Part shown: one piece after another, positions 1-64,000 of the stretch
How the letters are laid out: each line of letters starts with the position of its first letter
Numbering within the stretch: the first letter of the stretch is position 1
NCBI GenBank assembly: GCA_021463465.1
Contig: JAJTYH010000002.1
Location: 73,799 to 137,798, forward strand
Source of the DNA: a bacterium
GTDB lineage: Bacteria > Patescibacteriota > Dojkabacteria > SC72
Length of the DNA stretch: 64,000 nt
Direction of reading: 5' to 3'
Program-made: the position numbers and the translations under genes
The notes under the pieces: model-generated
Seen by the model: the letters and a program-made list of their open reading frames with translations, nothing else
Told to the model about the DNA's origin: nothing
Database searches by the model: none

Positions 1-128
1 GGGGTCGGTGGTGGAAGGAAGTAAAGGAGGAACTCTACAACCTCTAAAGGTATACCCACCTCACTGAGATATATACTTATATATAGGTTTTACTTTGCTA
101 ATAAGGCATACAGTGGGATAATACAACA

Positions 129-1088
129 ATGATATATTATATCTACAATCTGGAATTCCCACAGAATAGAGATGAAATACTAGTTGGAGGTTATAAAGTA
201 CAAAAACTTCCTAATTACAATGACCATAGGAAAAAGCTCATGTGGCTAACAAATGTTTCAGACATGGACGGAGAAGTGCATCGAAACACTGGTATCAATG
301 AGCCTACAGCAATTGTTCATGGAATTGGATTGAAGTCCAAATACTTTAAAGGAAAAACACTACTCGAGGACATTTGTTTGCTTCTTACCATATTCACAGG
401 ACGAAATGTTTTTGCTCTAGATCAAAATACATATTTTAGGCAGCTTCCTATACTTGCCGATCCAAGGCTTCACCATTATGGGGGAGTATTGCATTGTTCA
501 CTAAGATACCAAGAAGAAGCTTATAACGAAGAGACCCTCGAAGCAATTACTGAAGCTGAACGAAACAACGATAATCTACTTTGGAATGTGCGCGAAATCG
601 GATTCGAAACAGAAATCAACAAAATACTGCGTCTAATTTATTCAAAAAGGTGGAGAAAAAAATATAAAGGAGGGTATTTTATCTTATTAATGAGACAGGC
701 ACTTAAAAGGATGGATTTAGAACCAACATTTCAACTGTGTTGGACTATTTGGGAACATATATACGCCGTACTAAACCCAAAAGGACTAACACAAGATAAA
801 TTGGAGAAAGTAGCTGGGAAAGATAAAATATCATATCTACTTAAAGAATACTTTAATATCAATTTAAGAAGTGAATCACATAGAGAACTCACTCGAATAA
901 ATAAAGCGAGAAATTCACTTGTACATTTTGGAAGAATTACAAACAATACTAATTATAAGGAAATTGACTTATTTATACGGATGACAGAGTTTTTAGTTGC
1001 TAAAACATTAAAGTTGAATCCATCGAACGTATTTAACACGAATGAAAAAATGTATGACTTTCTAAGACTCAGAGTCCAAAGTAATTAA
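129..1088 (+). CDS. hypothetical protein with C-terminal HEPN-like Rx4H motif (ARNSLVH); possible Abi-type abortive-infection protein
   Basis: 319-aa ORF; C-terminal R-x4-H motif typical of HEPN RNases; located in island with R-M cargo; no other recognisable motifs. Confidence 0.45.
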   Translation: MIYYIYNLEFPQNRDEILVGGYKVQKLPNYNDHRKKLMWLTNVSDMDGEVHRNTGINEPTAIVHGIGLKSKYFKGKTLLEDICLLLTIFTGRNVFALDQNTYFRQLPILADPRLHHYGGVLHCSLRYQEEAYNEETLEAITEAERNNDNLLWNVREIGFETEINKILRLIYSKRWRKKYKGGYFILLMRQALKRMDLEPTFQLCWTIWEHIYAVLNPKGLTQDKLEKVAGKDKISYLLKEYFNINLRSESHRELTRINKARNSLVHFGRITNNTNYKEIDLFIRMTEFLVAKTLKLNPSNVFNTNEKMYDFLRLRVQSN

Positions 1089-1108
1089 GGTATACCCATC
1101 TAAAAGAT

Positions 1109-1774
1109 TTAGGAGGATTTTAGTAGATTACCCAGTACCACTAAACGCTTCTCAGCATTTGGCATATCTAAATCCAGTGATTCTACTTCTTGTAGTAATT
1201 TCCTGAAATAAAGAGATACAGAGAAAAGCTCTAACTCACTAAATTCTGAGGGTGTGTAAGCTAAGTTCATATCCTCGACTTTGATTTTTGAGAATGGAGT
1301 AACTCCATCTGTAGATATTGGCATCCAGTAAATAAGCAGTGGCAGAAGAGTGTATTCAGAGTATATCTTAGGTTTATTCATTTTCTCCAAAACCTTTTCA
1401 GCCTGATAGAATGAGCCTTTGATCTGGTTTTTAAGGTTTATCTCCACTACTGCACTAACCATACTATCTTCAGCTAAAGCGGGTAGTCTTATGCCATTCT
1501 TAGCTGTAGAAGACCAGTTCTTAATTTCAGTCTGGTAAATAATCTTATTATCGTTATCGACAATCCATCTATCAAGCCGATGTCCCCGCAATGTACCCTT
1601 GCTAACAGGCAAATCTAACACGATACAATTGGTATTTTTATTTTTTGAATTAATGTAATGTGCAAATGAAGAGGCACATAAATCCTCCCCAATTACTCCA
1701 ATAATTGCCGAAGCGTGACCAACTTCAGTAGGATCATCAAAGAACTTTAAACTTTCTAATATATTTATCCTCAT
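1109..1774 (-). CDS. hypothetical protein (divergent from C5-MTase; possible nuclease/R-M accessory)
   Basis: 221-aa ORF convergent with upstream gene and divergent from MTase gene at 1870; no diagnostic motif recognised. Confidence 0.45.
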   Translation of the reverse strand: MRINILESLKFFDDPTEVGHASAIIGVIGEDLCASSFAHYINSKNKNTNCIVLDLPVSKGTLRGHRLDRWIVDNDNKIIYQTEIKNWSSTAKNGIRLPALAEDSMVSAVVEINLKNQIKGSFYQAEKVLEKMNKPKIYSEYTLLPLLIYWMPISTDGVTPFSKIKVEDMNLAYTPSEFSELELFSVSLYFRKLLQEVESLDLDMPNAEKRLVVLGNLLKSS

Positions 1775-1869
1775 AAATATGCTTTGTTGTTAATGAATAA
1801 TTAGATATACTATATCATGTATAACTCAGGGATTTGATCTTTACAATTTTATAGAGTAAAATAGAACCT

Positions 1870-3150
1870 GTGAAAACCATGAATAAAAATCAGATTAATA
1901 TAATAGACTTGTTCGCTGGAGTAGGTGGCTTCAGAGTCGCTTTCCAAAAAGCCAACAAGAATCTCAAAGGAGAAATTTTCAAAGTAGTTTGGGGTAACCA
2001 GTGGGAGCCAGGAAAAAAAGTACAATATGCGGCTGAAATATATAAACGACAGTTTGGAGAAGCAGGATTTGTTAATGAAGATATCGCTAAAGTAAAAACA
2101 GAAGATATTCCAAATCACGATTTAATGGTAGGAGGTTTCCCATGCCAAGACTATTCAGTCGCAACAACAAAGAAACTTTCGGGAGGAATTGAAGGGAAAA
2201 AAGGAGTTCTCTGGTGGCAAATAGAAAGAATAATTAGAGAGAAGGGTAAAGATAGTCCAGAGTTTTTACTTTTCGAGAATGTAGATAGACTAATCAGCTC
2301 ACCTGCCAAACAAAGAGGAAGAGATTTTGCAATAATGCTTGCGTGTCTTGATATGCTTGGATATATGGTTGAATGGAGAGTTATAGATGCAAGTGAATAC
2401 GGATTTCCGCAAAGAAGAAAAAGAATATATTTTGTAGGATATAAAAAGAATTCCAAAATATATAAATCTTTTAAAGGTAATCATGAAGACTGGTTACTAA
2501 ATACAGGAACTTTCGCGAAAGGATTCCCTTCAAAAAGGAAGGAAGGGACAGTAACGGTTATAGAGTTAATAAAAGATAGAACTAAGGAATACTCAAAAGT
2601 CATTAAAGACGTAAGTGACAATTTCAACAAAGGTGGCAAGACAACACCTTTCAGAAAAACAGGAGTGATTCTTGACGGTAAAATCTATACGATGGATGTA
2701 ATACCAAACTACAAAGGAAAGAAAACCACGCTTGGCGATATACTTATAGACGAAAAAGATGTCCCTCAAGAATACTTCATACCAAAGGAAGATTTAGAGA
2801 AGTGGAAATATCTTAAGGGAGCCAAAAGAGAAAAGAGAATCCAGAAAGCAACAGGCTTTGAATATAATTACAGTGAAGGAGCTATAACCTATCCAGATGC
2901 ATTAGAAAGGCCATCAAGGACAATTATTACGGGAGAGGGAGGCAAAGGCCCATCTAGGTTCAAACATGTAGTTAAAACACTTTCTGGAAGACTAAGACGA
3001 CTTACACCAATGGAACTTGAAAGATTGGACATGTTCCCAGATAATCATACCGACGGTTATTCACCTCAAACTAGAGCATTCTTAATGGGAAATGCTTTAG
3101 TGGTTGGTGTAATTCAAAAAATTGCAGAATCACTTTATGAGAAAATGTAA
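1870..3150 (+). CDS. DNA (cytosine-5)-methyltransferase
   Basis: Motif I IDLFAGVGGFRVAF (FxGxGG), motif IV GGFPCQDYS (PCQ), motif VI ENV (FENVDRL); 426 aa. Confidence 0.9.
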   Translation: MKTMNKNQINIIDLFAGVGGFRVAFQKANKNLKGEIFKVVWGNQWEPGKKVQYAAEIYKRQFGEAGFVNEDIAKVKTEDIPNHDLMVGGFPCQDYSVATTKKLSGGIEGKKGVLWWQIERIIREKGKDSPEFLLFENVDRLISSPAKQRGRDFAIMLACLDMLGYMVEWRVIDASEYGFPQRRKRIYFVGYKKNSKIYKSFKGNHEDWLLNTGTFAKGFPSKRKEGTVTVIELIKDRTKEYSKVIKDVSDNFNKGGKTTPFRKTGVILDGKIYTMDVIPNYKGKKTTLGDILIDEKDVPQEYFIPKEDLEKWKYLKGAKREKRIQKATGFEYNYSEGAITYPDALERPSRTIITGEGGKGPSRFKHVVKTLSGRLRRLTPMELERLDMFPDNHTDGYSPQTRAFLMGNALVVGVIQKIAESLYEKM

Positions 3151-4489
3151 ATTTGGGGAGTATGACGAAAAGTCAAAAGAATCAATCTTTAAGTATGCGA
3201 CTTTACTAAAAGATAAATCACTTCTAGATTTATATCCTGAAGAAATAAAAAAACTTCCAGAGAAATCAACGGACTATAAAGGGAAAGGGGATATTGGAAC
3301 TATGGTCGAGTATCTACATTTCAATTACCAACCCAATAGCAATGCGGAACCAGATTTTAAAGATGCTAATCTTGAACTAAAAACAACTCCATTAAAAGTA
3401 TCAAACTAAAAATATGTTTCGAAGGAAAGGCTTGTTTTAGGTATGATTGACTATTTCCAAATAACAAAAGAGCAGTTTGAAAAATCTTCATTCCTAAAAA
3501 AGAATGCTTCCTTACTATTACTTTTTTATCTTTATGAGAAAGGACAAGACCTAGCTCAAATCTTCAAACTTATTAAATTGTGGGATATACCACAGTCTGA
3601 CCTTAAGATTATTAAACAGGATTGGACAACGATTTACACCAAGATAAAGAGCGGATTAGCACATGAACTATCTGGCGGTGATACATTATACCTTGAGGCA
3701 GCCAGAAAAGGAGCAGGAGGCGATAAAGATTTCACAAGACAGCCATATTCAAATGAAAAAGCAAAACGACGAGCATTTGCATTTAAGAGTAAGTATGTAA
3801 ACCAAATTATTGACTCTGATAAGGACTTCATTTCTGCTATTGATGATACATTCGAACTGTCAAAACAAACTTTTGAAGAGTATGTCATTGAGAAATTTAA
3901 ACCATTTGTCGGAATGTCTATAAATGAGATATCTGATAAATTTGGACTTAGTTACTCAGCAAAGAAAAAAGATATTGTTGCAGCAATTTCGAGAGCAATT
4001 TTGGGAGTTCCAGAACAAAGTAGAATAGCAGAGTTTGAAAAAGCGGATATTCTAATGAAGACAGTTACTCTTGAGAATAACGGAACACTAAAGGAGAGTA
4101 TGTCATTCCAAAGGATTGATTACTATGAAATAGTGAATGAAGAAGAGTGGGAGGAATCTGCTTTCTACCAAAGAGTTATAAATAGAAAGTTCTTCCTTGT
4201 AGTATTTAAAAAGGACGAGAAAGGAACTAAGCGACTATTTAAAGTAATGTTCTGGAGCATGCCAGAGAGATTAAGACAGCTAGCAGAACAGTATTGGAAC
4301 GATGTAAAAGAGAAAACCGAAGCAGGCGATATGGAAAACTTTTGGAAATTAAAAGACAAGAAAGGTTTTCATGTAAGACCAAAAGCACGAGATTCAAAGG
4401 ATACGACAACATTAAGGGATGGTACTGCGGCTCCAAAGTTAGGTTACTGGATTAACTCGGAAGAGATTAAGAAAGTAATATTAGGCTAA
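3122..4489 (+). pseudogene. Sau3AI/MutH-like PD-(D/E)xK restriction endonuclease interrupted by in-frame TAA (3407..3409); ORFs 3122..3409 and 3443..4489 are in the same frame
   Basis: N-terminal fragment carries EPDFKD...NLELKTTPL (PD...ELK catalytic motif as in MutH/Sau3AI ELKT); second ORF continues in identical frame after a single TAA; sits immediately downstream of C5-MTase. Confidence 0.5.
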
Positions 4490-4620
4490 TGGGACAGTGG
4501 AGGAAGGAAGCAAAGGCGGGACTAAACAATTTTTAAGGGTATACCTACCTTACGGATACATATATTTATTTCTACGTACTTTAGAGGTAAAATCAGGAAT
4601 TGACATAATAGTTTCTTTTA

Positions 4621-5385
4621 ATGGTTAAAACAGAATTAATTAAGATAGTTTATTTTGATGAATCGTCTGCAATCGACTATTTGGAAATTTCAAACAAAGG
4701 GAGGCAAATAAGCGAAAAAACAACAGCATCAAGTAAACAGGGGAAAATAGGAGCGACGGCTGGCGCGAGTATTGGAACGAATAGTTTACTTACAAAGATA
4801 ATCAGCCCACTCCTGAGTCTAGATGTAAGTGCGGAAAGTTCCACTAAACTGGCCATGATTGGAGAATCTGTAGTAAAAACATCAATATCTAATACCCTTC
4901 TATCCGATTATATCGAGAAAGCTGAAAAAGATCGCCGATTAACAATCCTCACTGATTATACAATTTCCACAACAACAGAATCTTTTTCCTACATTAAAAT
5001 GGCTGCTCCTTATTTCAAATTATTTAATCTACCTGAAAGTAAGATTAATATTGATGCGCTAGATCAAATATTAGAAGCCGGGAAAGGATACTACGAGTTA
5101 GTGGCAAACAATATTTCTCAAAACGATACAAAAATACTTAGATTTAATATTCGGGCATTCAGAAATAACTATCATCTAGTTGACCTCACAAAGATGAAAA
5201 TTAAGATATACGGTGTCAAAGTAGGGGAAGCGACTTTAGAATCAGTAAAAGCTGGTCAAGAGTTTAATGTTGCTCCAGCCGAAGTCCCAACATTAGCTGA
5301 CATCGTAAATGGTGAGAATCAATCATCAAAAGCATTCGACCTAATAGATGTTGTACTTGTTGGTGTAAGCCATGGAGAAAATTAA
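4621..5385 (+). CDS. hypothetical protein, upstream partner of Clp-like ATPase (overlaps it by 14 nt)
   Basis: 254-aa ORF translationally coupled to 5372..6505; no recognisable motif. Confidence 0.5.
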   Translation: MVKTELIKIVYFDESSAIDYLEISNKGRQISEKTTASSKQGKIGATAGASIGTNSLLTKIISPLLSLDVSAESSTKLAMIGESVVKTSISNTLLSDYIEKAEKDRRLTILTDYTISTTTESFSYIKMAAPYFKLFNLPESKINIDALDQILEAGKGYYELVANNISQNDTKILRFNIRAFRNNYHLVDLTKMKIKIYGVKVGEATLESVKAGQEFNVAPAEVPTLADIVNGENQSSKAFDLIDVVLVGVSHGEN

Positions 5386-6505
5386 AACAATAAAAATTTA
5401 TATTGGCTCCAAGGGTGGATTTACTGAATTCGTAAAAAAACATCTTGGTGAAAGTCCATACAAAGATCTTACAGGGCTACTATACATTCATGACGCGTAC
5501 TCTCGAACAATTACCGTTAAACAAGATAATAGCGATGATAAAACAGACATATCTCACCAAATTCCAACCTTTAATAACCTGGTAATAAATGCTGATGAAT
5601 ATAGTGGTGTTAATGAGCTGCTTTTGTTTAATATTGAGCGTTACATAGAGCTATTTCAAATCGAAACTCTCATAGTTCATAATCCCCCAAAGCTCTTAGA
5701 AAGCAATTTAAGGAGGGCCTATAAAGAGAAGATAGAGACTGAAACTCAAAAATATAAGGAATTTAGCAGTCGAGATTTAACTAAATTGTTATCTCGTTTG
5801 AAAGACGCTGTATTAGGTCAAGAAACCGCAATTCAAAAACTTGTTACTTCAATTTATACACTTACCAGAGATAAGGAAGCCACCAAACCAATAGTATTAC
5901 TCCTTTACGGCCCTTCTGGAGTTGGGAAAACAGAATCCGCTAAAATAATTGCGGACTCATTGGGTGAAAACCTTTTCAGAAAGCAGCTTTCTATGTTTCA
6001 GAACAGCGAATTTATTACTTACTTATTTGGCGGGAAACATTATGAGAAAAGCCTTGCCAGAGATCTTGTTGAAAGAGAAAGCAACGTTATTCTTTTAGAT
6101 GAATTCGACAAGGCTAACCTGGTAGCTCATTCTGCGTTCTATCAGCTATTTGACGAAGGTGTTTTTGAGGATAAGAATTATAACGTAAACTTAACACGAT
6201 CGATAATACTATGTACATCAAACTTTACTAGTACAGAGACAATCCGAAAAGAGTTAGGTGAGCCAATTTTCTCTAGATTCGATGGTCACATTGAATACAA
6301 GCCACTTGATTCTGCATCAATGAAACTGATAATAGAAAAAATAATTGATGAGGAGTTACTAAAAATCAAAGATAATGATTATGAGAAAACGGAAATTTTA
6401 AGTATGTTTGAGCCCTATCTAACAAAACTGTCAAATGCAAGACTTGCTAAAAATTTAGTCAGAGAATACTTTTCGACCGAACTTTTCAAAAAAATAACTT
6501 CATAA
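5372..6505 (+). CDS. AAA+ ATPase, ClpA/ClpB D2-domain-like
   Basis: Walker A LLLYGPSGVGKTESAKIIA, sensor/Walker B region ILLDEFDKANLVAHSAFYQLFDEG resembling Clp D2 LLDEIEKAH...LLQVLDDG; 377 aa, no N-domain or D1. Confidence 0.7.
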   Translation: MEKIKTIKIYIGSKGGFTEFVKKHLGESPYKDLTGLLYIHDAYSRTITVKQDNSDDKTDISHQIPTFNNLVINADEYSGVNELLLFNIERYIELFQIETLIVHNPPKLLESNLRRAYKEKIETETQKYKEFSSRDLTKLLSRLKDAVLGQETAIQKLVTSIYTLTRDKEATKPIVLLLYGPSGVGKTESAKIIADSLGENLFRKQLSMFQNSEFITYLFGGKHYEKSLARDLVERESNVILLDEFDKANLVAHSAFYQLFDEGVFEDKNYNVNLTRSIILCTSNFTSTETIRKELGEPIFSRFDGHIEYKPLDSASMKLIIEKIIDEELLKIKDNDYEKTEILSMFEPYLTKLSNARLAKNLVREYFSTELFKKITS

Positions 6506-6521
6506 AGAAAGTCCAAGCTAT

Positions 6522-7517
6522 CTAAGAGGCAATGGGCAGGGATTCGCCTTCTTCATGAACATAAAGAGATCTTACAGAGAGGTATTCTAAGTAAATCTCA
6601 TTATTTATCAGTGAGATATTTTTCTTAATTAATGAATCATAAAATGCTTTAATATCAGGATCATCACCAATACTATGAACCTGATCATTCTCAATATAAG
6701 CTTTCAATAAAGTATTTAATTGTGTGGATGTGAATTCTTCAATAGCTGAAAGCCTCGCGACGCATTCGTGGGTATATTTGAACATTCCCGAAAGTCTCAA
6801 ATTTTCAATAAGAAAGTCTTTCTCAAGCTCAGCGGCTAGTTTTACATCAGGGTAATGAGCCCTGAAGAAATCAGATATTCTAGAATAAAAATGTATCTCC
6901 GATTTCTTATCACGATTCCATTCGTTTAACAGGTACTGTGAGAAGCCTACGGTCTTAACAGGAGATAGATAATCCCCATCTTCGGTAATAAAGTACAAAT
7001 CCTGATTCGCAGGAACACCTTCCTTTAACGCTTCCCAGTTAACAGCATCACCATACGAGCCATTTTTACCGGGCGGATTGCCTAGTTTTACACGAATTTG
7101 AGCTCTATGATATATGTTATTATTTGTAGGAATTACCTTTGAGACTTTGAATAACTCCTTGATTATTGAATCTGCGTTGAAACCATTTGTCTTTACCTTC
7201 TCATATGTCTCGTTTAAAACTTCATTCTGGGCTTCCTCATACTGTTTAACGGAATCTTTTAACTTTTTGTAAAGCATTGGATTTTCACGACATATCTGGG
7301 GAAACCTTTTCGGTATTGGATTGCTTACCCAAGTTTTCAATGAATCTGCAATTTTCTCTTCACGATTACGATTGAACTCGTCAATAACCTGATTTGGAAC
7401 AAATAGTGTCATCTTCCGATTCTTGATTGCAACTATTAGTTTTTTCAATTCCTCCAAATCTTCATCACTATAATGAAAGAATGTAAGATAAACGTTTGTA
7501 TCTATAAATATATTCAT
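6522..7517 (-). CDS. PIN-like N-terminal domain protein
   Basis: N-terminus MNIFIDTNVYL...DEF resembles PIN-domain acidic core; 331 aa with uncharacterised C-terminal region. Confidence 0.4.
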   Translation of the reverse strand: MNIFIDTNVYLTFFHYSDEDLEELKKLIVAIKNRKMTLFVPNQVIDEFNRNREEKIADSLKTWVSNPIPKRFPQICRENPMLYKKLKDSVKQYEEAQNEVLNETYEKVKTNGFNADSIIKELFKVSKVIPTNNNIYHRAQIRVKLGNPPGKNGSYGDAVNWEALKEGVPANQDLYFITEDGDYLSPVKTVGFSQYLLNEWNRDKKSEIHFYSRISDFFRAHYPDVKLAAELEKDFLIENLRLSGMFKYTHECVARLSAIEEFTSTQLNTLLKAYIENDQVHSIGDDPDIKAFYDSLIKKNISLINNEIYLEYLSVRSLYVHEEGESLPIAS

Positions 7518-7556
7518 TCCCTTAACAGTTACAGTTGGTTTACGCTATAATTATAC

Positions 7557-7710
7557 CGCATTACCTAAACCTAGTAATAGGCATGGTGATAAAAATTGAA
7601 TCCACGACGAATAACGCGGCTCTCCGGCCGGTCCATTCGTCGTGGTCTATATCTCGAAAGGGATATGGGGGTTCCGAAAGGAACTCGCTGGTTCGGAGGG
7701 CCACTTTTGT
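7557..7710 (+). ncRNA. structured leader/ncRNA, copy 1 (three GNRA-tetraloop hairpins plus 11-bp stem); homolog of 21740..21890 on minus strand
   Basis: Promoter TTAACA(7523-7528)-17nt-TATAAT(7546-7551); hairpins CCTA-GTAA-TAGG, CCACGACGAAT/ATTCGTCGTGG (7602-7612/7635-7645), ATATCTC-GAAA-GGGATAT (7649-7666), GGTTCC-GAAA-GGAACT (7670-7685), tail CGCTGGTTCGGAGGGCCAC; same architecture with compensatory changes in second copy. Confidence 0.6.
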
Positions 7711-7743
7711 TATACCTCCAGAGATAAAATAAATCAGATAAAC

Positions 7744-8448
7744 ATGCAAAAGTATACAGTTACAACTCTAAAAGAGGAGCTAGTAAAAATAATAATTGAA
7801 ACACCGTTACAAGAGGTGTATTGGGAAACAATCGGCTATTCAGAAAGACCTAAACCAGGATCGCTTATCTCAGATTTATTCAAGCTATTAGTAGGTAAAA
7901 AGTCTCTCAGGGAGCAGAAACTTTACAACTTCATTTTCCTTGAACTCATCATTTTAGCCATCTTTGATATCGCAGTCTGGTTTGAGAAAAGAAACCGTGA
8001 CTATCTATTTAACGCAGTTTTTATAGCGATTCTAGTCACCGAAATATCATCGATCATGTCACAAGATCAATTAAGAGGTTCTTTCTTTAAAGGCATCCGT
8101 GAGGCTATTGAATACATATCATTAGGGTTTAACAGCTATAAGCACAACGATCCTATAAATGCGTTTAGCAAACGTCTAGAAAATATACAAAGCGAATCAG
8201 AAGCTTCAGATCAAAAGATAGAAAGTATTCGAAATGGCTTTAAAAACTTATTTCAAACACCCACAACACTTAGTGGAAAAAGTCTTTTGCTAAGCTACCC
8301 TGATTTGGATGCCCACTTCTTTAAATATTATGAGAAAGAACAGTTTGATTTATCAAATGACAGCCCTACAGAGAACCCGATAGGAAAGGGGTTCAATCGT
8401 GATGATCTGAAATTCGCTACAGAAATGCTATTTTATAAGAAGAAATAA
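7744..8448 (+). CDS. membrane protein (2 predicted TM helices); ORF-track start 7642 lies inside the upstream structured RNA, ATG 7744 preferred
   Basis: Hydrophobic segments LYNFIFLELIILAIFDIAVWF and LFNAVFIAILVTEISSIM; ATG at 7744 directly after RNA element. Confidence 0.5.
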   Translation: MQKYTVTTLKEELVKIIIETPLQEVYWETIGYSERPKPGSLISDLFKLLVGKKSLREQKLYNFIFLELIILAIFDIAVWFEKRNRDYLFNAVFIAILVTEISSIMSQDQLRGSFFKGIREAIEYISLGFNSYKHNDPINAFSKRLENIQSESEASDQKIESIRNGFKNLFQTPTTLSGKSLLLSYPDLDAHFFKYYEKEQFDLSNDSPTENPIGKGFNRDDLKFATEMLFYKKK

Positions 8449-8464
8449 ATCGTATTACAAAAGG

Positions 8465-9403
8465 ATGAAATCAAAAATAGTGGGTTCAATATTTGCTCAC
8501 GCCAGTGGAGATTACCTTGGTATGCCCGTTGAATTTGCTTCTACACCCGCACAGGTACAGGATTTCTTCGGTAGTGAAGGCATAAGACCTATTGATACTA
8601 ATAGCAGGGGAACGAAACCAGCTGGTTACTATACTGATGACACGGCTATGATGCTGTGTTTAGCCCAGAGTCTCATAGACAAAGGATTCGATACCTTAGA
8701 TCAATTCCAGAAATATAAGAAGTGGGCTTTTGAAGGATATATGTCTGCTGATGGAAAGACTTCTTTTGGAATAGGACAGAATACATTAAGGAAACTAATG
8801 TGGCAGAAGCCGGAAGAAATACCTACAGCAATTCATAGCAACGATAAAGAAGGTGGAAACGGAGCATTAATGAGATGCCTTCCTATTGGACTCATATACC
8901 ATAACAATACTGATGATGTAGTTGATAAGAGTATAAAATCAGCACTTGTTACGCACAACAATACCATTGCGGTTTGGACTACAGTTGTATTCAATACACT
9001 CATAACATACTGCCTGCATAATATTGAGAAAGAGGGGTTTGTATCAAAACTCGCAACAGAGCCCTACTATAAAAATATCCCCGCTGAAATAAAGAAAGTG
9101 CTGGATAGACTAGGTAATCTAAAAACGGAGGAGCTCAAGACCAGTGGATACTCACTTAATACCTTGGAGGTCGCTCTGCATTCATTTTTCAGCTCTGATA
9201 GTCTGGAAGCTGCTATCAAGGCATCAATTGGTTTTGGAGGCGATACAGATACTCAAGGGGCGGTCACAGGAGGTCTTGCTGGAGCATATTACGGTTATGA
9301 AGCAATTCCAAAAGAATGGACAGCTCACTTATTAAATAAAGAATTGATGCAAGAGATCTCAGATAAGATAGCCTCGATATCACTTAGCACACCTAATACA
9401 TAG
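8465..9403 (+). CDS. ADP-ribosylglycohydrolase family protein
   Basis: N-terminal GSIFAHASGDYLGMPVEF and GYYTDDTAMMLCLAQSL motifs characteristic of ARH/DraG family; 312 aa. Confidence 0.75.
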   Translation: MKSKIVGSIFAHASGDYLGMPVEFASTPAQVQDFFGSEGIRPIDTNSRGTKPAGYYTDDTAMMLCLAQSLIDKGFDTLDQFQKYKKWAFEGYMSADGKTSFGIGQNTLRKLMWQKPEEIPTAIHSNDKEGGNGALMRCLPIGLIYHNNTDDVVDKSIKSALVTHNNTIAVWTTVVFNTLITYCLHNIEKEGFVSKLATEPYYKNIPAEIKKVLDRLGNLKTEELKTSGYSLNTLEVALHSFFSSDSLEAAIKASIGFGGDTDTQGAVTGGLAGAYYGYEAIPKEWTAHLLNKELMQEISDKIASISLSTPNT

Positions 9404-9619
9404 GTAACCTTCCAGTGATTCGATTAACTTTCCACATCTTCTGGAACACTTAGGACATTGAAACCAAAGTCTTTCTCCTCCACCATTTGTATTTGTTGTT
9501 GTCATCGGGACATTAACTCCATCAAGATCAAGCTTTGACTTGATTAAAGCTTCGATTACCTTACTCCGAACACTTCTAACCAGCTCATGAATTGTAATGC
9601 TCTTAGAATAACCCGTCAT
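9380..9619 (-). CDS. small zinc-ribbon protein
   Basis: 79 aa with CPKCSRRCG...CIRC (CxxC...CxxC). Confidence 0.35.
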   Translation of the reverse strand: MTGYSKSITIHELVRSVRSKVIEALIKSKLDLDGVNVPMTTTNTNGGGERLWFQCPKCSRRCGKLIESLEGYLCIRCAK

Positions 9620-10185
9620 TGATTCTCGGGAATTATTTTATCCTTTTGCACAACATTCAACTGCTGATTAGTTCCAAATAGATTGTTTAGAGTACCAATC
9701 TTCACATTTATTGGACGTGCTCTGAGCTGGATAAGCAATTTCATATTGTCCTCGTAATGTTTATGCGCTCTATCCAGTTCTCGACCTATCATTGAACAGT
9801 ATCTGTCTCTGCCAAATAACAAATCGGGATTATTTAAGAAGCTGTTAAACGATGTTGTTAGCTGAAGAATACGCACATACGAAACTGCTATATTATGAAT
9901 GATTATTTTCTCCGAAGGTTTAACGACTTTCAGTTCATTCTCAAGGTCTCTCACAATCTGAACAATGTACGACTTATACTCCTCGTCTACAGCTTTAGAA
10001 AGTAGTGAAAGGTTATCCATGTTCAATGAATACATATACTTTTTTGCTAGAAGACACGTTTCAACAGATGCTTTCCCTTCATCTTTGTTGTATGACTTCA
10101 CTAGCTCATCACCCAGAAATTCTGGGTCATCCTTGTTTAAATATATTTTCTTAACCTCTTTAATCCCTTTATTCATACTATTCAT
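9616..10185 (-). CDS. hypothetical protein
   Basis: 189-aa ORF, 4-nt overlap with downstream zinc-ribbon ORF (operon-like). Confidence 0.45.
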   Translation of the reverse strand: MNSMNKGIKEVKKIYLNKDDPEFLGDELVKSYNKDEGKASVETCLLAKKYMYSLNMDNLSLLSKAVDEEYKSYIVQIVRDLENELKVVKPSEKIIIHNIAVSYVRILQLTTSFNSFLNNPDLLFGRDRYCSMIGRELDRAHKHYEDNMKLLIQLRARPINVKIGTLNNLFGTNQQLNVVQKDKIIPENQ

Positions 10186-10241
10186 TTTACATCAAAATAA
10201 TGATTAAGTAACATTACCGTACCGCCATCAAAGCTGTATAA

Positions 10242-11144
10242 TTGACGTATCTAAATCAGATTAAATATATGGAACCATTAACAAGCCTTAACCTCAATAT
10301 AATCCCTCCGGAAAAGCCTAAAAAAAGAGGAAAACTTAAATATAAAGAAGGATTTTTAGTTGAGAATAAATACGATGACCCGTATATAGAGGTCGAGTAC
10401 ACTGTAAGAATTAAGAATGCGATTTCAATGTCGAAATTACTTAATGTCTGTCCATGGTTTGTAGAAATTGTAAGTAAATTTAGAAAAACACATAAACTAG
10501 AGGGCAATGAATTCACTCTAGAAGATCTAAAAATACTTAATGAGGATCTATTCTCCGAATGGAATATTGAAACGCACCCATACAAAGTCAATTTATCTTT
10601 TATTGATAAACTTAGCCTCAATCGTGCAAGGGAGATATATAAAAGTGCGATACATATGTGTGAAGAGCTAGAAACAGCCAGTAATTTTAAAACTATTGAG
10701 AAGTACCTAAAAAGATTTGACACTCATTTAGTCAATATTCTCTTAACAAATTCAATTGATCTAAGTAGATACTCCGTATATGCAGGCATTGCTATTATTC
10801 CAGGAGAGTTCCTAATAAATGTTGATAGGAATGCTAAGTATATTGAACTTGATTCGGAAGTTACTATCCCAACCTTAGTTTCATATATCAAGAACTATAG
10901 CTTTGCAATAAGTTCCGGTCAGGAGATTGATGCTCTCAATATTGATGATAAAACAGTTGATCTTTTAAGATACGGTTTTGTAGATAGCTACGGTAAATAT
11001 AATAAGTTGATGGTAAAGAGTAGCCATTATCCCCATCAAAAGTATTCTGCGATAAAACTTAAGGATATGTTTAAACGGAAGAAACAGTATCTTAAGGAAA
11101 AAGGGCTCATTTCATTATTTAGGGAAACTTCTACAGCCAGTTAA
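10242..11144 (+). CDS. hypothetical protein
   Basis: 300-aa ORF, no recognisable motif. Confidence 0.45.
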   Translation: MTYLNQIKYMEPLTSLNLNIIPPEKPKKRGKLKYKEGFLVENKYDDPYIEVEYTVRIKNAISMSKLLNVCPWFVEIVSKFRKTHKLEGNEFTLEDLKILNEDLFSEWNIETHPYKVNLSFIDKLSLNRAREIYKSAIHMCEELETASNFKTIEKYLKRFDTHLVNILLTNSIDLSRYSVYAGIAIIPGEFLINVDRNAKYIELDSEVTIPTLVSYIKNYSFAISSGQEIDALNIDDKTVDLLRYGFVDSYGKYNKLMVKSSHYPHQKYSAIKLKDMFKRKKQYLKEKGLISLFRETSTAS

Positions 11145-11208
11145 AATTACCGCCGACTTACTAAAAATTTAGCTGTAGGATTGGGTTGTTAAGATAAAAC
11201 CCAATCAA

Positions 11209-11463
11209 ATGAAGAATCATAAGATATCAGATACATTTTTAGCAGCCACATTGGTCGCATTAGGGATATCAATAGCAGACATTGATAGAACCAATCCTCA
11301 GAGGTGCATATTCCTTTTTGAAAGTTCCGAATTAGTAGATCAGTACATTCAGCAGTACTTGCTAAATCAACTGAAGGTAAATCCTGCAACACTCTTGCAG
11401 TCTTACAAATACGTTTTATCTCAGTTACACGACAACAGACCTGATGACTTCTTCAATAGATAA
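11209..11463 (+). CDS. hypothetical small protein
   Basis: 84-aa ORF upstream of primase; followed by a second short ORF (11444..11581) in +1 frame. Confidence 0.35.
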   Translation: MKNHKISDTFLAATLVALGISIADIDRTNPQRCIFLFESSELVDQYIQQYLLNQLKVNPATLLQSYKYVLSQLHDNRPDDFFNR

Positions 11464-11599
11464 ACTTAAAGCTCTAATTAGGAAATACTACGGAAAGGAG
11501 GTAACAGACTATGAAGCTGAAGAGATAAGGAAAAAGTTAATTAAGCTAGTCAGACTAGCATACTTAAAGAATGTTAAATAATTTTTAAATATTGATTAT

Positions 11600-13681
11600 A
11601 TGAATAACATCAAAGAATTACTGCAAAAGCACAACATCACAATCAAAAGAGAAGTCGGACATGAACTCATGGTTGATTGTCTCTTCAATAGCTGCGACGA
11701 AGATAGCAGACAGAATGAAGCACATCTTTATATAAATTCACAGACCGGTGCATTTGATTGTAAAAAATGCGGAACAAAAGGAGGTTTCAAAGAATTACTA
11801 GGAATACTTGGGGAAACTGAAAAAACCGAGCAGTCCAATCAGTACTCCCCATATAATTATAGTAAATACGAAGAAAAATTAACACAGGAAGACATTAACT
11901 ACCTGATCAACAAAAGAGGATTAACAATTGAGACTATCAAGAACCATCATATCGGTGTTGCGAACTTCTATAAATCACGATGGCTAACAATCCCATACTT
12001 TGATGAGCAGGGTATATATAAAGAGGCATACAAGCTTCGCACTACTGTAGAAAATTATTCTCCCAAGTATAAAGTCTATCCGATTGGTGCACACATGACA
12101 CTATACGGGCTTGATAAACTCAACAAAGATTTAGACTACGTAATTATATCTGAAGGGGAGTTTGATTGTATGCTTCTACATCAGGAAGGCATGAATGCAG
12201 TCAGTGTCGGAACGGGTGCAGCTACCTTCAAAGATGAATGGTTTGAAGCACTTACTCCATACAAGAAAGTATATATTTGCTTTGATAATGATGAGGCAGG
12301 TCGGAAAGGAACAGAACAGTTAAGGACAAAACTTAGTTTCAAATGTCCAGACAAACGAATATTCAGAATAAACTTTGATTCTAAATATAAAGATATAACT
12401 GAACTTCATGTAGCTGGAGGGTCAATTGAGGATGCGTTCGCAAATGCAGAAGAAATGGAAACATATGCAACGCCTAGAAATGAGATGTCCATCCAAGAAC
12501 TACAAGGCATCCTTGATGCAACAATCAAAGAGGACGATGTAAACAAGGTCGTAACATTCCTCGCAATGCTAACGATGTATACCAAGGATTCCCAGCTGAA
12601 TTTGATGTATTCAGCACCATCGTCAACAGGAAAAAGCTACATACCGATTGAAGTATCAAAGCTATTCCCAGAAGAAGATCTTATTCAATTGGCTTATGTT
12701 TCTCCGACTGCCTTTTTTCACGATCAAGGGGAGTATGATGAAAGTAAGAATCAAATAGTAATGGACTTTCATGGAAAGGCTATAATATTTCTTGATCAAC
12801 CAAATTCTATACTCCTTGAGCGATTAAGACCGATTCTCTCTCATGATAAAGAGGAAGTACTAATCAAAATTACTGATAAGAACTTAAAAGGTGGGAATAA
12901 GACCAAGAATGTTTTGATGAAAGGATTTCCAGCAGTGATATTCTGTACAGCGAATACCAATACTAATGAACAAGAATTAACAAGAGTATTGCTCCTCAGT
13001 CCAGAAACGACACAAGAGAAAATCAAGTTTGGTATTAAAAACAGAATATTACTAGAAAGTGATAGGGAAGCCTACTACGATAAGATAGAAGCTAATATTG
13101 AAAGACAGGAGCTGAAAAAGCGAATCAAAGCTATCAAATATTCAAATATTAATCATGTGAAGGTGAACAACTGGCATGAGATATATGAAGAGTACATTGA
13201 GTCTGAACAGGTACTCAAACCAAGGCATCAACGAGATTCAGGAAAGCTTATTCAATTAATTGTTTCGTTGGCACTACTCAATCAATGGAACAGGAAGAGA
13301 ATTGATGATAAGACAATTGAAGCCTCTGAACAGGATGTTAAACAGGCTCTAGTACTCTGGAAAGAGATATCGTTAGCTCAAGACCTTGAAATACCACCAT
13401 ATGTCTTAAGTTTCCTTTACCAAGTCGTTGGACCAACAGCAATTGAACATAGTAAAAATCCAATCGTAGATGATATCGTACTAGGCAAAAGACTACTTAT
13501 AAAGCTCTATAGAGAAATTTACAAAGTGATCGTTAGCCCTAAGGAACTTCATAACAAATATATGGCTCCACTTGTAAATGCAGGAATTTTTGAAGAAATT
13601 CAGGGGTATTCGGATGGTCGTGAAAAAGATTATCTATTAACAGAGTTTGGGCTAGAAAAAATAAATATTAAGCAAGGGTAG
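11600..13681 (+). CDS. DNA primase/helicase of mobile element (CHC2 zinc finger + Toprim + P-loop NTPase; P4-alpha-like)
   Basis: CDEDSRQNEAHLYINSQTGAFDCKKCG zinc-binding motif; Toprim VIISEGEFDCMLL...ICFDNDEAGRKG; P-loop SAPSSTGKSY; 693 aa. Confidence 0.8.
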   Translation: MNNIKELLQKHNITIKREVGHELMVDCLFNSCDEDSRQNEAHLYINSQTGAFDCKKCGTKGGFKELLGILGETEKTEQSNQYSPYNYSKYEEKLTQEDINYLINKRGLTIETIKNHHIGVANFYKSRWLTIPYFDEQGIYKEAYKLRTTVENYSPKYKVYPIGAHMTLYGLDKLNKDLDYVIISEGEFDCMLLHQEGMNAVSVGTGAATFKDEWFEALTPYKKVYICFDNDEAGRKGTEQLRTKLSFKCPDKRIFRINFDSKYKDITELHVAGGSIEDAFANAEEMETYATPRNEMSIQELQGILDATIKEDDVNKVVTFLAMLTMYTKDSQLNLMYSAPSSTGKSYIPIEVSKLFPEEDLIQLAYVSPTAFFHDQGEYDESKNQIVMDFHGKAIIFLDQPNSILLERLRPILSHDKEEVLIKITDKNLKGGNKTKNVLMKGFPAVIFCTANTNTNEQELTRVLLLSPETTQEKIKFGIKNRILLESDREAYYDKIEANIERQELKKRIKAIKYSNINHVKVNNWHEIYEEYIESEQVLKPRHQRDSGKLIQLIVSLALLNQWNRKRIDDKTIEASEQDVKQALVLWKEISLAQDLEIPPYVLSFLYQVVGPTAIEHSKNPIVDDIVLGKRLLIKLYREIYKVIVSPKELHNKYMAPLVNAGIFEEIQGYSDGREKDYLLTEFGLEKINIKQG

Positions 13682-13751
13682 GGTAACCAAAAAAGTTTAC
13701 AAGAGTTTGTAGACAGGTTATTATGAAGTGCTTACCTAACAATACAATACT

Positions 13752-13830
13752 CGAGACGAAAAGGGAGTCCAGTTCCAATGCTACGTCTCGTAGTTGTTGG
13801 GTAAGCACTGGGCTCCCTTTTGTTATTTAA
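13752..13830 (+). terminator. putative rho-independent terminator / nested inverted repeats downstream of primase gene
   Basis: AAAAGGGAGTCCAG (13759-13772) pairs with CACTGGGCTCCCTTTT (13806-13821) followed by TTTTGTTATTT; additional 7-bp IR CGAGACG/CGTCTCG (13752-13758/13784-13790). Confidence 0.45.
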
Positions 13831-13847
13831 ATTAACAATAACTAGCG

Positions 13848-15458
13848 ATGGAACTAAAAAGAAAAGCTTCCAAATATATTCTTTATGCACGTAAATCAAC
13901 TGAAGGAGAAGACCGACAACAGGCTTCTATAGAATCTCAAATTGCTGAAATGCAAAAGATCGCTTTGGAATACGGTTTGAATATTGTAGAAGTCCTTTCG
14001 GAAAGCCGATCCGGATATAAACTTGGAAGACCTGAATTTCAACGCATGATAGGTATGCTTGATAATGGAGAAGCAGATGGAATTCTTTGTTGGAAACTTT
14101 CAAGATTGTCTAGAAATGCCGATGATGGAGGGAGGATAATAGGAATGTTGCAGAGAGGAGAAATAAAGCATATCAAGACTTACGATGGTGGTTGGTATCC
14201 CGAAGATGACCACATGATGATATTCCTAGAGTTAGGTATAAACAACAAGTTCAGCAAGGATCTCGGAACGGATACTAAGCGTGGTTTAAGGGCAAAAGCT
14301 GAACGAGGATGGTACCCATGCGCAACGTTACCTTTAGGGTATAAACACCATCCAGAAGAGGTTTTAAAGAAACATTCTGACATGGAGATCATACCTGATG
14401 AGCCCATGTTCAGTATAATAAAGGCCATGCTCAAAGAATTAGCGGAGAAAAAATTTTCTCCGAAGCAAGTCTTTGATCATGCTATCGCTAACGGCTTCCG
14501 CACACGTAAAGGTGGCATACCTTCTTTCTCTGTGTTCTATCGTATAGCGGAACATCCTTTCTATTATGGAGAATACAAATTCACAATTGACGGAGAGGAG
14601 CAAGTGTTTCAAGGAAAGCATAAACCAATGATAACAAGGGCTGAATACGAGTCTATACAGAAGGTTAAAGGTCGCGGTCACATTGTAAAACAGCAAAAGT
14701 ATTTCCACTCATTCACTGGACTAATGAAATGTGGAGAGTGTGGGTGTTTCATTACCGGAGATCCCACTAGACTGAAGACAAACAAGAAAGGGGAAGTTCG
14801 GAAGTTTACATACTATCATTGCACAAAAAAGAAAGGGCCATGTTCGCAACCTCATATCACACAAGAAGACCTGATAGAAACATTTGATAAAGTACTTAGC
14901 ATGATTCATATCCCCGAGGAATTAGTTGATTATGCATTAGAGGAAATACAAAAAGAGCATCAGGAGAAGAAGCTTGCAAGAATGGGTGTACTAAAGAATA
15001 ACCAAAAGGAGTATGAAGGACTAAGTAAAAAGCTAGATTTACTTACAGAGAAAAACTTAAACGGAGTGATAGATGATGAGGAATACAAAAGAAAAAGAGA
15101 TCAGATTAAATCCCATATGTCACTAGTACAATCACTAATCAACACCAATGATAGTTCAAGAGATGAATGGCTGATGAGAGTAAAGAAGAGGTTATCGTTC
15201 GCAGAAAGGGCATGTAGAACATTCAGAACAGGGTCTCCGGAGCTAAAGAAGGACATCATGATGGAGTTACAGTCTCAAATCATCGTTAAGGATAAGAGTA
15301 TAAAGCTAGATCTAGACCCATTACTAAGCCTCTTTTTCAAGAAGCCTAATCAACACGATCTTGAAAAAATATTGGTTCGAACCAAAACAAATGAAGTAGG
15401 GACAAACATATTCGAAATTTTCTTTTCCAACAATTCCATCTGGGGTGGAAGATGTTGA
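13848..15458 (+). CDS. large serine recombinase (island integrase 1)
   Basis: N-terminal resolvase domain YARKSTEGEDRQQASIESQ (catalytic Ser), recombinase domain, zinc ribbon CGECGC...C, coiled-coil; 536 aa; 3' end of gene carries tggggtggaagatg repeat of tRNA-His 3' end. Confidence 0.9.
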   Translation: MELKRKASKYILYARKSTEGEDRQQASIESQIAEMQKIALEYGLNIVEVLSESRSGYKLGRPEFQRMIGMLDNGEADGILCWKLSRLSRNADDGGRIIGMLQRGEIKHIKTYDGGWYPEDDHMMIFLELGINNKFSKDLGTDTKRGLRAKAERGWYPCATLPLGYKHHPEEVLKKHSDMEIIPDEPMFSIIKAMLKELAEKKFSPKQVFDHAIANGFRTRKGGIPSFSVFYRIAEHPFYYGEYKFTIDGEEQVFQGKHKPMITRAEYESIQKVKGRGHIVKQQKYFHSFTGLMKCGECGCFITGDPTRLKTNKKGEVRKFTYYHCTKKKGPCSQPHITQEDLIETFDKVLSMIHIPEELVDYALEEIQKEHQEKKLARMGVLKNNQKEYEGLSKKLDLLTEKNLNGVIDDEEYKRKRDQIKSHMSLVQSLINTNDSSRDEWLMRVKKRLSFAERACRTFRTGSPELKKDIMMELQSQIIVKDKSIKLDLDPLLSLFFKKPNQHDLEKILVRTKTNEVGTNIFEIFFSNNSIWGGRC

Positions 15459-15631
15459 GTTTTACAAACATTCAACGCAAACTACTCTTAGTGAAATGAT
15501 AAACCTTCAAAATTTACTTAACAAGGCGATTAAAGAATTCACAGAGATTGTAGATAGGCATAAAAACGATAATAATTCTTCTAATGCTATTAGTTACATT
15601 CTATGATATTAGGGGAGGTTATTACAAACAA

Positions 15632-16021
15632 TTAAGAGACATCAGTAGTAATATCCTTGTCAGAATACCTTACTAACCGTCCTGGAGAAAATTGTGATAC
15701 TCCTGTAGTAACAGTATCTCCAAAAAACAGCCTCTTATTCAACTCAGAAGGTATCGGTACCTGGCCAGTAAACATACCATCGGTAATTCCAAGTTTACGG
15801 TAATATGCTTCAACGGAAGAAGTTCCAGTATCTAGGTCTCTCACTAGTTCCGATAAATGAGACCTTTGTGGGTTATTGAGAATATCTTCTTTAATATCGC
15901 AATATACTTTATAAAAATCTTCGAATAAATTTTTGCAACTTATAAACAACTCTTTATTTCTAGTAAACTTCAAGTGCAAACCTGGATTATTAATATGAAC
16001 TAAGATACCTTTTTTAGTCAA
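15632..16021 (-). CDS. hypothetical protein (last gene of NTase operon)
   Basis: 129-aa ORF, co-directional with NTase cluster. Confidence 0.4.
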   Translation of the reverse strand: MTKKGILVHINNPGLHLKFTRNKELFISCKNLFEDFYKVYCDIKEDILNNPQRSHLSELVRDLDTGTSSVEAYYRKLGITDGMFTGQVPIPSELNKRLFFGDTVTTGVSQFSPGRLVRYSDKDITTDVS

Positions 16022-16096
16022 GAAGTAATGTGCAGTTCCATTCCTTATTGCAAGACGAATTGTTTTACCACATTCATCAGTGTATATCTCTTTATA

Positions 16097-16312
16097 TTAC
16101 TTTAAGTTCTGCCAAAATGCATAATAAGCATCATCACCTTCTTTGCCGGACATAATCATTCCGATTAATTCCATTCCAGAGACAATAGTTTGTAGACAAG
16201 GATATGCGACTCTACCGTATCTTTTCGCGGGAATCGAAAAAATTGATTTGATGTCTTCAATAAGATATTTGTCTACTTTATCAAAAAAAGCTGATAAATC
16301 TGAATTATCCAT
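16097..16312 (-). CDS. hypothetical small protein
   Basis: 71-aa ORF overlapping upstream gene by 8 nt. Confidence 0.35.
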   Translation of the reverse strand: MDNSDLSAFFDKVDKYLIEDIKSIFSIPAKRYGRVAYPCLQTIVSGMELIGMIMSGKEGDDAYYAFWQNLK

Positions 16313-17099
16313 TTTTCTTCAGTGATTTTATAAATATTATTGTCTCAACCGTAAAGAATAAAACTAATCGTGCTTCATTAAGACTAAATTCTGTTTTTTC
16401 AGCATCACTTCCTTGGTGTTTGACACCCTTGTTATTATAAAAGACAAAATTAGTTGCGAATTCTTGAATCATGGCAATAAGTCTTTCTGAAACTTGATGT
16501 GAAGCAAGATAGTTTTCTAATCTTGATTTTGCACCATCTTGCTTTGCGACATTCTTTTCTAGACTTGAATCGTAAATAGTTTCTCTTAAAGCATTTTCAA
16601 AAGCTAGCCGAGAATCATCAATAACATTTCTTAAATATTTGCCTTCGGACAGTTTATCGTAAGCGGAAATAATTAGTTCTTCAACATTCTTCACATCTTT
16701 TAAAAGGGGGAGGGAAGTAGATAGTCTCTCCTTATCAATTGTTTGTTCGCTTTCCTCTTGGACTGCCTTTTTGAAACTTTCTAACCATCTACTAACCTGA
16801 TAGAAACTCTGTTTTAAGTATTCAGGGTCAATATGGTCAGAGACCACATCACCCGGCCTTGGCACGTGATGCCATACTGTTGGCATACCTGGAATCCCAT
16901 GCCCTTTTTCAAGGATAAGATTCAAAATTTCGTTATCGTCACCAATCAATACTTCTAGATTTGATACAAACTCTTGTGTTTCATCCTTTAATCTTTTCAA
17001 GTGTTCCTCTTTTACGACATTATTATTTATTAGCTTCTGATATCTAAGAAGCTTGCTATCGAATATATTAATTTCTTTACTTATATCTCCTATCACCAT
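16305..17099 (-). CDS. hypothetical protein (NTase operon component)
   Basis: 264-aa ORF, tightly packed downstream of 2TM protein; no recognised domain. Confidence 0.5.
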   Translation of the reverse strand: MVIGDISKEINIFDSKLLRYQKLINNNVVKEEHLKRLKDETQEFVSNLEVLIGDDNEILNLILEKGHGIPGMPTVWHHVPRPGDVVSDHIDPEYLKQSFYQVSRWLESFKKAVQEESEQTIDKERLSTSLPLLKDVKNVEELIISAYDKLSEGKYLRNVIDDSRLAFENALRETIYDSSLEKNVAKQDGAKSRLENYLASHQVSERLIAMIQEFATNFVFYNNKGVKHQGSDAEKTEFSLNEARLVLFFTVETIIFIKSLKKNG

Positions 17100-17107
17100 A
17101 AGTATAA

Positions 17108-17719
17108 TTATTCGAAAATATCCATTATGTTAATTGTATCTTTCTCAAGCCTTTCAAATTTAATTACCCCAACAGTCCTCCTATTCTCATCATTAGTGTA
17201 ATGTCCTTCAAGCAGGTTGGAGTTTATTACTTTCAAATAACTAAAACCTTCATGCATTCCACCGTTTGTACTATTTTGTAAAGTGCTATCTTTCGGCCTA
17301 TTGATGTATTTGTACAAAAGATACCATCTACCATTTTGTTCTTGTTCCATTAAGCAAATAGTGCTATCTGAACACGAATTAGCAAACTCAGTTGAAACAA
17401 ATAATTTTAAATAATTCTGCTTGATTTCAGCAACACCTTCATACTCATTGGCACGATTATCATAGGAAGATTTCACAGTAACTTTCCATTTTCCCGAAAG
17501 ACAGGGTTTAAATCTCAGACCAAAAACATATGCAATCGTTGTAACAAACTTCGGGTAATCCAACTTCCAAAGAAAATTATTCCACAACGCAACCAGGAAG
17601 AGAATAATTACAACAACAGCCGAAGTAGGAATAACCTTATTGTCGAAAAATGAATTCACACCATGAATAATTAGGGTAATTGTAATCAAAACAGATATAG
17701 TTTTCTTATAATCATTCAT
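17108..17719 (-). CDS. 2-TM membrane effector-like protein (SLATT/Cap15-like architecture)
   Basis: Two N-terminal TM helices (VLITITLIIHGV..., AVVVIILFLVALW) followed by ~140-aa soluble domain; 6 nt downstream of nucleotidyltransferase gene. Confidence 0.5.
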   Translation of the reverse strand: MNDYKKTISVLITITLIIHGVNSFFDNKVIPTSAVVVIILFLVALWNNFLWKLDYPKFVTTIAYVFGLRFKPCLSGKWKVTVKSSYDNRANEYEGVAEIKQNYLKLFVSTEFANSCSDSTICLMEQEQNGRWYLLYKYINRPKDSTLQNSTNGGMHEGFSYLKVINSNLLEGHYTNDENRRTVGVIKFERLEKDTINIMDIFE

Positions 17720-17725
17720 CGAAGT

Positions 17726-18475
17726 TTACCTTTCAATATACTCTCCAGCTTTATTTAAATATGTTATAGCATCGTTTAAATCCCAGTTATTCGTAAATAG
17801 TGAATCTTGTTCATTTGCACACTGAAAACCACCAATACGATTAGACTTCACAGCATCAAACAAAAACTGCATTGTTACTATTGTAGAATTAAATAAATCT
17901 CCATCAAAACATGGGCTAGAACAATTGTAAATTAGATTCTCTATGAAGTATGACGGGGCTAATCCTTTCTGCAAGTCTCCAGTTTCTTCAAGTTCTCGTT
18001 TAATATTCTTGAATATCCTCACTACTTTTTTGAATACTCCATCTGTATCAATATTTTTTGACTCACAGTTTTTCAAGTGAAGTTTTGGATAATTAATTAT
18101 TTGTGTATTCTCGTCTGTATCATAGAATTTGATACCAGGAACAAAGTCTTGGTCGCTTAGTGATAGAAACCTTTTGTAGAACCGGAAAGAAAAACAAGGA
18201 ACAACATCAGCATTAACCTTTCCATAACTTTCGGGAATCCTCAAACATTTAGCATGAGGTTCAATGTTTTTAAATGTTTTTACCAAGGCTAATAACAAAG
18301 CCTCTTTATATTCTTTAAACGTAATCAAAGCATCCGAAAAAGATTGTTCATACTTAACCTTTTCCTCATCAGATAATTGCGTAATATCACGGCCAAAGAC
18401 TGACTGAAGTTCAACCACAATATCAACATCACTATTATTAGAGATGTTTGTATGGTTTGCGTATGACCCTTGCAA
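17726..18475 (-). CDS. pol-beta superfamily nucleotidyltransferase, SMODS/CD-NTase-like (true N-terminus probably extends upstream to ~18649)
   Basis: GS-x12-DVD (GSYANHTNISNNSDVDIV) and third acidic residue in NADVVPC (DhhP); in-frame upstream region encodes expected helix ...FSLSNFTYDVYLQ but lacks ATG/GTG/TTG. Confidence 0.6.
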   Translation of the reverse strand: MQGSYANHTNISNNSDVDIVVELQSVFGRDITQLSDEEKVKYEQSFSDALITFKEYKEALLLALVKTFKNIEPHAKCLRIPESYGKVNADVVPCFSFRFYKRFLSLSDQDFVPGIKFYDTDENTQIINYPKLHLKNCESKNIDTDGVFKKVVRIFKNIKRELEETGDLQKGLAPSYFIENLIYNCSSPCFDGDLFNSTIVTMQFLFDAVKSNRIGGFQCANEQDSLFTNNWDLNDAITYLNKAGEYIER

Positions 18476-18792
18476 GTATACGTCATATGTAAAATTTGAT
18501 AGGCTGAATTTTTTCTTAAGTTCCTCAATATCTAAATTCGAATCTAATGCCTCAATTACTTTATCTTTTGTAGATATAATCTTCGCTGTTTCCTTTTCAT
18601 CAGGTGGACTAGCAAATTGAGTGAGTTGGTTTAAAGAAATCCTGTTTATTTATACTTAAATTACCAGCTAATTTTACCACTTTTCGATTATTTTTTAAGT
18701 AGATATCTCTATAAATCGTTAATATTTAAAACTAATTATGAGTTAATTTTCAGACTTGAAATAAAAGTCTTTTTAGCAAATAATGTAAGTAT

Positions 18793-19863
18793 ATGAGACA
18801 AGAAGGCCAATTCAAATTTATAGACTTATTTGCTGGTATAGGAGGTATTAGGATTGCATTTGAAAACGCAGGTGGTGTGTGTGTGTTTTCCAGCGAAATC
18901 AATGAAGCTTGTCAAAAGACTTATTATGCAAATTTCGGAGAGACACCACAAGGTGACATTACACTTATTAATCCCAAAGATATTCCGGACCATGATATAT
19001 TAACAGCCGGATTCCCTTGCCAGCCTTTCTCGATAAGCGGTAAAAGACTCGGTTTTGAAGATACTAGGGGAACATTGTTCTTTTATATCTTAAACATTGT
19101 TAAAACTAAAAAACCAAAAGTTGTTTTATTAGAGAACGTAAAGCATTTAGTACATCATGATAGAGGTAATACAATTAAGGTGATTCTTAGAAGCTTAGAG
19201 GAACTTGGTTACAATGTGTCATGGAAGGTTCTGAATGCGAAAGATTTTGGGCTTGCACAGAATAGAGAACGAATTGTTATTGTCGCCAGCAAAGCAAATA
19301 AGTTCAATTTCAATTTAATGCCGTCAAGAAACGAGAAAGTCTTTATTAAAGATATCTTGGAAAAAGATGGTGATTTTGAATATCTTAAACCGGAAGAATA
19401 TACAATTCTTGATGAGAAGTACTGGAAACGTCAGATTAGCGGACTTATCTTTTGTGGATACAGAAACAAGAAAATAAGACAAAATGGAGTAAGAGAAAAC
19501 ACAATACACCTCTCCAGAGTTCATAAGCAACCAAATAGAATTTATTACATAGACGGGACACACCCGACAATTCCATCTCAAGAGACATCTGGTAGATTCT
19601 GGATATACGATGGGAAAGTAGTTCGTAAACTAACAATAACAGAGTGTTTCAGATTGATGGGGTTCCCTGACGAGTATAAGAAAGTTTCTGCAACAGGTGA
19701 ATTATATAAACAAATAGGTAATTCAGTACCAATAAACTTGATAAATTCCGTAGCCAAAAGTATTGTGAATCAAGAGTTACTCAATGCAAATGATATAAAC
19801 ACAAAACATATTCCGGAACTGTCCAAACAATTGAATTTTACATCACTTAATTATGGAGAATAA
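18793..19863 (+). CDS. DNA (cytosine-5)-methyltransferase
   Basis: FAGIGGIRIAF (motif I), GFPCQPFS (motif IV), ENVKHL (motif VI); 356 aa. Confidence 0.9.
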   Translation: MRQEGQFKFIDLFAGIGGIRIAFENAGGVCVFSSEINEACQKTYYANFGETPQGDITLINPKDIPDHDILTAGFPCQPFSISGKRLGFEDTRGTLFFYILNIVKTKKPKVVLLENVKHLVHHDRGNTIKVILRSLEELGYNVSWKVLNAKDFGLAQNRERIVIVASKANKFNFNLMPSRNEKVFIKDILEKDGDFEYLKPEEYTILDEKYWKRQISGLIFCGYRNKKIRQNGVRENTIHLSRVHKQPNRIYYIDGTHPTIPSQETSGRFWIYDGKVVRKLTITECFRLMGFPDEYKKVSATGELYKQIGNSVPINLINSVAKSIVNQELLNANDINTKHIPELSKQLNFTSLNYGE

Positions 19864-20962
19864 CGATATTAGAAACTATCTCGAGGAAATTTATGGTAAA
19901 GCTGAATCGAATTATAAAAATTCAATTCTAAAAAACTATGATTCAATTGACCCAAAGATTAGGGAGTATCTGGAGTTAATAGTTTCAAGTGTGGAAGATT
20001 TTCTAGGTGTATTAAATGTAACAGTTACAAGTTTAACCTACAAATCTTTAAACCCCAATCAAGATATTCGAAACCACCAAGCACAACTTGAAAAGGGTTA
20101 CTCTGGCAGGAGTTTTGACACACGATATATTGCACCATTTCTGAAATCGAAAGGACTAAAATCTATGAAGGAGTCGGGTTGGCTTACCCGTTCCTTGGAA
20201 CAGGCATCTCCTTATACCTTGGATTACAGGGGTAAAATCAGAGACTTAAACGTTAAAGAGGCCTTTTTAAAGACTCTGCATCATGTAGAAGAGGAAAATG
20301 GAAATTCTTTACTTATGCTTGAATATCTTTTACTTCTCCTTATCAAACAGCGTGAAGACAGCAAAGTAGAAATAGAACATATTAGCAACCCTGACCTGCA
20401 GATATCAAAAATACTAGAAATGCTTAGTATTCACTTTGAACAAGCAACTTCAAATGGGAGGGCAAGATTACCCGTACTTGCAATCCACTCTATTTATCAA
20501 CTATTAGTTAATGAATTAGAAAGGTATGATGAGAAAGAGTTACAGGAACTAAGTTCGCATACATCTGCAGATTTAAGACACGGCGATATCGGAGATGTTC
20601 AAGTAAATTATGCTGATGGGACTCCCTTTGAGGCCGTTGAAGTAAAGTACGGCATAAAAATAACAGAATCACTCATAATCGATGCATACTCGAAAATTAA
20701 GCAAACAAAAGCAAAAAGATACTATATGTTATCAACGGTAGAAAGTTCCAAAAAAGAACTAGAGGAAATTATTGCAAAGATTAAAGATGAACACGGTTGC
20801 CAAATAATAGTGAATGGGCTACTAAAAACAATAGAATATTATCTTAGACTCATAAGTAATCCAGAACTTTTTGTGAACATTTACACTGACCTTGTAACAA
20901 GTGACAAGGTAATTAAAACCGAACACAAAGTTCTTTGGAAAAAACTTCTACAAAATTTGTAA
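19853..20962 (+). CDS. putative type II restriction endonuclease (PD-(D/E)xK) cognate to MTase at 18793
   Basis: Start overlaps MTase stop by 11 nt; HGDIGDV...FEAVEVKYG fits D-x(n)-(D/E)xK nuclease motif; 369 aa. Confidence 0.5.
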   Translation: MENNDIRNYLEEIYGKAESNYKNSILKNYDSIDPKIREYLELIVSSVEDFLGVLNVTVTSLTYKSLNPNQDIRNHQAQLEKGYSGRSFDTRYIAPFLKSKGLKSMKESGWLTRSLEQASPYTLDYRGKIRDLNVKEAFLKTLHHVEEENGNSLLMLEYLLLLLIKQREDSKVEIEHISNPDLQISKILEMLSIHFEQATSNGRARLPVLAIHSIYQLLVNELERYDEKELQELSSHTSADLRHGDIGDVQVNYADGTPFEAVEVKYGIKITESLIIDAYSKIKQTKAKRYYMLSTVESSKKELEEIIAKIKDEHGCQIIVNGLLKTIEYYLRLISNPELFVNIYTDLVTSDKVIKTEHKVLWKKLLQNL

Positions 20963-20968
20963 TTACGA

Positions 20969-21700
20969 TTATTTAGAGAGATATTTTGCTTCAATTTTCA
21001 AAACATTTGCTGTATCCAAAAGCCCAGCAGTAATATTCAAAGTGCTATCACTAATCATTTCATTATATGTTTTAATGTTTTCCAATCTCCTTGATGGCGT
21101 ATCTCCATCTAAAAAGGATTTAGCCTCTCTGGACCAGCCTCTCCAGTTACTGCAATAGCCTATGACTTCACTATTCAATTCATCAAACTTTATATAAGCG
21201 TTTTGAGGCCACTTGTCAGTGGAAAAAGCATATTTATTGAAGTCGCACTCCCTTGCATAATCCTCGATATCAAAGACTGTTGCATAAACACTTACACCAG
21301 ATTTCCCACTCACTGACGCTTGATAATTTTTGTAATAGGTATCAAAGTTCTTAGTACCGGTTGTTACATTTTTGTAATATTTCAAGTAATCATTTTGAAT
21401 TTGTTTCTGTTCTTCAACAGTTAGTTGTTCCCACTGGGGTCTATTTATCTTCTTTGCGGAGTCTGAATTCGTCCCGCTGAAACCTGAAATTAATCCTGAA
21501 ATACCTGCAACTGCAAACATAATAACAAAGACTAAAGCGATAAGTGACATACATCCACTGTTCTTTTTAGGTTTTTCGTTATTTACCGTTGAAGGGGATG
21601 AGGAGAGAATACTTTTCTTCTCTTTATCAAACTCTTCCTGAGTAATCACTTTGTCTTTGAGGAGTTTTGAAAGCTTTTCAAGCTGTTCGGCCTTTTCCAT
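20969..21700 (-). CDS. SHOCT-domain membrane protein
   Basis: N-terminal SKLLKDKVITQEEFDKEKKSIL (SHOCT-like), single TM helix (CMSLIALVFVIMFAVAGISGLI), extracytoplasmic domain; preceded by structured RNA copy 2. Confidence 0.5.
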   Translation of the reverse strand: MEKAEQLEKLSKLLKDKVITQEEFDKEKKSILSSSPSTVNNEKPKKNSGCMSLIALVFVIMFAVAGISGLISGFSGTNSDSAKKINRPQWEQLTVEEQKQIQNDYLKYYKNVTTGTKNFDTYYKNYQASVSGKSGVSVYATVFDIEDYARECDFNKYAFSTDKWPQNAYIKFDELNSEVIGYCSNWRGWSREAKSFLDGDTPSRRLENIKTYNEMISDSTLNITAGLLDTANVLKIEAKYLSK

Positions 21701-21739
21701 AACTAGATTCTAATAATTTATCTAGCTTGGTCTAAAAGG

Positions 21740-21890
21740 CAAAGGTGGCCTCCCGAACCAAGCGATAAGTCCTTTCGAACCTATCCTGCACTCTTTCGAG
21801 TACAGACCCAAAGCACGAGTGCCGGTCAGGAGACCGCTTTTACGTGCTTTGGGTTTTATATCCATGCCTATTTCTAGGTTTAGGAGTTGT
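21740..21890 (-). ncRNA. structured leader/ncRNA, copy 2 (homolog of 7557..7710)
   Basis: On minus strand: TGTATAAT promoter (plus 21896-21901), CCTA-GAAA-TAGG, 11-bp stem CCCAAAGCACG/CGTGCTTTGGG (plus 21807-21817/21843-21853), GTACTC-GAAA-GAGTGC, AGGTTC-GAAA-GGACTT, tail CGCTTGGTTCGGGAGGCCAC; compensatory base changes relative to copy 1. Confidence 0.6.
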
Positions 21891-21972
21891 GGTCAATTAT
21901 ACAATTTTGAAATCGTATTGCATATATATTGGACGTATAAACATTGTACTCAAAACATGTTAATATTAGCTT

Positions 21973-22473
21973 ATGAAATCAAGAGAATATGCCAATCTAG
22001 CAAAAAAGGCTTACAACGAATTTAAGAATATTAAAGGGACAAGAGGGAAAAGGCTAGACTACTCACAAATATCCTTTCTCAAAGAAGCTATAGATGCGGT
22101 ATCCAGGTTAATCCTCTATGAAAAGACTAAAAAGCATTTTGTTCGTGCAAGTAGTACTTGGAAATTTGTCACCATAATAGCGAAGCATTCTCCTCAAAGT
22201 GCGATTCAGCGGATACATATCAATTATCTTTCAGATTCAGAAAAGTTTCTAAGAGAATCTTCAAGAGACACTAAAGTTGAAACTGGGAAATTTGAGACAA
22301 CAATTTTATATTTAGAGGACCTTTACAAGAAACTCTGCGATATTGCAGATGACTTGGACGATATTATGCAAGACATTCCAGAGGATGAAATACCAGAAGA
22401 CGATGATGATAACAATGGAAATATTACTGTTCAAGACGATGATGGAGAAGTGACAGTAGGTTTAAAGAAATAG
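21973..22473 (+). CDS. hypothetical protein with acidic C-terminal tail
   Basis: 166-aa ORF; C-terminus DIPEDEIPEDDDDNNGNITVQDDDGE. Confidence 0.45.
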   Translation: MKSREYANLAKKAYNEFKNIKGTRGKRLDYSQISFLKEAIDAVSRLILYEKTKKHFVRASSTWKFVTIIAKHSPQSAIQRIHINYLSDSEKFLRESSRDTKVETGKFETTILYLEDLYKKLCDIADDLDDIMQDIPEDEIPEDDDDNNGNITVQDDDGEVTVGLKK

Positions 22474-22483
22474 TGCAACAATT

Positions 22484-22858
22484 ATGCAACAGTTTAAGCC
22501 AAATGAACTACAACTTAAATTGCTAGAAACGATGCTTGACACAAGTGTTTCCTCGAATATCACGGAGATATGTAGTGTCGCAGGAATTGACAGAAGCACA
22601 TATTACCGATGGATGAAAGACCCAAGCTTTGTATATTGGTTTAGTAAGGCCTGGAAAGAGTCTGTAATGCCCCTAGAACCTTTATTAGACAAAATAGCGA
22701 TAAACAATGCCTCTAAGGATTTTAGATACTACAAACTGATTCAGGAGAAGTACTTTATTAAAGCAAAAGCATCTCCTTTTCTCATAAATGTAAATAGTGC
22801 AGATAGGTTACTAGATGCAGTTGATAAGTTAGAAGCGTTATATGCGAATGAAGAATAA
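22484..22858 (+). CDS. small HTH DNA-binding protein (possible excisionase/recombination directionality factor or terminase-small-subunit-like)
   Basis: ITEICSVAGIDRSTYYRWMKD helix-turn-helix; immediately upstream of serine recombinase. Confidence 0.4.
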   Translation: MQQFKPNELQLKLLETMLDTSVSSNITEICSVAGIDRSTYYRWMKDPSFVYWFSKAWKESVMPLEPLLDKIAINNASKDFRYYKLIQEKYFIKAKASPFLINVNSADRLLDAVDKLEALYANEE

Positions 22859-24558
22859 TATATCTCCACGGATGAGTGAATACATTGAATCCTACATTCG
22901 AACTCATCAAAGAGAATCAATTGATGTAACAAAAGAAGAGAAAAAGTATGTTTTATATTTAAGAAAGTCCTCGAAAGATAAAGACAAACAGGTGCAATCA
23001 ATTAAGGACCAGCGAAAAGATTGTTACCAATACGCAAAAAGAGAAAAGATAAGGATTGAAAGAATATTTGAAGAAAGCCAATCAGCAATGATTTCTGAAG
23101 GGAGGGATGCTTTTAAAGAAATGATGGAAGAGATAAAGAAAGGAACATACAACTCAATTCTAGCTTGGCACCCTGATAGGCTGGCGAGGAATATGAAGGA
23201 TGCTGGTGAGATTATAGATTTATTAGATAAAAAGATTCTCATGGATTTAAAATTCCCTTCGTACACTTTCGTAAATAACGGTAGTGGTAAGTTGGCATTA
23301 GGAGTGCAATTTGTCTTGGCAAAAAATTACTCTGACAATCTATCAGTCGTAACTAAAAGAGGTAATCATAAAAGGTTTGAAGATGGCGAGGGAATAAGAA
23401 GCAATAAATACGGATATAAATTAGTTCGAGTTGGTGACGCAAAAAAAATATAGACCAGATGGAAAGAACTTTGAACTTATTCAAAAAGGATTTCAAATGG
23501 CTTTAAACGGGCGACCTGTTGCGGAAATTGCCGACTTCATAAATCGAGAGGGGCTAACCTTAGAAGTAAACGTTAAAAAAGACAATGAAAAGAAAGGCCT
23601 AAAAAAGGGTAAACAGCACATTCATATTACATTACTTCCCCAATCTGTATCTAAATTACTTGCGAATCCCTTCTTTGCCGGAATCCATGTAGTAGGGGCT
23701 AAGGTCTACGATTATAGAGTACTTGATACAGGATTTTTGCCAATCATTTCCGAGGATGACTTTATAAAATTGAGAATTAAACTAGAGTCAAACTCTAACT
23801 TTGTGAAAAGAAGAACGGTAGACAATTCCAGGTTCCTTCCGTTAAAAGAGATGATTACTTGCAATTACTGCAAGGGTCCTATGTATGCTGGAGTAACAGG
23901 TAACGGCAAAGGCAATTATTACCTTCGATACAGATGTGAAACGGAGGACTGTCGGCGAAGAGATAAGGCTTATAAAAAGAAGTACAAACTAAGGGAAAGT
24001 GTACGTGGTGTTCTTATTATTGACTTCGTATTCGAATATTTTAAAAACCTTGATGTGCCAAGGGATTTATACGAGAACTGGGTAACTGAAATAAAGAAAA
24101 TGCGAAAGAAATTCCTTAAAGGCTATTCAACTGAGATGCGAAAAATAGAGTGGCAAATAAAAAAATTAGAAGACGAGATAAGTGTATTGACGCTTACACT
24201 AGCTGATACAACAAAGAAAGCTGTAAGTAGAAGTCTAGAAGGAAAGATTAATGAAAATGCTGATTTAATCGAAGACTTAAGAGATAGAGAACAAGATTTA
24301 AAAAAACAGAGAGATAATTATGAAGTGATTTCTGATAAGACTTTATGGTCGTACGAGAGTTTTACAAACTTCCTGAAAAACGTTGCTAATATAGTAAAAA
24401 GGAAGAGAAGTATGGAACTCCTTGATAAAGTTGTTCGATTGGCCTTTACAAACATTGTGATAGGTAATGGGAAAGTGGTTTCATATAAACTAAAACCGGC
24501 ATTCGAAGCTATCGAAAAACTGCGTCCAATAAACCATGGGGTGGAAGATGGGACTTGA
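22842..24558 (+). CDS. large serine recombinase (island integrase 2), apparent frameshift at A8 tract 23433..23440 (ORFs 22842..23453 + 23431..24558)
   Basis: N-terminal resolvase domain YLRKSSKDKDKQVQSIKDQ (catalytic Ser) in first ORF; recombinase/zinc-ribbon (CNYCKG...C) and coiled-coil in second; 3' end overlaps tRNA-His 3' end. Confidence 0.75.
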
Positions 24559-24614
24559 ACCCACAACCCCCTGTGCCACAGACAGGTGCTCTAACCGATT
24601 GAGCTACATCCACC
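24537..24614 (-). tRNA. tRNA-His (GTG) with encoded G-1 and CCA
   Basis: Cloverleaf: G-1, acceptor GTGGATG/CTTCCAC, anticodon loop CTGTGGC (GUG), T-arm GTGGGTTCAAGTCCCAT, discriminator C + CCA. Confidence 0.85.
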
Positions 24615-24655
24615 ACGACACTAGGATTATAATAACAAAAAGTCACATATACAAC

Positions 24656-25138
24656 TTATACTGAGGCCTGTTTCTTTTCAAATTCCTTAGCATTAATAAT
24701 CAGATATCGATCTCTTGGAATTACTTTAGCAAAAAAGCATCTTCTTTCACCTTTAGAAATTCGTAAATAAACTAATTGATCGTCCACAGCGGTTTTTTCA
24801 AGATTTACTCCCAAGAATTCGACACAATATCCTGTCTTACTTAACCTTACAGCAACATAATGCCTTGGTCTTTCATTAGAATATTTGATTGGTACTTGAT
24901 TATCCTCAACTAAATTGCGAAAACTCCTCAAAGAAGATAATGTCTCATCTGTGAAATCAAACTCAGGGTGAATGTCAAAAAGCTTAATTGCTTCATTCAA
25001 AATAGTGGTGATGCGTTTATCTGGTTCAAGCTTCGGATTTAACTCAAAAGCATCAAGTAAATTTTGCGTCGGTTCAATCAAATCATCTTGATCTGATCTT
25101 CTAGTTTCAATCGGTAAATATTGAATTGTCATACACAT
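24656..25138 (-). CDS. hypothetical protein
   Basis: 160-aa ORF. Confidence 0.4.
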   Translation of the reverse strand: MCMTIQYLPIETRRSDQDDLIEPTQNLLDAFELNPKLEPDKRITTILNEAIKLFDIHPEFDFTDETLSSLRSFRNLVEDNQVPIKYSNERPRHYVAVRLSKTGYCVEFLGVNLEKTAVDDQLVYLRISKGERRCFFAKVIPRDRYLIINAKEFEKKQASV

Positions 25139-25183
25139 ATTATCTCATAGTATTTAAGATAATTAAAGATATGTTTGTCTTCA

Positions 25184-26167
25184 TTATTTCCTAACAACAT
25201 CTTCCACAAATAAATCAATTATCTCTTTAGTTGTCTTAAATTCTTTATATGATTTAAATGCTTTGGGAAAAAACTTATCAATTAGTTTTAGTTTTATTGG
25301 GCTATATCTTTTTTGCATCTCCTCATCGTTTGAAAGTCTTCTGCTTGCTTTGACTATCACCCAGTTACCACTTGACTCATCTCTTCTTAGAATGAATGGG
25401 CATTGATTAGAAATTAAAGTATAAAGTGTTGCAATAAAACTCCATCTATCATCAGAAAACGTCGCTTTATTGCCTTTTAAGATACTTTTAGAAGAGTAAT
25501 TAGGAGTAAAAAGTCCAAAACTTTTTATACTTTTTCTATCTTTAGGATTAAAGGCAAATGTAAAGTCTCCAAGCTTGTACTGCACATCGAGATCAGTATC
25601 AGTTAAGTCAATATAACCCATTATGTTAGCGGGCTTTATATCTTTATGAATAACATTTAAACCATGAAGATAATCCACTGCTTTAGCAACTTCATACATG
25701 CAGTTTGTTGCATCATTTAAATCAAGTCCAGATAATTCCATTGCTAAATCTTTTAAATCCATTCCATGCAGATACTCCATCACTATAACGGAATGGTAGG
25801 TCGTATCATTTTTGGAACTCCTTACTAACGCATAATCGTATGTTTCTACCAGATTTGGATGTCTAAACTGCACGGCCTTTTGGGCTTCTCTCCTTAAACT
25901 TTCAACTTCGTTATCGTGATCAATACGAAATATACAAACTTTAAACGCGACATCTCTTTTCAACCGATTATCTCTACCTCTATAAACATCATTCACACTG
26001 GACTGAGTGCTTTTAATCAGTGCATTAACAACATATCTACTATCATCTGATACTATAAACTCAATCGGTTCCTCATTATAGTTTTCATGTATAACCGTTG
26101 GTAAATCTTGAGTACTTCCGGATTTAATTTCTAGCGAATTAATGATTGTTCCTGGTTCTAATTTCAT
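25184..26167 (-). CDS. eukaryotic-like Ser/Thr protein kinase-like protein
   Basis: VAFKV (VAIK-like), catalytic loop IHKDIKPANI (HRDxKPxN), DFT in place of DFG (LGDFTFAF); 327 aa. Confidence 0.65.
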   Translation of the reverse strand: MKLEPGTIINSLEIKSGSTQDLPTVIHENYNEEPIEFIVSDDSRYVVNALIKSTQSSVNDVYRGRDNRLKRDVAFKVCIFRIDHDNEVESLRREAQKAVQFRHPNLVETYDYALVRSSKNDTTYHSVIVMEYLHGMDLKDLAMELSGLDLNDATNCMYEVAKAVDYLHGLNVIHKDIKPANIMGYIDLTDTDLDVQYKLGDFTFAFNPKDRKSIKSFGLFTPNYSSKSILKGNKATFSDDRWSFIATLYTLISNQCPFILRRDESSGNWVIVKASRRLSNDEEMQKRYSPIKLKLIDKFFPKAFKSYKEFKTTKEIIDLFVEDVVRK

Positions 26168-26208
26168 TGTTACTTTTGAATATGCCTTTTTACAAGTATA
26201 ATGCTTAA

Positions 26209-26688
26209 GTGGAAATTCTTAAAATCCTAACAACTGAAAATAGTGAAGCATTGCTAAGAAGCGAATCAAGAAAACTAGAAGACAAAGAGATTGTTTCAAA
26301 AAAAATCCAAGATTTCATTGACGAACTTCTTTATACTGCTGAAAATGCAAAAATGCAGTCAGGATGGGAGAGTGCTGGACTTGCTGCGATTCAAGTGGGT
26401 AGGCAAGTACAACTATTTATTGCCAAAGATCTCATGAAAAACGAATTTAATGTTTATATTAACCCTGAAATTGAATTCTTAGGTAGTGCCAAAGATATTA
26501 AACTTGAAGGGTGCTTAAGCATCCCTGAGATATCTGGAATGGTTGAACGACATAAAAGAATCAGAATCCGATATAAAAATAGAGAAGGAATAACACAGGT
26601 GGCAAAAGTTGATGGATTCAACGCAAGAATAATTCAACACGAATACGATCATTTACATGGAGTTCTATTCACAGACAAACTAATCTAG
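26209..26688 (+). CDS. def: peptide deformylase
   Basis: GLAAIQVG, EGCLSIP, QHEYDHLHG motifs. Confidence 0.9.
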   Translation: MEILKILTTENSEALLRSESRKLEDKEIVSKKIQDFIDELLYTAENAKMQSGWESAGLAAIQVGRQVQLFIAKDLMKNEFNVYINPEIEFLGSAKDIKLEGCLSIPEISGMVERHKRIRIRYKNREGITQVAKVDGFNARIIQHEYDHLHGVLFTDKLI

Positions 26689-26704
26689 TTTCACTAAAAC
26701 GTCT

Positions 26705-27196
26705 TCATTGTCTTTCTCTCTTTAATCTACGACTATTTGATTGAGGGGGGATATGCGAAACATCGTAACTTAAGATTTTACTTTTCGATTTGACTTCTAG
26801 CAGGTAGACATCTCCTGTTGAAACAATAACCATAACAGACATAGTATGAGGAGCACGTTGTTTTCCTGCATACTCTGCATTTACGATTACTCGAAACATA
26901 CCGTGAGTATCGTTTCGTAAACGAAAATTAGAAGAGAATCTTAAGGGATCAAGAGGAAAAGTTTGACACAGTTCTATTGATTTCTCTCCTGCAACAGTTT
27001 TGAATAATGCTCTATTTTCATCATCGAAAACTCTTTTATTAAGCGGTATCAATTCATCAACAGCCATAATTCCATTCACCACTTCACCTACAAGTGTCTC
27101 GTCACCTAATTCTCTCCCAAAATCAAAAAGTTCGTGGATTTTACGACCTGCAGTTACTGCTGTGTCGGAAAAATAAACTTCATTTATATCTGACAT
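26705..27196 (-). CDS. hypothetical protein
   Basis: 163-aa ORF. Confidence 0.4.
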   Translation of the reverse strand: MSDINEVYFSDTAVTAGRKIHELFDFGRELGDETLVGEVVNGIMAVDELIPLNKRVFDDENRALFKTVAGEKSIELCQTFPLDPLRFSSNFRLRNDTHGMFRVIVNAEYAGKQRAPHTMSVMVIVSTGDVYLLEVKSKSKILSYDVSHIPPQSNSRRLKRERQ

Positions 27197-27395
27197 AAGA
27201 AAACAAAATAATTTTATATACCTAGTCCAAAATCAAATCAGTGTTTAATCCTTTTCCCATATATTTTTCATCCTATTTTACTTATCGACTTCAAGTATTT
27301 CTATTTGATAAATATTAAACAGCATTATCCCATAGCGTTAAATACATGTAAACTACCTGATTGCACAAAAAAATGAATAACGGTAAACTTATTCC

Positions 27396-29042
27396 ATGCC
27401 CGTAATTCATTACTTTTCTGACAAAGAAAGGAAAAAACTCAACTCCAGAATCATTGCTTTTATTCTTTTCTTTATCGGTGCTCTAGCTACTACCTATGCG
27501 GTAGCTTCACTTCAAGTTAAACCAGTAGCTACACCGATTGCTCCGATAAAGACTAAATACTTTTGTGCGAAGAACCTTCACAATGAAAAACTCACAGCTT
27601 ATATCGAAACTTTGCTTGAGCAACAAAGTATCGATTTAGTACTTAGTTCTAACTCACAAGACTGTACAGTTACACTTCAACGTAATCCACTAGATATTAA
27701 TACTCTCTTGCAACTTACACATCAGTTGTACATACCCGTTGTAAGCGCTATTAATCCTCTTGAAACCATAAATACGAAGGATTTGATTAGCTCACTTAAC
27801 CAACAAAAATATAAAGGGTATAGCCTAATCTGGAATAGTAGTACTGATAGCTTCCTTAGATCACGATATAACTTTGGAGTAGGGCAAACGGTATATTCTG
27901 ATAGCGAAATCGAGAGAAAGCTTGGCGAGAGAGGGAATTACTTAGCTATAATCCCTTTTGAACAACTTAATCCTAAATATAAAGTGGTACAGATTGAAGC
28001 ATGGGACATATTTGAACCAGGTTTTACAATCTCTACATACCCTTTAACTGATTCCTACTGGTTAAATATTCCCCAAGAATATAAACCTAGCATTCAAGAC
28101 TCACTCACTGAATACTTGCCTAAGCCCAACTATGAACCGGCTAAACTTACAAAAATTATTTTAACTGGGTCAAGTTACATTGGAGCTGATGCATACAACA
28201 TTCAGATACTCTCAGGTAAGAATCCTAATTACATGCTTAAAAACCTCACAACTTTCATAGGTCAAGAGGATTTACTTCATATTAGTAATGAAGTAAGTAT
28301 TAACACAAACTGTATTCAACAGGTACAATCAACATTTCTTTGTTCAAAAGAGAAAGACTTTACCCCTTTTAAAATACTTGGAGTTGATGTAGTAGGGGTG
28401 ACAGGGAATCATATTATGGATTTTGGATACAATACCTATATCAACACCCTCAACTGGTATGATGACAACAAAATCAAATACTTTGGTGGTGGCAGAGATG
28501 CACATGATGCTCATACACCTAGAGTTATTACTCAAAATGGTATTAAATTCGCGTTTCTAGGGTATAACTTTATCCCTCCCTTTTCATACTATTCCACTAA
28601 CAATAAAGGAGGGAGTGCTAATGTCAGTTTGAAATTCATGGAAACGGATATTACTAAGGCTAAACAGATGGCAGATGTGGTAATTGTTGATATGCACTGG
28701 GGAGACGAACTTCAGCAAAGAATTTCAAGAGATATGAGAGAGAATGCTAGATATGCCCATCAATACGGTGCGACAATCGTAAATGGTGTGAATTCGTACA
28801 GCACATTAGGCTTTGATGTATCCACTAATACATCCACTTTCTACGGTATGGGAGGATTCTTAAATCCCCAGGCGGAAAATGGGATGATTGTTAGTCACTA
28901 TTTTTACAACAAGGAGTACATTGGAGCTAAAGTTTCACCTATCACTTATACCAAGGATAAAACTGTAGAGTTGGCAGAAGGTAAAATAAAGGATAGAATG
29001 ATTTCCACGGTGTACAAACAGAGTAAGATTAGTTATGATTAA
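27396..29042 (+). CDS. CapA/PGA_cap family metallophosphoesterase-like membrane-anchored protein
   Basis: N-terminal TM; VGVTGNHIMDFGY (GNHxxDxG) of PGA_cap family; 548 aa. Confidence 0.6.
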   Translation: MPVIHYFSDKERKKLNSRIIAFILFFIGALATTYAVASLQVKPVATPIAPIKTKYFCAKNLHNEKLTAYIETLLEQQSIDLVLSSNSQDCTVTLQRNPLDINTLLQLTHQLYIPVVSAINPLETINTKDLISSLNQQKYKGYSLIWNSSTDSFLRSRYNFGVGQTVYSDSEIERKLGERGNYLAIIPFEQLNPKYKVVQIEAWDIFEPGFTISTYPLTDSYWLNIPQEYKPSIQDSLTEYLPKPNYEPAKLTKIILTGSSYIGADAYNIQILSGKNPNYMLKNLTTFIGQEDLLHISNEVSINTNCIQQVQSTFLCSKEKDFTPFKILGVDVVGVTGNHIMDFGYNTYINTLNWYDDNKIKYFGGGRDAHDAHTPRVITQNGIKFAFLGYNFIPPFSYYSTNNKGGSANVSLKFMETDITKAKQMADVVIVDMHWGDELQQRISRDMRENARYAHQYGATIVNGVNSYSTLGFDVSTNTSTFYGMGGFLNPQAENGMIVSHYFYNKEYIGAKVSPITYTKDKTVELAEGKIKDRMISTVYKQSKISYD

Positions 29043-30192
29043 CAATAGAATGAAGCATTTACTGCTCGCAATTTTAATAATCTTCCTATCTCCATACATA
29101 TTCCTTATCACTCCCAAAACATATGCTCAAGAGTCGGAAGTCGCACAAGTTTTAAATAATATTGAAGACGAGCGCAACAAAAAACTGGAAGAACAGCTCG
29201 GTTTAACACTTCCGTTTGAGACTGATAATCCTAACCATATCATTACCTTCAAAGACCCATCAGGCAAAGGAATCAAGCTTGAGATTGACGGTCAAGGCTT
29301 TAAAACTGTCAAAAGCCCTTACACTTTACCGTCCCTTGGTATTGGTAGCCACATCTTAACATTCCGATTCACTGATAAGGAAGAAACCAGCCAGACTTTG
29401 GAAAAAGATTTAGTAGTAGTACCAAGACCACCAGTAATAAGTGCTCCAGAAAATATCACTAAATCAGAAATCACCATAAAAGGAACTGCATTGGCAGGCT
29501 CAACTGTCGAGATTTTCTTAGCTGGCGATACACTTAATTTTAAAACCGATGCCCAAGTAGGAGCTGACGGTACTTGGTCTCATAAATTCACTGAAGAATT
29601 CAAATACACAGTTTACACTTTAATTGCGAGAACAAAGAAAAACGGCTTCTCAAGCAATCTTTCAGAACCAGTGGTATTTGAAATTAGCCTAGGAGATAGC
29701 GGCCAAATTACCACAAAGACTCCACAACCTATCTACTTCAACTTCACTGACATTAATGCCAATAATGCTTTGTCAGTACTAAAGAATAACCCTCATCTCG
29801 TACTTTTAGCGGCACTCTCTGCCATTTTAGGTGGACTCCTTACCTGGATACTCGAGGGCGCATCAAGTCGCAAAATCAATAAGACCGCTGAGGGTAAATT
29901 CATTAAGCTTCTAAGTGAGAAAGATACTGAAAAAAAAGGTAAGAAAGTTGATACCAAACAAATCAAAACCGACAAGAAAATGACCCTTAAAGAAAAGTTT
30001 GAAAAGGCGGGCTTCAAGCTACCTCAAGAACACATATCAAAAACTGACTCGATTGATAAATCAATATCCAAAGAAGAGTTCATGGAGGAGTTTAAGAAAG
30101 AGGATCCAGATGATTCCCGAGGTAATGAAACCAAAGGTTCAAGTAAAGACAGAAAGAAAGTATCAGTAAGTCTGACCAGTAAAAAATCCTAA
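29035..30192 (+). CDS. secreted/cell-surface protein with C-terminal TM anchor and Lys-rich tail
   Basis: N-terminal signal/TM (LLLAILIIFLSPYIFLI), beta-rich repeats, TM near residue 255, K/E-rich C-terminus. Confidence 0.5.
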   Translation: MINNRMKHLLLAILIIFLSPYIFLITPKTYAQESEVAQVLNNIEDERNKKLEEQLGLTLPFETDNPNHIITFKDPSGKGIKLEIDGQGFKTVKSPYTLPSLGIGSHILTFRFTDKEETSQTLEKDLVVVPRPPVISAPENITKSEITIKGTALAGSTVEIFLAGDTLNFKTDAQVGADGTWSHKFTEEFKYTVYTLIARTKKNGFSSNLSEPVVFEISLGDSGQITTKTPQPIYFNFTDINANNALSVLKNNPHLVLLAALSAILGGLLTWILEGASSRKINKTAEGKFIKLLSEKDTEKKGKKVDTKQIKTDKKMTLKEKFEKAGFKLPQEHISKTDSIDKSISKEEFMEEFKKEDPDDSRGNETKGSSKDRKKVSVSLTSKKS

Positions 30193-30506
30193 GTCAATTT
30201 TATCATAAGCGTTGCCGACCTTGGGTCATCATCCGTTGCGGCATATGGCCTGATTGATTCAGCCCTACTCATTTCATGTGAATTAAGAGTTGAAGTGACA
30301 TCATCTTCTCTTACTATCACACCTCCTTTTGCCAAAAGATATAAAGCACTACTTACATTTCCTTTACCTTCTACAATGTTATTAAATATTTCTTTATCAT
30401 TTACCAATTCATAGCCCTTTATTTTCAAGGTTTGTATCCTCGCATTAAGCGTATTCATTTGGGATTCCATCTCAAAAGTATGTACGGGTGGAGTTGTGTT
30501 TAGCAT
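30189..30506 (-). CDS. hypothetical protein
   Basis: 105-aa ORF. Confidence 0.35.
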   Translation of the reverse strand: MLNTTPPVHTFEMESQMNTLNARIQTLKIKGYELVNDKEIFNNIVEGKGNVSSALYLLAKGGVIVREDDVTSTLNSHEMSRAESIRPYAATDDDPRSATLMIKLT

Positions 30507-30537
30507 TACTTTAATTTAGTCTAGAATTATTTGATTC

Positions 30538-30622
30538 TGCCAGGAGAGGGAGTTGAACCCACACCTCTTTAAAGGAGACTACGTTCTGAACGTAGCGTGT
30601 CTGCCAATTTCACCATCCTGGC
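30538..30622 (-). tRNA. tRNA-Leu (CAG), type II with long variable arm, no encoded CCA
   Basis: Reverse complement GCCAGGATGGTGAAATTGGCAGACAC G CTACG-TTCAGAA-CGTAG ... GGGTTCAACTCCC TCTCCTGGCA. Confidence 0.75.
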
Positions 30623-32290
30623 CTACCTTATTATCCAGTTCGTTACATTACTGAAGCGCTGTTGAGGAGACTGTACTGATGTACCATCGAATCCTTCAAC
30701 ATCTGTGCGTATTATATACGTAAATTTCGGTTCAAACAAAAAGATACCGGGAGCGTCATTTAATAATACCTTTTGAAAGTTTTCATAATTTTCCACTCGG
30801 GTATTCCTATTTAAAACCTGGCGACCACGCTCCAAGTACACATCTACTCGGGTAAACTTGTAACCTGAAATGTTTAGATTAGGATAGTCAATCTTTAATG
30901 AATGCCAAATATTGTATTGGTCTGGGTCAACTGAAATCTCCATTTCATAGAGAATTAGTTCAAAATCCCTAGAAGCTAAAACCTCCTTAGTTATCTGCTC
31001 ATAAGTCTTAGGTACTGGATTGAGCAATACACCCTCTTTTTCATACTGTTCTGACATCCAATCAACTATCCTTTGATTAAACTCATTCTCTAAATATGTA
31101 ATACTAACCGACAGAATCTTGCCATCACTGGAGGTATAGAAACCATTGGTAGCACTCTTGGTATATCCCACCAATTTTAGTTCAATCTCGGCATTCTTAG
31201 GGCTATACTTAATGTAATCTAAATTAGAAAGATACGCCCATGAGTTTGAAGGTAAGGGGCTATCAGAAACCTTAGCATCTAAACCAAGCTCTGAAATCAT
31301 TCTCCCCTTATCCAAAAGATATCCTAGACCTCTCCTGATAGGTGCATTAGCAAATTTAGCATCTCGTGTATTAAAGAAGATGATTTTCTTGCGATATGGA
31401 AGATCAAAAGTATGTTGACTGAATTTCTCTTTATATTCATTAACAAAAGGAACATCATCCCGATCGTAAACGCCTACGCCATCCAACAGATTAGATCTGA
31501 AAGCAAACTCCAATTCCTCCAACGTTGGATAAAATCGAAATTCAAAGAATGACAAATTGACTTTTTCAGGATAGTACGGGCTTCGAGCCAACAGCAATCC
31601 TGTCGTATCGTTCTTTTGCACATAGAAAGGTCCGCTTCCCAAAGGGTTCTGGTTGAACTGTTCAAAGGCATAAGACTCCAACTTGGTATTATTAAGAACA
31701 TGTTTAGGGACCACATATACAGCAATTGTCTCAAAAAAAGTAGCATTTACTTCACTTAACACAAACCTCACAGTGAAGTCATTAACCTTTTCAAAACTCA
31801 CGGTCTCAATACTGCTACCAAATGTATCAACGGAATATTGATTGTAAAGCTCTTTTGCGAAATTAAAAGTGAATACAACATCGTCAGCCGTGACGCTCTT
31901 ACCATCGTGCCATTTCATATCGTTACGCAGTTTGAAGGTATAAACTTTTGAATCCCCAGTCACATCCCAACTAGTGGCAAGTGAAGGCACAGGACTACCT
32001 TGCGCATCTATCTCAATAAATTTGGTAAAAATTAGTTCCTGAACATCTCGATCCACCTGATTACTACTCACATACAAAGGATTTAAGCGGTCGATTCCTC
32101 CTACAACCCCTTCGACAAAACGTGTGTTTTCAGAATTGACCAGATATTTAGCAAAGACTGAGGAGAATAAGAATGTAAAGACTCCTACAGAAATCAAGGT
32201 AAAAAGGAAGATATGGCTTAAAGGAATCAGTGAAATGTAGGTTTTCTTAAGGATTACAGGATAATCCCAGAGCAGATCCCTCAAGCTCAT
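30623..32290 (-). CDS. ABC transporter substrate-binding protein, family 5 (oligopeptide/nickel type)
   Basis: 555 aa, N-terminal TM/signal, overall SBP_bac_5-like composition (inference from length and sequence pattern). Confidence 0.55.
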   Translation of the reverse strand: MSLRDLLWDYPVILKKTYISLIPLSHIFLFTLISVGVFTFLFSSVFAKYLVNSENTRFVEGVVGGIDRLNPLYVSSNQVDRDVQELIFTKFIEIDAQGSPVPSLATSWDVTGDSKVYTFKLRNDMKWHDGKSVTADDVVFTFNFAKELYNQYSVDTFGSSIETVSFEKVNDFTVRFVLSEVNATFFETIAVYVVPKHVLNNTKLESYAFEQFNQNPLGSGPFYVQKNDTTGLLLARSPYYPEKVNLSFFEFRFYPTLEELEFAFRSNLLDGVGVYDRDDVPFVNEYKEKFSQHTFDLPYRKKIIFFNTRDAKFANAPIRRGLGYLLDKGRMISELGLDAKVSDSPLPSNSWAYLSNLDYIKYSPKNAEIELKLVGYTKSATNGFYTSSDGKILSVSITYLENEFNQRIVDWMSEQYEKEGVLLNPVPKTYEQITKEVLASRDFELILYEMEISVDPDQYNIWHSLKIDYPNLNISGYKFTRVDVYLERGRQVLNRNTRVENYENFQKVLLNDAPGIFLFEPKFTYIIRTDVEGFDGTSVQSPQQRFSNVTNWIIR

Positions 32291-32523
32291 CCTTTTGTGT
32301 ACTTAACTATGATTAAGGAGATCACCGCCATTAAAACGGCAAGAACTATCGTAAAGTAATAAAGAAATTTCTCAAGCCCTCGCTTGGTGCGGAAAACCTC
32401 ACCTCCACCGCCAAAGAGTGAACCTAAACCTTCAGCGCGATTTTGCAAAATCACACAAACAACCAAAACGGTTGAGATTACCACCTCAACCACCATTAAG
32501 ATATTTAAGACATTCTGATCCAT
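32287..32523 (-). CDS. secG: preprotein translocase subunit SecG
   Basis: 78 aa, two TM helices flanking Gly-rich loop GLGSLFGGGGEVFRTKRG. Confidence 0.7.
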   Translation of the reverse strand: MDQNVLNILMVVEVVISTVLVVCVILQNRAEGLGSLFGGGGEVFRTKRGLEKFLYYFTIVLAVLMAVISLIIVKYTKG

Positions 32524-32540
32524 ACAAAGCTGTATCCAAA

Positions 32541-32954
32541 TTATTCCTCACTGGGCTTTTTGAGTGTTTCCATTATAGCACTAATAAGGGAGGCTAGGGC
32601 TAAACTAGTTACCATTACAAGCATTGGGCTCATCTCAAATGACGCAACAGTAACGGCACCAAAATCCATACTCCTTACGACACTTTTAACAATTGAAAGT
32701 CCAGGTACAACTGTATTAAGAAGATAAAAGGTTCCAATTGCAAGTAAAGAAGCACTTAACCAGTACGTAAGTATATTTATATTTACAGTTAAAAATTTCA
32801 ACATAGGTTTATGCATAATCATACTTACAGATAGCCCACCAAATATTAATGACTGATAAATCAAATCTGAAGGGAGTTTAATCCCATTAAAAAAACTGAA
32901 TACAAAAGCTAAAATCAGTATGTTTAGCAAAAAAGAAAAAACTATCTTTTTCAT
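32541..32954 (-). CDS. small polytopic membrane protein
   Basis: 137 aa, ~4 hydrophobic helices. Confidence 0.45.
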   Translation of the reverse strand: MKKIVFSFLLNILILAFVFSFFNGIKLPSDLIYQSLIFGGLSVSMIMHKPMLKFLTVNINILTYWLSASLLAIGTFYLLNTVVPGLSIVKSVVRSMDFGAVTVASFEMSPMLVMVTSLALASLISAIMETLKKPSEE

Positions 32955-33020
32955 TTTTTTTGTTTTATGATTAACTTCAGATTCAGTATACTAGTTTTAA
33001 TTAATACATTTCAACAACTT

Positions 33021-34433
33021 ATGAGACTTCCTACACTCGCCAAAATCGTCTGCACAATTGGACCTAGTAGCTGGGATGAAAAGAGTATTAATGCAATGGC
33101 CGTTGAAGGTATGAATGTGGCTCGCATCAATGCCTCTTTCGCCGATTTCGCTGAGTTAGACAGAGTCGCTTCATTAATTCGAAGAGTAGCCCCGAAAACA
33201 ACAATAATGTTGGATAGTATGGGCCATAAGATTAGGGTTACTGGTTTTGAAGAAGATAGAAAGGTTAATGATGGGGACAAAGTAATACTAATGCCTGCTG
33301 GGGACGAGAAACTACTCAAAGGCTATATTGCTACCACTTACTCAAATCTATACAAGTTTGTAAAACCAGGAAACGATATTTTGATTGACGATGGGAACAT
33401 AAGTTTGGAAGTAGTGGAAGTAAAAGGCAAAGAAGTAATTTGCAAGGTTAAAGCTGGTGGAGTAATCAAGCGACGCAAGACAGTCAATGTACCTAATGTC
33501 CACTTAGAATTCCCAGGTTTGAACGATAAAGATCGCGGCGATATCAAATTTGCTGTAGATAACCATTTTGACCTTGTTTCAGCTTCTTTCATCCGTAACC
33601 GTGAAGATGTGATGCTAGTAAAAGAAGTAGTGGGAGACAGTGGCCTGAAAATCTTTTCTAAAGTAGAAGATTGGGAAGGTGTAAAGAACTTTGATGAGAT
33701 TTTAGAAGTTTCAGACGGAATTATGGTAGCAAGAGGGGACATGGGAGTAGAGCTTCCGATTGAGAAAATTCCTATGTTACAAAAGCAGTTTATCAAAAAG
33801 TGTAGAGAGGCTGGGAAACCTGTCATTGTAGCAACTCAGATGTTAGAAAGTATGAAAGATAACATTAGGCCAACTCGAGCAGAAGTTACTGACGTAGCTA
33901 ATGCAGTTTTAGATGGTGCTGATATGCTCATGCTCTCAGCTGAGACATCAACAGGTAAGCACCCTATTGAATCAGTGCGAACCATGTGTACAGTCATCAA
34001 AGAATCACAGAAAATGCATGAGGTAGATATTTTGCACACACGTACAAGCGCGAGTGAAGAAGGAGATGCTCTATGCCGAACAGTAGCAGAGATAACCGAA
34101 GATATCGACATAAAGACAGTGATTGTACTTTCTCGAAGTGGTAGAACTTTAGCAAGTCTAGCCAGACATAGACTTAAAGTTCCAATTTGGGGAGCCACTA
34201 ACAATCCCCTTCTTGCAAGACAATTTAACCTATACTTTGGTACCCACGGTCTTTTGATTCCTTCATTTGCTAGTGAGAAATCTGAAGTAACCAAACAAGT
34301 AGTTGGAGGAGTTTACAGCAAGGGTCATTTGGATTTAGATGACAAAATCGCTATAATCTCGGGCAATCCCGTATATGATAAGTCAAGCAATTCAATATTG
34401 GAGATTGTTACTGCCAAAGAAGCTTTAGGCTAA
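33021..34433 (+). CDS. pyk: pyruvate kinase
   Basis: MRLPTLAKIVCTIGPSS N-terminus, MVARGDMGVELP, catalytic barrel motifs; ORF-track start 32967 probably too early. Confidence 0.9.
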   Translation: MRLPTLAKIVCTIGPSSWDEKSINAMAVEGMNVARINASFADFAELDRVASLIRRVAPKTTIMLDSMGHKIRVTGFEEDRKVNDGDKVILMPAGDEKLLKGYIATTYSNLYKFVKPGNDILIDDGNISLEVVEVKGKEVICKVKAGGVIKRRKTVNVPNVHLEFPGLNDKDRGDIKFAVDNHFDLVSASFIRNREDVMLVKEVVGDSGLKIFSKVEDWEGVKNFDEILEVSDGIMVARGDMGVELPIEKIPMLQKQFIKKCREAGKPVIVATQMLESMKDNIRPTRAEVTDVANAVLDGADMLMLSAETSTGKHPIESVRTMCTVIKESQKMHEVDILHTRTSASEEGDALCRTVAEITEDIDIKTVIVLSRSGRTLASLARHRLKVPIWGATNNPLLARQFNLYFGTHGLLIPSFASEKSEVTKQVVGGVYSKGHLDLDDKIAIISGNPVYDKSSNSILEIVTAKEALG

Positions 34434-34437
34434 AGCA

Positions 34438-34514
34438 TGGTGACGTAGCCAAGTTGGTTAAGGCAGCAGTCTGCAAAACTGCTATGCACGGGTTCGAATC
34501 CCGTCGTCACCTCC
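34438..34514 (+). tRNA. tRNA-Cys (GCA) with encoded CCA
   Basis: GGTGACG TA GCCAAGTTGGTTAAGGC A GCAGT-CTGCAAA-ACTGC TATGC ACGGGTTCGAATCCCGT CGTCACC T CCA. Confidence 0.85.
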
Positions 34515-34517
34515 ATG

Positions 34518-37427
34518 TTATCCTTTAGCATTTTCACCCTTCATGTTGAATGCAAAAACTTCTCCCTTTTGATTTTTGAACATTAATTGAAGTTGTAAAA
34601 AATCATCATCGACTTCAATATATCTAAATCTAGGCGGAACGTTTTGCTCAAAGAATTGAGTAACGGCGCTTACATCTTGTTTTTCAATCTCATAATTAAT
34701 TCCTGCAATACTTATAAATCCACCGCTTACTAATTCAGATGTATTCACTCTATATGTCTCTATATCGATTCCAACTTGTGTTTCAACCTCAAACTCCAAT
34801 AGCAAAGTTTGAAACACTTTGTCATCAAATTTATTTGTTATGGAAAGAGCAATGGGCCTACCATTCGTACCTTCAACAACACGCAAAGTATAACTAGGGT
34901 CATTAAGTATATCTGTAGGAGACGATTTAACTCTAAATTTATACTGTTGTCCATCAATATCTGTTGATATAAAGTACTGTGGTTGCCCATTACTACTATC
35001 TTTGACATCAATTCCAATTGCTTTATACTCGACATCGCCATTATAAAAGTCCTTTTTAACAGGAATTCCAATTGAATATATTGAATTCGATCGGATTGTA
35101 CCACTATAATTTCCAATAAATCCGTATGCGGTTTTGGCAAATTCTCTGGATTGGGATATATCAGTTGTATAATTAAGGTTTTCTCTTGAATTAAAAACTA
35201 AGTAAATTGTTCCATCTTCATTTTTTTTAACAAGAGAAAAAGGGTCGGCATATCCAGTCTGTTTGTCATCCATAATACTCCACATTTTACCTTTATTTGT
35301 ATATACACCGTATGATTGAGTATTAAATATCGAGAAAATATCTTCATTAGTTGTTTGTCCCAAAATCTTCTCACGAATCGCTTTAATAACTTCCGCTGGA
35401 TTTTTTTTCATGCATCTATTACATACCTCTTTAAAAAGAGTAATTCTTGCCTGCTCCAAGGGATTTGAGAACTCTATATCCGTTAAAGCAACTGGGTCGC
35501 TTATCATATATTCACTTACTAACGTTTTAAAATGATGGGTAATATGGGAAATTGCAAGATTTCCGATATCGTAAAAATTAAATACATTTAAGAACTTAAT
35601 TTCTTCACTACTTAAAGCTGATTTACTCTTGATATCTTTAAACTTTTTTAACACCCAAAACATGAACTTATTAATTTCAATATCAGTCGCATTTTCAAAA
35701 AATTTAGCTTCAGGATATTCAAAATCAACCAACATATTTCTATAGTTCCTCTGATTCATCCATTTATCCTTGCTAGAGTTAAACATCCACTCTGAAAAGT
35801 ACTGATGATACGATGCTCCTGTCTCAATCCATTTATTAATTACAGCTTCAGCCAAAACAATCTGTAACCTTGCAAGTGCCGTATAATCATCAAGAGTTAC
35901 ATACTTTCTGACTTCTTCCAGGGATAGATTCTGATAAGCATGCTCAAGTTCATGTTGTAACTGCGATACTGAAGTACTTATACTAGTAATCCATTCCAAC
36001 CCCCATGGACTCGGTATTTTTAACAAATCCATTCCACGCATATAATAGTACGACTCAGATTTTTCTAATCGCAGCTCCGATTGTATTTCTTTTAATGAAT
36101 TTACTGCTCCAATGTAAAAGGGAAATATCTCAACCATATCTTTTACATAACGCTTCAGAGCACTTTCACATCCATCCCATCGTTCATCAGTCTCGCATAC
36201 AAACTTTATGTCTACACCAAGACCCTCAAATGAAGGCGAATGTAGTACGGACTCATCGTAAAAGTACTCCATATCTACACTACCAATAGCTATTTGCTCT
36301 AAAAGAATCGATAAATTATCAAGCTTTGACATTAAATTATCACCTGTATTTCCAGGTGATAAATTCCATCTTGCACTAATATCATTTAAATCACGTAAAA
36401 ACTCGACTCCTGAGCTAACACCCATTCTTTCTAACTTATCTGCAACAGCAGCTCGATAAACTCTCAACTCTTTATCTCTCTGATTATCATAACGGCTTAA
36501 TACTGAATTACTTGTTACAAACTTTTCTATCTTTGGTACTAATAGGAGTGATGAAGGAACACCTATTACAAGACCCACCGCTGTTGCTACAGCAGCTGTT
36601 TTCAAAAATTTTTTTCTTGTGGCCGCAATATCATCACACTCTAGAAATGAGTAGGCTTTTGCTTCTTCTGCCTTAATAGATAGTGATAGCAAGCTGTATA
36701 CAGTTAGTAAGTTTGAATACTCATCAGATGATAAGCTGTTATTATTAGCCTTAACTTTTTTGAATAAGTCATTTACAAACGTTATATTTATCATCTCAGG
36801 TTTTATCTTTTGCAAACTGGTCACAATTTGTTTGAAAGAATTACTGTTTAATTCCAAGTCAAAAAAACTACTCTGAAGTACTGATAATACTTGATCGGTT
36901 CCGACTAAACTGAGTTTAGATAAATTATGGTCTATATCTGTGGAGTTTTTTAAAAAGCCTTTAGGAGAAGAAATAATATTTGCGGCTGATTCATCTATTT
37001 CGATAACATATCTATCAAACTCAACCATTGTTGATTCATCCTTCGAATATCTATCCGAATACGAATCTTTAACTACATTAATCTCGACTGTACTAAAAGG
37101 GGTTTGCAGTACATCGTAGGAATTCTTATACTTTTCTGTATGAAATCTGAAAATAGGTGGATCCTTTTCTGAAAAAGAAACATTATACTTTGCAGCAAAC
37201 TCCTTACTATATCTCACTTCAAGTTTTGTAAATACCGGACTGCTTTTTTCATCTCGGGAAACCTCCCAAGGAACTAGGCCTTCCTTCTCCAGCGTTTCCT
37301 GACAATACTTCTCATCTAAAAAATTCAAAAAGTACTCATAAATCCCTTTCAAATTCTGCAATCTTACAACCTCTGGTTCAGATCGATTTTCAAGTGAATC
37401 AGCTACAAACCTTTCTCCCTTATACAT
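34518..37427 (-). CDS. large hypothetical protein (969 aa) with a central TM segment
   Basis: Long uninterrupted ORF between tRNA-Cys and tRNA-Leu; central AAVATAVGLVIGVPSSLLLVP hydrophobic segment. Confidence 0.55.
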   Translation of the reverse strand: MYKGERFVADSLENRSEPEVVRLQNLKGIYEYFLNFLDEKYCQETLEKEGLVPWEVSRDEKSSPVFTKLEVRYSKEFAAKYNVSFSEKDPPIFRFHTEKYKNSYDVLQTPFSTVEINVVKDSYSDRYSKDESTMVEFDRYVIEIDESAANIISSPKGFLKNSTDIDHNLSKLSLVGTDQVLSVLQSSFFDLELNSNSFKQIVTSLQKIKPEMINITFVNDLFKKVKANNNSLSSDEYSNLLTVYSLLSLSIKAEEAKAYSFLECDDIAATRKKFLKTAAVATAVGLVIGVPSSLLLVPKIEKFVTSNSVLSRYDNQRDKELRVYRAAVADKLERMGVSSGVEFLRDLNDISARWNLSPGNTGDNLMSKLDNLSILLEQIAIGSVDMEYFYDESVLHSPSFEGLGVDIKFVCETDERWDGCESALKRYVKDMVEIFPFYIGAVNSLKEIQSELRLEKSESYYYMRGMDLLKIPSPWGLEWITSISTSVSQLQHELEHAYQNLSLEEVRKYVTLDDYTALARLQIVLAEAVINKWIETGASYHQYFSEWMFNSSKDKWMNQRNYRNMLVDFEYPEAKFFENATDIEINKFMFWVLKKFKDIKSKSALSSEEIKFLNVFNFYDIGNLAISHITHHFKTLVSEYMISDPVALTDIEFSNPLEQARITLFKEVCNRCMKKNPAEVIKAIREKILGQTTNEDIFSIFNTQSYGVYTNKGKMWSIMDDKQTGYADPFSLVKKNEDGTIYLVFNSRENLNYTTDISQSREFAKTAYGFIGNYSGTIRSNSIYSIGIPVKKDFYNGDVEYKAIGIDVKDSSNGQPQYFISTDIDGQQYKFRVKSSPTDILNDPSYTLRVVEGTNGRPIALSITNKFDDKVFQTLLLEFEVETQVGIDIETYRVNTSELVSGGFISIAGINYEIEKQDVSAVTQFFEQNVPPRFRYIEVDDDFLQLQLMFKNQKGEVFAFNMKGENAKG

Positions 37428-37485
37428 AAAAACAGTATATTACAACATTGTTAGAGTCTGCAATTTATAATATACTTATTTTTAT

Positions 37486-37569
37486 GCCGGGATGGCGGAA
37501 TAGGCAGACGCGCTGGACTTAAAATCCAGTTCTCGCAAGGGAGTGAGGGTTCGATTCCCTCTCCCGGCA
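37486..37569 (+). tRNA. tRNA-Leu (TAA), type II, no encoded CCA
   Basis: GCCGGGA TG GCGGAATAGGCAGACGC G CTGGA-CTTAAAA-TCCAG ... AGGGTTCGATTCCCT CTCCCGGC A. Confidence 0.85.
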
Positions 37570-37762
37570 TATATTCCTCCCTTGATGTTATTCAGATAGT
37601 ACGAGCCACATGCAGTACATATTTTTAAAAAAGAACATAGGTTATCAAAAACCTGAAAGATTCCGAAACTGCCACATTACGAAACAAATGTTAGAAGAAG
37701 GGAATTTATAATTTCCAAATACCCAATCGCAGATTCGAGATTCTAACTGTCTATGCTAGATG

Positions 37763-38017
37763 TCAATCTACATCAACAAACTTGTCTAAGTCTTCATTAC
37801 CACACTTTGGACATTTCACCAGTGTATCTTTGCCTTCATATGTATAGTTACATACAGTGCACATTCTGCGTGTCCATCTGATATCTAAATCCTCAGGAGT
37901 GTCTGTTACGGGATTGGGCGCGGGAACTACTGGGACATTACTAGGAGGATTAACTGAGAGAGGGGCACCTACAGGTGGTACAGAGTCGCTACCATCATTT
38001 CCTGATATACTTGCCAT
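37763..38017 (-). CDS. zinc-ribbon protein with Pro/Asn-rich N-terminus
   Basis: CTVCNYTYEG...CPKCG (two CxxC pairs), 84 aa. Confidence 0.45.
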   Translation of the reverse strand: MASISGNDGSDSVPPVGAPLSVNPPSNVPVVPAPNPVTDTPEDLDIRWTRRMCTVCNYTYEGKDTLVKCPKCGNEDLDKFVDVD

Positions 38018-38585
38018 CTTCTATTAGTTTCAAAATTAAACTAAATGTTTGATACTCATTAATTCTTGAAGTATCTAACACAATATCATTGTACTTCTTT
38101 GGGTTGGAATAATCTATACCGTATAACCTCTCAAATCTGGTTTTATCCTTTTCATAACGTTTCTTAAGATCCTCTAACACTAAACCATAACTTCCACCTA
38201 CTTTTCCTAATTTCCGCTTAACCCTAATTTCAAGATTGCAATCTAACCAAATCTTTACCGTAGTTGAAATTCGATACTTTGAGCTAAAGGCAGCAAATAC
38301 TTTGCTATCAATAAGGATGTTTGGTAAAAAAGAGTATTTCATCAATTTCTTATCCATACTCTTATCCAGCTTTTCCAGCTCAATTTCTGGTGTGTTTTCC
38401 AAAAAAGCCTCGTATGTTTCAAAGCCTTTTGATTTCGCAATATCTCGCATTAAACCGCCGGCGTAAATACGATTAAGTTTAAAATGTGATGCCAACATCT
38501 TAGCAATTGTAGAAGCTCCAGAACCTCCAGGACCACCAACTACCATCAAAATCCCAAGGTTTTTTGGCCTATCACTACTGGACAT
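37995..38585 (-). CDS. P-loop nucleoside monophosphate kinase (cytidylate kinase-like)
   Basis: ILMVVGGPGGSGASTIAKMLA Walker A at N-terminus, 196 aa. Confidence 0.55.
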   Translation of the reverse strand: MSSSDRPKNLGILMVVGGPGGSGASTIAKMLASHFKLNRIYAGGLMRDIAKSKGFETYEAFLENTPEIELEKLDKSMDKKLMKYSFLPNILIDSKVFAAFSSKYRISTTVKIWLDCNLEIRVKRKLGKVGGSYGLVLEDLKKRYEKDKTRFERLYGIDYSNPKKYNDIVLDTSRINEYQTFSLILKLIEDGKYIRK

Positions 38586-38613
38586 AAATTGATAGTATAT
38601 TAATTAATCACTC

Positions 38614-39807
38614 ATGTACAGAAACAGTAAGGCCCTTAAAAAGAAAGAGAGTGCTTTGTCACAAGGACCAGTAAATCGGACACTTCTTTATATATTCGGA
38701 GGGATGATTCTTCTTGGGGTCATAATGGTTTTTGACGCAAGTGTTTACAAAGCCAGTGAACTATTTGGTGATCCTTTTTATTTCCTCAGACAACATATTA
38801 TTTGGCTAGTCTTAGGCGGTATTGCCGGATTTGCGATGTATACTATCGATTATCGAATACTTTCCAAAATCTCTTTTGCATTCCTTTTGATAATAGTTAT
38901 CTTCTTAATATTTGTCCTAATACTGGGAAACGATATAAACGGTGCTAAACGTTGGTTTGAAATTGCTGGACTTACTTTTCAACCCGCCGAATTTGCTAAA
39001 TTGGCAATGGTAATATATCTAGCCTCAATACTATCAAAGGAACCTGACAGAAAGATAACCAGTAACGAAATGTTACTTCAAGCATTCAAATCACGATTAA
39101 TGACCTTTCTTGCTATACTTATCACGATTGTAGTGCTTGTGATGATGGAACCAGATATGGGTACTACAATGATCATTGGACTCACCTCTTTTCTTATCTT
39201 CTTCATTTCAGGCGAAGACCGAATTCACACAATTGGCTCAATATTAGTAGCAGGAGTGATGGGTATAGCAGGGGTAGCGGCTGCAGTTGTAGCACCTTAC
39301 CGCTTTGAACGAATTCGAACCTTTATGCATCTTTTAACTCAGGGGAAAGTTGACAATCCGACGGGTGAAGGTTATCAAATCAGCCAAATTCTTATTGGAA
39401 TAGGATCAAGTGGTTTTTGGGGGAAAGGTTTCGGACAGAGTAGACAACGCTTTGGATATCTTGTAGAAAACACAGCATTTACTGACTCAATTTTTGCGAT
39501 ACTGCTGGAAGAGTTGGGTTTTGCGAGTGCAATTATGTTAGTAATCTTGTGGTTGGTTGTACTGTGGCAAGGCTTTAAAACCTCAATAATGATCGAAGAT
39601 AAATTCGGCAAACTCTTAGTCGCAGGTATAACTATATGGTTAGTTACCCAAGCTCTTCTTAATATGGCAGCTAATGTAGCTCTTATACCACTTACAGGGA
39701 TTCCACTCCCATTTTTAACCTACGGAGGATCTAACACCATTGTCACGCTGGCGGCAGTTGGACTATTATTAAACGTAACCAGATATGCAAAAACAACAAC
39801 TAAATAA
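38614..39807 (+). CDS. ftsW: SEDS-family peptidoglycan glycosyltransferase FtsW/RodA
   Basis: ~10 TM helices, conserved PTGEGYQISQILIGIGSSGFWGKGFGQS and C-terminal LIPLTGIPLPFLTYGGS motifs. Confidence 0.85.
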   Translation: MYRNSKALKKKESALSQGPVNRTLLYIFGGMILLGVIMVFDASVYKASELFGDPFYFLRQHIIWLVLGGIAGFAMYTIDYRILSKISFAFLLIIVIFLIFVLILGNDINGAKRWFEIAGLTFQPAEFAKLAMVIYLASILSKEPDRKITSNEMLLQAFKSRLMTFLAILITIVVLVMMEPDMGTTMIIGLTSFLIFFISGEDRIHTIGSILVAGVMGIAGVAAAVVAPYRFERIRTFMHLLTQGKVDNPTGEGYQISQILIGIGSSGFWGKGFGQSRQRFGYLVENTAFTDSIFAILLEELGFASAIMLVILWLVVLWQGFKTSIMIEDKFGKLLVAGITIWLVTQALLNMAANVALIPLTGIPLPFLTYGGSNTIVTLAAVGLLLNVTRYAKTTTK

Positions 39808-40954
39808 AAAGATAGTATTAACAGGAGGAGGGTCAGGAGGCCACATTTCAGTTGCCATATCATTACTTGCTGAATTAGAAAAACGATATGACAATGTCAA
39901 AGATAAACTTCTATATATAGGAGGAGATTTGGGAATGGAAGGGGAGAAGAATGCCAGGAGTATGGAAGAAAAGAGACTAGAAGGAACTGGGTATGCATTC
40001 TCAAAAATTAGGGCAGGTAAATTTCAAAGAGTACTTACTCCTTCAACAATTCCACTCCTATTTCGAACCATTTTGGGATTTTCTGATGCATACAACTATC
40101 TCAAACAGTTTAAACCGGATTTAGTAATCTCTACAGGAGGTTTCGTGACAGTACCTGTTTCCCTTGCGGCGTCACTACTTAAAATCCCTTTGTATTTACA
40201 TGAGCAAACGGCAGCAGTAGGGCTTAGTAATAGAATTGCAAGCAAGATCGCTAAGAAGATTTTCGTAACATTTCCACAATCTCTAAAATACTTTCCACCA
40301 AACAAAACTAAAATTGTTGGAAATCCTATCAGAGAATCGATTTTCAAGGAGAACCAAGGAACCGAACTTCTTAACGCTCTAAAAATCATGAAAAAAGAAA
40401 ATGAAAACCTACCAATACTCTATGTATCTGGTGGAGGGCAAGGCTCTCATCTTCTAAACATAATAGTAAGAGATGCTTTAGTACACTTGTTAGATAGATA
40501 TCAGATAATCCTACAAACTGGCGATAACCAAACATTAAAAGATTACGAGGTACTTGAAAATGATCGGAAGAAACTCCCTAAAGAAAAACAATCTAGGTTT
40601 TTTATTACCAAATTTGTAACTGATTTTGAAATCGGTAGTGTTTTCAAGCACTGCAACTTATTTATTGGTAGATCAGGGGCAAATACGGTATATGAGCTAG
40701 GGGTGCTAGGAAAACCTTGCATTTTGATACCAATACCATGGGTAACTCACAACGAACAATACAAAAACGCCAGAATTTTAGAAGAAATAGGTCTTGCGAC
40801 AATTTTACCCGAAGGACAATTATCCAGGGAATCTTTGCTTCAGACACTACAAGCCAAAATGAATAGTCTTAAAGGTACGACCTATTCAAATGGCGACAAA
40901 CGATTTAGTGTAGATGCTTCCTCCCAAATCATTGATTCACTAGAGCTCAGCTAG
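39785..40954 (+). CDS. murG: UDP-GlcNAc:lipid I N-acetylglucosaminyltransferase MurG
   Basis: LTGGGSGGHISVAISL N-terminal motif, GT28 C-terminal domain. Confidence 0.85.
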   Translation: MQKQQLNKKIVLTGGGSGGHISVAISLLAELEKRYDNVKDKLLYIGGDLGMEGEKNARSMEEKRLEGTGYAFSKIRAGKFQRVLTPSTIPLLFRTILGFSDAYNYLKQFKPDLVISTGGFVTVPVSLAASLLKIPLYLHEQTAAVGLSNRIASKIAKKIFVTFPQSLKYFPPNKTKIVGNPIRESIFKENQGTELLNALKIMKKENENLPILYVSGGGQGSHLLNIIVRDALVHLLDRYQIILQTGDNQTLKDYEVLENDRKKLPKEKQSRFFITKFVTDFEIGSVFKHCNLFIGRSGANTVYELGVLGKPCILIPIPWVTHNEQYKNARILEEIGLATILPEGQLSRESLLQTLQAKMNSLKGTTYSNGDKRFSVDASSQIIDSLELS

Positions 40955-41048
40955 TTTTCAGTTCTCCCTAAACATTATAAGTCTTCTTATCAATATTTAG
41001 TCCTGTAACGTTTTACTCTTGACCCTGTAACCTAGCGATGATAGCTTA

Positions 41049-41074
41049 GTGGTGAGCAGTGGCATAAAGTGGTG
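41049..41074 (+). promoter_or_regulatory. MraZ operator: three GTGG(T/C)(G/A) direct repeats at 10-bp periodicity upstream of mraZ
   Basis: GTGGTG(41049) ...GTGGCA(41059)...GTGGTG(41069); putative -35 TTGACC at ~41019. Confidence 0.6.
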
Positions 41075-41095
41075 ATTGATGGTAGAGTAAGAAAC

Positions 41096-41536
41096 ATGAT
41101 CATAGGTGAATATCAAAACAGAGTTGGAGACAAGAAACGAATTGCGCTGCCAAAGAAATTTAGAGATGAAATCGGAGATCAATTGATTTTAACAAGAGGC
41201 TACGAAAATTGCCTTGTCATAGTGAATCAGACTATGTGGGAATCAATTGCCAAAGATGTAGTCAGCGGCTCGTTTATAAATAGTAAGATTCGGGAAACCA
41301 GCAGATTCTTAGTCGGAAGTGCTATTGAAGTTGAACTTGATCCGCAGGGAAGATTTGTAATCCCACAACCGTTATTTGATCATGCGCAATTAAACAGTGA
41401 GGTTGTCTTTATAGGACTAGTCAATTGGATAGAGGTTTGGTCAAAAGAGGAATGGGAAAAGAAAATAAACTCCCTTCGCAAAAACAGCTCAGAGATTGCG
41501 GATGAGTTGAGTAATCTCAGTTCAGAAAGTAAATAA
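41096..41536 (+). CDS. mraZ: transcriptional regulator MraZ
   Basis: MIIGEYQNRVGDKKRIALPKKFR conserved N-terminus; duplicated DXXXR-like halves; ORF-track start 41069 overlaps operator. Confidence 0.85.
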   Translation: MIIGEYQNRVGDKKRIALPKKFRDEIGDQLILTRGYENCLVIVNQTMWESIAKDVVSGSFINSKIRETSRFLVGSAIEVELDPQGRFVIPQPLFDHAQLNSEVVFIGLVNWIEVWSKEEWEKKINSLRKNSSEIADELSNLSSESK

Positions 41537-42420
41537 TGACTTCATACCACATTTCAGTATTACTCAATGAGTCTCTGGAAAGTCTAAATATCAGACCTTC
41601 AGGTTTTTACATTGACTGTACTTTAGGTGAGGCTGGTCACAGTATTGAAATTCTAAAAAAGCTGAATAAAGAAGGACTTCTTCTGAGTATCGACCAAGAT
41701 AATGAGGCAATACAGTTTGTAACTCAGAAATACGAGAGAAATCTTGAACAGAGTAGTTGGATTTTAAGGCAAGGAAACTTTGCCTCACTTAAAAAAGTTC
41801 TGGTAGGAATTGATCGCAAACCTGATGGAATCTTAATGGATCTAGGTATATCTTCACGTCAGTTGGCTTTGGAAGGTAGAGGTTTCAGTTATCAAAACGA
41901 AACTGACCCGCTTGACATGCGAATGGATGATGAGCTTAAAGTCCTTGCGACTGATTTACTCAATGTACTTTCGGAAAAACAGCTTACAAAACTTTTTTAC
42001 GAATACGGTGAAGAACGTTATGCACCCCGAATTGCAAAAGCTATTAAAGCTAGTACTAACGGCATTAAGACTGTAGGAGATCTCACATCTCTCATCTACA
42101 AAGTTGTACCGGCAACTGCCCGTAGAGGAGATAGCCATCATCCTGCTCGCAGGGGCTTTCAGGCCCTGCGTATAGCAGTAAATGACGAGCTAGGAGCCTT
42201 AAAACAAGGTTTAGAAGAGAGTTTTGAGCTCTTAAACAGCCAAGGTAGATTAGTAGTCATCACTTTCCACTCCTTAGAGGATCGAATAGTGAAGACATAC
42301 TTCAAATCCTTAGGCACACAAGTCAAACTTTTAGTTGAAGGGCAACCTCCAACGGAAGAAGAAGTTAAATTAAATAAAAGGGCTCATTCAGCCAAATTAA
42401 GAGTTATCGAGAAAATTTAG
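41536..42420 (+). CDS. rsmH: 16S rRNA (cytosine1402-N4)-methyltransferase RsmH
   Basis: HISVLLNESLESLNIRPSGFYIDCTLGEAGHS, SAM-binding fold. Confidence 0.9.
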   Translation: MTSYHISVLLNESLESLNIRPSGFYIDCTLGEAGHSIEILKKLNKEGLLLSIDQDNEAIQFVTQKYERNLEQSSWILRQGNFASLKKVLVGIDRKPDGILMDLGISSRQLALEGRGFSYQNETDPLDMRMDDELKVLATDLLNVLSEKQLTKLFYEYGEERYAPRIAKAIKASTNGIKTVGDLTSLIYKVVPATARRGDSHHPARRGFQALRIAVNDELGALKQGLEESFELLNSQGRLVVITFHSLEDRIVKTYFKSLGTQVKLLVEGQPPTEEEVKLNKRAHSAKLRVIEKI

Positions 42421-42431
42421 TAACTGCACAT

Positions 42432-42773
42432 ATGTCAGACCGACTGAAAAGACAATTAAAACGACGACTATACACCAATACAAAATTTGAGTTGAAGAAT
42501 GTGCCTTTCTTATTTTTTGTTATTTCTGTAGCCTTTTTCTTTGGAACACAACTGTACATTAATTCTATGCTCAGCCCCTTGGGCGGTAAGTTACAATCTT
42601 TAAATACCGAAAAGGACCTACTCCTACAAGAGAATCGTGAGCTTGAAAAAGATTTAGCAAATGCCCAATCAATAACAGTAGTTGAAAACCTTACCAACAA
42701 AAAATACAAATTAAAACCCAGCAGCACGACACAATTGGTATATATAACTACATCGGTTAGCGCTTCAAAGTAA
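42432..42773 (+). CDS. ftsL: cell division protein FtsL-like
   Basis: 113 aa, single TM then coiled coil (LQENRELEKDLANAQ), position between rsmH and ftsI. Confidence 0.6.
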   Translation: MSDRLKRQLKRRLYTNTKFELKNVPFLFFVISVAFFFGTQLYINSMLSPLGGKLQSLNTEKDLLLQENRELEKDLANAQSITVVENLTNKKYKLKPSSTTQLVYITTSVSASK

Positions 42774-42775
42774 CG

Positions 42776-44581
42776 ATGACTAGCTTCCACAGGCGCAAAA
42801 GTCGTGTGACAATCAAAAATTCTAGGATTCAAAACATGCACTATGTCATAGCTGCAGGCTTTATACTTTTCATTGGATTTGGAGTTTTAATTCAAGCCTT
42901 TAGATGGCAAATTGTACAAGGAGACAAGTTCGCTAATCTTGCCAAAGCTCAATATTTAGAAAGTACCGACCAATCAACTACTAGAGGAATAATATATGCC
43001 AATGATGACACAGTACTTGCGGTAGACGAACCTGTATGGGATGTCTATGCCTCTTTAAGCTCACTTCCAGCTGAGCGTGAACTTTTTTTTGAGCACAAAG
43101 ATGAGTACGTGGCTACAGTGGCAGGTATTTTAGCAATGGAAAAAGTATCAATCGACAAAAAGCTTGTTGAAGATTTCATGTACGTAAAACTTAAAGAAAA
43201 TATTGATATAGATAAGAAGAAAGCCTTAGAATCAGCACTTATTTTCCCAACCAAATTCGAAGGATATCATAAGAGTTTTGGTTTTCATTTTGTTAAACAT
43301 GAAGACAGGGTATATCCTAACGGCAAACTTGCTAGCCACCTACTTGGATTCATAGGGAAAAATTCCGAAGGTACTGATGTCGGGCAGTACGGTATAGAAG
43401 GCTTCTATTTCTCGGATATTCTAGGTCAAAATGGTTATACCTATGAAGAGAAAGATTCGCTTGGCAATGTAATTCTAACCTCAGAGTATGATCCGATACT
43501 TCCCAGACAGGGTAAAAGCTTCAAGTTAACTGTAAATCCGGTAATGCAACTAAAAGTTGAGAAGATTTTAAAAAAAAGAGTGATCGAACAACAAGCAAAA
43601 AGCGGCTCAGTAGTTATAATGGACCCAAATACGGGTGGGATTTTGGCAATGGCTAATTATCCAGACTACAATCCGAATGAGTACTGGAAAGTAGGGGAGA
43701 ACTGGATTTTTAGAAACAAAGCAGTTGCTGATGTTTATGAGTATGGATCAGTCCAGAAACCAATCACGGAGGCAATTGCCCTAGAATCAGGCAATGTCAA
43801 GGAGGATTATACCTGTAATGACAAAACAGGGTCATTTAAACTTTATGATAAGACAATCTATACATGGAACAAATTGCCAAGTGGCAAAATTAACTTAAGT
43901 GGCATTCTTGAAAAGTCCAACAACCCTTGCATTGCTCAGGTTGCATTGGAGGCAGGGCATGTCTATTTCTATCCAAAGCTAGGGGAATTCGGAATAGGGA
44001 GGTTTGTGGGCATAGGATTACAAGATGAAGCAACCGGTTACCTTAAACCTTTCGAAGAGTGGACCAAACTCGACCTCGCGACAACAGCCTTTGGACAATC
44101 TGTTGCTGCGACGCCACTTCAAGTAATTTCCGCGATAAGTACAATTGCAAATGAAGGAATCAGAATGAGACCTTACCTCATTTCTGAAGTCAAAGAAGCA
44201 GAAGAAGTGATTGACATTAAACCACAAGTTATTGCCACTCCCATCTCAGCTAAAACTGCAAAAATTGTTAGTAAGAATATGGAAAATGTAGTGAGGAAAG
44301 GTGAACCACGCTCAGTATTTAATTCGCTACTTCCTGATTACAGTATCGCTGGAAAAACTGGTACAGCACAAATTCCAAAAAAAGACGGCCCTGGTTATTA
44401 TGATGATAGAGTAAATGCAACCTTTGTGGGTTTCTCACCCGTACAAGAGGCTAAAATGGTCATGCTGGTAAGGATAGAAGAGCCTAAAACAAGCGCTTTT
44501 GCTGTAACCACGGCTGTACCTGTATGGATAGAGATATATAAGGCTATAGCTGACGACCTGGAAATTGCAAAGACCAGGTGA
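42776..44581 (+). CDS. ftsI: class B penicillin-binding protein (FtsI-like transpeptidase)
   Basis: N-terminal TM, dimerisation domain, SVQK (SxxK) and KTG (IAGKTGTAQ) motifs. Confidence 0.85.
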   Translation: MTSFHRRKSRVTIKNSRIQNMHYVIAAGFILFIGFGVLIQAFRWQIVQGDKFANLAKAQYLESTDQSTTRGIIYANDDTVLAVDEPVWDVYASLSSLPAERELFFEHKDEYVATVAGILAMEKVSIDKKLVEDFMYVKLKENIDIDKKKALESALIFPTKFEGYHKSFGFHFVKHEDRVYPNGKLASHLLGFIGKNSEGTDVGQYGIEGFYFSDILGQNGYTYEEKDSLGNVILTSEYDPILPRQGKSFKLTVNPVMQLKVEKILKKRVIEQQAKSGSVVIMDPNTGGILAMANYPDYNPNEYWKVGENWIFRNKAVADVYEYGSVQKPITEAIALESGNVKEDYTCNDKTGSFKLYDKTIYTWNKLPSGKINLSGILEKSNNPCIAQVALEAGHVYFYPKLGEFGIGRFVGIGLQDEATGYLKPFEEWTKLDLATTAFGQSVAATPLQVISAISTIANEGIRMRPYLISEVKEAEEVIDIKPQVIATPISAKTAKIVSKNMENVVRKGEPRSVFNSLLPDYSIAGKTGTAQIPKKDGPGYYDDRVNATFVGFSPVQEAKMVMLVRIEEPKTSAFAVTTAVPVWIEIYKAIADDLEIAKTR

Positions 44582-44604
44582 GATAATATGTAACAAGAGA
44601 GAAC

Positions 44605-45651
44605 ATGTTTACAGAACTTGAGATTGGAATAATTAGAGATTCATTGGAGGCACTATTCGTAGCTTTCGTTGTGTCAGCTTTTTTCACCCCTTTAATGATT
44701 AACTTTATGTATCGGTTCAGGCAAACTTCCGAAATTAAAGCTAGCAAAGCAGGAATCGACGGAAAAAGTAACGCACTTTTCAGAAAAATTATGAATGTAC
44801 AAGAGACTAACGGTACTCCAAACATGGGAGGTGTGATGATTTTGTTCGTAGTACCAATAGTTTCTTATCTGCTCCTTCCGCTAACACCGATAATGAAGGT
44901 GTTGCTTTTTGGTTTTGTCCTTTTCGGTATATGGGGGTTACTTGATGTATTGTTTACCAATTCAATCAAAGGGAATCCTGAACTTATTGAAAAACAAGAG
45001 AGGTTTGAGTGGCGGATGGGCAAACTTGGAGTAGCAGTACTACTCAACTGTATTGTCACATATTGTCTCTATAAGACTGGCTACTTGACGGATATCGTAA
45101 TCTGGAACGACCTAAGCCTGGTATTTATGCCAATATTAATCCCTATAATAGCTGTCGTTGGTCAATTTGCCATTTATGCCAGCGAACTTACTGATGGGGC
45201 AGATGGATTGATGGTAGGTATAATGGGAGTAATATTTGCAGCTCTTGGTATTGTAACCTATATTGGAGGCGCTACTGAATTTCTTCCTTTCATCTTTATT
45301 GTACTTGGATGTTTAGGTGTTAACCTTTACTTTAATATTCCTCCTGCTAGATTTTGGAACGGTGGACCAGGTGCAATGCCCCTTGGTTTCGCAGCATTTT
45401 TCATTAGTTTGGTGACTAACAATCTAATCCCGTACTTCATAATATCTATAATGACTTGGATTATTCTTGCTTCAAGTATTATCCAAATACTCAGCGTAAA
45501 ATTCTTTAAGAGGCGAGTCTTCAAAATTGCTCCGATACACCATCACTTCCAGGCATTGGGCTGGCCAATGTACAAGGTAGTTATGAGATTTTGGTTATAC
45601 ACAGTTTTCAGTAGTTTGATAGGGATTTTGGTCTCACTGTACCTAATGTAG
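44605..45651 (+). CDS. mraY: phospho-N-acetylmuramoyl-pentapeptide transferase MraY
   Basis: 10 TM helices, GTPNMGG, DGLDGL-like DGADGL, PIHHHF motifs. Confidence 0.9.
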   Translation: MFTELEIGIIRDSLEALFVAFVVSAFFTPLMINFMYRFRQTSEIKASKAGIDGKSNALFRKIMNVQETNGTPNMGGVMILFVVPIVSYLLLPLTPIMKVLLFGFVLFGIWGLLDVLFTNSIKGNPELIEKQERFEWRMGKLGVAVLLNCIVTYCLYKTGYLTDIVIWNDLSLVFMPILIPIIAVVGQFAIYASELTDGADGLMVGIMGVIFAALGIVTYIGGATEFLPFIFIVLGCLGVNLYFNIPPARFWNGGPGAMPLGFAAFFISLVTNNLIPYFIISIMTWIILASSIIQILSVKFFKRRVFKIAPIHHHFQALGWPMYKVVMRFWLYTVFSSLIGILVSLYLM

Positions 45652-45652
45652 A

Positions 45653-46429
45653 TTACTGCTTACAAACCCTATCGTTACTACATTTGGAAACTCCATCCTG
45701 ACACGAGCAGATATTGCATTTATCTGAAGCTGAATATATATCTCCATTTGCATAGATATTCTTTTCATAGTAGCAAAGCGATGCTTTTTCAATCTGCCCA
45801 CTATCATCAAGATAAACGATATCCAAGTCTCTACCATCGTAGTCCCAATCAGTAATTCTGTAATGGACTGATACTGTGCAATCTAATACATAGTTAGTAG
45901 GGGAATTGTTAATCACATTTGTGATGTAAAGTGTATCCTTGGTTAAATAGTACATTCCAACTTGAATCGGAATGCGGGAATCAGCTGAACACTTTTGATG
46001 CTGCTCAATTGTAATATCAATTGATTTGGCTTTGGTTGAGACGCTAACGAATCTAGTTTTAAGAACAAAAGAGTCGAGAGTATCCTTCAATCCTCCTACT
46101 AAATACTTAGGTTTTACTGTCAAATTCTTGCGTGTGAACTTATCGAGGGTAGGTTTAGCAGTATCAGTATCTACTTTCACACAGGTAACTTCTCCACCTT
46201 CACAATTACAAGTAAACCCTTGTTTGTATCCAGGAATTTCTGAGCCAGCAGCAAAAGACTGGTCGTTGAATTTACAACTATTAATTCCAAGTACTTTATC
46301 TAGTGAAATGTATACTAAAAACCCGCCAAAAAACACAAACAGCATTGTAACCACTAATAGGACGAACCTATTGTCTCGCTTGCCCACAGTCTGAGAGTTT
46401 AGCATATATGATAAAATCTGCCTATGCAC
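45653..46429 (-). CDS. Cys-rich membrane-anchored hypothetical protein
   Basis: N-terminal TM, multiple CxC/CxxC pairs (CNCEGGEVTC, CNICSCQDGVSKC). Confidence 0.45.
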   Translation of the reverse strand: MHRQILSYMLNSQTVGKRDNRFVLLVVTMLFVFFGGFLVYISLDKVLGINSCKFNDQSFAAGSEIPGYKQGFTCNCEGGEVTCVKVDTDTAKPTLDKFTRKNLTVKPKYLVGGLKDTLDSFVLKTRFVSVSTKAKSIDITIEQHQKCSADSRIPIQVGMYYLTKDTLYITNVINNSPTNYVLDCTVSVHYRITDWDYDGRDLDIVYLDDSGQIEKASLCYYEKNIYANGDIYSASDKCNICSCQDGVSKCSNDRVCKQ

Positions 46430-47302
46430 GACTCACATGCCCATTTATCTCACACACCTCTCAGAGAAAACTTGATTGAGGTTCTCAAAACTTTTAAGGC
46501 AAAAGGGGGGAAATACGTTCTTAATGTAGCTCTTGACTATGAGACCATGAATGAGGTGATTGCTCAAGCTGTGGAAGCGGAAACCTTGTTCCCACAGACT
46601 GTCTTTAGTTCACTTGGTATTCATCCGGATCATATATCAAGCCTCACCAGCAATTTCCTATATAAAGAGGTCGATAAAGGAATCGCATATCTTGAAGAAA
46701 CAATAATCTCACATAAGAATCGGGTTTTGGCTGTAGGTGAAACTGGGCTTGATTACTTTCATCTCTATAATCGAATCGATATGGGCGAAGAAGAGCGGGA
46801 GAGTCTAATTGAGGCACAGAAGTACAGTTTTAGGAAGCATGTAGAAATAGCGGTTACCCACGACCTACCTCTTACAATCCATACTAGGGATGCCAAAGGA
46901 AGTACAAACTGCACAGCTGATGCCCTTAAAATTTTAGCAACTTCAGGTAAAGGAAAAGCCAGGGGAGTATTTCACAGCTATACAGGTGAACCTCAGTACC
47001 TAAGTGACATCATAGCAATGGGGTTTATGGTGGGTTTTAATGGTATTATTACTTATCCAAACGCTCAGAACGTCAGAGACCTACTCAAACAAACGCCAAT
47101 TGATAAAATTCTGACGGAAACCGATTCTCCGTTTCTTCCACCACAGAGTATCAGGAAATATAAATCCAAGGAAGAGAAGTATTCACAACCGGCTGATGTG
47201 CGGGAAATACTTGATGTCTTAATCAAAACCAAAGACATGGAATCAGATCAGCTTGAAGCTCAACTGAATCAAAACTTCGAAGCGTTATTTCTTGGCAACT
47301 AA
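46424..47302 (+). CDS. tatD: TatD-family metal-dependent DNase/hydrolase
   Basis: MHDSHAHLSH N-terminal His cluster; TIM-barrel hydrolase pattern. Confidence 0.8.
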   Translation: MHDSHAHLSHTPLRENLIEVLKTFKAKGGKYVLNVALDYETMNEVIAQAVEAETLFPQTVFSSLGIHPDHISSLTSNFLYKEVDKGIAYLEETIISHKNRVLAVGETGLDYFHLYNRIDMGEEERESLIEAQKYSFRKHVEIAVTHDLPLTIHTRDAKGSTNCTADALKILATSGKGKARGVFHSYTGEPQYLSDIIAMGFMVGFNGIITYPNAQNVRDLLKQTPIDKILTETDSPFLPPQSIRKYKSKEEKYSQPADVREILDVLIKTKDMESDQLEAQLNQNFEALFLGN

Positions 47303-47968
47303 GACAATATATTCCCCTTTAGGTAAAATCTGTTCGTAAAGTAATATCATATCTACTATGCCCAAGGTATCAACCTTTTCAAACTTCTTAGTAATATCAT
47401 TGATAACACAAACTGTTCGGTTACCTAGAATTGAATAAATCTCTCGTAGCAATTTAAACAACCTGTTAGGAGATTCATATATACATAAGGTTGCATCCAA
47501 ATCCTGACAATCCTTAAGCGCCTTTAGCCTATGCGAATCAGATTTAGGTAAGAATCCAAGAAACAAGAACTTATCCGTTGGAAGACCAGAAACCGAAATC
47601 GCCGCTGTAACGCCACTAGCTCCTGGTATAGCCTCGATGTTATATCCTAATGTTCTCAACTGATTTACCAGTCTATATCCAGGATCGGAAATAGTAGGGG
47701 TACCGGCATCACTAATTAAAGCTAAATCAAGACCCATGTTTAACTTTTCAAGGACTTTGGGCATGATCCTTTCATGATTCTGATCACGATAAGAAATAAG
47801 TGGCGTTTTAATCTCGTACTTTTTCATCAACTTACCCGATTCCCTGGTATCCTCGCACAGTATAAAGGTTGATTCCTTCAAGGAACGAATAGCGCGCAAG
47901 GTTATATCTTCAAGGTTACCTATAGGAGTGGCCACTACCATCAGTTTACCCTTCATTCTGGTATTCAC
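47285..47968 (-). CDS. rsmI: 16S rRNA 2'-O-methyltransferase RsmI
   Basis: GKLMVVATPIGNLEDITLRAIRSLKE tetrapyrrole-methylase fold N-terminus. Confidence 0.8.
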   Translation of the reverse strand: MNTRMKGKLMVVATPIGNLEDITLRAIRSLKESTFILCEDTRESGKLMKKYEIKTPLISYRDQNHERIMPKVLEKLNMGLDLALISDAGTPTISDPGYRLVNQLRTLGYNIEAIPGASGVTAAISVSGLPTDKFLFLGFLPKSDSHRLKALKDCQDLDATLCIYESPNRLFKLLREIYSILGNRTVCVINDITKKFEKVDTLGIVDMILLYEQILPKGEYIVLVAKK

Positions 47969-48596
47969 TTAATTTATGTGCAACATCAACTTTGTAATCA
48001 CCAATCGCAATCCTACGTAATTGGGTCAGATGAGCGTGAGTTCCTAGCACATTTGCTAAATCAGAAGCTAAAGAACGAATGTAGGTTCCACTGCTACAAA
48101 CAATCTCAAATTTTACCATCGGCCAATCATATTTTAACAATTTGAAAGCATAAACAGTAATTCGTTTGGATTTAAGTTCAAATTCAATGCCTTGTCTGGC
48201 TAAATCATAAGCACGCTTACCATTTACATGTTTGGCACTAAATTGAGGAGGGGTCTGTTCAATCTCGCCTACAAATCTCTTCTCAATCATCTCTGCCAAA
48301 TCTGACTCACTAATTTTCTTGGTATCGGTTTCAACTACCTTCCCAGTAGCATCCAAAGTATCAGTAGAGATATTGAATCGGGCAATCGCTAAATATGTTT
48401 TAGAGTAAGTATGAAATAGATCTTGCAGCTTGGTGGACTTACCTAAAAGCAGTATAAGTAGTCCTGTGGCAAAAGGATCAAGCGTCCCAGTATGACCAAT
48501 CTTTATTCCTTTTGGAAAGTGTCTTTTGACGACACGAATTACATCGTAAGAAGTCATACCTTCAGGTTTGTCTACAAGCAAAACTTGCTCATCCAT
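47946..48596 (-). CDS. truB: tRNA pseudouridine(55) synthase TruB
   Basis: VLLVDKPEGMTSYDVI, GHTGTLDPFATGLL catalytic Asp motif; ORF-track start 48716 likely too far upstream. Confidence 0.85.
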   Translation of the reverse strand: MDEQVLLVDKPEGMTSYDVIRVVKRHFPKGIKIGHTGTLDPFATGLLILLLGKSTKLQDLFHTYSKTYLAIARFNISTDTLDATGKVVETDTKKISESDLAEMIEKRFVGEIEQTPPQFSAKHVNGKRAYDLARQGIEFELKSKRITVYAFKLLKYDWPMVKFEIVCSSGTYIRSLASDLANVLGTHAHLTQLRRIAIGDYKVDVAHKLSEYQNEG

Positions 48597-48615
48597 TATG
48601 ATATAATGAGAATAT

Positions 48616-49149
48616 ATGAGTAATGGCTTAATTATATCCTTTTTACTGCTTTTTGTATTCATCCTTGCTGGCTGGACACTCTCATTAATCACTAGTATTG
48701 TCTTGACACCCAGCATTCATACTCCCAAAGAAATCTTGCCGGAAATTTTAGCAATCATGAAGCTAAATAAAGACGATCATCTTTATGATCTGGGCTCAGG
48801 AGATGGACGTGTAATCATCGCCGCCCGCAAATACATGAAACTCAAAGGTTACGGTTACGATATTTCTCCTATAATCGTTTCTCTTTCCAAAGTTATTAAA
48901 TTACTCAATCTAGGAATCAATACGGATGTATTTTTTGACCTTGAAAACATCTTTGAAGTCAAGCTTAAAAAAGCCACCAAGGTTTACACTTATCAAAATC
49001 CTAAAATCCTACAAATCTTGGACAAGAAGTTCAAGAGAGAACTCGAGAACGTAAAAGTGTATTCGTACAGATATGAGATACCAGAGAAGAAATCCTCCAA
49101 AAAACACAAATTGGGTAATGGAATGATTTTGTTTGAATACAAATACTAA
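48616..49149 (+). CDS. small SAM-dependent methyltransferase-like protein with N-terminal TM
   Basis: DLGSGDGRVIIAARK (motif I). Confidence 0.5.
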   Translation: MSNGLIISFLLLFVFILAGWTLSLITSIVLTPSIHTPKEILPEILAIMKLNKDDHLYDLGSGDGRVIIAARKYMKLKGYGYDISPIIVSLSKVIKLLNLGINTDVFFDLENIFEVKLKKATKVYTYQNPKILQILDKKFKRELENVKVYSYRYEIPEKKSSKKHKLGNGMILFEYKY

Positions 49150-49649
49150 TGGAGCTTATTCCCGTAGTAAATCTTCAGGATGAGATATTATTCTATAAGA
49201 ATCGAGATGAGATTACTTCTGAAGATATATTCAGAGTGGCTTCCGTATGGGTACTAAACGATAAAAAAGAAGTCCTACTCGGTAGAAGAAGCCTAACAAA
49301 GAAAACGAATCCTAATAAATTCGCACCAATTGTTAACGGGACAGTTAACAAAGACGAATCGTACGAAGAAAATGCTTTAAAAGAACTCAAAGAGGAGATT
49401 GGTATCACCCGTACAAAATTGAATTTCCTGACGAAGCTTTTTGTTAAAGAGAAATGGCAACTATTTGTGAGCTATTTTTCTACCCAACTCACTGAGTCCG
49501 ATCAACTTAACTTTGACTCTAATGAAATTGCTGAAATCGTTTACTGGCCACGAGCCGAACTTGAATTCTCTCTGGTTAATCAACCCGAAATGTTTGTTCC
49601 TGACTTCAAAAGAGTTTACGAGGAGGTAAGAGAGCTGTTGTTCAGATAG
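49149..49649 (+). CDS. NUDIX hydrolase
   Basis: Nudix box GTVNKDESYEENALKELKEEIGI (Gx5Ex7REuxEExGu). Confidence 0.8.
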   Translation: MELIPVVNLQDEILFYKNRDEITSEDIFRVASVWVLNDKKEVLLGRRSLTKKTNPNKFAPIVNGTVNKDESYEENALKELKEEIGITRTKLNFLTKLFVKEKWQLFVSYFSTQLTESDQLNFDSNEIAEIVYWPRAELEFSLVNQPEMFVPDFKRVYEEVRELLFR

Positions 49650-49689
49650 ACATTATTGACATTTATACGTATACCTAGTATACCTTAGT

Positions 49690-50874
49690 ATGAATGAGCC
49701 ATTAGCATCTCGACATCGTCCTAAAACCTTAGAGGAGTTTGTTGGTCAAAAACATCTCATTGGCAAAAACGGTCCCATCCGAAAACTTCTTGAGTCTGAA
49801 AATATCCCTTCTATGCTTTTTTGGGGTCCACCTGGCAGTGGGAAAACTACTCTTGCTTATATTATCTCACAGAATATATTTTATGACTTTCATAAGCTGC
49901 AAGCTGTAACTGCAGGTAAAGACCAACTGAAAAAAGTACTGGCACATGCGATGAATAATCAGAATTATAACCGCAAAACAATTCTGTTTATTGACGAAAT
50001 CCATCGCTGGAACAAAGCACAACAAGACGCCCTACTACCATATGTCGAAAAGGGAATCATCACATTAATTGGCGCTACCACCGAAAATCCATCATTTAGA
50101 GTTAATAATGCTTTACTCTCAAGGTGTAAGCTTTTCGTTTTCAACCAACATAGCAAAAACGATATAGTTGAGTTGCTAAAGAAAGTCTCCCAATCAGAAT
50201 ACCCCAAGTTTGAAATTCCCTTGAGGGTACTTCAATTAATGGCCGATTTAGCGAATGGAGACATTCGCAGTGGTCTCAATATTCTTGAAATGTGCGCATC
50301 TATCGCGAAGGGAGCCAAAATGACAGAGAAAGATGTAAAAGGTGTGGTGCAAAAACAGCTTTATTATGATATGGATGGCGATGAACATTTTGATCTAATC
50401 TCTGCAGTCCATAAATCTTTAAGGTCTTCTAATTCTACTGCTGCCTGTTACTGGATTACTAGAATGCTTCAAGGTGGTGAAGACCCTCTTTATATTGCTC
50501 GAAGGCTCCTTCGATTTGCAAGCGAGGACATAGGGAACGCAGATATGAATGCAGTTATCTTAGCCAATACTGTATATGAGACCTGCGCCAAATTAGGAAT
50601 GCCTGAGTGCGATGTTCATTTGATGCAGTTAGCAATATACCTAGCCAAATCTCCAAAAGATAACAGTGCCTATATGGCTTCACAGCTTGCAAAAAAGGAC
50701 ATCGAAGACTTTGGTAATCTCCCAGTACCATTACATATTCGTAACGCTCCAACTCAGCTGATGAAAGATTTAGGCTACAGCAAAGGGTATGAGTACGACC
50801 ATGATTTGCCTGGTAAAAAGTCTCAACAGCAGTGTATGCCTGACAAACTTAAAGATAAGAACTACATCAAATAG
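49690..50874 (+). CDS. rarA: replication-associated recombination protein A (RarA/MgsA AAA+ ATPase)
   Basis: [14 protein letters not shown] Walker [19 protein letters not shown], MgsA C-terminal domain. Confidence 0.9.
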
Positions 50875-50898
50875 TTTTTCTGATATATAATTACTTGT

Positions 50899-51189
50899 AT
50901 GAGAAAAAGAGCTGCTGTGATTCCAAAAGAGCAAGGAGGTGACAACGTTGTATTACAATCCAGACCCAGACATCCTCGAGATATTGAGTCTGATTTGATT
51001 TTCGCTCTTTCCAGAAATTATACTAGCGGTATTGATCAATCAACACTAGAGGCTCCTATTGAAGGAGCAAGCTTATTCACCCAGTGCGGTAACAATATCC
51101 CAAGAGCTTTAAAAGTACTAGACCAAATAGAAGGACTTAACCCAGAGCTCCGGGAAGCTATGAGGTTGTATATAGAAGACCAAGAGTAG
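50899..51189 (+). CDS. hypothetical protein
   Basis: 96-aa ORF. Confidence 0.35.
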   Translation: MRKRAAVIPKEQGGDNVVLQSRPRHPRDIESDLIFALSRNYTSGIDQSTLEAPIEGASLFTQCGNNIPRALKVLDQIEGLNPELREAMRLYIEDQE

Positions 51190-51289
51190 CCACATTTACA
51201 CTTAAGGTTAAAGAGAATATAATCAGGCTGTTCTTTGCAAATATTCATGAAAACGTTGAAGGAGAATTAGTAGGTAGTATGTTGTGACA

Positions 51290-51530
51290 TCTGAGAGGGT
51301 CCGGAAGGAGCAAGGACTTCGCAAACATATAATTGAATTACCCTCCCAAGTTGCAAGCTGAAAAGCAAGTAAGCCGTGCCGGGATTTCGACCCGAAATAT
51401 CGACAGAGTGTATCAAGATGAGCACTCAACAAGACTAACAGTGTGAACTGGTAGTAAAATCAAGGTGGTACCGCGTAGATCGCCCTTGTTTATATCTATA
51501 TATTGGATATATGCAAGGGCGTTTTTTGTT
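51290..51530 (+). promoter_or_regulatory. T-box riboswitch leader (Tyr specifier inferred) upstream of tyrS
   Basis: Stem I with GA/K-turn UGAGAGGGUCC, candidate specifier loop ...AACAUAUAAUU (UAU), T-box AAUCAAGGUGGUACCGCGUAG, terminator CGCCCTTG...CAAGGGCG + TTTTTTGTTTT. Confidence 0.8.
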
Positions 51531-51539
51531 TTAAATTAA

Positions 51540-53489
51540 GTGTATACTAAAAATATGAAACTCAGGATTGATCCAAGATTGCACCAACAATTTCCCACCC
51601 TTAAAGTAGGTGTGTTATGGCTGGAACAAATCACTAACCATAGCAATTCGGATATCTCGTACCAGCTACTATGCCGACTAACCGACTCATTGAAGCGGAC
51701 ATTAAAGGACGCAGAAAATGATAAATGGAGCGAGGCTTTTGCCAAAGCTGGGATTCCATCTGAAATTACTCCTTCGCATCTGACCCTACTTAATCGTTTG
51801 CTTTCTAGTACCAGTAGCTTACCTAATATCTCCAATGCTGTGAATGTGATAAACCGTATCCAACTTATCCACGGTGTACCTATTGGGATCCATGATGCAG
51901 ATAAGACGGAAGGCTCTGTTACAATAGGCGAGAATAGTAAAGAGTTGAATTTTCTCCCACGTGAAAGCCAGGGAGCTGAAGGGGTATCGCCTTCGGAAAT
52001 TGTGTATGCAGACGAGAAGAATGTCATAACCCGTAATTGGGCATACAAACAAGGGCGAAAAACTCTTTTAACCGCTGAAAGCAAGAATGCATTTATTGTA
52101 GTTGACACACTTGATATGTCAGACAGTAAGGTTGAAGAGATTCTTGAAGAGCTCGCTAATAACTTCAATGCTTTTGTTCACCCAACGAAAATTTCAAAGG
52201 GCATTATGAATTCTAAGTATAATGAGATTAACACTGACGATTTAAGTGAAATCAAAAAATTTAAGAGAGTATCAATAAAAGGTTGTAAAACAATAAGTCG
52301 CAACCCTGAAATCATAGACAGGATAGTCGAGAAAGCCGTTGAAGAAGTCTTACCATCAAGAGAGAATCTTAAATCCCTACTTAATTCGGGACGTAGGTTA
52401 AGGGTATACCAAGGATTTGATCCAACAGCACCAACTCTACACATTGGACACACTGTTATGATGCGGAAGCTTGAAGACTTTAGGAAACTAGGACACGAAG
52501 TATTTATGCTTATTGGGGACTTTACTGGTCGAATTGGCGATCCAACTGACAAAGGGGCAGCACGTCGTAAACTCACAGAGAAAGAGGTCTTAGAAAATCT
52601 CAAGCTTTACAAAGAGCAAGCAAGTTCACTTCTAAATATGAACGATAAAGATAATCCTGTGACTGTAGTTTTCAATAATGATTGGTTAGGGCAGCTTAGA
52701 TTTGCAGAAATTGTAGATTTAGCGTCAGAATTTACAGTTCAACAGATGATTAAAAGAGATATGTTTCAAAAGAGATTAGAAAATGACAAACCAATACACC
52801 TACACGAATTTCTATACCCTTTAATGCAGGGCTTTGACTCAGTTGCGCTTAATGTAGATATAGAACTTGGGGGGAGTGATCAACTTTTTAATATGTTAGC
52901 AGGTAGGACTCTTATTGAAAAACTATATAAAAAAGATAAGTTCGTGGTATCAGGTAAACTGCTTACAACGAACGAAGGAGCTAAAATGGGTAAATCAGAA
53001 GGTAACATGATTATGCTCTCTGACTCACCAGAGAATATATTTGGTAAGGTAATGGCATTTTCTGATGAACAAATCTTAGGTGGTTTTGAACTTTTAACTA
53101 ACAGTTCAATAGATAAAGTTAATGAGGTTGAAAGAAAATTGAAACAAGGTAAAAATCCAATGGAATTAAAGAAAGAACTAGCGGAAATAGTGGTTTCAGA
53201 ATTGAAAGGAAACAAAGCGGCAACAAGAGCAAAAGAGTACTTTGAAGGAGTGTTTCAAAAAATGAGTGTCAATGTAGAACTTGAAACAGTCAAAGTATCA
53301 AAATCAGAAATGAATATTTTAGATTTAATGGTTGAAACAGGTTTAAGCAAGAGTAAGTCAGAGGCAAGGCGACTTGTTGAACAGGACTCTGTCGAAGTAA
53401 ATCAGGGAAAAATCGTCAACTGGAAGTCACAAATTAACACAAAAGATATTGTATTAAAGGTTGGGAAAAGAACTCTCCGCATTCTCTAA
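51540..53489 (+). CDS. tyrS: tyrosine--tRNA ligase with ~270-aa N-terminal B3/4-like extension
   Basis: HIGH (PTLHIGH), KMGKS, C-terminal S4 domain (SKSEARRLVEQDSVEVNQGKI); N-terminal NAVNVINRIQLIHGVPIGIHDADK resembles PheT B3/4 domain. Confidence 0.8.
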   Translation: MYTKNMKLRIDPRLHQQFPTLKVGVLWLEQITNHSNSDISYQLLCRLTDSLKRTLKDAENDKWSEAFAKAGIPSEITPSHLTLLNRLLSSTSSLPNISNAVNVINRIQLIHGVPIGIHDADKTEGSVTIGENSKELNFLPRESQGAEGVSPSEIVYADEKNVITRNWAYKQGRKTLLTAESKNAFIVVDTLDMSDSKVEEILEELANNFNAFVHPTKISKGIMNSKYNEINTDDLSEIKKFKRVSIKGCKTISRNPEIIDRIVEKAVEEVLPSRENLKSLLNSGRRLRVYQGFDPTAPTLHIGHTVMMRKLEDFRKLGHEVFMLIGDFTGRIGDPTDKGAARRKLTEKEVLENLKLYKEQASSLLNMNDKDNPVTVVFNNDWLGQLRFAEIVDLASEFTVQQMIKRDMFQKRLENDKPIHLHEFLYPLMQGFDSVALNVDIELGGSDQLFNMLAGRTLIEKLYKKDKFVVSGKLLTTNEGAKMGKSEGNMIMLSDSPENIFGKVMAFSDEQILGGFELLTNSSIDKVNEVERKLKQGKNPMELKKELAEIVVSELKGNKAATRAKEYFEGVFQKMSVNVELETVKVSKSEMNILDLMVETGLSKSKSEARRLVEQDSVEVNQGKIVNWKSQINTKDIVLKVGKRTLRIL

Positions 53490-53977
53490 TTAATATAGCT
53501 ATCAATATCTAGGTCGTCGACTTTTGATTGAAAAATATTACTTCTCTTATCTGGTTTGGCTAGCTTCATAAGTGAATTCGCAAATATATCAGAGTTTGTT
53601 GATTTGACAACGATAACCTTTTTGCCAACAGTTAAGGCAATAGCAGCTTCCGACATAGTCCCTAAAGATCCTGCAATAGCTATAACTAAATCAGCACAAA
53701 CAGCTACAATCGAGTTTCTTGTGACTTTTAAGCCAGTTACTAAAGGGATATCGATAAACTGATTAGCTTCCTCTCTGAATTCAGGTAAAATTCCGATAGT
53801 AATGACGCCCGAATCTTTTGCACCTTTTGCAACTGCCTCCATTACCCCAGTCATACCACCACAAACCAATGCATGTTTGCTCTTATCAATCTTCTTACCT
53901 ACTTCATAGGCAATTTCATAATCTTTTGAATTTGATTCAACTGCTGCTCCTCCGATTACCGATATTAGTTTTAACAT
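53486..53977 (-). CDS. LOG-family (TIGR00725-like) Rossmann-fold nucleotide-binding protein
   Basis: ALVCGGMTGVMEAVAKGAKDSGVITIGILP, 163 aa. Confidence 0.7.
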   Translation of the reverse strand: MLKLISVIGGAAVESNSKDYEIAYEVGKKIDKSKHALVCGGMTGVMEAVAKGAKDSGVITIGILPEFREEANQFIDIPLVTGLKVTRNSIVAVCADLVIAIAGSLGTMSEAAIALTVGKKVIVVKSTNSDIFANSLMKLAKPDKRSNIFQSKVDDLDIDSYIN

Positions 53978-53993
53978 TGGATGCTTGATTAAT

Positions 53994-54878
53994 TTATTTT
54001 TTTATCGAACCCTGCATTGACTTTGCAATATCCTCAACAATTTCCAAACATAATAACACTTGCAGTCGTGATTGCTCAGGTGGTTGATACTGGAAATCGT
54101 CTTTTCCAAGACCCCAACGATGATACTCCTTTGATTTATGTCCCCTCCACCACTCAAATAGCTCCAACAATTCGTTTTTCCTCTCTATACCAGGGAAAAA
54201 CTCTAAATAGGTTTTGAATATCTTATTCTTACCAGAAACCTGTTGACCCTTAAGCAATAGATGAGCCTTCATAGTAAATATCAAGCATACAGTGGCATAT
54301 CTCAATCTGTCATCTAAATATTTGCTTATATCTTCTGTTACAAATGTTGTACCACCAGATCTATCACCAACCATTCTTGAAAGAACAGATCTATTTGAAA
54401 GATATGGGGAATTATATACCATCTGCCTTAAGCCTCTACGCATATCATTTGCTAATAAAATCGAAGACTCTTCAACATCAGGTTTTAAAAACTTCTGTAG
54501 AAGGTTGATTCCATAAATGAGTTTTGCTTTCTCAAAGTAATCATAAATAAACATCGACCTTAAAAGTGAGTAGCCTAAAGTATTTTCCGTTGGGATTTCA
54601 TCTGATCCATAGGTATAAATCTCAAAAGGCAGCTGAATCTTCTCTACATAATTTTTATGTAACTCATAAAGTCTTATCAATTTTTGAGAGTCAAGTTGAC
54701 CTCTTTCATCAACATTACACAAAATCATTAAGTCAATATTACTGTCTTTACTTAAATAGGTTTCATCCGCAGCACTCCCATAAAGGTAAATACTATCAAT
54801 CCAATCTAAAAGTGCATTGGATTTCAAAGTTTCAATAAAATTGTCGCAAATTTTCTTTACCTTTAGTTCTTCTTGCAT
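53994..54878 (-). CDS. nucleotidyltransferase-fold protein
   Basis: IYLYGSAADETYLSKDSNIDLMIL (GS...DxD pol-beta motif), 294 aa. Confidence 0.5.
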   Translation of the reverse strand: MQEELKVKKICDNFIETLKSNALLDWIDSIYLYGSAADETYLSKDSNIDLMILCNVDERGQLDSQKLIRLYELHKNYVEKIQLPFEIYTYGSDEIPTENTLGYSLLRSMFIYDYFEKAKLIYGINLLQKFLKPDVEESSILLANDMRRGLRQMVYNSPYLSNRSVLSRMVGDRSGGTTFVTEDISKYLDDRLRYATVCLIFTMKAHLLLKGQQVSGKNKIFKTYLEFFPGIERKNELLELFEWWRGHKSKEYHRWGLGKDDFQYQPPEQSRLQVLLCLEIVEDIAKSMQGSIKK

Positions 54879-55636
54879 ACTACAATCTGATTCATTCCAA
54901 GTAATTTAATAAATGGGTAGCCTCTGAGTTTTTCAATTTGATGCCTTATAAATCGAATAGGTGCCCATCGATAAAACCTCCAACTAATCGCAAGAAACGG
55001 TAATATCCCATGTAATGTATTATAGGTAAACTGATCGACTATCTCGAAGCCCACACTTTCAAGTCTTTTGGGTACATTAAAAACCGTAACCATATTCTCG
55101 TTTGCTTGACTCTTCCAATTTGAAAAAGGTGCAAAAGTATTCTTCTTGTATACACGAGTCATTTCTAACAACACTTTCAACAAACCAGCAGTATTAAAAT
55201 AATTTGGAGTAGAAATAATCAGCTTTCCATCCTTTTTTAGTAGTCTGTATTGTTCTCGGAAGTAAGCCACGAGATCTTCAAAGTGTTCAAGTGCCTCTAC
55301 ACAAAAAATATAATCAAAGTATTCACTTTTTAGAGGGATCTCTCTAGCGTCTAAAACAAAATATTTTGTCTTTTTTGAAATTTTTCTAGCCTTTTCAATC
55401 GCATTCTTAGAAATATCCACCCCAAAAGTTTCACAACCTTTTGACTCTAAGTAAGCTAAGAGATAACCATGCCCACAACCAATGTCTAAAACCTTCTTAC
55501 CTTTTAAATTATCAGTGTACAGGTCAACAACAAGTTTGCCAAAATTCGAAATCTCTCCAAATGGGTTGAATGGTGATATGACAAAATCTTGATTTTCGTT
55601 ATAAAATTTCGCAACTTTTGTTCTATAACCTACCAT
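54863..55636 (-). CDS. class I SAM-dependent methyltransferase
   Basis: KVLDIGCGHGYL motif I. Confidence 0.7.
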   Translation of the reverse strand: MVGYRTKVAKFYNENQDFVISPFNPFGEISNFGKLVVDLYTDNLKGKKVLDIGCGHGYLLAYLESKGCETFGVDISKNAIEKARKISKKTKYFVLDAREIPLKSEYFDYIFCVEALEHFEDLVAYFREQYRLLKKDGKLIISTPNYFNTAGLLKVLLEMTRVYKKNTFAPFSNWKSQANENMVTVFNVPKRLESVGFEIVDQFTYNTLHGILPFLAISWRFYRWAPIRFIRHQIEKLRGYPFIKLLGMNQIVVCKKN

Positions 55637-56595
55637 AAATCTTTATAACTAAAATTATACTTTTTCAAAAGCGCGGCTCTTCGAAAATCAACATCTTCGT
55701 ATTTTAGATATCTATACTTATTCAAAAAATAATAAAACCAAAAAGTGTAATAAGGTATTACAATTAATCGATAAAGAATCAAATCAAACCTACTTCTACT
55801 TAACGCTCGAAATATCATTTTAATATTTACCAACACCCATTTTGAAAAACTTCTATTATAAATATTAGGGTAAAGATAATATAAAGAAGCATTTCCCTCG
55901 GCATGCCAACGTTTTCGCCTTAATATATTTCTCAAAGAAGATGGGTATTTATGAAAAATTACTAAACTATCATCGTACCTAATTTTATAACCACTATTTA
56001 ATAATTTTGCTGAAAATTCTCTATCTTCAGAAGCAAGACTAAAATCATTAAAACCTAAAACAGAAGAATATATCTCTCTACTCACTAATAAAAAAGCACC
56101 TATGAGAACTTTCGCTTCATTTTGATTGTCTACATAAGTTCTCGTTGATCGAAGATCTTCGAAGTACTCACCTTTTTGCCAAATTGTCTCAAAAGAAGAA
56201 GGTTTTCTGATCTTAGGAAGATAAGACGCAACAAATTTACTATTTCTCAAGAAATCGATTTTCTCTTTAATAAATTTTTGACTAAAATTTTCAATTTTAA
56301 CATCAGAATCTAAGAACAAAAGATATTCACCATATGTACTTGAGACTCCTAAGTTTCTAGCTTGTGCAGGTGTTATTACCATAGGCACTTCAATCAATTT
56401 CACTCGTGCCTTAGAAACCGACGGAAATGCGGGAATACTTACATCCGTAGAATTAAGACCATTTACAACAACAACTACTTCAAAAAAATCGACAGAATGC
56501 TCAAATACAGGCAACAGCTCCTTTAAAAGGGACTCTAGCTTCGGTATGTGCCTGGCATGACACGGAATTATGACTGATAAAGTTGGGTTCTTCAC
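55630..56595 (-). CDS. family 2 glycosyltransferase
   Basis: LSVIIPCHARH N-terminus, LFLDSDV (DxD). Confidence 0.7.
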   Translation of the reverse strand: MKNPTLSVIIPCHARHIPKLESLLKELLPVFEHSVDFFEVVVVVNGLNSTDVSIPAFPSVSKARVKLIEVPMVITPAQARNLGVSSTYGEYLLFLDSDVKIENFSQKFIKEKIDFLRNSKFVASYLPKIRKPSSFETIWQKGEYFEDLRSTRTYVDNQNEAKVLIGAFLLVSREIYSSVLGFNDFSLASEDREFSAKLLNSGYKIRYDDSLVIFHKYPSSLRNILRRKRWHAEGNASLYYLYPNIYNRSFSKWVLVNIKMIFRALSRSRFDLILYRLIVIPYYTFWFYYFLNKYRYLKYEDVDFRRAALLKKYNFSYKDLW

Positions 56596-56724
56596 AGCTC
56601 AAAATCATTCTGTATTTATTAAACTAATGTAAACCGGGTATACGCAGTTAAAATTTATGTGATTATACAACATAGTAAAACATTTTCCAGTAGCAAAACT
56701 TCTTACTATAACCTATAATAAGAC

Positions 56725-57189
56725 ATGTTTTATAGCAAAAACATAGAAATTGACAGGCAAGAAAGCGACTACCATACAATGCAATCTGATGCTTGGTTTA
56801 TGGAACTTAATCATATATTCAATGTTTTAGATGCAAAAAGTTCAATCGAAGTAGCTCTTACAGTTGACTTTATAGACACAATTTCTGGAAGTATGATTGC
56901 AGAACTACCAAGTCAAATCGGTTTACTTACTGAAGTTGATTACTCAACTATACGCATACTCAAAGGTAGTGATTTCAACTTTTATATTGAACTTATAGAT
57001 AAAAGTAATGTCTGTGCAACTTTAATATCAAATAAGGAAGGTTTTACCTTACTTTTAGATAATGAAACGATAACAATTGGTAAGAGTACTAATTTAGATC
57101 AAAGTGTTAATTATTTGATTTCGGGTTTATATCTTCATAATGCAGATTCATTTGTCCCTCAGCGCAGCCTAATAACGATTAAAAGTTAA
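56725..57189 (+). CDS. hypothetical protein
   Basis: 154-aa ORF. Confidence 0.4.
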   Translation: MFYSKNIEIDRQESDYHTMQSDAWFMELNHIFNVLDAKSSIEVALTVDFIDTISGSMIAELPSQIGLLTEVDYSTIRILKGSDFNFYIELIDKSNVCATLISNKEGFTLLLDNETITIGKSTNLDQSVNYLISGLYLHNADSFVPQRSLITIKS

Positions 57190-57340
57190 ACAATTGCTTC
57201 CTCTCGAAAATATTTCTTTAAGAAGGTACAATTACATTCAATGAGAGAACTCACCAAAAAACGAATAAAACATATTTTTAATATTTTTGTTGCAATAGTA
57301 TTGATATCAGGAATTGTGCTTCCAGTTGTCATAGCCTTAT

Positions 57341-59359
57341 TTGCAAGCTAATATGCTAAGCGATCTGACTCTTAAGACTGCAGTAACCGAGATACCCTTG
57401 GTTGGGCCCTCTAAAGCACAACTCCTCGAAAAACTCGGGATAACGACGATCAAGGATTTACTCTTTCATATCCCTTTCAAATATCGAGATACATCCAATA
57501 TCATTCCCATCACCAAACTCAAAAAAGAGAGAGAAGGTACCATTATTGCTACGGTAGAACGGATAGAAAATGTCTACACACGATTCAGTAAAGTAATTAC
57601 CAGAGCAAAGGTGATTGATGAGAGCAGTACAATAAACATTCTTTGGTTCAATCAGCCTTATCTCACGAAAGCTTTAAAACAAGGGAATACATATATTTTT
57701 GAAGGTAAACTATCAAAGAAAACCAATGACTTAGTCAGTCCTGCTTATGAACTATTCTCAGGAGACCTATCTACCCAAAGCCATATTGGGAAAATAACTC
57801 CCTTTTACAATGAAACAGCAGGAATTTCCTCTAAATGGCTTAGAGGTAGAATCACTTTTTTAAAAAAAGAAATTAGTAACCTCCTAAAAGTTGACCTTCA
57901 ATCCTCAGTCTTAGAAGAAGAGCATCTGCTATCACTAGCTCAGGCAATAATGCAAATTCACTTTCCAACCGATTTTGACCAAATTAACAATGCTCGAACA
58001 AGGTTAGCTTTTGACGAAATGCTTAAAGTCGGTTTCAAAACCGAAACTAATGTCGCTGTATTAAAAAATCGAAGTTCAATAGAGATAAAGTCTATTCCTA
58101 AATACATTGAAATCTTCAATTCCACATTGCCTTACGAACTAACGCAAGATCAAAGGAAAGCTATAAATGATATCCAAAACGATATGGAAAAAGAGAAACC
58201 TATGTACAGACTCTTAAATGGAGACGTCGGATCAGGAAAGACTGTAGTCGCTGCATCTTGCATGTACAGTGCATACCAAGCAGGATTTAGTAGCATAATT
58301 ATGGCTCCCACTACAATTCTCGCAACACAGCATCAACAAACCCTGAAAGAACTTCTAAAGCCTCTGAAAATAAATGTTGAGCTATGTGCTTCTGGGACTA
58401 AACTCAAACACAGTTCAAAGCCCCAAATTATTGTTGGCACCCATGCATTGCTTCATAACAAAGAAGAAATCCATAACCTTGGGCTTTTAATAGTGGATGA
58501 GCAACACAGATTTGGAGTAAAGCAGAGGGAACAACTGACTTTCAATAGAAGCGATGGCAAGTTCCCTCACTTCTTGATGATGTCAGCGACACCGATACCA
58601 CATACTCTCATCAATATTTTCTTTGGTGATATGGATGTAAGCTTCATAAAGGAAATGCCTGCCAATCGTATCCCTATTCAATCACATTTTGTTCCCTTTA
58701 ATAAAAGAGATGACTGTTATGAATGGATTAAGCAGAAGCTTATTGACACCAAGGAGCAGGCATTCATTGTTTTTCCTCTGGTTGAGGAATCAGAAAAAGC
58801 ACAAGCCAAAGCAGCTACCGCTGAGTACGAAAAGTTGAAGAATGGGCTTTTCAAAAACTTAAGGGTGGGACTACTTCACGGACAGTTAAAGATCAAAGAG
58901 AAAAATGAAACGTTAAAATCTTTTAAAGCTCAAAAATACAATGTACTTGTTGCGACTTCAGTTATTGAAGTAGGTATTGATGTACCTGAAGCAACAGTGA
59001 TGGTGATAGAAGATGCACAGCGCTTTGGACTCGCCCAACTACATCAGCTTAGAGGAAGAGTAGGGAGAGGAGATAAGCAATCTTACTGTTTTGTGCTCGC
59101 AGGAGAAGAAGCAGAGGAAGCAGCAAGTGAACGACTCACCTACTTTGCAAAGCATCCATCAGGTTTTGATGTAGCAGAATTCGATTTGAAGAAAAGAGGT
59201 CCAGGTGAAGTATATGGTGTAAAACAATCAGGTATTCCAACCTTCAAAGTAGCTTCCATCAACGACATTGAACTTTTGATCAAAGCTAGAAATCAGGCAA
59301 AAAGATTAATCGGAATAGGATATAATCTAGATGATATTTCAAAACAACTCTTCCAATGA
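57341..59359 (+). CDS. recG: ATP-dependent DNA helicase RecG
   Basis: Wedge domain N-terminus, GDVGSGKTVVA, DEQHRFGV, helicase C-terminal motifs QLRGRVGRG. Confidence 0.85.
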   Translation: MQANMLSDLTLKTAVTEIPLVGPSKAQLLEKLGITTIKDLLFHIPFKYRDTSNIIPITKLKKEREGTIIATVERIENVYTRFSKVITRAKVIDESSTINILWFNQPYLTKALKQGNTYIFEGKLSKKTNDLVSPAYELFSGDLSTQSHIGKITPFYNETAGISSKWLRGRITFLKKEISNLLKVDLQSSVLEEEHLLSLAQAIMQIHFPTDFDQINNARTRLAFDEMLKVGFKTETNVAVLKNRSSIEIKSIPKYIEIFNSTLPYELTQDQRKAINDIQNDMEKEKPMYRLLNGDVGSGKTVVAASCMYSAYQAGFSSIIMAPTTILATQHQQTLKELLKPLKINVELCASGTKLKHSSKPQIIVGTHALLHNKEEIHNLGLLIVDEQHRFGVKQREQLTFNRSDGKFPHFLMMSATPIPHTLINIFFGDMDVSFIKEMPANRIPIQSHFVPFNKRDDCYEWIKQKLIDTKEQAFIVFPLVEESEKAQAKAATAEYEKLKNGLFKNLRVGLLHGQLKIKEKNETLKSFKAQKYNVLVATSVIEVGIDVPEATVMVIEDAQRFGLAQLHQLRGRVGRGDKQSYCFVLAGEEAEEAASERLTYFAKHPSGFDVAEFDLKKRGPGEVYGVKQSGIPTFKVASINDIELLIKARNQAKRLIGIGYNLDDISKQLFQ

Positions 59360-59799
59360 AAATATATGTAGTGATAGATAATATCCGCTCTGCCTACAAC
59401 GTAGGTAGCATTTTTAGAACCGCCGATGGGGCAGGTAACTGTGAACTTCTAATTTGCGGAATCAGCCCCACGCCCGAACACATCAAAGTTGGCAAAACAG
59501 CTTTAGGAGCAGATCAAAGCGTGCCATGGAAATACTTCAAAACAACTCTAGAGGCTGTGAGATGGTTGAAGAATAAGAAAGTGCCTGTTTGGTCAATCGA
59601 ACTTACCGAAAAAGCCAAACATTACTAATCTCTGAAATTCCCCAAAGAGGTTGCATTTGTATTTGGACACGAAATTGAAGGTGTAAACAGTGAAGTTTTG
59701 AACAGTAGTGATGAAATATTGTATATTCCTATGAAAGGCACTAAGAATTCACTCAATGTTGCCAGCGCAGCAGCAATACTTTTATATTCAGCCACATGA
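59356..59799 (+). pseudogene. SpoU/TrmH-family RNA 2'-O-methyltransferase with in-frame TAA at 59626..59628
   Basis: N-terminal NVGSIFRTADGAG; after the TAA the same frame continues VAFVFGHEIEGV...IPMKGTKNSLNVASAAAILLYS, the C-terminal SPOUT motifs. Confidence 0.55.
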
Positions 59800-60839
59800 T
59801 TAAAATTGAGTTAGTAGAAAATCAAGAGGTTTGGGATACTTTCCTTACCAATCAACCGCATGCCAATATCCTACAAAGCTGGGCATGGGGAGACTTTCAG
59901 TTCAAGCTGAATCGAAAGATATGGAGAATTGGGATCTTTAATGATTCTACAATGATAGGGGTCGCTTTGGCGCAATTAATCCCAACAAAACTCCGAACTC
60001 ACATCTATGTCTCTAACGGCCCAGTAATAGCTAATGGATATGAAGCAGAAGCCTTAGGCAAGTTAATGGGATATTTAAAAGCACTTGGGATCCAGGAGAA
60101 GGTTAACTTCGTCAGAGTTGACCCACTTTGGGAAGACAACCGAACAAACAGACAGACACTCAAGGGAGTTGGACTGAAAAAAGCATCAACCCATGTACAA
60201 GCAGAATACAAATGGATCTTGGATATTTCACCCAACAACGCAACCTTGCTCAATCAAATGAAAAAAAACACCCGTTATGAAATTAAGAAAGCCGAAAAAG
60301 AAGGCGTTGTAGTTAGAGCCTCAACTAACTTCGAAGAGTATGATCTTTTTGAATTACTCTTTATGAAAACCGTTGCAAGACAGAAATTTGTTCCACATCC
60401 TTATGAATATTACAAAACCCAATTCAAGACACTCCTGAAAGCCGACATGTATAAGATCTACATTGCCCAAAAGGGTGATACTGTCCTGGCGACAGCATTG
60501 ATAGCTACATTTGGTGACAGTAGTTTCTACTTACATGCAGCAAGTCTCAACAATAGGGAAGCTAATAAATTGATGGCTCCTCAAACGTTGGTATGGCATG
60601 CAATACAGGAAGGTAAAGCTCAAGGTGTGAAATATTTCGATTTCTGGGGAGTTGCGAAAGACGATAATCCTAAAGACCAATGGGCTGGGTTCACTAGGTT
60701 TAAGAAAGGTTTCGGAGGAGAACTTTTCAAAGTTGTTAGAGCTCACGACCTTCCACTCACACCCGCATATGCTTTGATTTCAGTGTTAGAAGCTACACGT
60801 GAATTATGGGGCGGAATTTACTACAAAATTAAGCGTTAA
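59796..60839 (+). CDS. FemAB-family peptidoglycan interpeptide-bridge aminoacyltransferase
   Basis: FemAB-like N-terminus VWDTFLTNQPHANILQSWAWGDF..., 347 aa. Confidence 0.7.
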   Translation: MIKIELVENQEVWDTFLTNQPHANILQSWAWGDFQFKLNRKIWRIGIFNDSTMIGVALAQLIPTKLRTHIYVSNGPVIANGYEAEALGKLMGYLKALGIQEKVNFVRVDPLWEDNRTNRQTLKGVGLKKASTHVQAEYKWILDISPNNATLLNQMKKNTRYEIKKAEKEGVVVRASTNFEEYDLFELLFMKTVARQKFVPHPYEYYKTQFKTLLKADMYKIYIAQKGDTVLATALIATFGDSSFYLHAASLNNREANKLMAPQTLVWHAIQEGKAQGVKYFDFWGVAKDDNPKDQWAGFTRFKKGFGGELFKVVRAHDLPLTPAYALISVLEATRELWGGIYYKIKR

Positions 60840-60877
60840 ACTTTGACACTGCAGACCCTTCTCGATATCATGAATTT

Positions 60878-63800
60878 ATGCCACTAAGGGCTTTTTTAAG
60901 GCACTGCCAAAAACTTTATAACCGTGTAAAATGCATCAAATTCAAGCTCTGGATGTTAGTGCTACTCAATATTTTCCCATTACTCTTGTATTTAGCTGCA
61001 ATTGAGATCAAAAACCCGGTTCCAAGAATACGCATAACAGAGAAGAATTCAAACTATCTAGTAGAGACAGGGAACCAAACTTATACCGCCCAAATTGGTA
61101 GTAAAAGTGATAATGCACCTGAAATTAAATTCAGTGATCCAAATAACAACCAGATTACATTCAGATACGTAACTAGCAGAGACAGTCAGCCACAACTAAC
61201 CCGTAAGAGTCGGGAAGTCACATTTAGTAATGTCGAAGAATGGCTTGACATCAATTACATCCCTTTGGAGAATGGTTTGAAAGAGAACCTCATATTACAC
61301 AGATACCCCCACAAAAACTTCTTCCTCTTTGAATACGAAACTAACGACTTGGTACAAGACAAAAGTACCAAGAATGCAGTTACACCCAAATTCGAAACTA
61401 AGTCGGGTGAATACGCTTTCAACTTTGAAAAAGGATATGCCTTTGATAGTAGAGGGGCACGAACTGAAGCAGTAAGAATAGACACTTTCGGAAAAGATGG
61501 GAAAAGCTTTCTAAGAGTAATAATCGATGATAGATGGTTAGCACATAAGAATAGAAAATATCCTGTAACCATTGACCCAACAGTAGTTCATGATACCTCC
61601 TCAGAATTCTCATCAGGGAGCTTTAATCGTATTAAAGACACTGGTTCTGGTTCATCACCAGTACTAGAAACTTTCTATCTTGAAACACCCTCTGATGTTT
61701 CAACTACTGCACTCTGGCACTTCAATGAAACCGCTAATGATACCTGCGCTGGTGGGCAAGACTTATGCGATGGTTCAGGTAACGGTTTACATGGCGTAGC
61801 AACAGGTACAACAATAGATACAACGACTCAAAGGATTGGGGCAGCTTCAAGAACATTTAACGGCACTTCCGACTTTATTACTGTAAGTGATAATGACCGA
61901 TTGAGTTTTGGGAATAACACAATGAGTGCAGAACTTTGGATGAAACGTAACGGGAATCCAAGCACCATTGAATATTTAATACTTAAAGGAATTACAACAT
62001 GGGAATACCTTATGAACCTAACCACCTCAGGAACGGTAACTGCCACACTTACCAATAGCGCTGGGACTACTGTCGCCACGGTCACAAGTCTTGCTACAGT
62101 GACTGACAACAATTGGCACCATGTGGCATTTACATCAACAGGTTCAACAATCTCAATATACATAGACGGGAAGCTTAGCAATACATCCACATCTTTCACC
62201 TCTACAATGTCCAACACCACCTCTACGTTTTACATTGGAGATCGATCTGATCAAGCAAACGCTGAATTTGAAGGCTCAATTGACGATATACGCTTAAGCA
62301 ACATCGCAAGAACTTCACAAGAGATTAGGAGTGATGCATCAAGAAGCCCATACTCTACATTCACTTCCGACATAATTGATTTATCAAATACCTCAAGCGT
62401 TTGGAATACTTTTTCATGGAATGAAGCAGGTGTTGCTACAGGTGACGGCGAAACATTAAACAGTAGTACAAACTTAATCGCGCAATGGAACTTCAATCAA
62501 ACTTCAGGTACAACTGCAACAAATGACGCAGGGTCGTGTAGTACCTCCTGTAACGGCACCCTAACTGCATTCAGTTCAACAGGGAGCCAGGACGCAATAG
62601 TTCATTCTGGATGGAGTAGTGATAATCGAAAATGGGGGACTGGGGCATTAATGTTTGATGGTGTAAATGATGAAGTGTTACTAGGTGCGAACAATTTAAG
62701 CCCGAAACTAAGTGGTGCAAGCGTAGTTTCAATGGGAGCATGGTTTAAAGTGAACACATTCCCTGCAGCACTCCAAAGAGAACGAATTATAAACGTATAT
62801 ATGGGTAATGTTACATCTGGAGTATCGCTAAATGTCTACGATCTCAATAAAGTTGAAGTAGGGGGAAGGAGCGGTACTGGAGATTCTTATCAGACTGCCA
62901 CCTACGTGCTCCAAGACCCATATCAATGGCACTACCTTGTCGGTATATTTGATTTCCCAAGCGACAAAATCCAGATTTTTATTGATGGCCTTATGGTGTC
63001 CAATACAACCGTTACATTTGCTAACACCACTTACACACCAGGCACCCCAAGCGTACAAGATGCAATCGGATCTGGCCATGGAATTGGTCTTTTTCACGGC
63101 GTAATCGATTCAACAACAATCTTTACTAGAGCAATGACTCCTTCTGAAATTATGTCAAACTATCAAGCTGGTAATGTCGAATTCCAAACTAGAGTTGGCA
63201 CCAACACATCCCCTGATGATGGGACTTGGGAAACCTGGAAACCTGACAACAATGAAGTTGTTGCATTTGGATTTGATACTGATTCCACATCAGTTGAGTG
63301 GAACAATGACCCTCAAGCAAGACCTTCTGGCGATATGTTACTTTTTAATTCGACTAATATTGCAACAGGAAATGCCTACACATATACCAAGTTTAAAAGT
63401 AACAGTACCACAATGACAACAGGAGACACTGTTGAGTTTGATGTATTCGCAAATAATAATATGTTCGGGATAGGCGGAATTGATATCAGATATACAGATG
63501 GTTCATATGCTAGATATACTGGTTGGAAAGACCAAGTAAATTACAAATGCCAAGACGAAGGCTATCAGTACATTCATAAAAGATGGTTCCATAGGATTTG
63601 TACTATACCCGCTGAAGATAATGGTAAAACCGTTAGTTGGTTTGACTTAGTTAATGAAAGTAATTCTAATACTGCGGTTTCAGTTTTCTACGATAATATT
63701 GTTATTAAAAGTAGCTCAGGAGCTATTAAATCCGTTGTATACACCGCCGGAAATCCAGAATTTAATACTATTGATTTATCAAGCGACGCGGGAAATACAG

Positions 63801-64000
63801 GGACAGTGACATTGGCCTCAAGTAACAATGCGTACAACTCATTTTTTTCTAATGATTCGGTAATCAAAGTTCAGTCAACTGGAGCACTAAAAATCGATAC
63901 AAAACCCAAAGTTGACTTGAACACAATTTCACTTTGGCATTTAGATGAAACTGGTGGTACTGGAGCTTATATTAAAGACAGTGCAAATAGTGCAAATAAT
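60878..64000 (+). CDS. giant secreted LamG/concanavalin-A-like repeat protein (partial, runs off window end; alternative start 60953)
   Basis: Open frame 2 from 60878 with no stop to 64000 (absent from ORF track because unterminated); N-terminal TM/signal LVLLNIFPLLLYLAAI; repeated ALWHFNE/ISLWHLDE ...GNG...FNG/FDG...S blocks typical of LamG jelly-roll repeats. Confidence 0.65.
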   Translation, partial: MPLRAFLRHCQKLYNRVKCIKFKLWMLVLLNIFPLLLYLAAIEIKNPVPRIRITEKNSNYLVETGNQTYTAQIGSKSDNAPEIKFSDPNNNQITFRYVTSRDSQPQLTRKSREVTFSNVEEWLDINYIPLENGLKENLILHRYPHKNFFLFEYETNDLVQDKSTKNAVTPKFETKSGEYAFNFEKGYAFDSRGARTEAVRIDTFGKDGKSFLRVIIDDRWLAHKNRKYPVTIDPTVVHDTSSEFSSGSFNRIKDTGSGSSPVLETFYLETPSDVSTTALWHFNETANDTCAGGQDLCDGSGNGLHGVATGTTIDTTTQRIGAASRTFNGTSDFITVSDNDRLSFGNNTMSAELWMKRNGNPSTIEYLILKGITTWEYLMNLTTSGTVTATLTNSAGTTVATVTSLATVTDNNWHHVAFTSTGSTISIYIDGKLSNTSTSFTSTMSNTTSTFYIGDRSDQANAEFEGSIDDIRLSNIARTSQEIRSDASRSPYSTFTSDIIDLSNTSSVWNTFSWNEAGVATGDGETLNSSTNLIAQWNFNQTSGTTATNDAGSCSTSCNGTLTAFSSTGSQDAIVHSGWSSDNRKWGTGALMFDGVNDEVLLGANNLSPKLSGASVVSMGAWFKVNTFPAALQRERIINVYMGNVTSGVSLNVYDLNKVEVGGRSGTGDSYQTATYVLQDPYQWHYLVGIFDFPSDKIQIFIDGLMVSNTTVTFANTTYTPGTPSVQDAIGSGHGIGLFHGVIDSTTIFTRAMTPSEIMSNYQAGNVEFQTRVGTNTSPDDGTWETWKPDNNEVVAFGFDTDSTSVEWNNDPQARPSGDMLLFNSTNIATGNAYTYTKFKSNSTTMTTGDTVEFDVFANNNMFGIGGIDIRYTDGSYARYTGWKDQVNYKCQDEGYQYIHKRWFHRICTIPAEDNGKTVSWFDLVNESNSNTAVSVFYDNIVIKSSSGAIKSVVYTAGNPEFNTIDLSSDAGNTGTVTLASSNNAYNSFFSNDSVIKVQSTGALKIDTKPKVDLNTISLWHLDETGGTGAYIKDSANSANN

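Follow-up and report, generated by a model that had tools for sequence, protein, structure and literature searches.

The DNA analysed here (the window) is a 64-kb stretch from an uncultured candidate-phyla-radiation (CPR) bacterium of the Patescibacteria (Dojkabacteria-like), and its left end holds a 4.5-kb cassette, E_B. In order, E_B encodes an Apea-type HEPN protein with an RNSLVH (Rx4H) motif (129..1088, + strand), an ORF of 221 aa and unknown function (1109..1774, − strand), a type II C-5 cytosine (m5C) DNA methyltransferase (1879..3150, + strand) and a Sau3AI/MutH-like type II restriction endonuclease (3137..4489, + strand). Homologues of the HEPN protein carry PF18739, and one has been named ‘HEPN domain-containing protein’ by NCBI. 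The endonuclease gene has an in-frame TAA at 3407–3409 in the window; its counterpart in L001, a near-identical contig, is uninterrupted (450 aa). The original prediction described a HEPN and restriction–modification (R-M) module bracketed by direct repeats, and this description was confirmed; all four genes lie between repeat copies B (1..89, + strand) and C (4490..4578, + strand). The module is without an integrase.

To the right of copy C lies an element of approximately 11 kb, E_C, the left-end cargo of which is a Dodola defence system (4621..6505, + strand; DolA 4621–5385, DolB 5372–6505). It also carries a LOOT RNA (RF03000; 7562..7686, + strand), which is a conserved backbone component of elements of this type, a Toprim primase-like replication protein (11600..13681, + strand) and a large serine recombinase, LSR1 (13848..15458, + strand), whose last codons, TGG GGT GGA AGA (WGGR), constitute the putative att core. 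The distance from copy C to the end of LSR1, ~11 kb, is the same as in relatives of the element. At TGGGGTGGAAGATG (15441..15454, + strand) the right end of E_C, where the P arm falls within the LSR1 gene, joins the left end of E2, a second, unrelated LSR element (15456–24536). E2 sits between E_C and the predicted chromosomal target, tRNA-His(GTG) (24537..24613, − strand), the 3′ end of which (TGGGGTGGAAGATGGGAC on the + strand) supplies the B′ side of the attachment site. A second large serine recombinase, LSR2, occupies 22842..24558 (+ strand) as two ORFs (22842–23453 and 23431–24558), and its 3′ end overlaps the 3′ end of tRNA-His (attR). Both recombinase genes comprise Resolvase, Recombinase and Zn-ribbon domains and are located at an element end, by the att site; the best NCBIfam match of LSR1 was CcrB, at a score far below that model's cut-off.

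The two long repeats that had been reported were recovered, with copy B and copy C aligning without gaps at 64 of 85 positions (75 %; 77 % over the first 60 nt), against a mean of 22.4±4.0 matches, and a runner-up of 41, for an 85-mer in the rest of the window. blastn gave 75.9 % identity over 87 nt (E 7.7e-13). Copy B is truncated by the window start, the first base of its TGGGGT lying immediately upstream, and a third full copy, A, was found 0.9 kb upstream of the window (L001, 8981–9069) with 82 % identity to copy B. nhmmer detected no copy other than B and C in the 64-kb window. The 17-mer TAARGGTATACCYAYCT is exact at 45–61 and 4534–4550, as predicted; the third occurrence listed, at 1085–1101, is present and contains the TAA (1086–1088) that ends the HEPN gene, but carries one mismatch (TTAAGG...). 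Allowing at most two mismatches, the window holds three matches to the 17-mer compared with 0.08 expected, and at least three were seen in 0 of 100 shuffles, while GGTATACC occurs four times in 64 kb compared with 0.39 expected. The orientation of the solitary 17-mer at 1085..1101 is ambiguous because its core is palindromic, and no TGGGGT core is adjacent to it; it is probably the relic of a further junction. All the collections searched together yielded no more than about six independent arm copies; strict patterns matched nothing among GTDB representative genomes and gave just two true matches in JGI metagenomes.

The position of the repeats was clarified by an empty site. In a relative whose CopA is 90 % identical (L005), the copA stop codon is followed by 30 nt and then by tRNA-His on the minus strand, whereas in the window genome the same copA flank is followed by copy A, and tRNA-His (24537–24613) is ~25.4 kb away. 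Relative to the unoccupied site, therefore, approximately 25 kb have been inserted at the 3′ end of tRNA-His, and the outermost repeat, copy A, is the exact left junction of chromosome and island, just outside the window. In islands generated by tyrosine integrases such repeats would be displaced 3′ parts of the tRNA gene, and the location of the array at a tRNA 3′ end, together with repeats that begin with TGGGGT, the reverse complement of the ACCCCA terminus of the tRNA, agrees with such an origin. Past about 6 nt, however, local alignment of the repeat to tRNA-His was no better than to shuffles or to other tRNAs, neither ARAGORN nor Rfam gave a tRNA match, and the repeated part is the element side of the crossover. 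The tRNA-fragment reading of the 85-nt repeat is thus contradicted, with only the 6-nt core being tRNA-derived, and we regard it as very improbable.

The first 48 nt of the repeat were instead found to encode an alternative integrase C-terminal tail of 15 aa (WGRWWKEVKEELYNL*). In all copies, translation from TGG GGT reaches a stop at the same place, and it is with this stop codon that the 17-mer starts. In copy B the orphan tail ORF, (W)GRWWKEVKEELYNL, covers 1–47 (+ strand) with TAA at 45–47, and the 17-mer (45..61, + strand) consists of this TAA and a conserved box, (GG)TATACCCACC, at 49–60. Copy C has a degenerate core (TGGGAC), a tail ORF frame-shifted by a 1-nt deletion (GQWRKEAKAGLNNF*) with TAA at 4534–4536, and the box at 4538–4549; frame-breaking indels in the tail are seen in copy C and in the copy of B on contig L002. 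All six nucleotide differences between the tails of two relatives, L086 and L087, are synonymous (P about 2e-5), and of the seven sites that vary among A, B and the copy on L092, five are third codon positions and not one is a second position. This substitution pattern indicates that the first 48 nt of the repeat are under purifying selection as coding sequence. Family-wide, LSRs in the databases end in WGG or MGG followed by tRNA antisense.

Such coding constraint bears upon the suggestion, made in the original prediction, that the repeats are duplicated promoter/operator regions. According to this reading, each repeat would be a promoter/operator shared by defence operons, with a dimeric island-encoded regulator binding the GGTATACC palindrome. 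Copies B and C do lie 40–45 nt upstream of the start codons of co-oriented defence genes, and within the non-coding part of the repeat conservation is highest in the box, for whose function there is no other explanation. However, the homologous arms in L086, L087 and L091 read AATATACC in place of GGTATACC; the palindrome is lost, and the conserved part of the box is the asymmetric TATACCYACC. Furthermore, the sigma70-like promoter candidates, both with a TG, lie beyond the right edge of the conserved 85 nt: TTGCTA-16-GATAAT (95..122, + strand) for the HEPN gene and TTTAGA-18-CATAAT (4580..4609, + strand) for dolA. Copy A and the copies in L086 and L087 face a convergent gene, which adjoins them with its 3′ end, rather than a co-oriented one. 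HEPN-gene homologues found elsewhere come without the repeat and without the 17-mer or box, and the neighbourhood of the repeats yielded no HTH regulator. The regulatory reading is therefore not supported, and we consider it unlikely.

Relatives of the element showed where the arm originates. Homologues of LSR1 (P0001, P0002 and P0004; 69, 60 and 59 % identical) are located in L085, L086 and L087, in each of which the 3′ end of the LSR gene overlaps that of tRNA-His; left ends were compared in L086 and L087. In both, the repeat model matched at ~11.2 kb to the left of tRNA-His (L086 116–199 and L087 123–202; nhmmer 5e-07 and 3e-05), improving to 1e-18 and 1e-17 with a model that includes these very sequences. 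No recognisable arm was found within 10 kb in the more distant tRNA-His elements L094 and L096. The left end of contig L086 and the 3′ end of its LSR gene are the same at 120 of 120 nt up to and including TGGGGT, past which one copy enters the P′ arm and the other enters the tRNA; L086 thus holds a P-TGGGGT-P′ (attP-type) junction. The P′ arms of L086 and L091 are identical but their left flanks differ, and all junctions diverge at TGGGGT. Breakpoints at the left edge of the repeat could, however, also arise by homologous recombination between arms.

Taken together, the comparisons make it probable that the repeats are P′ arms, the left ends of related elements, left by serial integration at the 3′ end of tRNA-His. 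LSR1 belongs to a family of large serine recombinases from Patescibacteria, in which attP would lie within the integrase gene, at its 3′ end. In the excised circle, the integrase ORF would cross the TGGGGT core into the P′ arm and end with the 15-aa tail, whereas in the integrated form it would enter tRNA antisense (WGGRWDLNPQ...) or a neighbouring element. The tail-coding 48 nt and a further ~40 nt (the TATACCYACC box and an AT-rich stretch) would then be stranded as an orphan at the element's extreme left. Copy A would accordingly represent the left end at the chromosome/island junction, copy B the start of the integrase-less HEPN and R-M cassette, and copy C the start of the complete LSR1 element carrying Dodola. 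The proposal that the repeats are recombination sites delimiting an acquired cassette was therefore essentially right, given that they begin at the TGGGGT core and that homology of E_B extends from core to core, although no repeat, taken whole, is a symmetrical site; each corresponds to the element-side P′ arm of attP. We have good confidence that the repeats mark joins between separately acquired cassettes and are not regulatory switches. From gene position and junction anatomy, we infer that an LSR catalyses these joins at the TGGGGT core, and the swapping of tails may affect integrase activity or stability. Canonical serine integrases are not known to use attL or attR as recombination partners of attP, and repeated stacking at one tRNA would therefore need SCC-like behaviour. 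The TATACCYACC box lies ~45–55 nt from the crossover, beyond the half-site usual for an LSR, which means that its conservation cannot be put down to recombination alone.

Comparison between genomes, which the original prediction had proposed as a check, showed that E_B recurs in another context with different neighbours on both sides. L002 9875–14362 and window 3–4493 are 93 % identical, and the homology spans exactly the interval between two cores; in L002, E_B is followed by TGGGGTGGAAGAG and unrelated DNA, and the left flanks of copy B differ between L001 and L002. On L092, a 557-kb JGI contig, a repeat copy 92 % identical to A is followed by 4.5 kb of metabolic genes without an integrase and then by tRNA-His. 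The ~25-nt right arm of this cassette (GAAGTAAGTCCGAACAAAT) is nearly the same as that of the 0.9-kb cassette between copies A and B (GAAATAAGTTCGAACAAAT). Recombinase-less units with att cores on both sides are thus found in different arrays (E_B, and the L092 and A–B cassettes), and by analogy with the mobilization of pseudo-SCC by Ccr recombinases they may be mobilized in trans.

A possible, though less likely, variant accepts the left ends as proposed and regards the integrase-less cassettes as decayed remnants shuffled by homologous recombination between arms. Signs of decay are indeed present, in the frame-breaking indels of copy C and of the L002 copy of B, the nonsense mutation in the endonuclease gene and the split LSR2, and arms that are 75–92 % identical over 85 nt would be enough for occasional RecA-dependent exchange. 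However, at the right boundary of E_B in L002 the core is followed by an unrelated arm, without homology to recombine. The A–B and L092 cassettes also combine a common left arm and a common ~25-nt right arm with entirely different cargo, as would be expected of units with functional ends.

Imperfect, co-oriented direct repeats between unrelated cargo, with some cassettes lacking their own recombinase, might also suggest an integron-like array, in which attC-type sites fold as single strands and are acted upon by a tyrosine integron integrase. No tyrosine recombinase (Phage_integrase-type domain, IntI) was found among the window ORFs scanned, from 129 to 27196, and single-strand DNA folds of the repeat were no better than those of shuffles on either strand (z +0.25 to +1.1). 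There are no inverted R″/R′ core sites in the repeats, cassettes occur in both orientations, and the array has recombinases of the serine type, with ORFs that cross the site. This reading is thus contradicted, and we judge it very improbable. A MITE or IS end was also rejected, as an inverted-repeat scan of 1–4700 gave nothing at unit ends, the only relevant pair being the palindromic box.

The arrangement resembles the staphylococcal SCCmec and SCC composite islands, for which large serine recombinases (Ccr), pseudo-SCC cassettes and SCC-like defence cassettes in tandem have been described (PMC11470126). Both involve a large serine recombinase, integration into a single conserved housekeeping gene at its 3′ end, tandemly stacked elements of which some are without a recombinase, an imperfect direct repeat with an att core at every junction, and cargo rich in R-M and anti-phage systems. 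The 4.5-kb HEPN and R-M module is similar to pseudo-SCC cassettes. The target is a tRNA gene rather than rlmH, the host is a CPR bacterium, and attP lies inside the integrase ORF, which would generate an 85-nt junction repeat of which half is an orphaned coding tail.

Accretion of ICEs with cis-mobilizable elements (CIMEs) and tandem islands at tRNA genes, as in ICESt1/ICESt3 of Streptococcus thermophilus and Islander-type islands (PMC4383910), offers a second parallel. There too, repeated site-specific integration at one target gives att-element-att-element-att arrays that include non-autonomous units keeping only att sites. Those systems, however, employ tyrosine integrases, and their direct repeats duplicate 3′-terminal sequence of the target gene, whereas here only 6 nt are common to the repeat and the tRNA, and the repeat is element sequence. 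Attachment sites within a coding region of the element, such that the integrated and excised C-termini differ, link the present system to two others. In the integration-dependent immunity of cluster G/N mycobacteriophages, attP reportedly lies inside a gene (Broussard and colleagues, 2013), and in archaeal integrases of the SSV1 type the gene is split by integration. The mycobacteriophage system affects the repressor gene and uses a tyrosine integrase, and SSV1 splits the whole integrase gene; here, only the tail of a serine integrase would be exchanged, amounting to 15 aa in the LSR1 family and about 48 aa in LSR2.

Our study revealed that the long direct repeats predicted at the start of the window and some 4.5 kb further on (copies B, 1-89, and C, 4490-4578) are real. 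They agreed at 64 of 85 positions in an ungapped alignment, against a mean of 22.4 +/- 4.0 matches when the 85-mer was compared at every other window offset and 41 at the next-best offset, and blastn aligned them at 75.9% identity over 87 nt (E 7.7e-13). The accompanying 17-mer, TAARGGTATACCYAYCT, was found exactly at 45-61 and 4534-4550 and with one mismatch in a third copy at 1085-1101, giving three matches in the window against 0.08 expected, and GGTATACC occurred four times against 0.39 expected. A profile search of the 64-kb window found no repeat copy beyond B and C. The window start cuts through the repeat feature, and the upstream DNA was supplied by a 288-kb contig (L001) retrieved by exact-protein look-up, which matches window 1-11088 apart from two SNPs. 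This contig carries a third full copy, A, at 8981-9069, with 82% identity to B and a single 237-aa minus-strand ORF as the only ORF between the two. The repeats are a non-random feature, the nature of which is now largely explained: they are arms of att sites, part of which is an orphaned integrase tail, and they mark the junctions in a tandem array at tRNA-His made up of serine-integrase elements and cassettes that lack an integrase.

The entire region has been inserted at tRNA-His. At the empty site of a relative (L005), 30 nt separate the copA stop codon from tRNA-His, which is encoded on the minus strand. In the window genome this copA flank (GTTAGAACTTTT) joins copy A at TGGGGT, again 30 nt after the copA stop as read in L001, and the tRNA (24537-24613, minus strand) lies approximately 25.4 kb to the right. 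The only sequence common to the repeat and tRNA-His is TGGGGT, the reverse complement of the tRNA end ACCCCA. A reading of the whole repeat as a pseudo-tRNA was rejected, as local alignments to tRNA-His were not significant, this 6-nt core excepted, when set against shuffles and other tRNAs. Between B and C lie an Apea-type HEPN protein gene (129-1088, with homologues carrying PF18739), a minus-strand 221-aa ORF of unknown function, an m5C methyltransferase and a Sau3AI/MutH-like endonuclease (3137-4489). Copy C opens an element of approximately 11 kb that encodes, in order, DolA/DolB (Dodola), a PIN protein, a LOOT RNA, an ADP-ribosylglycohydrolase, a Toprim primase and the large serine recombinase LSR1 (13848-15458). 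A Cap15-type effector, a second methyltransferase and a second, split serine recombinase, LSR2 (22842-24558), follow, and housekeeping genes (RecG, TyrRS, PBP2 and FtsW), which identify the host as a bacterium, lie further right of the tRNA. CopA itself was 90% identical to that of a MAG labelled Saccharibacteria and 65-69% identical to those of Dojkabacteria, which assigns the host to Patescibacteria.

Comparison with related loci identified the repeat as the left-hand terminus of elements of the LSR1 family. LSR1 has its closest homologues (69, 60 and 59% identical) in loci L085, L086 and L087, in all of which the 3' end of the recombinase gene overlaps the 3' end of tRNA-His. L086 and L087 each gave a single repeat-profile match, approximately 11.2 kb left of the tRNA, and the same distance separates copy C from the LSR1 end in the window. 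At the left end of L086, the 120 nt that finish with TGGGGT match the 3' end of this element's integrase gene without a difference; beyond TGGGGT the left-end copy continues as the repeat, and the copy in the gene is followed by tRNA sequence. Judged from its sequence, the left end is a P-core-P' junction, which in this sample means either a circle or a copy in tandem. Scanning JGI with the pattern GGGGTCGNTGGTGGAAN{32,36}TATACC returned six loci, four of them chance GC-rich matches and two of them true arms (L091 and L092), and the same pattern gave 0 matches in IMG/VR; the pattern GGAAGGAAGN{25,29}GGTATACCNAYCT gave no match in either GTDB genomes or JGI metagenomes. The L091 arm is the same as that of L086 with a different left flank, and the L092 arm, 92% identical to A, is followed by 4.5 kb of metabolic genes without an integrase and then by tRNA-His. 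The divergence of every left flank falls exactly at TGGGGT. No LSR1 relatives were found in IMG/VR using LSR1 and a 20-member family alignment as queries, and no arm was recognisable in the fetched DNA of L085, the closest LSR1 element, or of L094 and L096, more distant tRNA-His elements with a 41% identical recombinase. A diverged arm spotted by eye in another locus (L002, ~1030) was not confirmed by nhmmer. The C-terminal parts of LSR1 and LSR2 have no detectable similarity, and the two are therefore different families with one common target. In L094 and L096 a tyrosine recombinase gene (8913-9962 in both) lies directly upstream of the serine recombinase, and the cargo comprises GmrSD and a type ISP/MmeI-like R-M system.

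Half of the repeat is integrase-gene sequence that has been left orphaned. Translated from TGG GGT to the stop codon, the tail reads WGRWWKEVKEELYNL in copy B, WGRWWKEVKQELYNL in copy A, WGRWWKKVKQELYNL in L092 and WGRWWKLVISELINLQ in L086 and L087; copy C, after a 1-nt deletion, reads GQWRKEAKAGLNNF with the stop position unchanged. The C-terminus of the LSR1 family consists of ...WGG followed by tRNA antisense and a stop (WGGRWDLNPQPSVPQTDALTN), which places attP within the integrase ORF. When the element is excised, the P' arm, which is the element-side half of the att site to the right of the core, provides the C-terminal tail of the integrase. The six nucleotide differences between the L086 and L087 tails are all synonymous (simulated P about 2e-5), and five of the seven variable sites among A, B and L092 are at third codon positions, with none at second positions; by this substitution pattern, the tail evolves as coding sequence. 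The 17-mer starts at the stop codon of the tail. A conserved small ORF starting within the repeat (ATG in B and C) was considered and rejected, the conserved frame being the continuation of the upstream integrase ORF from TGG GGT. When the P side of LSR2 was joined to the sequence beyond the internal junction (15441-15454), its ORF lengthened by 48 codons, which contain SEMINLQ and so resemble the SELINLQ of LSR1 tails. Among 40 database homologues of LSR1 (P0001-P0040), many Patescibacteria recombinases continue from WGG or MGG into the antisense of this or other tRNAs (e.g. ...WGGRWDLNPQPSVPQTDALTN and ...WGGQRGSNPSPPLPQSGALTR), and many others terminate exactly at ...WGG, presumably at contig ends. 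An attP in the integrase 3' end, together with targeting of tRNA 3' ends, therefore seems to characterise the family as a whole.

The original prediction also offered a regulatory reading, in which the palindromic core would be the operator of a dimeric regulator or the repeats duplicated promoters. Several observations speak against this reading. Homologous arms, which read AATATACC, have not kept the palindrome, and the part that is conserved is the asymmetric TATACCYACC (hereafter the box). Sigma70-like hexamers do accompany the HEPN and dolA genes, at 95-122 and 4580-4609, but to the right of the conserved 85 nt, and three arms face convergent genes. A tie between the repeat or box and the HEPN gene family was also rejected, both being absent from five homologous HEPN loci. 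No Rfam family matched over the repeats at E up to 5, and seven copies/strands folded no better than shuffles as single strands; no integron integrase was found among the ORFs scanned from 129 to 27196, and no terminal inverted repeats in a scan of 1-4700.

Read as att-site arms, the repeats delimit the 4.5-kb HEPN and R-M module as one unit, with its own P' arm (B) at the start and, at its end, the core that opens arm C. This unit has no recombinase. It recurs in L002, from another sample, with 93% identity from core to core; there a type I R-M cassette precedes it and TGGGGTGGAAGAG and unrelated DNA follow. The 0.9-kb unit between A and B and the metabolic unit of L092 have a common left arm and a common right arm of approximately 25 nt, GAA[A/G]TAAGT[T/C]CGAACAAAT, before the core, and their cargo is unrelated. 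In the composite SCC islands of staphylococci, Ccr serine recombinases stack and mobilise SCCmec along with SCC-like cassettes that lack a recombinase and are rich in defence genes, all of them with att repeats at their bounds (PMC11470126). The array described here matches that architecture in its stacked elements, recombinase-less units and att repeats at the bounds, and by analogy we infer that the integrase-less cassettes may be mobilised in trans.

The box lies 45-55 nt from the crossover, further than the usual serine-integrase half-site extends, and is identical across subfamilies with differing tails. An inverted copy (TAATATACCTACC) overlaps the primase stop codon in L086 (9610, minus), L087 (9581, minus) and L085 (9830, minus), with 13-14 nt identical to the element's own arm box in L086 and L087, and the window holds a degenerate inverted box, GGGTAGGGTAACC, at 13676-13690. 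In the circular form, the arm box and the primase-stop box would thus lie on either side of the integrase gene, inverted relative to each other. The solitary 17-mer at 1085-1101 has no adjoining core and matches B at 16/17 positions in direct orientation and C over 32 nt (72%) in inverted orientation; with low confidence, it may be a relic of another junction or of an inverted-type box.

A wider reading, which we consider rather unlikely, is that the tRNA-His 3' end in candidate-phyla-radiation (CPR) bacteria serves as a serine-recombinase-driven, integron-like capture platform with trans-acting LSR1-type integrases, a tail-exchange switch and box control. On this reading, such integrases would act in trans to insert, excise and reshuffle small defence or metabolic cassettes that lack an integrase and have a conserved left arm of ~85 nt and right arm of ~25 nt. 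With attP within the gene, integration would exchange the C-terminal tail of the integrase, switching its stability or directionality by integration state, and the TATACCYACC boxes, inverted around the integrase gene in the circle, would join in this control.

SCC-like accretion and tRNA-linked islands are known already, and the repeats here are a variant; the unusual points are the tRNA-end-targeting serine integrase, attP in the integrase ORF with an exchange of the tail upon integration, and the CPR host. tRNA 3' ends are an unusual target for serine integrases and, to our knowledge, the mobile elements of CPR bacteria are hardly characterised. An unexplained repeat pair has become a precise assembly map of a defence island in a CPR bacterium, with attB, attP, attL and attR sequences defined for a serine-integrase family that is widespread in Patescibacteria and has tRNA 3' ends as its targets. 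The findings also suggest that R-M, HEPN, Dodola and even metabolic cassettes travel among these small genomes by a route like that of SCCmec, and the defined att sites are testable genetic tools for organisms that now have none.

Further observations concern the genes of the region. Both differences between the window and L001 (3407 and 3993), the only two in 11 kb, fall within the restriction endonuclease gene at 3137-4489, which is truncated in the window by AAA to TAA at 3407-3409, the methyltransferase being intact, a pattern that suggests loss of the restriction activity of this R-M system at strain level. LOOT RNA (RF03000) was found at 7562-7686 (plus) and 21764-21886 (minus), with 59.8 and 71.1 bits, above the gathering score, i.e. 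one per serine-recombinase element in the window. The LOOT region is ~81% conserved in related elements (L085 3364-3525, L086 4652-4843 and L087 4657-4848), and LOOT therefore appears to belong to the backbone of these integrative elements of CPR bacteria. The primase stop codon and the start of LSR1 are separated by a conserved non-coding element of ~110 nt (window ~13725-13835, plus; L085 ~9885-9985, L086 ~9668-9760 and L087 ~9640-9730), without an Rfam match. Its predicted pairing comprises a 14-bp outer stem formed by GCTTACCYAACAAT and GTTGTTGGGTAAGC, an inner stem that varies in a compensatory way (CGAGACG/CGTCTCG in one version, CGAACCG/CGGCTCG in another) and, possibly, a pseudoknot of GGGAGTCCAG with CTGGGCTCCC; the element may be a structured leader for the integrase gene. 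In the second element, the Cap15-type cyclic-dinucleotide receptor effector (17108-17719) and the unannotated ORFs on either side (16305-18475, minus) may form a CBASS-like system, and the other m5C methyltransferase with its adjoining 369-aa ORF (18793-20962, plus) may be a second R-M system. LSR2 consists of two ORFs, 22842-23453 (Resolvase domain) and 23431-24558 (Recombinase/Zn-ribbon), with a 23-nt overlap; the split is probably a frameshift, and the tRNA-proximal element may therefore be immobilised. By eye, the acceptor stem of the resident tRNA-His has a T-T mismatch (5' GGTGGATG / 3' CTTCCACC), the 3' strand being the part supplied by the inserted element, and the stem is perfect in the relative L005.

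Follow-up and report, generated by a model that had tools for sequence, protein, structure and literature searches.

A two-gene operon matching the Dodola anti-phage system in a chromosomal defence island of a CPR/Patescibacteria bacterium

Dodola is a two-gene anti-phage system that was first described in 2022 (Millman et al. 2022); its definition is taken here from secondary sources, since the name is absent from the main text of the preprint. The system consists of a DUF6414 protein and a ClpB-like protein and is active against SPP1 in B. subtilis (PMC11514479; bioRxiv 10.1101/2024.10.26.620412). In S. thermophilus, Dodola was found to provide broad protection when present at low copy or expressed from the chromosome (bioRxiv 10.1101/2024.10.22.618286), and in one study no protection was seen from a high-copy vector (PMC11514479). 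Altogether, protection has been shown for homologues from other organisms only, with B. subtilis, S. thermophilus and L. cremoris as the test hosts. A hexamer has been predicted by others, in a paper that apparently swaps the names of the two proteins (PMC11514479). Kelleher et al. loosely grouped Dodola with abortive-infection-type systems, reviews from 2026 still refer to it as unknown or largely uncharacterised, and the literature that we searched, up to 2026, contains no published mechanism. A related AAA+ ATPase accompanied by a partner protein is likewise found in IetAS (Gao et al. 2020) and in the PADLOC candidate PDC-M37, that is, in other defence systems or candidates for such systems.

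We compared with these systems a pair of overlapping genes from an uncultured CPR/Patescibacteria bacterium with a small genome, located in a stretch of 64,000 nucleotides (hereafter the window, meaning the whole stretch of DNA that was analysed). The two open reading frames with a 14-nt overlap, to which an earlier note made from the sequence alone had drawn attention, are present at 4621..5385 and 5372..6505. Both lie on the forward strand, as do all features of the pair given below, and both begin with ATG. The start codon of dolB occupies 5372-5374, 11 nt ahead of the TAA at 5383-5385 that ends dolA. The first gene, dolA, encodes a 254-aa DUF6414 protein, as identified by PADLOC and Pfam; the second, dolB, encodes a 377-aa single-ring AAA+ ATPase of the Clp-D2 type, as identified by PADLOC, Pfam AAA_2, AF2 and Foldseek. 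With the PADLOC models for DolA and DolB (PDLC03837 and PDLC03838), E-values of 1.1e-64 (DolA residues 4-249 against positions 3-257 of the 258 in the model) and 5.7e-119 (DolB residues 6-375 against positions 3-371 of 375) were obtained; these matches span at least 97% of both protein and model and are far beyond chance. In Pfam, DUF6414 matches DolA over the full length (6.1e-25; 89 bits, with the cut-off at 25), and AAA_2, a Clp/Hsp100-type domain, matches DolB (2.1e-14). No family for DolA was found in NCBIfam or PHROGs. Based on the full-length PADLOC matches and the placement of DolA in DUF6414, we identify the pair with the published Dodola system. A DolA component, expected to be a DUF6414 protein of ~250-280 aa, a DolB component, expected to be a ClpB-like ATPase of ~375 aa that has the N-terminal domain typical of the family, their adjacency with dolA coming first and intact catalytic residues of the ATPase are all in place. 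The two protein families, their order, the shared strand and the overlap of the genes are the same as in Dodola, without any difference in architecture. What sets this copy apart is its host and its sequence, which is 31-45% identical to most relatives and 61-66% identical to the nearest, in a Saccharibacteria MAG. It is very probable, then, that 4621..5385 and 5372..6505 represent a complete and apparently intact Dodola anti-phage system organised as one overlapping operon.

This identification changes part of what the earlier note had made of the locus. The upstream gene had been taken to lack detectable homology and is instead a full-length DUF6414/DolA protein. The idea of a defence cassette in which an ATPase is combined with a partner has stood, but the novelty implied in it, namely an unknown partner and an unfamiliar type of ATPase, has not: the cassette is already known as Dodola, and its ATPase is not a new type. 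The pair had also been considered distinct from Septu, Gabija and PARIS, and rightly so, as neither protein has a PADLOC match to these systems at E <= 0.01. We likewise rejected membership in IetAS or PDC-M37. The model for IetA gives 1e-6 and that for PDC-M37B gives 2.7e-24 with the ATPase, compared with 5.7e-119 for DolB, and the partner protein matches only the DolA model. Moreover, the partner of IetA is a protease, whereas DolA matches DUF6414 and DolA only.

As for the ATPase itself, DolB shares with the D2 rings of ClpA, ClpB and ClpC an AAA_2-type domain, Walker A, Walker B, sensor 1, the arginine finger and the sensor-2 GAR/NAR. The affinity to Clp D2 had been recognised earlier from the letters of the sequence, and profile and structure comparisons agree with it. 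In addition to the AAA_2 match, E-values of ~1e-26 were obtained between the profile of the DolB family and the D2 rings of ClpA, ClpC, ClpE and ClpB, and Foldseek matches DolB to ClpC1, ClpA, ClpB and Skd3/CLPB at 1e-13 to 1e-15. The two regions on which the earlier assignment was based, the Clp-D2-type Walker A (LLLYGPSGVGKTESAKIIA, G180-T187) and ILLDEFDKA...LFDEG (Walker B, D243/E244), are both present. Walker A, GPSGVGKT, occupies 5909..5932, and none of its residues G180, G183, G185, K186 and T187 varies among 45 DolB sequences; the same holds for both residues of the Walker B pair D243-E244 (6098..6103). Sensor-1 N284 in CTSN (6221..6223), where C281, T282 and N284 are invariant, aligns with TSN of Clp D2, and the sensor-2 R357 in NAR (6440..6442), with N355 and R357 invariant, aligns with GAR of the ClpA D2. 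A candidate arginine finger is R302 in SRFD (6275..6277), which is also invariant and aligns with NRLD of the ClpA D2. In other words, the DolB of the window has all of its catalytic residues (K186/T187, D243/E244, N284, R302 and R357).

Nonetheless, DolB departs from class I Clp/Hsp100 proteins in several respects. The N-domain, the D1 ring and the middle domain are all missing, as had been claimed before, and indeed 377 aa leave no space for them. [quoted passage not shown] This domain (approximately residues 1-125; 5372..5746) is specific to the DolB family and has no counterpart in Pfam or NCBIfam. In it, Y77 and the pair N104-P105 are invariant, and P106 is nearly so. The earlier note had proposed a unique N-terminal region of ~150 aa, and while a family-specific domain does exist, its size is closer to 105-125 aa, with Clp homology starting from residue ~104-130 and the match of the DolB family profile to Clp proteins beginning at position ~104. 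NCBIfam Clp models score DolB at 50-76 bits, far under their cut-offs of 885-1900, which makes DolB a relative rather than a member of the Clp families. We also rejected DolB as a class I Clp/Hsp100 protein. Such a protein has two AAA+ rings and an N-domain, whereas the matches of DolB cover D2 alone, and the GYVG of D2 is missing as well. The closest parallel in domain organisation is Skd3, or human CLPB, in which a single D2-like AAA+ ring likewise follows an unrelated N-terminal domain. Skd3 is both the best single-ring structural match to DolB (7ttr_C, rmsd 3.1 A over 282 columns; also 7xbk) and its best phmmer match. In contrast to DolB, however, Skd3 is a mitochondrial protein that has ankyrin repeats, keeps the GYVG pore loop and has no DolA-like partner.

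To follow the pair across genomes, we collected relatives of DolA. A word-indexed search gave 47 DolA homologues, all of them DUF6414, and an exhaustive profile search gave 604 representatives of clusters (E <= 1e-3), 210 of which also pass E <= 1e-30; nearly all are stand-alone proteins of 240-290 aa. Loci were scanned in one genome per species, and the best 80 of the 151 loci that encode a DolA relative were kept. Co-occurrence, which the earlier note had put forward as a check, turned out to be strict: a DolB relative lies immediately downstream on the same strand in 81 of 82 DolA loci, a count that is drawn from these best 80 of 151 and includes two copies of the window's own locus. At the sole unpaired locus, the contig stops 120 nt after DolA. 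In most loci, the end of the DolA match and the start of the DolB match are within ~25 nt of each other; larger offsets are confined to loci in which the match to DolB sets in far into the protein. The two proteins can even be joined. P0174 (661 aa) is a natural in-frame DolA-DolB fusion, the C-terminal part of which shows 36% identity to the DolB of the window over the full length; the fusion may be genuine, or it may be an artefact of assembly or a frameshift. The loci with a DolA relative represent at least seven phyla and, among the best 80 of 151, are spread in a patchy manner over Actinomycetota, Bacillota, Spirochaetota (Leptospira), Alphaproteobacteria (Curvivirga), Melainabacteria, a Saccharibacteria MAG and methanogenic archaea. 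DolA relatives are also carried by 25 plasmids of Bacillus, Enterococcus, Listeria and lactic acid bacteria. On one of these, pLIS35 of Listeria innocua, a "DUF6414 family protein" is followed with a 4-nt overlap by an "AAA family ATPase", and the genes on either side of the two encode a recombinase and an Abi family protein. The closest relative (locus L003 of the Saccharibacteria MAG; 66% and 61% identity) has only the two Dodola genes in common with the window, while the flanks differ. Since synteny with L003 is limited to two genes, this comparison does not define the borders of the island. Strict pairing, plasmid carriage, patchy taxonomic distribution and differing flanks all fit a horizontally mobile two-gene module rather than a housekeeping chaperone.

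The surroundings of the pair point in a similar direction. Positions 1 to ~21,000 of the window are a defence and mobility island of the CPR/Patescibacteria chromosome. A C5 methyltransferase (1870..3150) adjoins a restriction enzyme of the MutH/Sau3AI type, after which comes Dodola, and a second C5 methyltransferase closes the island. Two restriction-modification systems are found around Dodola. A PIN_12 protein is encoded convergently with dolB, from which it is separated by a 16-nt spacer, and is followed by an ADP-ribosylglycohydrolase, a DUF5659 protein, a Toprim primase-like protein and a large serine recombinase. The island also includes a CBASS-like operon with a cyclase and a two-transmembrane effector that has a Cap15 receptor domain. 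The remainder of the window is chromosomal, with genes for pyruvate kinase, RecG, TyrRS, PBP2 and MraY. Among named relatives, those closest to this pyruvate kinase belong to Dojkabacteria/WS6 (52-56% identity), and the host is assigned to the CPR/Patescibacteria on this basis. Immediately before the pair, 12 nt upstream of the dolA ATG, there is a weak promoter-like site (4580..4609; TTTAGA, an 18-nt spacer and TG-CATAAT). It is a consensus match only, with 9 of 12 consensus positions, and such sites are in no excess, as the region contains 15 of them compared with 12.3 +/- 3.7 in shuffles.

Given the AAA_2/Clp D2 homology, one might suppose that the pair is a housekeeping Clp-type chaperone with a dedicated adaptor and has no role in phage defence. 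We find this hardly credible. The Clp models of NCBIfam score DolB far under their cut-offs, and the upstream protein is, according to Pfam and NCBIfam, a DUF6414/DolA protein and not a housekeeping Clp adaptor. The pair is patchy and often on mobile elements rather than conserved in core genomic contexts; its flanks differ in L003, and its plasmid copies (n=25) reside beside recombinase and Abi genes. In the window, it is situated between restriction-modification, PIN and CBASS genes. Finally, homologous pairs are experimentally anti-phage.

Parts of the island may be decaying, as suggested by the restriction enzyme of the MutH/Sau3AI type, which is interrupted in the window by a premature stop codon at 3407-3409. 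A public contig that is otherwise identical carries an A at 3407, where the window has T, and encodes an intact enzyme of 450 aa. In addition, the 58 N-terminal in-frame codons of the CBASS cyclase lack a canonical start codon. With such neighbours, the pair itself could be a decayed, non-functional remnant of Dodola in a degenerating island, yet this seems very improbable: both Dodola reading frames are full length with respect to the models, all family-invariant columns are kept in DolA and DolB, and a second, independent assembly carries the identical Dodola sequence.

If the pair is indeed an intact Dodola system, how might it work? Our view of the whole mechanism, in which DolA and DolB form a complex whose ATP-driven remodelling activity blocks the phage, is tentative, and our confidence in it is low because no mechanism has been published. 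The 14-nt overlap suggests that translation of dolA and dolB is coupled. Such coupling would lead to the two proteins being made in a fixed proportion and forming a complex, and it is the coupling together with the strict pairing that leads us to propose this complex. The observations that we count for it are the pairing in 81 of 82 loci, the overlap (14 nt in the window and 4 nt in pLIS35) and the P0174 fusion. As all catalytic AAA+ residues are conserved, DolB would be expected to assemble into an ATP-hydrolysing ring; the confident AF2 model, the structural match to the Skd3/CLPB hexamer and the hexamer predicted by others agree with this. DolA would probably be the specificity subunit or the effector, since no catalytic fold can be recognised in it and its flexible loop is conserved. 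Upon phage infection, DolB might then spend ATP on remodelling either DolA or a phage protein captured by DolA, and phage development would be blocked as a result.

What kind of ring DolB forms is important for this scheme, and here the most informative region is the one that corresponds to the pore loop. In place of the GYVG pore loop of Clp D2, DolB has Y217-L-F219-G220-G221 followed by a short, poorly conserved K-H-Y loop (6020..6043); Y217, F219, G220 and G221 are invariant. In HMMER alignments, ClpA, ClpC and Skd3 each need an insertion of 5-6 residues (ppGYVG) relative to DolB. Because ppGYVG is an insertion relative to DolB in all alignments, the canonical tyrosine pore loop is deleted in DolB. 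A second difference is that DolB apparently lacks the long IGL/IGF loop for docking ClpP, a feature of ClpA, ClpC and ClpX only. L295-G296 of DolB aligns with SIGL of ClpA, after which ClpA continues into a long loop that DolB does not have, the segment in DolB being only LGEPIF. These features bear directly on the possibility that DolA is an adaptor that hands a phage protein to DolB, to be threaded in the way of ClpA, ClpC or ClpX and possibly passed on to the host ClpP. It would be consistent with the similarity of DolB to the D2 rings of ClpA, ClpC, ClpB and Skd3, which exceeds its similarity to other proteins. The pairing of an adaptor with a Clp protein is well established, as in MecA-ClpC and ClpS-ClpA, and we count this in its favour. 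Nonetheless, we consider this explanation unlikely, given that the GYVG pore loop is missing from DolB in every alignment, that the segment at the IGL docking loop of ClpA is much shorter and that the pair has no linked ClpP gene. Owing to the loss of the pore loop and the shortness of the docking segment, DolB more probably acts as a remodeller or switch, and less probably as a ClpP-feeding unfoldase of the classical threading kind.

The properties of DolA provide further hints. The DolA of the window retains 17 of 17 columns that are invariant across the family, in which the motifs KIVYFDExS, KGYYEL and RFNIxAFRNNY recur and the invariant polar or charged residues are D13, E14, S16, D19, N176, D188 and D243. 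No meaningful match to its predicted fold was found with Foldseek either in PDB (best E 0.7, to BrxL, with a TM of 0.11) or in BFVD (best E 0.17), and the DolA profile found nothing among PDB sequences (best E 1.3). Residues 31-80 (4711..4860) form a flexible loop, with AF2 pLDDT below 50, in which Ala, Gly, Ser and Thr make up 43% of the residues, compared with 26% in the rest of the protein. Within it, Pro63, in an LPF turn, is nearly invariant and is flanked by two arms of alternating polar and hydrophobic residues. The resulting amphipathic signal of period 2 peaks at residues 45-55 and 69-73 and has a family mean z of 2.0 relative to shuffles. In the window's DolA, the signal is weaker, as 18 of 200 shuffles attain the observed value. 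Since the sequences are also related to one another, the amphipathic pattern of the loop is suggestive only.

It is tempting to connect this loop with abortive infection. DolA would then be a latent toxic protein that inserts an amphipathic, Ala/Gly/Ser-rich hairpin (approximately residues 45-73) into the membrane, and DolB would restrain it or release it on infection. Besides the flexibility and composition of the loop and its period-2 arms around the nearly invariant proline, two observations may be taken to agree with this idea. In one of the relatives, P0251, two hydrophobic helices are added by an extension at the N-terminus, and Dodola has been classed, albeit loosely, with abortive-infection-type systems by Kelleher et al. 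However, the signal is modest, and the extension of P0251 may be a miscalled start. In the DolA family, no 19-residue stretch reaches transmembrane-level hydrophobicity (the mean maximum Kyte-Doolittle value is 0.97), and the DolA fold has no gasdermin or aerolysin match. Furthermore, the invariant charged or polar residues D13, E14, D19, N176, D188 and D243 would better suit a binding or catalytic site. We therefore regard a membrane-inserting toxin as rather improbable. A more specific version, to which we give only slight credence, is that DolB, having lost the tyrosine pore loop, does not thread at all and is instead an ATP-gated switch or assembly platform, and that DolA is an effector with a new fold, whose conserved hairpin around Pro63 (residues ~45-73) is released and inserts into the membrane. 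If true, Dodola would be a gasdermin-like kill switch in which an AAA+ ring instead of a protease serves as the trigger.

As a discovery, the locus is of small value, since PADLOC or DefenseFinder would tag it as Dodola automatically. Of secondary value is the documentation of an intact Dodola copy in a dense defence island of a CPR/Patescibacteria genome. The new points concern the two proteins: DolB has all of the ATPase motifs but no GYVG, the predicted fold of DolA is without a significant match in PDB or BFVD, and a flexible loop with much Ala, Gly and Ser is conserved in DolA. Together with the pairing and the fusion, the deletion of GYVG and the DolA loop point to mutants that would be helpful for working out the mechanism of Dodola.

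Dodola, the two-gene anti-phage system dolA-dolB, lies in an island of defence and mobility genes. Convergent with dolB lies a gene for a 331-aa PIN_12/PIN_8 domain protein (6522..7517, minus strand), the two stop codons being just 16 nt apart; the C-terminal part of this protein weakly matches PDC-S34 (5.5e-13), one of the candidate systems in the PADLOC collection of defence-system models. On the other side, a MutH/Sau3AI-type type II restriction enzyme (3122..4489) adjoins a C5 methyltransferase (1870..3150). The enzyme gene is split in the window by a premature TAA at 3407-3409; in the near-identical public contig L001, position 3407 is A rather than T and the encoded enzyme is intact at 450 aa. 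Across the 16.5 kb compared, the only other difference between the two sequences is G/A at 3993.

Further defence genes lie toward the other end of the island. In a CBASS-like operon (16305..18475, minus strand), a cyclase is encoded at 17726..18475 and matches the PADLOC Cyclase model (2.5e-74). The gene at 17108..17719 specifies an effector with two transmembrane segments and a Cap15 receptor domain for cyclic dinucleotides, and that at 16305..17099 a PDC-S32-like protein. The match of the cyclase ORF begins only at position 47 of the model, and the 58 further in-frame codons upstream contain no ATG, GTG or TTG start. Since the public contig is identical to the window across this upstream region, the cyclase gene is truncated or else relies on an unusual start. 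A second C5 cytosine methyltransferase (18793..19863, plus strand; PADLOC MTase_II, 5e-117) is overlapped by a 369-aa ORF (19853..20962, plus strand) that gave no match in the PADLOC search and could be its restriction enzyme partner.

Between the defence genes on one side and mobility genes on the other, the island also carries an ADP-ribosylglycohydrolase (8465..9403, plus strand; Pfam, 4.8e-64). In the mobility module (11209..15458, plus strand), a gene for a DUF5659 protein is accompanied by those for a Toprim primase-like protein of 693 aa and a large serine recombinase of 536 aa; the presence of this module suggests that the Dodola-carrying region is a present or former integrative element. 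Two matches to the LOOT RNA (Rfam RF03000), at 7562..7686 (plus strand, 59.8 bits) and 21764..21886 (minus strand, 71.1 bits), both exceed the gathering score of 46.4. The former, flanked by the PIN_12 gene and ORF 7642..8448, extends over the listed start of this ORF; in a public gene call on the identical contig, the gene starts at about 7744.

Among DolA relatives outside the window, two single cases depart from the usual architecture: in P0174 (661 aa) DolA and DolB are fused in frame, and in P0251 (349 aa) DolA has an 85-aa N-terminal extension with two hydrophobic helices. Either one could be a gene-calling artefact.

The chromosomal part of the window (21000..64000) encodes pyruvate kinase, RecG, TyrRS, PBP2 and MraY; the nearest named relatives of the pyruvate kinase (32967..34433) come from Candidatus Dojkabacteria/WS6 (52-56% identity), which assigns the host to the CPR/Patescibacteria. 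For such a host, the genome of which is probably small, an island this dense in defence genes is conspicuous.

Follow-up and report, generated by a model that had tools for sequence, protein, structure and literature searches.

The window, by which the whole analyzed stretch of 64,000 nucleotides is meant, carries a defense and mobile-element island in its left 24.6 kb and housekeeping genes in its right half, the latter including those for pyruvate kinase, PBP2, TyrRS, and RecG. Both copies of the RNA element described here lie within the island, the edge of which is marked by a tRNA. Genes of the island encode Dcm and a MutH-like nuclease, a DUF6414 protein and an AAA+ ATPase, and a PIN protein. 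After the unit headed by copy 1 of the RNA, these are joined by a Toprim protein, a large serine recombinase, a Cap15 CBASS effector, and a second C5 methylase, and additionally by a SHOCT/TM protein with copy 2 ahead of its gene, as well as HTH, resolvase, and recombinase genes. Among named organisms, the pyruvate kinase in the window has its nearest homologues in candidate division WS6 / Dojkabacteria (52-56% identity), by which the organism is placed in the CPR/Patescibacteria. A phage origin was considered and rejected: a megablast search in which 5-25 kb of the window were compared with 50,697 phage records returned nothing, and the window is chromosomal by its tyrS, recG, pyk, and PBP2 genes.

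A search of the whole window with Rfam cmscan at gathering thresholds returned four tRNAs and two matches to the LOOT RNA (RF03000). Both matches covered model positions 1-121 of 121, where copy 1 scored 59.8 bits (E = 1e-8) and copy 2 scored 71.1 bits (E = 2.3e-11), and the gathering score of the family is 46.4 bits. None of the other Rfam families (T-box, riboswitches, ribozymes, 6S, SRP, tmRNA, RNase P) had a match at the gathering threshold in the window. As both copies are full-length and lie above the gathering score, the element is not a new RNA class, and both are members of the known LOOT RNA family. The first-pass annotation of this DNA, made from the sequence alone, had proposed a novel structured RNA present in two copies. 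The second copy was confirmed on the minus strand by the cmscan search which that annotation had itself suggested, and the claim of novelty was overturned by the same search; the elements it had used for comparison (T-box, GEMM, SRP, 6S, RNase P, and hammerhead) did not include LOOT, the family that matches. It had also made its proposal depend on the existence of homologues with covariation, and more than 100 homologues with abundant covariation were found. The features of both copies and of their neighboring genes are collected in Table 1.

Table 1. Features of the two LOOT copies and adjacent genes (positions in the window; nt, nucleotides; TM, transmembrane).
Feature	Position	Strand	Remarks
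Promoter of copy 1	-35 TTAACA 7522-7527; -10 TATAAT 7546-7551	+	18-nt spacer; 11/12 matches
LOOT copy 1, part covered by Rfam (P1-P4)	7562-7686	+	RF03000
P1	7562-7588	+	Outer pairs 7562-7565 with 7585-7588; P1 pairs covary
P1 internal loop	UAAA 7566-7569 opposite CAU 7582-7584	+	
P1 inner hairpin CCUA-GUAA-UAGG	7570-7581	+	Read from the sequence
P2, perfect 11-bp stem CCACGACGAAU/AUUCGUCGUGG	7602-7612 with 7635-7645	+	Encloses a 22-nt apical region
Predicted pseudoknot 5' strand GGCUCUCCGGCCGG, P2 apical loop	7618-7631	+	Duplex with 7688-7702, -28.0 kcal/mol
P3 hairpin	7647-7667	+	GAAA loop 7656-7659; AUAUCUC-GAAA-GGGAUAU at 7649-7666
P4 hairpin	7669-7686	+	GAAA loop 7676-7679; GGUUCC-GAAA-GGAACU at 7670-7685
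Conserved tail CGCUGGUUCGGAGGGCCAC	7686-7704	+	Read from the sequence
Predicted pseudoknot 3' strand CUGGUUCGGAGGGCC	7688-7702	+	In the tail, past the end of the Rfam model
U-rich motif UUUUGUU	7705-7711	+	Loop of P5; directly 3' of the pseudoknot strand
P5 3' strand CCUCCAG	7715-7721	+	Pairs with GGAGG 7695-7699 plus CU 7688-7689
First gene after copy 1	7744-8448	+	234 aa, two predicted TM segments
Second gene of the copy 1 unit, ADP-ribosylglycohydrolase	8465-9403	+	PF03747, E = 4.8e-64
-10 box TATAAT of copy 2	21896-21901	-	9 nt upstream of P1
LOOT copy 2, part covered by Rfam	21764-21886	-	RF03000
Copy 2 P2	21853-21843 with 21817-21807	-	
Copy 2 P3	21805-21786	-	
Copy 2 P4	21785-21764	-	
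Copy 2 predicted pseudoknot 5' strand GGUCUCCUGACCGG	21822-21835	-	-25.4 kcal/mol with 21762-21747
Copy 2 predicted pseudoknot 3' strand CUUGGUUCGGGAGGCC	21747-21762	-	5' end CUUGGU doubles as P5 5' strand
Copy 2 P5 3' strand ACCAAG	21726-21731	-	In the MFE fold; -13.3 kcal/mol
Gene after copy 2	20969-21700	-	243 aa, N-terminal SHOCT-like motif, one TM segment

The hairpins, the three GNRA loops, and the conserved tail described for copy 1 by the first-pass annotation were all read in the sequence at or near the places where it had put them. The copy has its own sigma-70-type promoter at 7522-7551, as had been claimed, although the TTAACA and TATAAT hexamers are separated by 18 nt rather than 17 nt; transcription would start at about 7558, 3-4 nt before P1. 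Likewise, the tail does precede the ATG at 7744 but ends 40 nt upstream of it instead of about 35 nt. The minimum free energy (MFE) of copy 1 was -67.3 kcal/mol, compared to -45.7 +/- 4.0 kcal/mol for dinucleotide shuffles (z = -5.4, with none of 200 shuffles as good), a fold well beyond chance. Its placement ahead of a membrane-protein and ADP-ribosylglycohydrolase gene pair was borne out by gene order, Pfam, and the promoter, where a Pfam search of the 234-aa protein returned no family. The fold of copy 2 had a z of -8.8 against shuffles. A promoter scan found no full promoter for this copy, only the -10 TATAAT with no convincing -35. A weak local hairpin followed by a T-run was flagged at 7689-7703, in copy 1 only, and the pseudoknot 5' strand of copy 1 is also able to form a small local hairpin.

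The two copies share with LOOT the P1 internal loop CCUAAAC/GCAUGG (CCUAAaC / GCAUGG in the family, present as CCUAAACC...GGCAUGG in both), an A-rich junction followed by a long and variable P2 (a perfect 11-bp stem in each copy), and two consecutive tetraloop hairpins, the GAAA-capped P3 and the GNRA-capped P4, with GAAA in both hairpins of copies 1 and 2. They differ from it by a loop of the GGUCUUCC type, a tail GGUUCGGGAGGCC, and somewhat longer junctions, and on these features they are placed as new members in a divergent LOOT subgroup. The Rfam model ends at P4 and pairs the P2 apex locally, without the loop-tail pairing; the tail pseudoknot, the U-rich motif, P5, and the leader position discussed below are not part of it.

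The LOOT motif comes from a survey of 224 motifs (Weinberg et al., 2017; PMC5737381), in the main text of which it is not discussed; apart from the survey, the literature searched mentions it only in the CaCoFold paper, which remarks on its six helices. Rfam lists the family, an orphan motif, under the type 'Gene; sRNA'. The literature searched, which included the main text of the survey, contained nothing that connects LOOT with CPR bacteria or with a cis-regulatory role.

Relatives were collected by searching a text pattern of the P1 module in two collections, where seven loci were matched among viral contigs and at least 118 loci among species-representative genomes. The pattern fixed CCUAAACC...GGCAUGG..AAAA, hence those bases appear conserved by construction, and divergent members are underrepresented. 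A covariance model in which P1, P2, and P3 were the only paired parts, built from nine seeds that share one architecture, detected 102 elements at E < 1e-6 among the matches listed, and all 16 related loci that were tested passed Rfam's own LOOT threshold. The family-level findings reported here are all computational and refer to this homologue set, gathered through a sequence-pattern prefilter.

CPR/Patescibacteria names were attached to at least 69 of the 99 LOOT-positive genome loci among the matches listed. These included the Saccharibacteria, Parcu-/Paceibacterota, lineages of the Microgenomates, and the Berkel-, Dojka-, Uhr-, Magasanik-, and Doudna-bacteria, among others. The remaining loci were labelled only 'bacterium' (18 loci) or carried other labels (12 loci, all MAG contigs). 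No isolate occurred among the 99 loci, and the pattern matches found in genomes of cultured isolates lacked a match to the model. The distribution suggests that LOOT is typical of CPR bacteria. The motif has reportedly been described only from metagenomes, without an assigned organism.

The stems of the element are conserved by pairing across the family. P2 was 96.8% paired, with changes on both sides in ten of its 11 pairs, and it is hypervariable and differs in length among homologous elements. P3 was 98.4% paired, all eight of its pairs covary, and its loop is GAAA in 101 of the 102 members; for P4, 80 of 102 members have a GNRA loop. The P1 loop CCUAAA/CAUGG bears a resemblance to the 11-nt GAAA-tetraloop receptor (CCUAAG/UAUGG), with nine of 11 nucleotides identical. 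As in that receptor, known from group I/II introns and RNase P, CCUAAA of LOOT P1 stands opposite CAUGG in a helix context, and the nearly invariant GAAA of P3 offers a candidate partner loop. In contrast to the receptor, LOOT has A for G and C for U, such that the closing G-U becomes an A-C opposition. The GAAA loop of P3 probably docks into the receptor-like loop of P1.

A tail 3' of the Rfam model end is common to both window copies. In an unfitted MAFFT alignment that comprised 73 elements, RNAalifold predicted that the apical loop of P2 pairs through its 5' half with this tail, and compensatory changes were present in 30 of the 34 predicted pairs. In the covariance-model alignment, which was built without the pseudoknot helix, the core pairs were approximately 88-91% paired with many double changes, whereas only 37-44% were paired in controls where the partner was slid by one to three columns. 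Examples of core columns are CG 41/UA 33/UG 12, CG 30/GC 25/AU 19/UG 9/UA 5, and GC 63/AU 21. An alignment-free duplex test gave -25.7 kcal/mol for cognate combinations of loop and tail versus -15.8 kcal/mol for non-cognate ones (p = 2e-47). Taken together, the RNAalifold prediction, the slid controls, and the cognate duplex test make the predicted pseudoknot between the conserved tail and the P2 apical loop well supported; they agree with the earlier description of the tail as conserved and indicate that it is functional. The local apical hairpin of the Rfam model was rejected as the sole partner of the loop strand, being 69% paired compared to about 90% for the pseudoknot. One pair of this hairpin covaries, and it may represent a transient alternative.

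Directly 3' of the pseudoknot strand lies a U-rich motif with the family consensus cuUUnUguuu, for which RNAalifold also predicted pairing to the A-rich stretch that precedes the loop strand. In many elements the sequence right after this motif can pair with the 5' half of the tail, and the resulting hairpin, P5, competes with the pseudoknot for the tail, the two being mutually exclusive. The 3' strand of P5 begins 7-10 nt past the pseudoknot core, and each window copy has the hairpin in its MFE fold. The MAFFT alignment is poor in this region, where a fixed-column count found 67% of P5 positions paired versus 64% in shuffles and RNAalifold, applied to the tail and downstream sequence, found no pairs; P5 was therefore judged by alignment-free tests of cognate against non-cognate duplexes. 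The duplex energies were -12.7 kcal/mol for cognate, -9.9 kcal/mol for non-cognate, and -8.5 kcal/mol for shuffled combinations. With the controls limited to clearly different tails, the difference gave a Wilcoxon p of 1.6e-5, and stems of at least 7 bp were formed in 43% versus 19%. These tests lend moderate support to P5 as a possible hairpin in roughly half to two-thirds of the loci, which is a tendency and not a universal feature.

A further pairing concerns P2. Its 5' strand was found repeated (10-15 nt) right before the start codon in nine of 102 cognate cases and in none of 502 controls, hence the 3' strand of P2 could sequester the translation-initiation region in such members. The repeat was absent from the window copies, where the longest common substrings were 4 and 5 nt.

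The position of LOOT relative to genes was consistent across loci. The longest open reading frame (ORF) just downstream was co-oriented with the element in 91 of 95 loci (p = 2e-22), and the downstream start codon lay at a median of 31 nt (IQR 24-41) past the element. TATAAT-like hexamers were about five-fold enriched 10-24 nt upstream of P1 among 101 loci, and 66 loci had a divergent upstream neighbor and 25 a co-directional one. The short gap to the start codon leaves no room for a second promoter, and the downstream gene would thus be transcribed through LOOT. This geometry suggests that LOOT is the 5' leader of the following gene rather than a free-standing small RNA. The downstream proteins were diverse. 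Seven were DNA methylases and at least eight were nucleases; the others included a superinfection-immunity protein, peptidoglycan-binding, RDD, and zinc-ribbon proteins, and numerous small membrane proteins outside any known family. The element resembles a riboswitch in being a structured RNA in a close and co-oriented 5' leader, while the functionally coherent set of regulated genes expected of a riboswitch was not observed among the downstream genes, and owing to their heterogeneity no candidate ligand emerges. This heterogeneity is unlike a classical metabolite riboswitch and, along with the filing of LOOT by Rfam as an sRNA gene, counts against the explanation preferred below.

The best explanation, and a likely one, is that the element is a LOOT member in a defense and mobile-element island of a CPR bacterium, which has its own promoter and forms a 5' leader with two alternative folds. 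In the first fold, the receptor-like loop of P1, the hypervariable P2, P3 with its GAAA docked in P1, and P4 would be closed by the loop-tail pseudoknot. As the tail has a second possible partner just downstream, the leader could take two mutually exclusive folds, pseudoknot or P5, in the manner of a riboswitch expression platform. Formation of the pseudoknot would set up a G+C-rich helix with the A-rich stretch on the 5' side and the U-tract on the 3' side, which would act as a stop similar to an intrinsic terminator and yield a short LOOT RNA. If the pseudoknot does not form in time, the polymerase would read through, and P5 would lock the mRNA in the pseudoknot-free state. The balance might be tipped by a ligand, a protein, an ion, or the folding kinetics. 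For approximately 10% of the members, which do not include the window copies, sequestration of the translation-initiation region by the P2 3' strand may add another layer. From these pairings we infer a cis-acting switch mechanism, its polarity, and a regulation of the switching, where premature termination at the U-tract in dependence on the pseudoknot is the most likely read-out.

Two kinds of known systems offer comparisons. Like pseudoknot riboswitches such as ZTP/pfl, fluoride, preQ1-I, and SAM-II, in which the 3' pseudoknot strand competes with an expression-platform hairpin, the predicted LOOT fold is closed by a long-range pseudoknot, the 3' strand of which would have an exclusive alternative partner immediately downstream, and the element forms a 5' leader directly ahead of an ORF. 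Unlike in those riboswitches, the U-tract follows the pseudoknot helix instead of an alternative hairpin, which would make the polarity of the switch unusual, and LOOT has neither a match to an Rfam riboswitch family nor a known coherent regulon. The succession of A-rich stretch, G+C-rich helix, and U-tract (7-9 nt) recalls an intrinsic terminator, whereas about 70 nt separate the two helix strands of LOOT, between which the P2 3' strand, P3, and P4 are enclosed in a pseudoknot topology. The unusual distance between the strands and the additional pairing of the U-run with the upstream A-rich stretch count against a terminator read-out.

The leader geometry bears on several other explanations. 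The Rfam type 'Gene; sRNA', the presence of an own promoter, the very diverse downstream genes, and a 3' end made up of a G+C-rich helix and a subsequent U-run would all be expected of a trans-acting sRNA gene with its end at the U-tract and no relation to the gene downstream. However, 96% co-orientation with that gene, a distance of about 31 nt to its start codon that leaves no space for another promoter, and mostly divergent upstream neighbors, by which the LOOT promoter becomes the only one available, argue against such a gene, as do the covariation of the sequence past the U-run with the tail and the nine loci where the P2 strand is repeated at the start codon, also past the U-run. A trans-acting sRNA is on balance rather improbable. 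The same geometry would suit a constitutive structural 5' untranslated region (UTR) that senses nothing, either as an mRNA stabilizer forming a barrier to 5'-end-dependent RNases or as a fixed device of translation or attenuation that sets the level of horizontally acquired genes. Such a UTR is also compatible with the very stable fold, the start of the element within a few nucleotides of the inferred transcription start, and the heterogeneous and largely accessory, defense, and membrane genes downstream. It is hard to separate from a switch by computation, but two exclusive and conserved tail partners would be needless for a passive stabilizer, and the start-codon decoy of P2 in a subset of members likewise. 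It is thus viewed as an unlikely explanation, though one of some weight.

An RNA that processes its 5' UTR by self-cleavage or another catalytic activity would draw on the compact pseudoknotted fold with its features of the tetraloop-receptor type and on the proximity to defense and mobile genes, a setting shared with some bacterial self-cleaving ribozymes. This possibility appears very remote given that no Rfam ribozyme family was matched, that few unpaired nucleotides are strictly conserved beyond the receptor, the A-rich junction, and the GAAA loop, and that nothing points to a cleavage site. The least plausible idea, to which practically no weight is given, is that the ORFs 7535-7732 on the plus strand or 7561-7749 on the minus strand are real small genes. 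Both frames exist, but they lie wholly over the RNA, overlapping covarying structure on both strands. Their conservation is by base-pair covariation and not codon-wise, and the homologous elements, with a hypervariable P2 of varying length, have no conserved reading frame. The first-pass annotation had likewise dismissed the two ORFs as artefacts.

Taken by itself, the window adds two more copies of a catalogued motif, which is ordinary. At the level of the family, an orphan RNA is now placed in named organisms of the CPR/Patescibacteria, its reference model gains a strongly covarying pseudoknot and a competing hairpin, and it appears positioned as a 5' leader before defense, mobile, and membrane genes. 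The predicted pseudoknot and competing hairpin, the putative leader position, the CPR hosts, and the association with defense and mobile genes are absent from the Rfam model and from the literature searched, and both the model and its type annotation could be revised. The outcome is a testable RNA-switch hypothesis in bacteria for which gene regulation is almost unknown. A broader proposal, offered tentatively and with some doubt, is that LOOT is a lineage-wide class of cis-regulators in CPR/Patescibacteria, namely a pseudoknot switch braced by a tetraloop and receptor in the leaders of defense, horizontally mobile, and envelope genes, which would respond to a cellular signal by pseudoknot-dependent attenuation and in some genes by strand exchange with the translation-initiation region. 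The defense genes concerned would be those of restriction-modification methylases, nucleases, and superinfection immunity. If true, this proposal would overturn the filing of LOOT as an sRNA and make it the first characteristic riboregulator of the CPR bacteria, a group with few known regulators.

A leader peptide starting from an NUG inside the U-rich motif was also considered and rejected, as ORF length was equal in all three frames, with a median of eight codons. Both window copies carry a six-codon ORF at this NUG, and the N of the NUG was U in 55 elements, G in 18, A in 10, and C in two.

An exact repeat of 10-15 nt from the hypervariable 5' strand of P2, the long stem of the LOOT RNA (Rfam RF03000), was found just 5' of the downstream start codon in approximately 10% of LOOT elements. 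In most carriers the repeat ends 0-6 nt ahead of the start codon, with a distance of 22 nt in L105, and the genes behind it lack a Shine-Dalgarno sequence at the position of the repeat.

The U-rich motif of LOOT reads UUU-N-UG-U across the family, where N is far more rarely C than U, G, or A. In both window copies of LOOT a short ORF starts inside this motif. No frame-specific ORF length from the motif was observed family-wide, and these ORFs are therefore probably due to chance.

Another conserved RNA, shorter than LOOT, was present in Saccharibacteria MAGs and IMG/VR contigs, and it had no match among Rfam families. It shares with LOOT only the P1 module (CCUAAACC-hairpin-GGCAUGG), which is followed on the 3' side by a CGCAAAACCAUC...GAUGGUUUUGCG stem around a pair of tetraloop hairpins; a U-run comes after this stem. 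Two loci, L004 and L040, also carry a true LOOT, located 3-4 kb downstream of the shorter RNA, and CCAUCCAAG is common to the shorter RNA and the P2 strand of that LOOT.

The contigs of L002 and L004, classified as viral by IMG/VR, may represent phages or prophages of CPR bacteria (Patescibacteria), or else DNA of the hosts that was wrongly classified. LOOT was also found on contigs whose MAGs carry non-CPR labels (L014, L026, L035, L036, L048, L049, L057, L078, L092, L096, L100, and L123), namely Gammaproteobacteria, Planctomycetia, Sulfotelmatobacter, Methanofastidiosum, Methanoregula, or Bathyarchaeia. Some of these contigs are just 1.6-8 kb in length, and the group may be CPR DNA that was mis-binned or mislabelled. 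It includes L036, the locus most closely related to copy 1 in the window.

Coordinates of features in the window and in retrieved loci (L-numbers)
Feature	Location	Strand	Remark
Short ORF, copy 1	window 7707-7729	+	TTG, five more codons, stop
Short ORF, copy 2	window 21742-21722	-	TTG, five more codons, stop
P2-strand repeat	L022:6097-6115		5' of start codon
P2-strand repeat	L056, L099, L088, L026, L105, L021, L063		5' of start codon
Full LOOT	L002:5001-5144		IMG/VR contig
Full LOOT	L004:3685-3835		IMG/VR contig
Shorter P1-module RNA	L004:463-575	+	
Shorter P1-module RNA	L040:1251-1360	+	
Shorter P1-module RNA	L007, L008, L110, L122		
Defence/mobile island	window 1-24613		left part; edge, tRNA 24540-24613
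Cap15 CBASS effector	window 17108-17719	-	in island
Tyrosyl-tRNA ligase ORF	window 51540-53489	+	649 aa from GTG

Besides Cap15, the defence/mobile island includes two C5-methylase restriction-modification-like pairs, DUF6414 with an AAA protein, a PIN protein, an ADP-ribosylglycohydrolase, a Toprim protein, and three serine-recombinase-type genes. Elsewhere in the window, the tyrosyl-tRNA ligase match covers only residues 257-645 of its ORF; translation probably begins internally, or else the protein carries an N-terminal extension.

Follow-up and report, generated by a model that had tools for sequence, protein, structure and literature searches.

Two large serine recombinase genes in the 64-kb stretch of bacterial DNA that was analysed (hereafter the window) carry at their 3' ends a short sequence belonging to a tRNA-His gene. 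The question raised by this locus is whether islands have entered one after the other at a single tRNA, as an earlier note made from the sequence had read it. We consider it very likely that small integrative islands stand here in tandem on a Candidatus Dojkabacteria-like (CPR/Patescibacteria) chromosome, and that the region covers the part of their array next to the tRNA.

tRNA-His and the 14-nt repeat

The integration target is a minus-strand tRNA-His(GTG) called by ARAGORN at 24537..24613 and taken by the G-1 to 24614, the extent already proposed in the earlier note; it scores 65.8 bits against the Rfam tRNA model. Its 3' acceptor strand plus CCA reads as TGGGGTGGAAGATG, a 14-mer found by repeat search in only two copies in the window, both on the plus strand: at 24537..24550 (junction J5) and, within the final codons of recombinase 1, at 15441..15454 (junction J4, where the recombinase-1 arm meets island 2 at its left end). 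The identity is exact, as had been claimed, and the accompanying worry that such a 14-mer might be frequent by chance is not borne out, since the count remains two when two mismatches are tolerated and shuffled sequences gave, with the same tolerance, a mean of 0.23 matches and two matches in one of 100 shuffles. Since the reading frame across the 14-mer differs between the two recombinases, it is kept as DNA and not as protein. Furthermore, the tRNA-His 3' end is the same in most tRNA-His genes from related metagenomic contigs, whether occupied or not.

The recombinases

Recombinase 1 (13848..15458, plus strand, 536 aa) is intact, has the Pfam domains Resolvase, Recombinase and Zn_ribbon_recom, and ends across the 14-mer with SIWGGRC and a stop. 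It matches a PHROG integrase (E=2.7e-63) and has 1790 homologues at a cut-off of E<=1e-20. Recombinase 2 (22842..24558, plus strand) has the same set of Pfam domains, so that the claim of two large serine recombinases stands in this respect, but it is not a single ORF: the Resolvase domain lies in 22842..23453 and the Recombinase/zinc-ribbon part in 23431..24558, in another frame, with a +1 frameshift located in an A8 run at 23441-23448. Logan assemblies made independently for the same strain show this split as well, and the fused protein (571 aa) matches unbroken homologues of 530-560 aa across 95-100% of its length. Its second piece ends with NHGVEDGT and a stop 22 nt inside tRNA-His, which bears out the overlap noted before. 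With only 28% identity between their catalytic domains, recombinases 1 and 2 are not duplicates of each other. Among solved structures, the TP901-1 integrase catalytic domain (3bvp, E=1.5e-8) is the nearest in sequence. The start of recombinase 2 is overlapped by an HTH protein (22484..22858, plus strand; Pfam HTH_Tnp_1_2, resembling a small terminase subunit in PHROG), a candidate regulator or directionality factor, and this HTH-recombinase pair is also present in the loci L137 and L138-142. A search across the array for a tyrosine integrase or a further recombinase found none.

Empty sites and related loci

Four related loci were compared, their recombinases being 87% (L008, a Ca. Dojkabacteria MAG), 69% (L014) and 59-60% (L015 and L016) identical to recombinase 1. 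In L008 and L014, both Ca. Dojkabacteria genomes, the recombinase-1 homologue runs directly into tRNA-His and the right flank is syntenic. Indeed, L008 2148-3877 corresponds to window 13722-15454 and L008 3864-3942 to window 24537-24615, the two alignments overlapping in the 14-mer only. Because homology to both relatives breaks exactly at the two 14-mers (15454 and 24537), 15455-24550 is a 9.1-kb insertion (9096 bp including one repeat copy), in agreement with the proposal of a segment bounded by direct repeats with a recombinase reading into the right one. L008 and L014 are thus the related genomes without insertion, that is, natural empty sites for island 2, and since both are devoid of it, this insertion is evolutionarily recent.

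The recombinase-tRNA overlap seen in these two loci recurs in L015 and L016. Among metagenomic tRNA-His loci, 10 have a full-length large serine recombinase of one of several clades that is aligned over at least 450 aa and reaches the tRNA, 7 more have a partial recombinase and many have short C-terminal remnants. A peptide that derives from tRNA T-arms forms the C-terminus in at least 99 of 240 homologues, so that a recombinase ORF reading into the tRNA is a family-wide architecture in CPR bacteria. Tandem arrays are also found in L015, L137, L138-142 and L143-148. Together, the empty sites and the recurring overlaps uphold sequential site-specific insertion at one tRNA. The tRNA 3'-end 14-mer (up to 2 mismatches) was sought in the 5-10 kb left flanks of 10 other recombinase-bearing loci and was found in none, the GGTGGAAG/GGTGGATG 8-mer matches in these flanks lying inside coding sequence only; the 14-bp repeat may thus be particular to island 2.

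Junction modules and the recombinase tail

The islands of the recombinase-1 family are joined by a repeat of about 90 nt that codes for the final ~15 recombinase codons (WGRWWKEVKEELYNL and a stop), and the recombinase ORF therefore spans attP. In the WGRWW frame of this module, second codon positions are unchanged throughout and the ratios of synonymous to non-synonymous changes are 3:1, 3:1, 3:2 and 5:0, changes in the other two frames being mostly non-synonymous. This codon-position pattern indicates that the module is translated, and other junctions have in common the peptide motif WGxWW(E/K)E(F/V)(R/K). The idea of an att core embedded in the C-terminal coding end of the recombinase is thus retained insofar as the ORFs span the repeat, but not for the full 14-mer as core in the recombinase-1 family, where attP and tRNA share TGGGGT only. 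An attP-type junction is directly observed in L016, whose positions 1-121 are an exact copy of the 3' end of its own island's recombinase and TGGGGT, followed by an R-like left end; this junction could come from a tandem dimer instead of a free circle. In L015, L138 and L137, a recombinase 3' end is followed by TGGGGT and the next island. Clear dyad symmetry was sought in the reconstructed attP sites and none was found.

The window itself opens with such a junction. J2 (repeat Rb, 1..94, plus strand) consists, by comparison with other copies, of an island-left-end (P') module encoding the tail given above, followed by a GGTATACC palindrome and an AT-rich stretch, with the T of its TGGGGT core one base before the window start. 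The earlier note saw only a weak resemblance to the repeat here, a view overturned by the 85% identity of J2 to L005 8976-9075 (77-78% to 4491-4575) and by J2-type modules placed directly after a recombinase 3' end and TGGGGT in L016, L015 and L138. Two more junctions lie upstream, and the tandem array spans about 30 kb, of which islands 1 and 2 are the tRNA-proximal part.

Content of the islands and of the segments to their left

L008 and L014 lack the body of island 2 (15455..24536) at the orthologous position. This body encodes on the minus strand a CBASS system (17108..18475) composed of a CD-NTase (17726..18475; PADLOC cyclase, E=2.5e-74) and a Cap15-type 2TM effector (17108..17719; PADLOC, E=9e-30; Pfam Cap15_CD_rec). 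On the plus strand, a Dcm methylase (18793..19863; DNA_methylase, E=1.6e-100) is overlapped by a 369-aa gene (19853..20962) that has no family match and is, by its position only, the probable cognate endonuclease. A LOOT RNA (21764..21886, 71.1 bits in Rfam) lies 64 nt upstream of a SHOCT-domain gene (20969..21700), both on the minus strand. The direct repeats of this island are 14/14 identical and its recombinase is frameshifted.

Island 1 has as cargo a Dodola system (4621..6505, plus strand), with DolA (DUF6414, 4621..5385, E=1.1e-64) and DolB (AAA ATPase, 5372..6505, E=5.7e-119) detected by PADLOC, and a PIN-domain protein (6522..7517, minus strand, Logan gene call; PIN_12/PIN_8) with a weak match to PADLOC PDC-S34. 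Its LOOT RNA (RF03000, 7562..7686; 59.8 bits, the gathering score being 46.4) precedes a gene at 7744..8448 by 58 nt, both on the plus strand, and is kept at the equivalent relative position in L014, L015 and L016. The same three loci share the gene order of the following block, which comprises an ADP-ribosylglycohydrolase (8465..9403, plus), a 189-aa gene (9616..10185, minus), a 300-aa gene (10242..11144, plus) and a DUF5659 gene (11209..11463, plus). A 693-aa DNA primase (11600..13681, plus; Toprim_2; PHROG DNA primase, E=1.8e-32) adjoins the recombinase here and in L008, L014, L015 and L016. The original left end of island 1 is most likely, to judge from the junction copies, J3 (repeat Rc, 4491..4575, plus strand), a decayed module with TGGGAC in place of TGGGGT and a 1-nt deletion that breaks the reading frame of the tail. 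J3 and J4 are 10.96 kb apart, compared with about 11.25 kb between the R-like module and tRNA-His in L015 and L016, and L006 parts from the window exactly at the 4491 junction. Island 1 thus combines an intact recombinase with a decayed left junction.

To the left lies segment B (129..4489), which has no recombinase and comprises two genes of no assigned function (129..1088, plus; 1109..1774, minus) and, by Pfam matches, a Dcm methylase (1870..3150, plus) and a MutH/Sau3AI-like endonuclease (3137..4489, plus), the latter broken by a TAA at 3407-3409. Restriction-modification gene sets are thus found both here and, with the probable endonuclease, in island 2, and an anti-phage cargo of CBASS, Dodola and restriction-modification genes is typical of mobile defence islands. 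Segment B also occurs as a unit in an unrelated context in L006, where 4477 nt are 93.4% identical and the homology extends over exactly window 3..4470. Upstream of the window come two further segments without a recombinase, one holding a single gene and the other a copper-resistance module, and all three segments have a junction module at their start and a TGGG(G/A) core directly at their end. In segment B, the endonuclease stop codon immediately abuts TGGG, a precision for which simple serial integration does not account.

Proposed mechanism and alternatives

A complete island measures 9-11 kb and carries at its right end a large serine recombinase gene, the ORF of which runs across the attachment site of the island. 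When the island is free, attP would be made of the last bases of this ORF (P arm), the core TGGGGT, which is the reverse complement of ACCCCA at the tRNA-His 3' end with CCA, and the island left end (P'), which in the recombinase-1 family would supply the final ~15 codons. With the tRNA-His 3' end on the chromosome as attB, recombination within the shared core would place the island downstream of the tRNA, leave the tRNA sequence unaltered and swap the native tail for codons of the tRNA antisense strand (WGGRWDLNPQPSVPQTDALTN and a stop in relatives). The array would grow as each later island takes the regenerated tRNA-proximal core. Island 2, with 14 bp common to its attP and the tRNA, would have entered between recombinase 1 and the tRNA and displaced island 1 outward, and the older segments to the left (the restriction-modification module at 1-4490, the one-gene segment and the copper-resistance module) would have lost their recombinases. 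The repeats, the domain content, the empty-site comparison, the family-wide architecture and the coding signature of the junction module are observed, and from them we infer that the recombinases catalyse the reaction, where in TGGGGT the crossover falls, in what order the islands entered and whether they still move; given the frameshifted recombinase 2 and the degenerate left junction of island 1, the array may at present be immobile.

It is possible, if rather doubtful, that the islands arrived site-specifically long ago and are now fixed, with recombinases decaying or repurposed and nothing moving. The frameshift in recombinase 2, the degenerate 4491 junction, the three recombinase-less segments, the nonsense mutation in the endonuclease gene and the many tRNA-His loci with recombinase remnants only are in line with this reading. 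However, recombinase 1 is intact, the repeats of island 2 are identical, its absence from L008 and L014 points to recent insertion, an attP-type junction exists in the L016 assembly and the restriction-modification module is found at 93% identity elsewhere. Virtually no credence is due to the reading that the 14-mer matches by chance or through coding and that the recombinases, as resolvases or invertases, have no connection with the tRNA. It is refuted by the L008 and L014 breakpoints on the repeat and by the recombinase-tRNA overlap at many independent loci: while the sequence is short and one shuffle also gave two matches, two ORFs read it in different frames and its copies are direct and not inverted.

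Construction mainly by homologous or illegitimate recombination of existing arrays, with modules swapped at junction repeats instead of serial tRNA-proximal integration, seems unlikely. The ~90-nt repeats would give homology for such exchange, the restriction-modification module is present in two different arrays, and L138 is a mosaic of an L016-type left end (its R-like module is identical to the L016 type over the first 60 nt, followed by an ADP-ribosylglycohydrolase) and a clade-B recombinase. Yet the boundaries of island 2 match the 14-bp core to the base, which is too short for efficient homologous recombination, every complete island has its own recombinase reading into the core, and diverged recombinase clades share one target. 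We regard as more improbable still an integron-like platform at tRNA-His, in which resident serine recombinases capture and shuffle in trans recombinase-less cassettes bounded by junction modules. The ends of the three segments, the discrete 4.5-kb unit in two contexts and a segment of metabolic genes with similar ends beside tRNA-His in L134 would suit it, but the right ends of the segments have no recognisable recombinase-binding arm common to each other or to the recombinase 3' ends, only one unit was found in more than one context, and most observations are explained by decay of complete islands.

Comparison with known systems

As a tandem array of serine recombinase islands, the locus shares with the phiC31, Bxb1, A118 and TP901-1 prophages and with SCCmec/ccr the enzyme class (Resolvase, Recombinase and zinc-ribbon domains), the integrase gene beside attP at one element end, short attP-attB identity and a predicted unidirectional integration leaving attL and attR. 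While described serine integrases mostly target protein-coding genes, the islands described here target a tRNA 3' end; they also differ from phiC31-type elements in that the ORF crosses attP, so that integration would alter the C-terminal tail, and in having CPR bacteria as hosts. According to the Islander study of 2015 (PMC4383910), tRNA genes were not among the known targets of serine integrases, and TIGER in 2020 found such targeting in 14 of 297 cases, computationally, and called for experimental proof (PMC7192596). Targeting of tRNA by serine integrases is thus rarely reported and was unproven as of 2020.

Tyrosine-integrase islands of the Islander type at tRNA or tmRNA genes resemble the present ones in the intact tRNA, the displaced 3'-end repeat, the tRNA-proximal integrase, the cargo and, in tandem arrays, an own integrase and tRNA fragment per island. 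In contrast, the integrase here is a serine recombinase, its ORF overlaps the tRNA on the opposite strand, and the displaced fragment is only 6-14 bp, limited to the acceptor 3' strand and CCA. The fusellovirus integrases of the SSV type are alike in having attP inside the integrase gene, a tRNA target and differing free and integrated products; these are, however, tyrosine recombinases whose gene is split into two large parts, whereas here the last ~15 codons alone would be exchanged, leaving the catalytic and DNA-binding domains intact. Phages of the phiRSM type, with a small serine recombinase, are cited in PMC7192596. They reportedly integrate at the tRNA-Ser 3' end and thus also use a tRNA 3' end as attB with a serine-family enzyme; these enzymes are resolvase-like, without Recombinase and zinc-ribbon domains, and belong to filamentous phages that infect Proteobacteria.

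LOOT RNA (RF03000) exceeds the gathering score in both islands and in three related islands. The motif is described from marine metagenomes only, with no organism assigned to it and no known function, whereas it lies here inside recombinase islands of Dojkabacteria. LOOT motifs are often near tRNAs, and a location in tRNA-targeting recombinase islands would explain this proximity.

Results

ARAGORN places tRNA-His(GTG) at 24537..24613 on the minus strand (65.8 bits with Rfam), the G-1 nucleotide taking the gene to 24614. The 14-mer TGGGGTGGAAGATG at its 3' end (24537-24550) has one other copy, at 15441-15454 at the end of recombinase 1; these are the only two within the 64 kb even when 2 mismatches are allowed, for a mean of 0.23 matches in shuffled sequence. 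An intact tRNA gene is thus accompanied by a far-end copy of its own 3' end, and the direct repeats that bound island 2 (15455-24550) are identical at 14 of 14 positions. The left repeat of island 1, at 4491, is a degenerate TGGGAC core only. Recombinase ORFs 1 and 2 traverse the 14-mer in different frames, and it is therefore the DNA and not the protein that is conserved.

The nearest genome match is a Candidatus Dojkabacteria MAG (L008) whose recombinase is 87% identical, the relatives farther off being Peribacteria and other Patescibacteria. There, the primase gene and the recombinase are followed directly by tRNA-His with the same 14-mer: BLASTN aligns L008 2148-3877 with window 13722-15454 and L008 3864-3942 with window 24537-24615, the two alignments overlapping only in the 14-mer. 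A second relative, L014 (recombinase 69% identical), has the same arrangement and a syntenic right flank comprising a kinase, a peptide deformylase, PGA_cap, and tRNA-Leu-CAG. Because these alignments meet at the 14-mer, 15455-24550 is a 9.1-kb insertion relative to both genomes, with a crossover that probably took place inside the 14-mer. The comparison with insertion-free relatives suggested earlier has thus provided the uninterrupted site of island 2, which is absent from both with breakpoints at the repeat, and it supports the proposal of sequential insertion at tRNA-His. No empty site for island 1 or for older segments was found among the related genomes compared.

A T6:T67 mismatch within the 14-mer was considered as a scar of an island-supplied 3' end and was rejected. 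Among the tRNA-His loci of a metagenome scan having a readable 3' end, the GGAAG form is by far the commonest and also occurs without a recombinase, and the perfectly paired GGATG form is likewise present with and without recombinases.

The identification of two large serine recombinases holds for the domain content of both genes, but not for the integrity of the second. Recombinase 1 (13848..15458, plus strand, 536 aa) carries the Resolvase, Recombinase, and Zn_ribbon_recom domains and ends in ...SIWGGRC across the first copy of the 14-mer. The resolvase catalytic domain (PF00239) is found in recombinase 1 (E=7.6e-21) and in the N-terminal part of recombinase 2 (E=6e-20), with the serine nucleophile in the motifs YARKST and YLRKSS of their translations. 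The C-terminal Recombinase and zinc beta-ribbon domains of large serine recombinases are also present: PF07508 and PF13408 score over the Pfam cut-off in recombinase 1 (28.3 and 41 bits), and PF07508 does so in recombinase 2 (31.2 bits), where PF13408 reaches 22 bits, under its cut-off of 25.3. No match to the tyrosine-family Phage_integrase profile of Pfam occurs anywhere in the array, the integrases of which are serine recombinases. Recombinases 1 and 2 share only 28% identity over 156 catalytic-domain residues, and one target is therefore shared by diverged lineages.

Recombinase 2 is divided between a Resolvase-domain ORF (22842..23453, plus strand) and, in another frame, a C-terminal ORF (23431..24558, plus strand) that ends in ...NHGVEDGT, 22 nt into tRNA-His. 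The frame switch coincides with an A8 run (23441-23448), and the split recurs in Logan assemblies built from other runs of this strain, which differ from the window by two SNPs only. With A7 instead of A8, the gene would encode 571 aa. A programmed frameshift as a conserved feature was rejected, all homologues being single ORFs. Since homologues of 530-560 aa with no interruption match 95-100% of the fused protein, the frameshift is probably a disruption or a slippage switch and not a conserved recoding signal; the A8 run could serve phase variation or reflect plain inactivation. In a circular form, the ORF would gain 48 codons from 15455-15598, but because ~21% of 50-codon windows drawn at random from this strand lack a stop too, the extension is no evidence by itself.

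Homologues of the two recombinases are numerous (1790 at E<=1e-20 for recombinase 1 and 410 for recombinase 2) and, where the source is named, come from Patescibacteria. In the contigs L015 and L016 (recombinases 59-60% identical), a 550-aa ORF ends 66 nt into tRNA-His. As the probe for JGI metagenome contigs, the 5' half of the tRNA was chosen, since it does not depend on the 3' end, and it yielded 120 tRNA-His loci: ten have a recombinase match aligned over 450 aa or more and extending to the tRNA, seven have partial recombinases, and many more retain only short C-terminal remnants abutting the tRNA. Two clades enter the tRNA in distinct frames, clade A, with recombinase 1, reading ...WGGRWDLNPQPSVPQTDALTN before the stop and clade B, with recombinase 2, reading ...GV(E/D)DGT. 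Furthermore, of the 240 homologues listed, at least 99 have an antisense reading of a tRNA T-arm as their C-terminus (...DSNPRP..., ...GTRTRDL...), and another 77 stop at the core or just after it. Because so many tails are of these kinds, tRNA gene 3' ends, belonging to several kinds of tRNA, appear to be the targets of the entire family.

The tRNA 3'-end 14-mer was absent, with up to 2 mismatches, from the left flanks (5-10 kb) of ten other recombinase loci, which contain two 8-mer matches, both inside coding sequence; either these islands extend past the flanks on record, or the shared core is only ~6 bp. IMG/VR scans with both recombinases gave no viral relatives.

Several other loci deserve mention. 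In the contigs L012 and L013, tRNA-Ser genes are close to more distant Peribacteria/Patescibacteria homologues of recombinase 1: in L013, a fragmented recombinase (9977-11854) abuts tRNA-Ser(CGA) in the manner seen at tRNA-His, and in L012, tRNA-Ser(CGA) copies on opposite strands (4005-4094, plus; 20192-20281, minus) flank the recombinase gene. A glmS ribozyme upstream of glmS is found ~3 kb from tRNA-His in L015 (14555-14689), L016 (14511-14642), L079, L096, and L130, and can serve to mark synteny on the chromosomal flank of the att site. In the contig L022 (~5996-6073), a tRNA-His lacks the T-arm and part of the anticodon arm, its TGGGGTGGAA core being joined directly to ...ACCGATGCTCTAACC, and its left flank is that of the normal locus L113; this shortened gene stems from a misassembly or else from a deletion at the att site.

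The start of the window, in which only a weak resemblance to the core had been seen, lies inside a genuine repeat, R, of ~90 nt. Three copies were found: Ra (L005 8976-9075, in a Logan assembly of the window's strain) lies 0.9 kb upstream of the window, just past a copper ATPase gene, Rb spans window 1-94, and Rc spans window 4491-4575. The first 121 nt of L016 are an exact copy of the 3' end of its own recombinase plus TGGGGT (also at 11257-11376), followed by R-like sequence and then by the genes of the island, an attP-type junction that would stem from a circle or a tandem dimer. L015 and the contig L138 have the 3' end of a different recombinase before TGGGGT and R-like sequence, and these junctions mark further tandem arrays. 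Because R-like sequence follows a recombinase 3' end and TGGGGT in all three contigs, R is the left-end (P') module of recombinase-1-type islands, and TGGGGT is the sequence common to the recombinase-1 family and the tRNA. From the junction comparisons, we infer a crossover within TGGGGT; in a dyad scan of the reconstructed attP and attB sites meant to place it, no more than 10-11 of 22 positions were complementary.

Read on in the recombinase frame, R encodes WGRWWKEVK(E/Q)ELYNL and a stop in the window and in the contig L134, and WGRWWKLVISELINLQ and a stop in L015 and L016. In this frame, second codon positions are unchanged among R copies and the ratios of synonymous to non-synonymous changes are 3:1, 3:1, 3:2, and 5:0; in the other two frames, the changes are mostly non-synonymous. 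Other metagenomic junctions read WGxWW(E/K)E(F/V)(R/K)... from varied DNA, and homologues that do not end in a tRNA have related tails, such as MGDLLDIFRTKF and WGQLLDQFINRQ. On the basis of this coding signature and of these related tails, we conclude that the recombinase ORF spans attP, its last ~15 codons coming from the other end of the island, and that integration would swap these codons for tRNA-antisense ones. The left end of island 2 leaves recombinase 1 of the window with a tail shortened to WGGRC; joined to Rb, the tail would read ...SIWGRWWKEVKEELYNL up to the stop. The palindrome GGTATACC occurs four times in the window (49-56, 1089-1096, 4538-4545, and 52403-52410) for 0.39 expected, two copies lying in R repeats right after the tail stop codon and one in the gap that separates the convergent genes 129..1088 and 1109..1774; the palindrome may act as a terminator or bind a protein. 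The junction repeat is a coding tail plus a short palindrome, and not an attC-type imperfect inverted repeat.

Taken with the 14-mer, these repeats delimit an array with junctions at about -5209 (J0; L005 4663, TGGGGTAGATTATGGGAAGAAATTAGAAAC), about -892 (J1, Ra), 0/1 (J2, Rb), 4491 (J3, Rc), 15441 (J4, 14-mer), and 24537 (J5, 14-mer and tRNA-His). From left to right, its segments are a copper-resistance module (CsoR, HMA/DsbD, P-type ATPase; 4.3 kb), a one-gene segment (0.9 kb), a restriction-modification (RM) module (4.5 kb), island 1 (11 kb), and island 2 (9.1 kb). J0 carries a left end of another type, whose sequence recurs after the recombinase P0124 in the contigs L138-142 and encodes the tail of the protein P0186. 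The copper module (L005 4663-8951, about -5209 to -921), which encodes a CsoR-like repressor, an HMA/DsbD_2 protein, and a P-type ATPase, is bounded by the R2-type left end (L005 4663) and by Ra (8980), and because of these junction-type sequences at both ends, it looks like another recombinase-less array segment.

The left end of island 1, which the earlier note had left open, can now be placed, though it is degenerate: in Rc, TGGGAC replaces TGGGGT and a 1-nt deletion breaks the tail frame. The distance from Rc to J4 (10.96 kb) matches the 11.25 kb of the L015 and L016 islands, and the contig L006 diverges from the window exactly at Rc, which makes 4491 most likely the original left end. The composite 1-15454, bounded by the intact Rb, is the unit that may still be excisable. 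In L006, the RM module belongs to a different array, with 93.4% identity over 4477 nt, exactly window 3..4470, followed by TAA and TGGGGTGGAAGAG. In L134 (195-4760), an R-like module and four metabolic genes (an aminotransferase, an acetolactate synthase-like TPP enzyme, a cupin, and a threonine-synthase-like PLP enzyme) lead directly into tRNA-His with no recombinase, and the ~20 nt before this tRNA resemble the ~20 nt before Rb. Segments without a recombinase stop precisely at a core.

Over the shared 1-25458, the two differences between the window and the Logan assemblies (L001, L002, L005, and L007) are at 3407 and 3993, both in the MutH/Sau3AI-like endonuclease gene of the RM module. As the window has T where the Logan assemblies have A at 3407, AAA (Lys91) becomes TAA, and the restriction enzyme is predicted to be knocked out in the window's version.

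Island 1 carries Dodola, a PIN-domain protein, a LOOT RNA, an ADP-ribosylglycohydrolase, and a block conserved in L014, L015, and L016 (a 189-aa gene, a ~290-aa gene, DUF5659, primase, and recombinase). PADLOC identifies DolA (DUF6414, E=1.1e-64) and DolB (ClpB-like AAA, E=5.7e-119) in adjacent, overlapping genes. Island 2 contains an uncharacterised gene, a gene with a PDC-S32-like match, CBASS, a Dcm methylase with a probable endonuclease, a SHOCT-domain protein, a LOOT RNA, a 166-aa gene, and an HTH protein (22484..22858) that resembles a small terminase subunit and overlaps the recombinase start, a pair also found in the contigs L137 and L138; this HTH protein is a candidate directionality factor. 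In the CBASS, a CD-NTase is paired with a Cap15-type 2TM effector (cyclase E=2.5e-74 and effector E=9e-30 with PADLOC; Cap15_CD_rec with Pfam). Some 46 additional in-frame codons (18476-18613, minus strand) fit the missing N-terminus of the PADLOC cyclase profile and contain no ATG, GTG, or TTG before the TTG at 18475; either a non-canonical start is used or the start codon has been lost. No phage structural or conjugation genes were seen in islands 1 and 2. The L138-L141 arrays carry, downstream of a recombinase-2-family integrase, a diversity-generating retroelement (DGR; bAvd and reverse transcriptase), together with an MmeI-like type IIL RM enzyme and a RhuM-family gene, at ~14.3-16.3 kb in L138.

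The LOOT RNA (RF03000) occurs once per island, at 7562-7686 (plus) and 21764-21886 (minus) in the window, with Rfam scores of 59.8 and 71.1 bits, respectively, for a gathering threshold of 46.4 over model positions 1-121, and at L014 3366-3490, L015 4673-4801, and L016 4668-4796. It lies 55-65 nt 5' of a same-strand gene, with a TATAAT-like box ~10 nt upstream, and its conservation runs beyond the Rfam model into a GGAGG...CCTCC hairpin. This hairpin could sequester a Shine-Dalgarno sequence, and LOOT may work in cis as a leader instead of as an sRNA. LOOT has been an orphan motif of marine metagenomes, often located near tRNAs, a proximity that residence in these islands would explain; the motif gains here an organism and a genetic context.

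Discussion

The arrangement of repeats and recombinases at tRNA-His is real, and its interpretation as serial insertion is supported. In the mechanism that we propose, a recombinase produced from the free form would recombine attP, composed of a P arm (the 3' coding end of the recombinase), the TGGGGT core, and a P' arm (the other island end), with the 3' end of tRNA-His. As the core is equal to the tRNA terminus (ACCCCA-3'), the tRNA would be regenerated, and the next island would use the regenerated tRNA-proximal core. Older islands would be pushed outward, decay, and recombine into mosaics, which sets a presumed order of insertion; L138, in which an L016-type left end is joined to a clade-B recombinase, is an example of a mosaic. 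Observed in this scheme are the repeats and breakpoints, the recombinase domains, the recurrence at other loci, the attP-type junction, and the coding tail, whereas catalysis by these recombinases, the crossover position, and present activity are presumed from sequence.

An ORF that crosses attP suggests a possible coupling of integrase form to integration state. A more far-reaching reading, which we advance tentatively and regard as rather doubtful as a whole, is that the tail swap is a built-in integrase switch: the recombinase would exist in two forms depending on integration state, a conserved C-terminal helix (WGxWW(E/K)E(F/V)(R/K)..., or xLLDxFRTxF-like tails) being encoded only by the excised circle or a compatible tandem junction and the integrated copy having an unrelated tRNA-antisense tail. 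In a large clade of tRNA-targeting serine integrases that extends across the CPR, the swap would then switch directionality or activity, replacing or supplementing a separate directionality factor, and the island-borne LOOT RNA could be a further regulator.

The arrays illustrate how defence islands (CBASS, Dodola, RM) build up in reduced CPR genomes, along with copper resistance, metabolic genes, and, in L138, a DGR. CPR bacteria have almost no genetic tools, and short, defined att sites (a recombinase 3' end, TGGGGT, and ~25-50 bp of left end versus a conserved tRNA end) would offer such hosts candidate integration systems and add new, orthogonal serine integrases to the engineering toolkit.

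Integration into tRNA genes is classically a trait of tyrosine integrases, and an attP inside the integrase gene is a feature of SSV-type tyrosine integrases that is not known to occur in serine integrases. Our literature search found no description of serine-recombinase tRNA islands in CPR/Patescibacteria. According to the Islander study (2015, PMC4383910), no serine integrase was known to use a tRNA gene as its target, and the TIGER survey (2020, PMC7192596) later found only 14/297 computational cases, which it called not previously reported and for which it requested experimental proof. Here, a large recombinase family uses tRNA-His systematically and, judging from C-terminal tails, other tRNAs too. 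The array differs from an integron, having neither IntI nor an attC-type junction repeat. It shares with Islander-type tRNA islands the tRNA gene with its repeat and the empty site, but not the tyrosine-family integrase; the array looks like those islands and works like serine-integrase elements, the two kinds being combined here.
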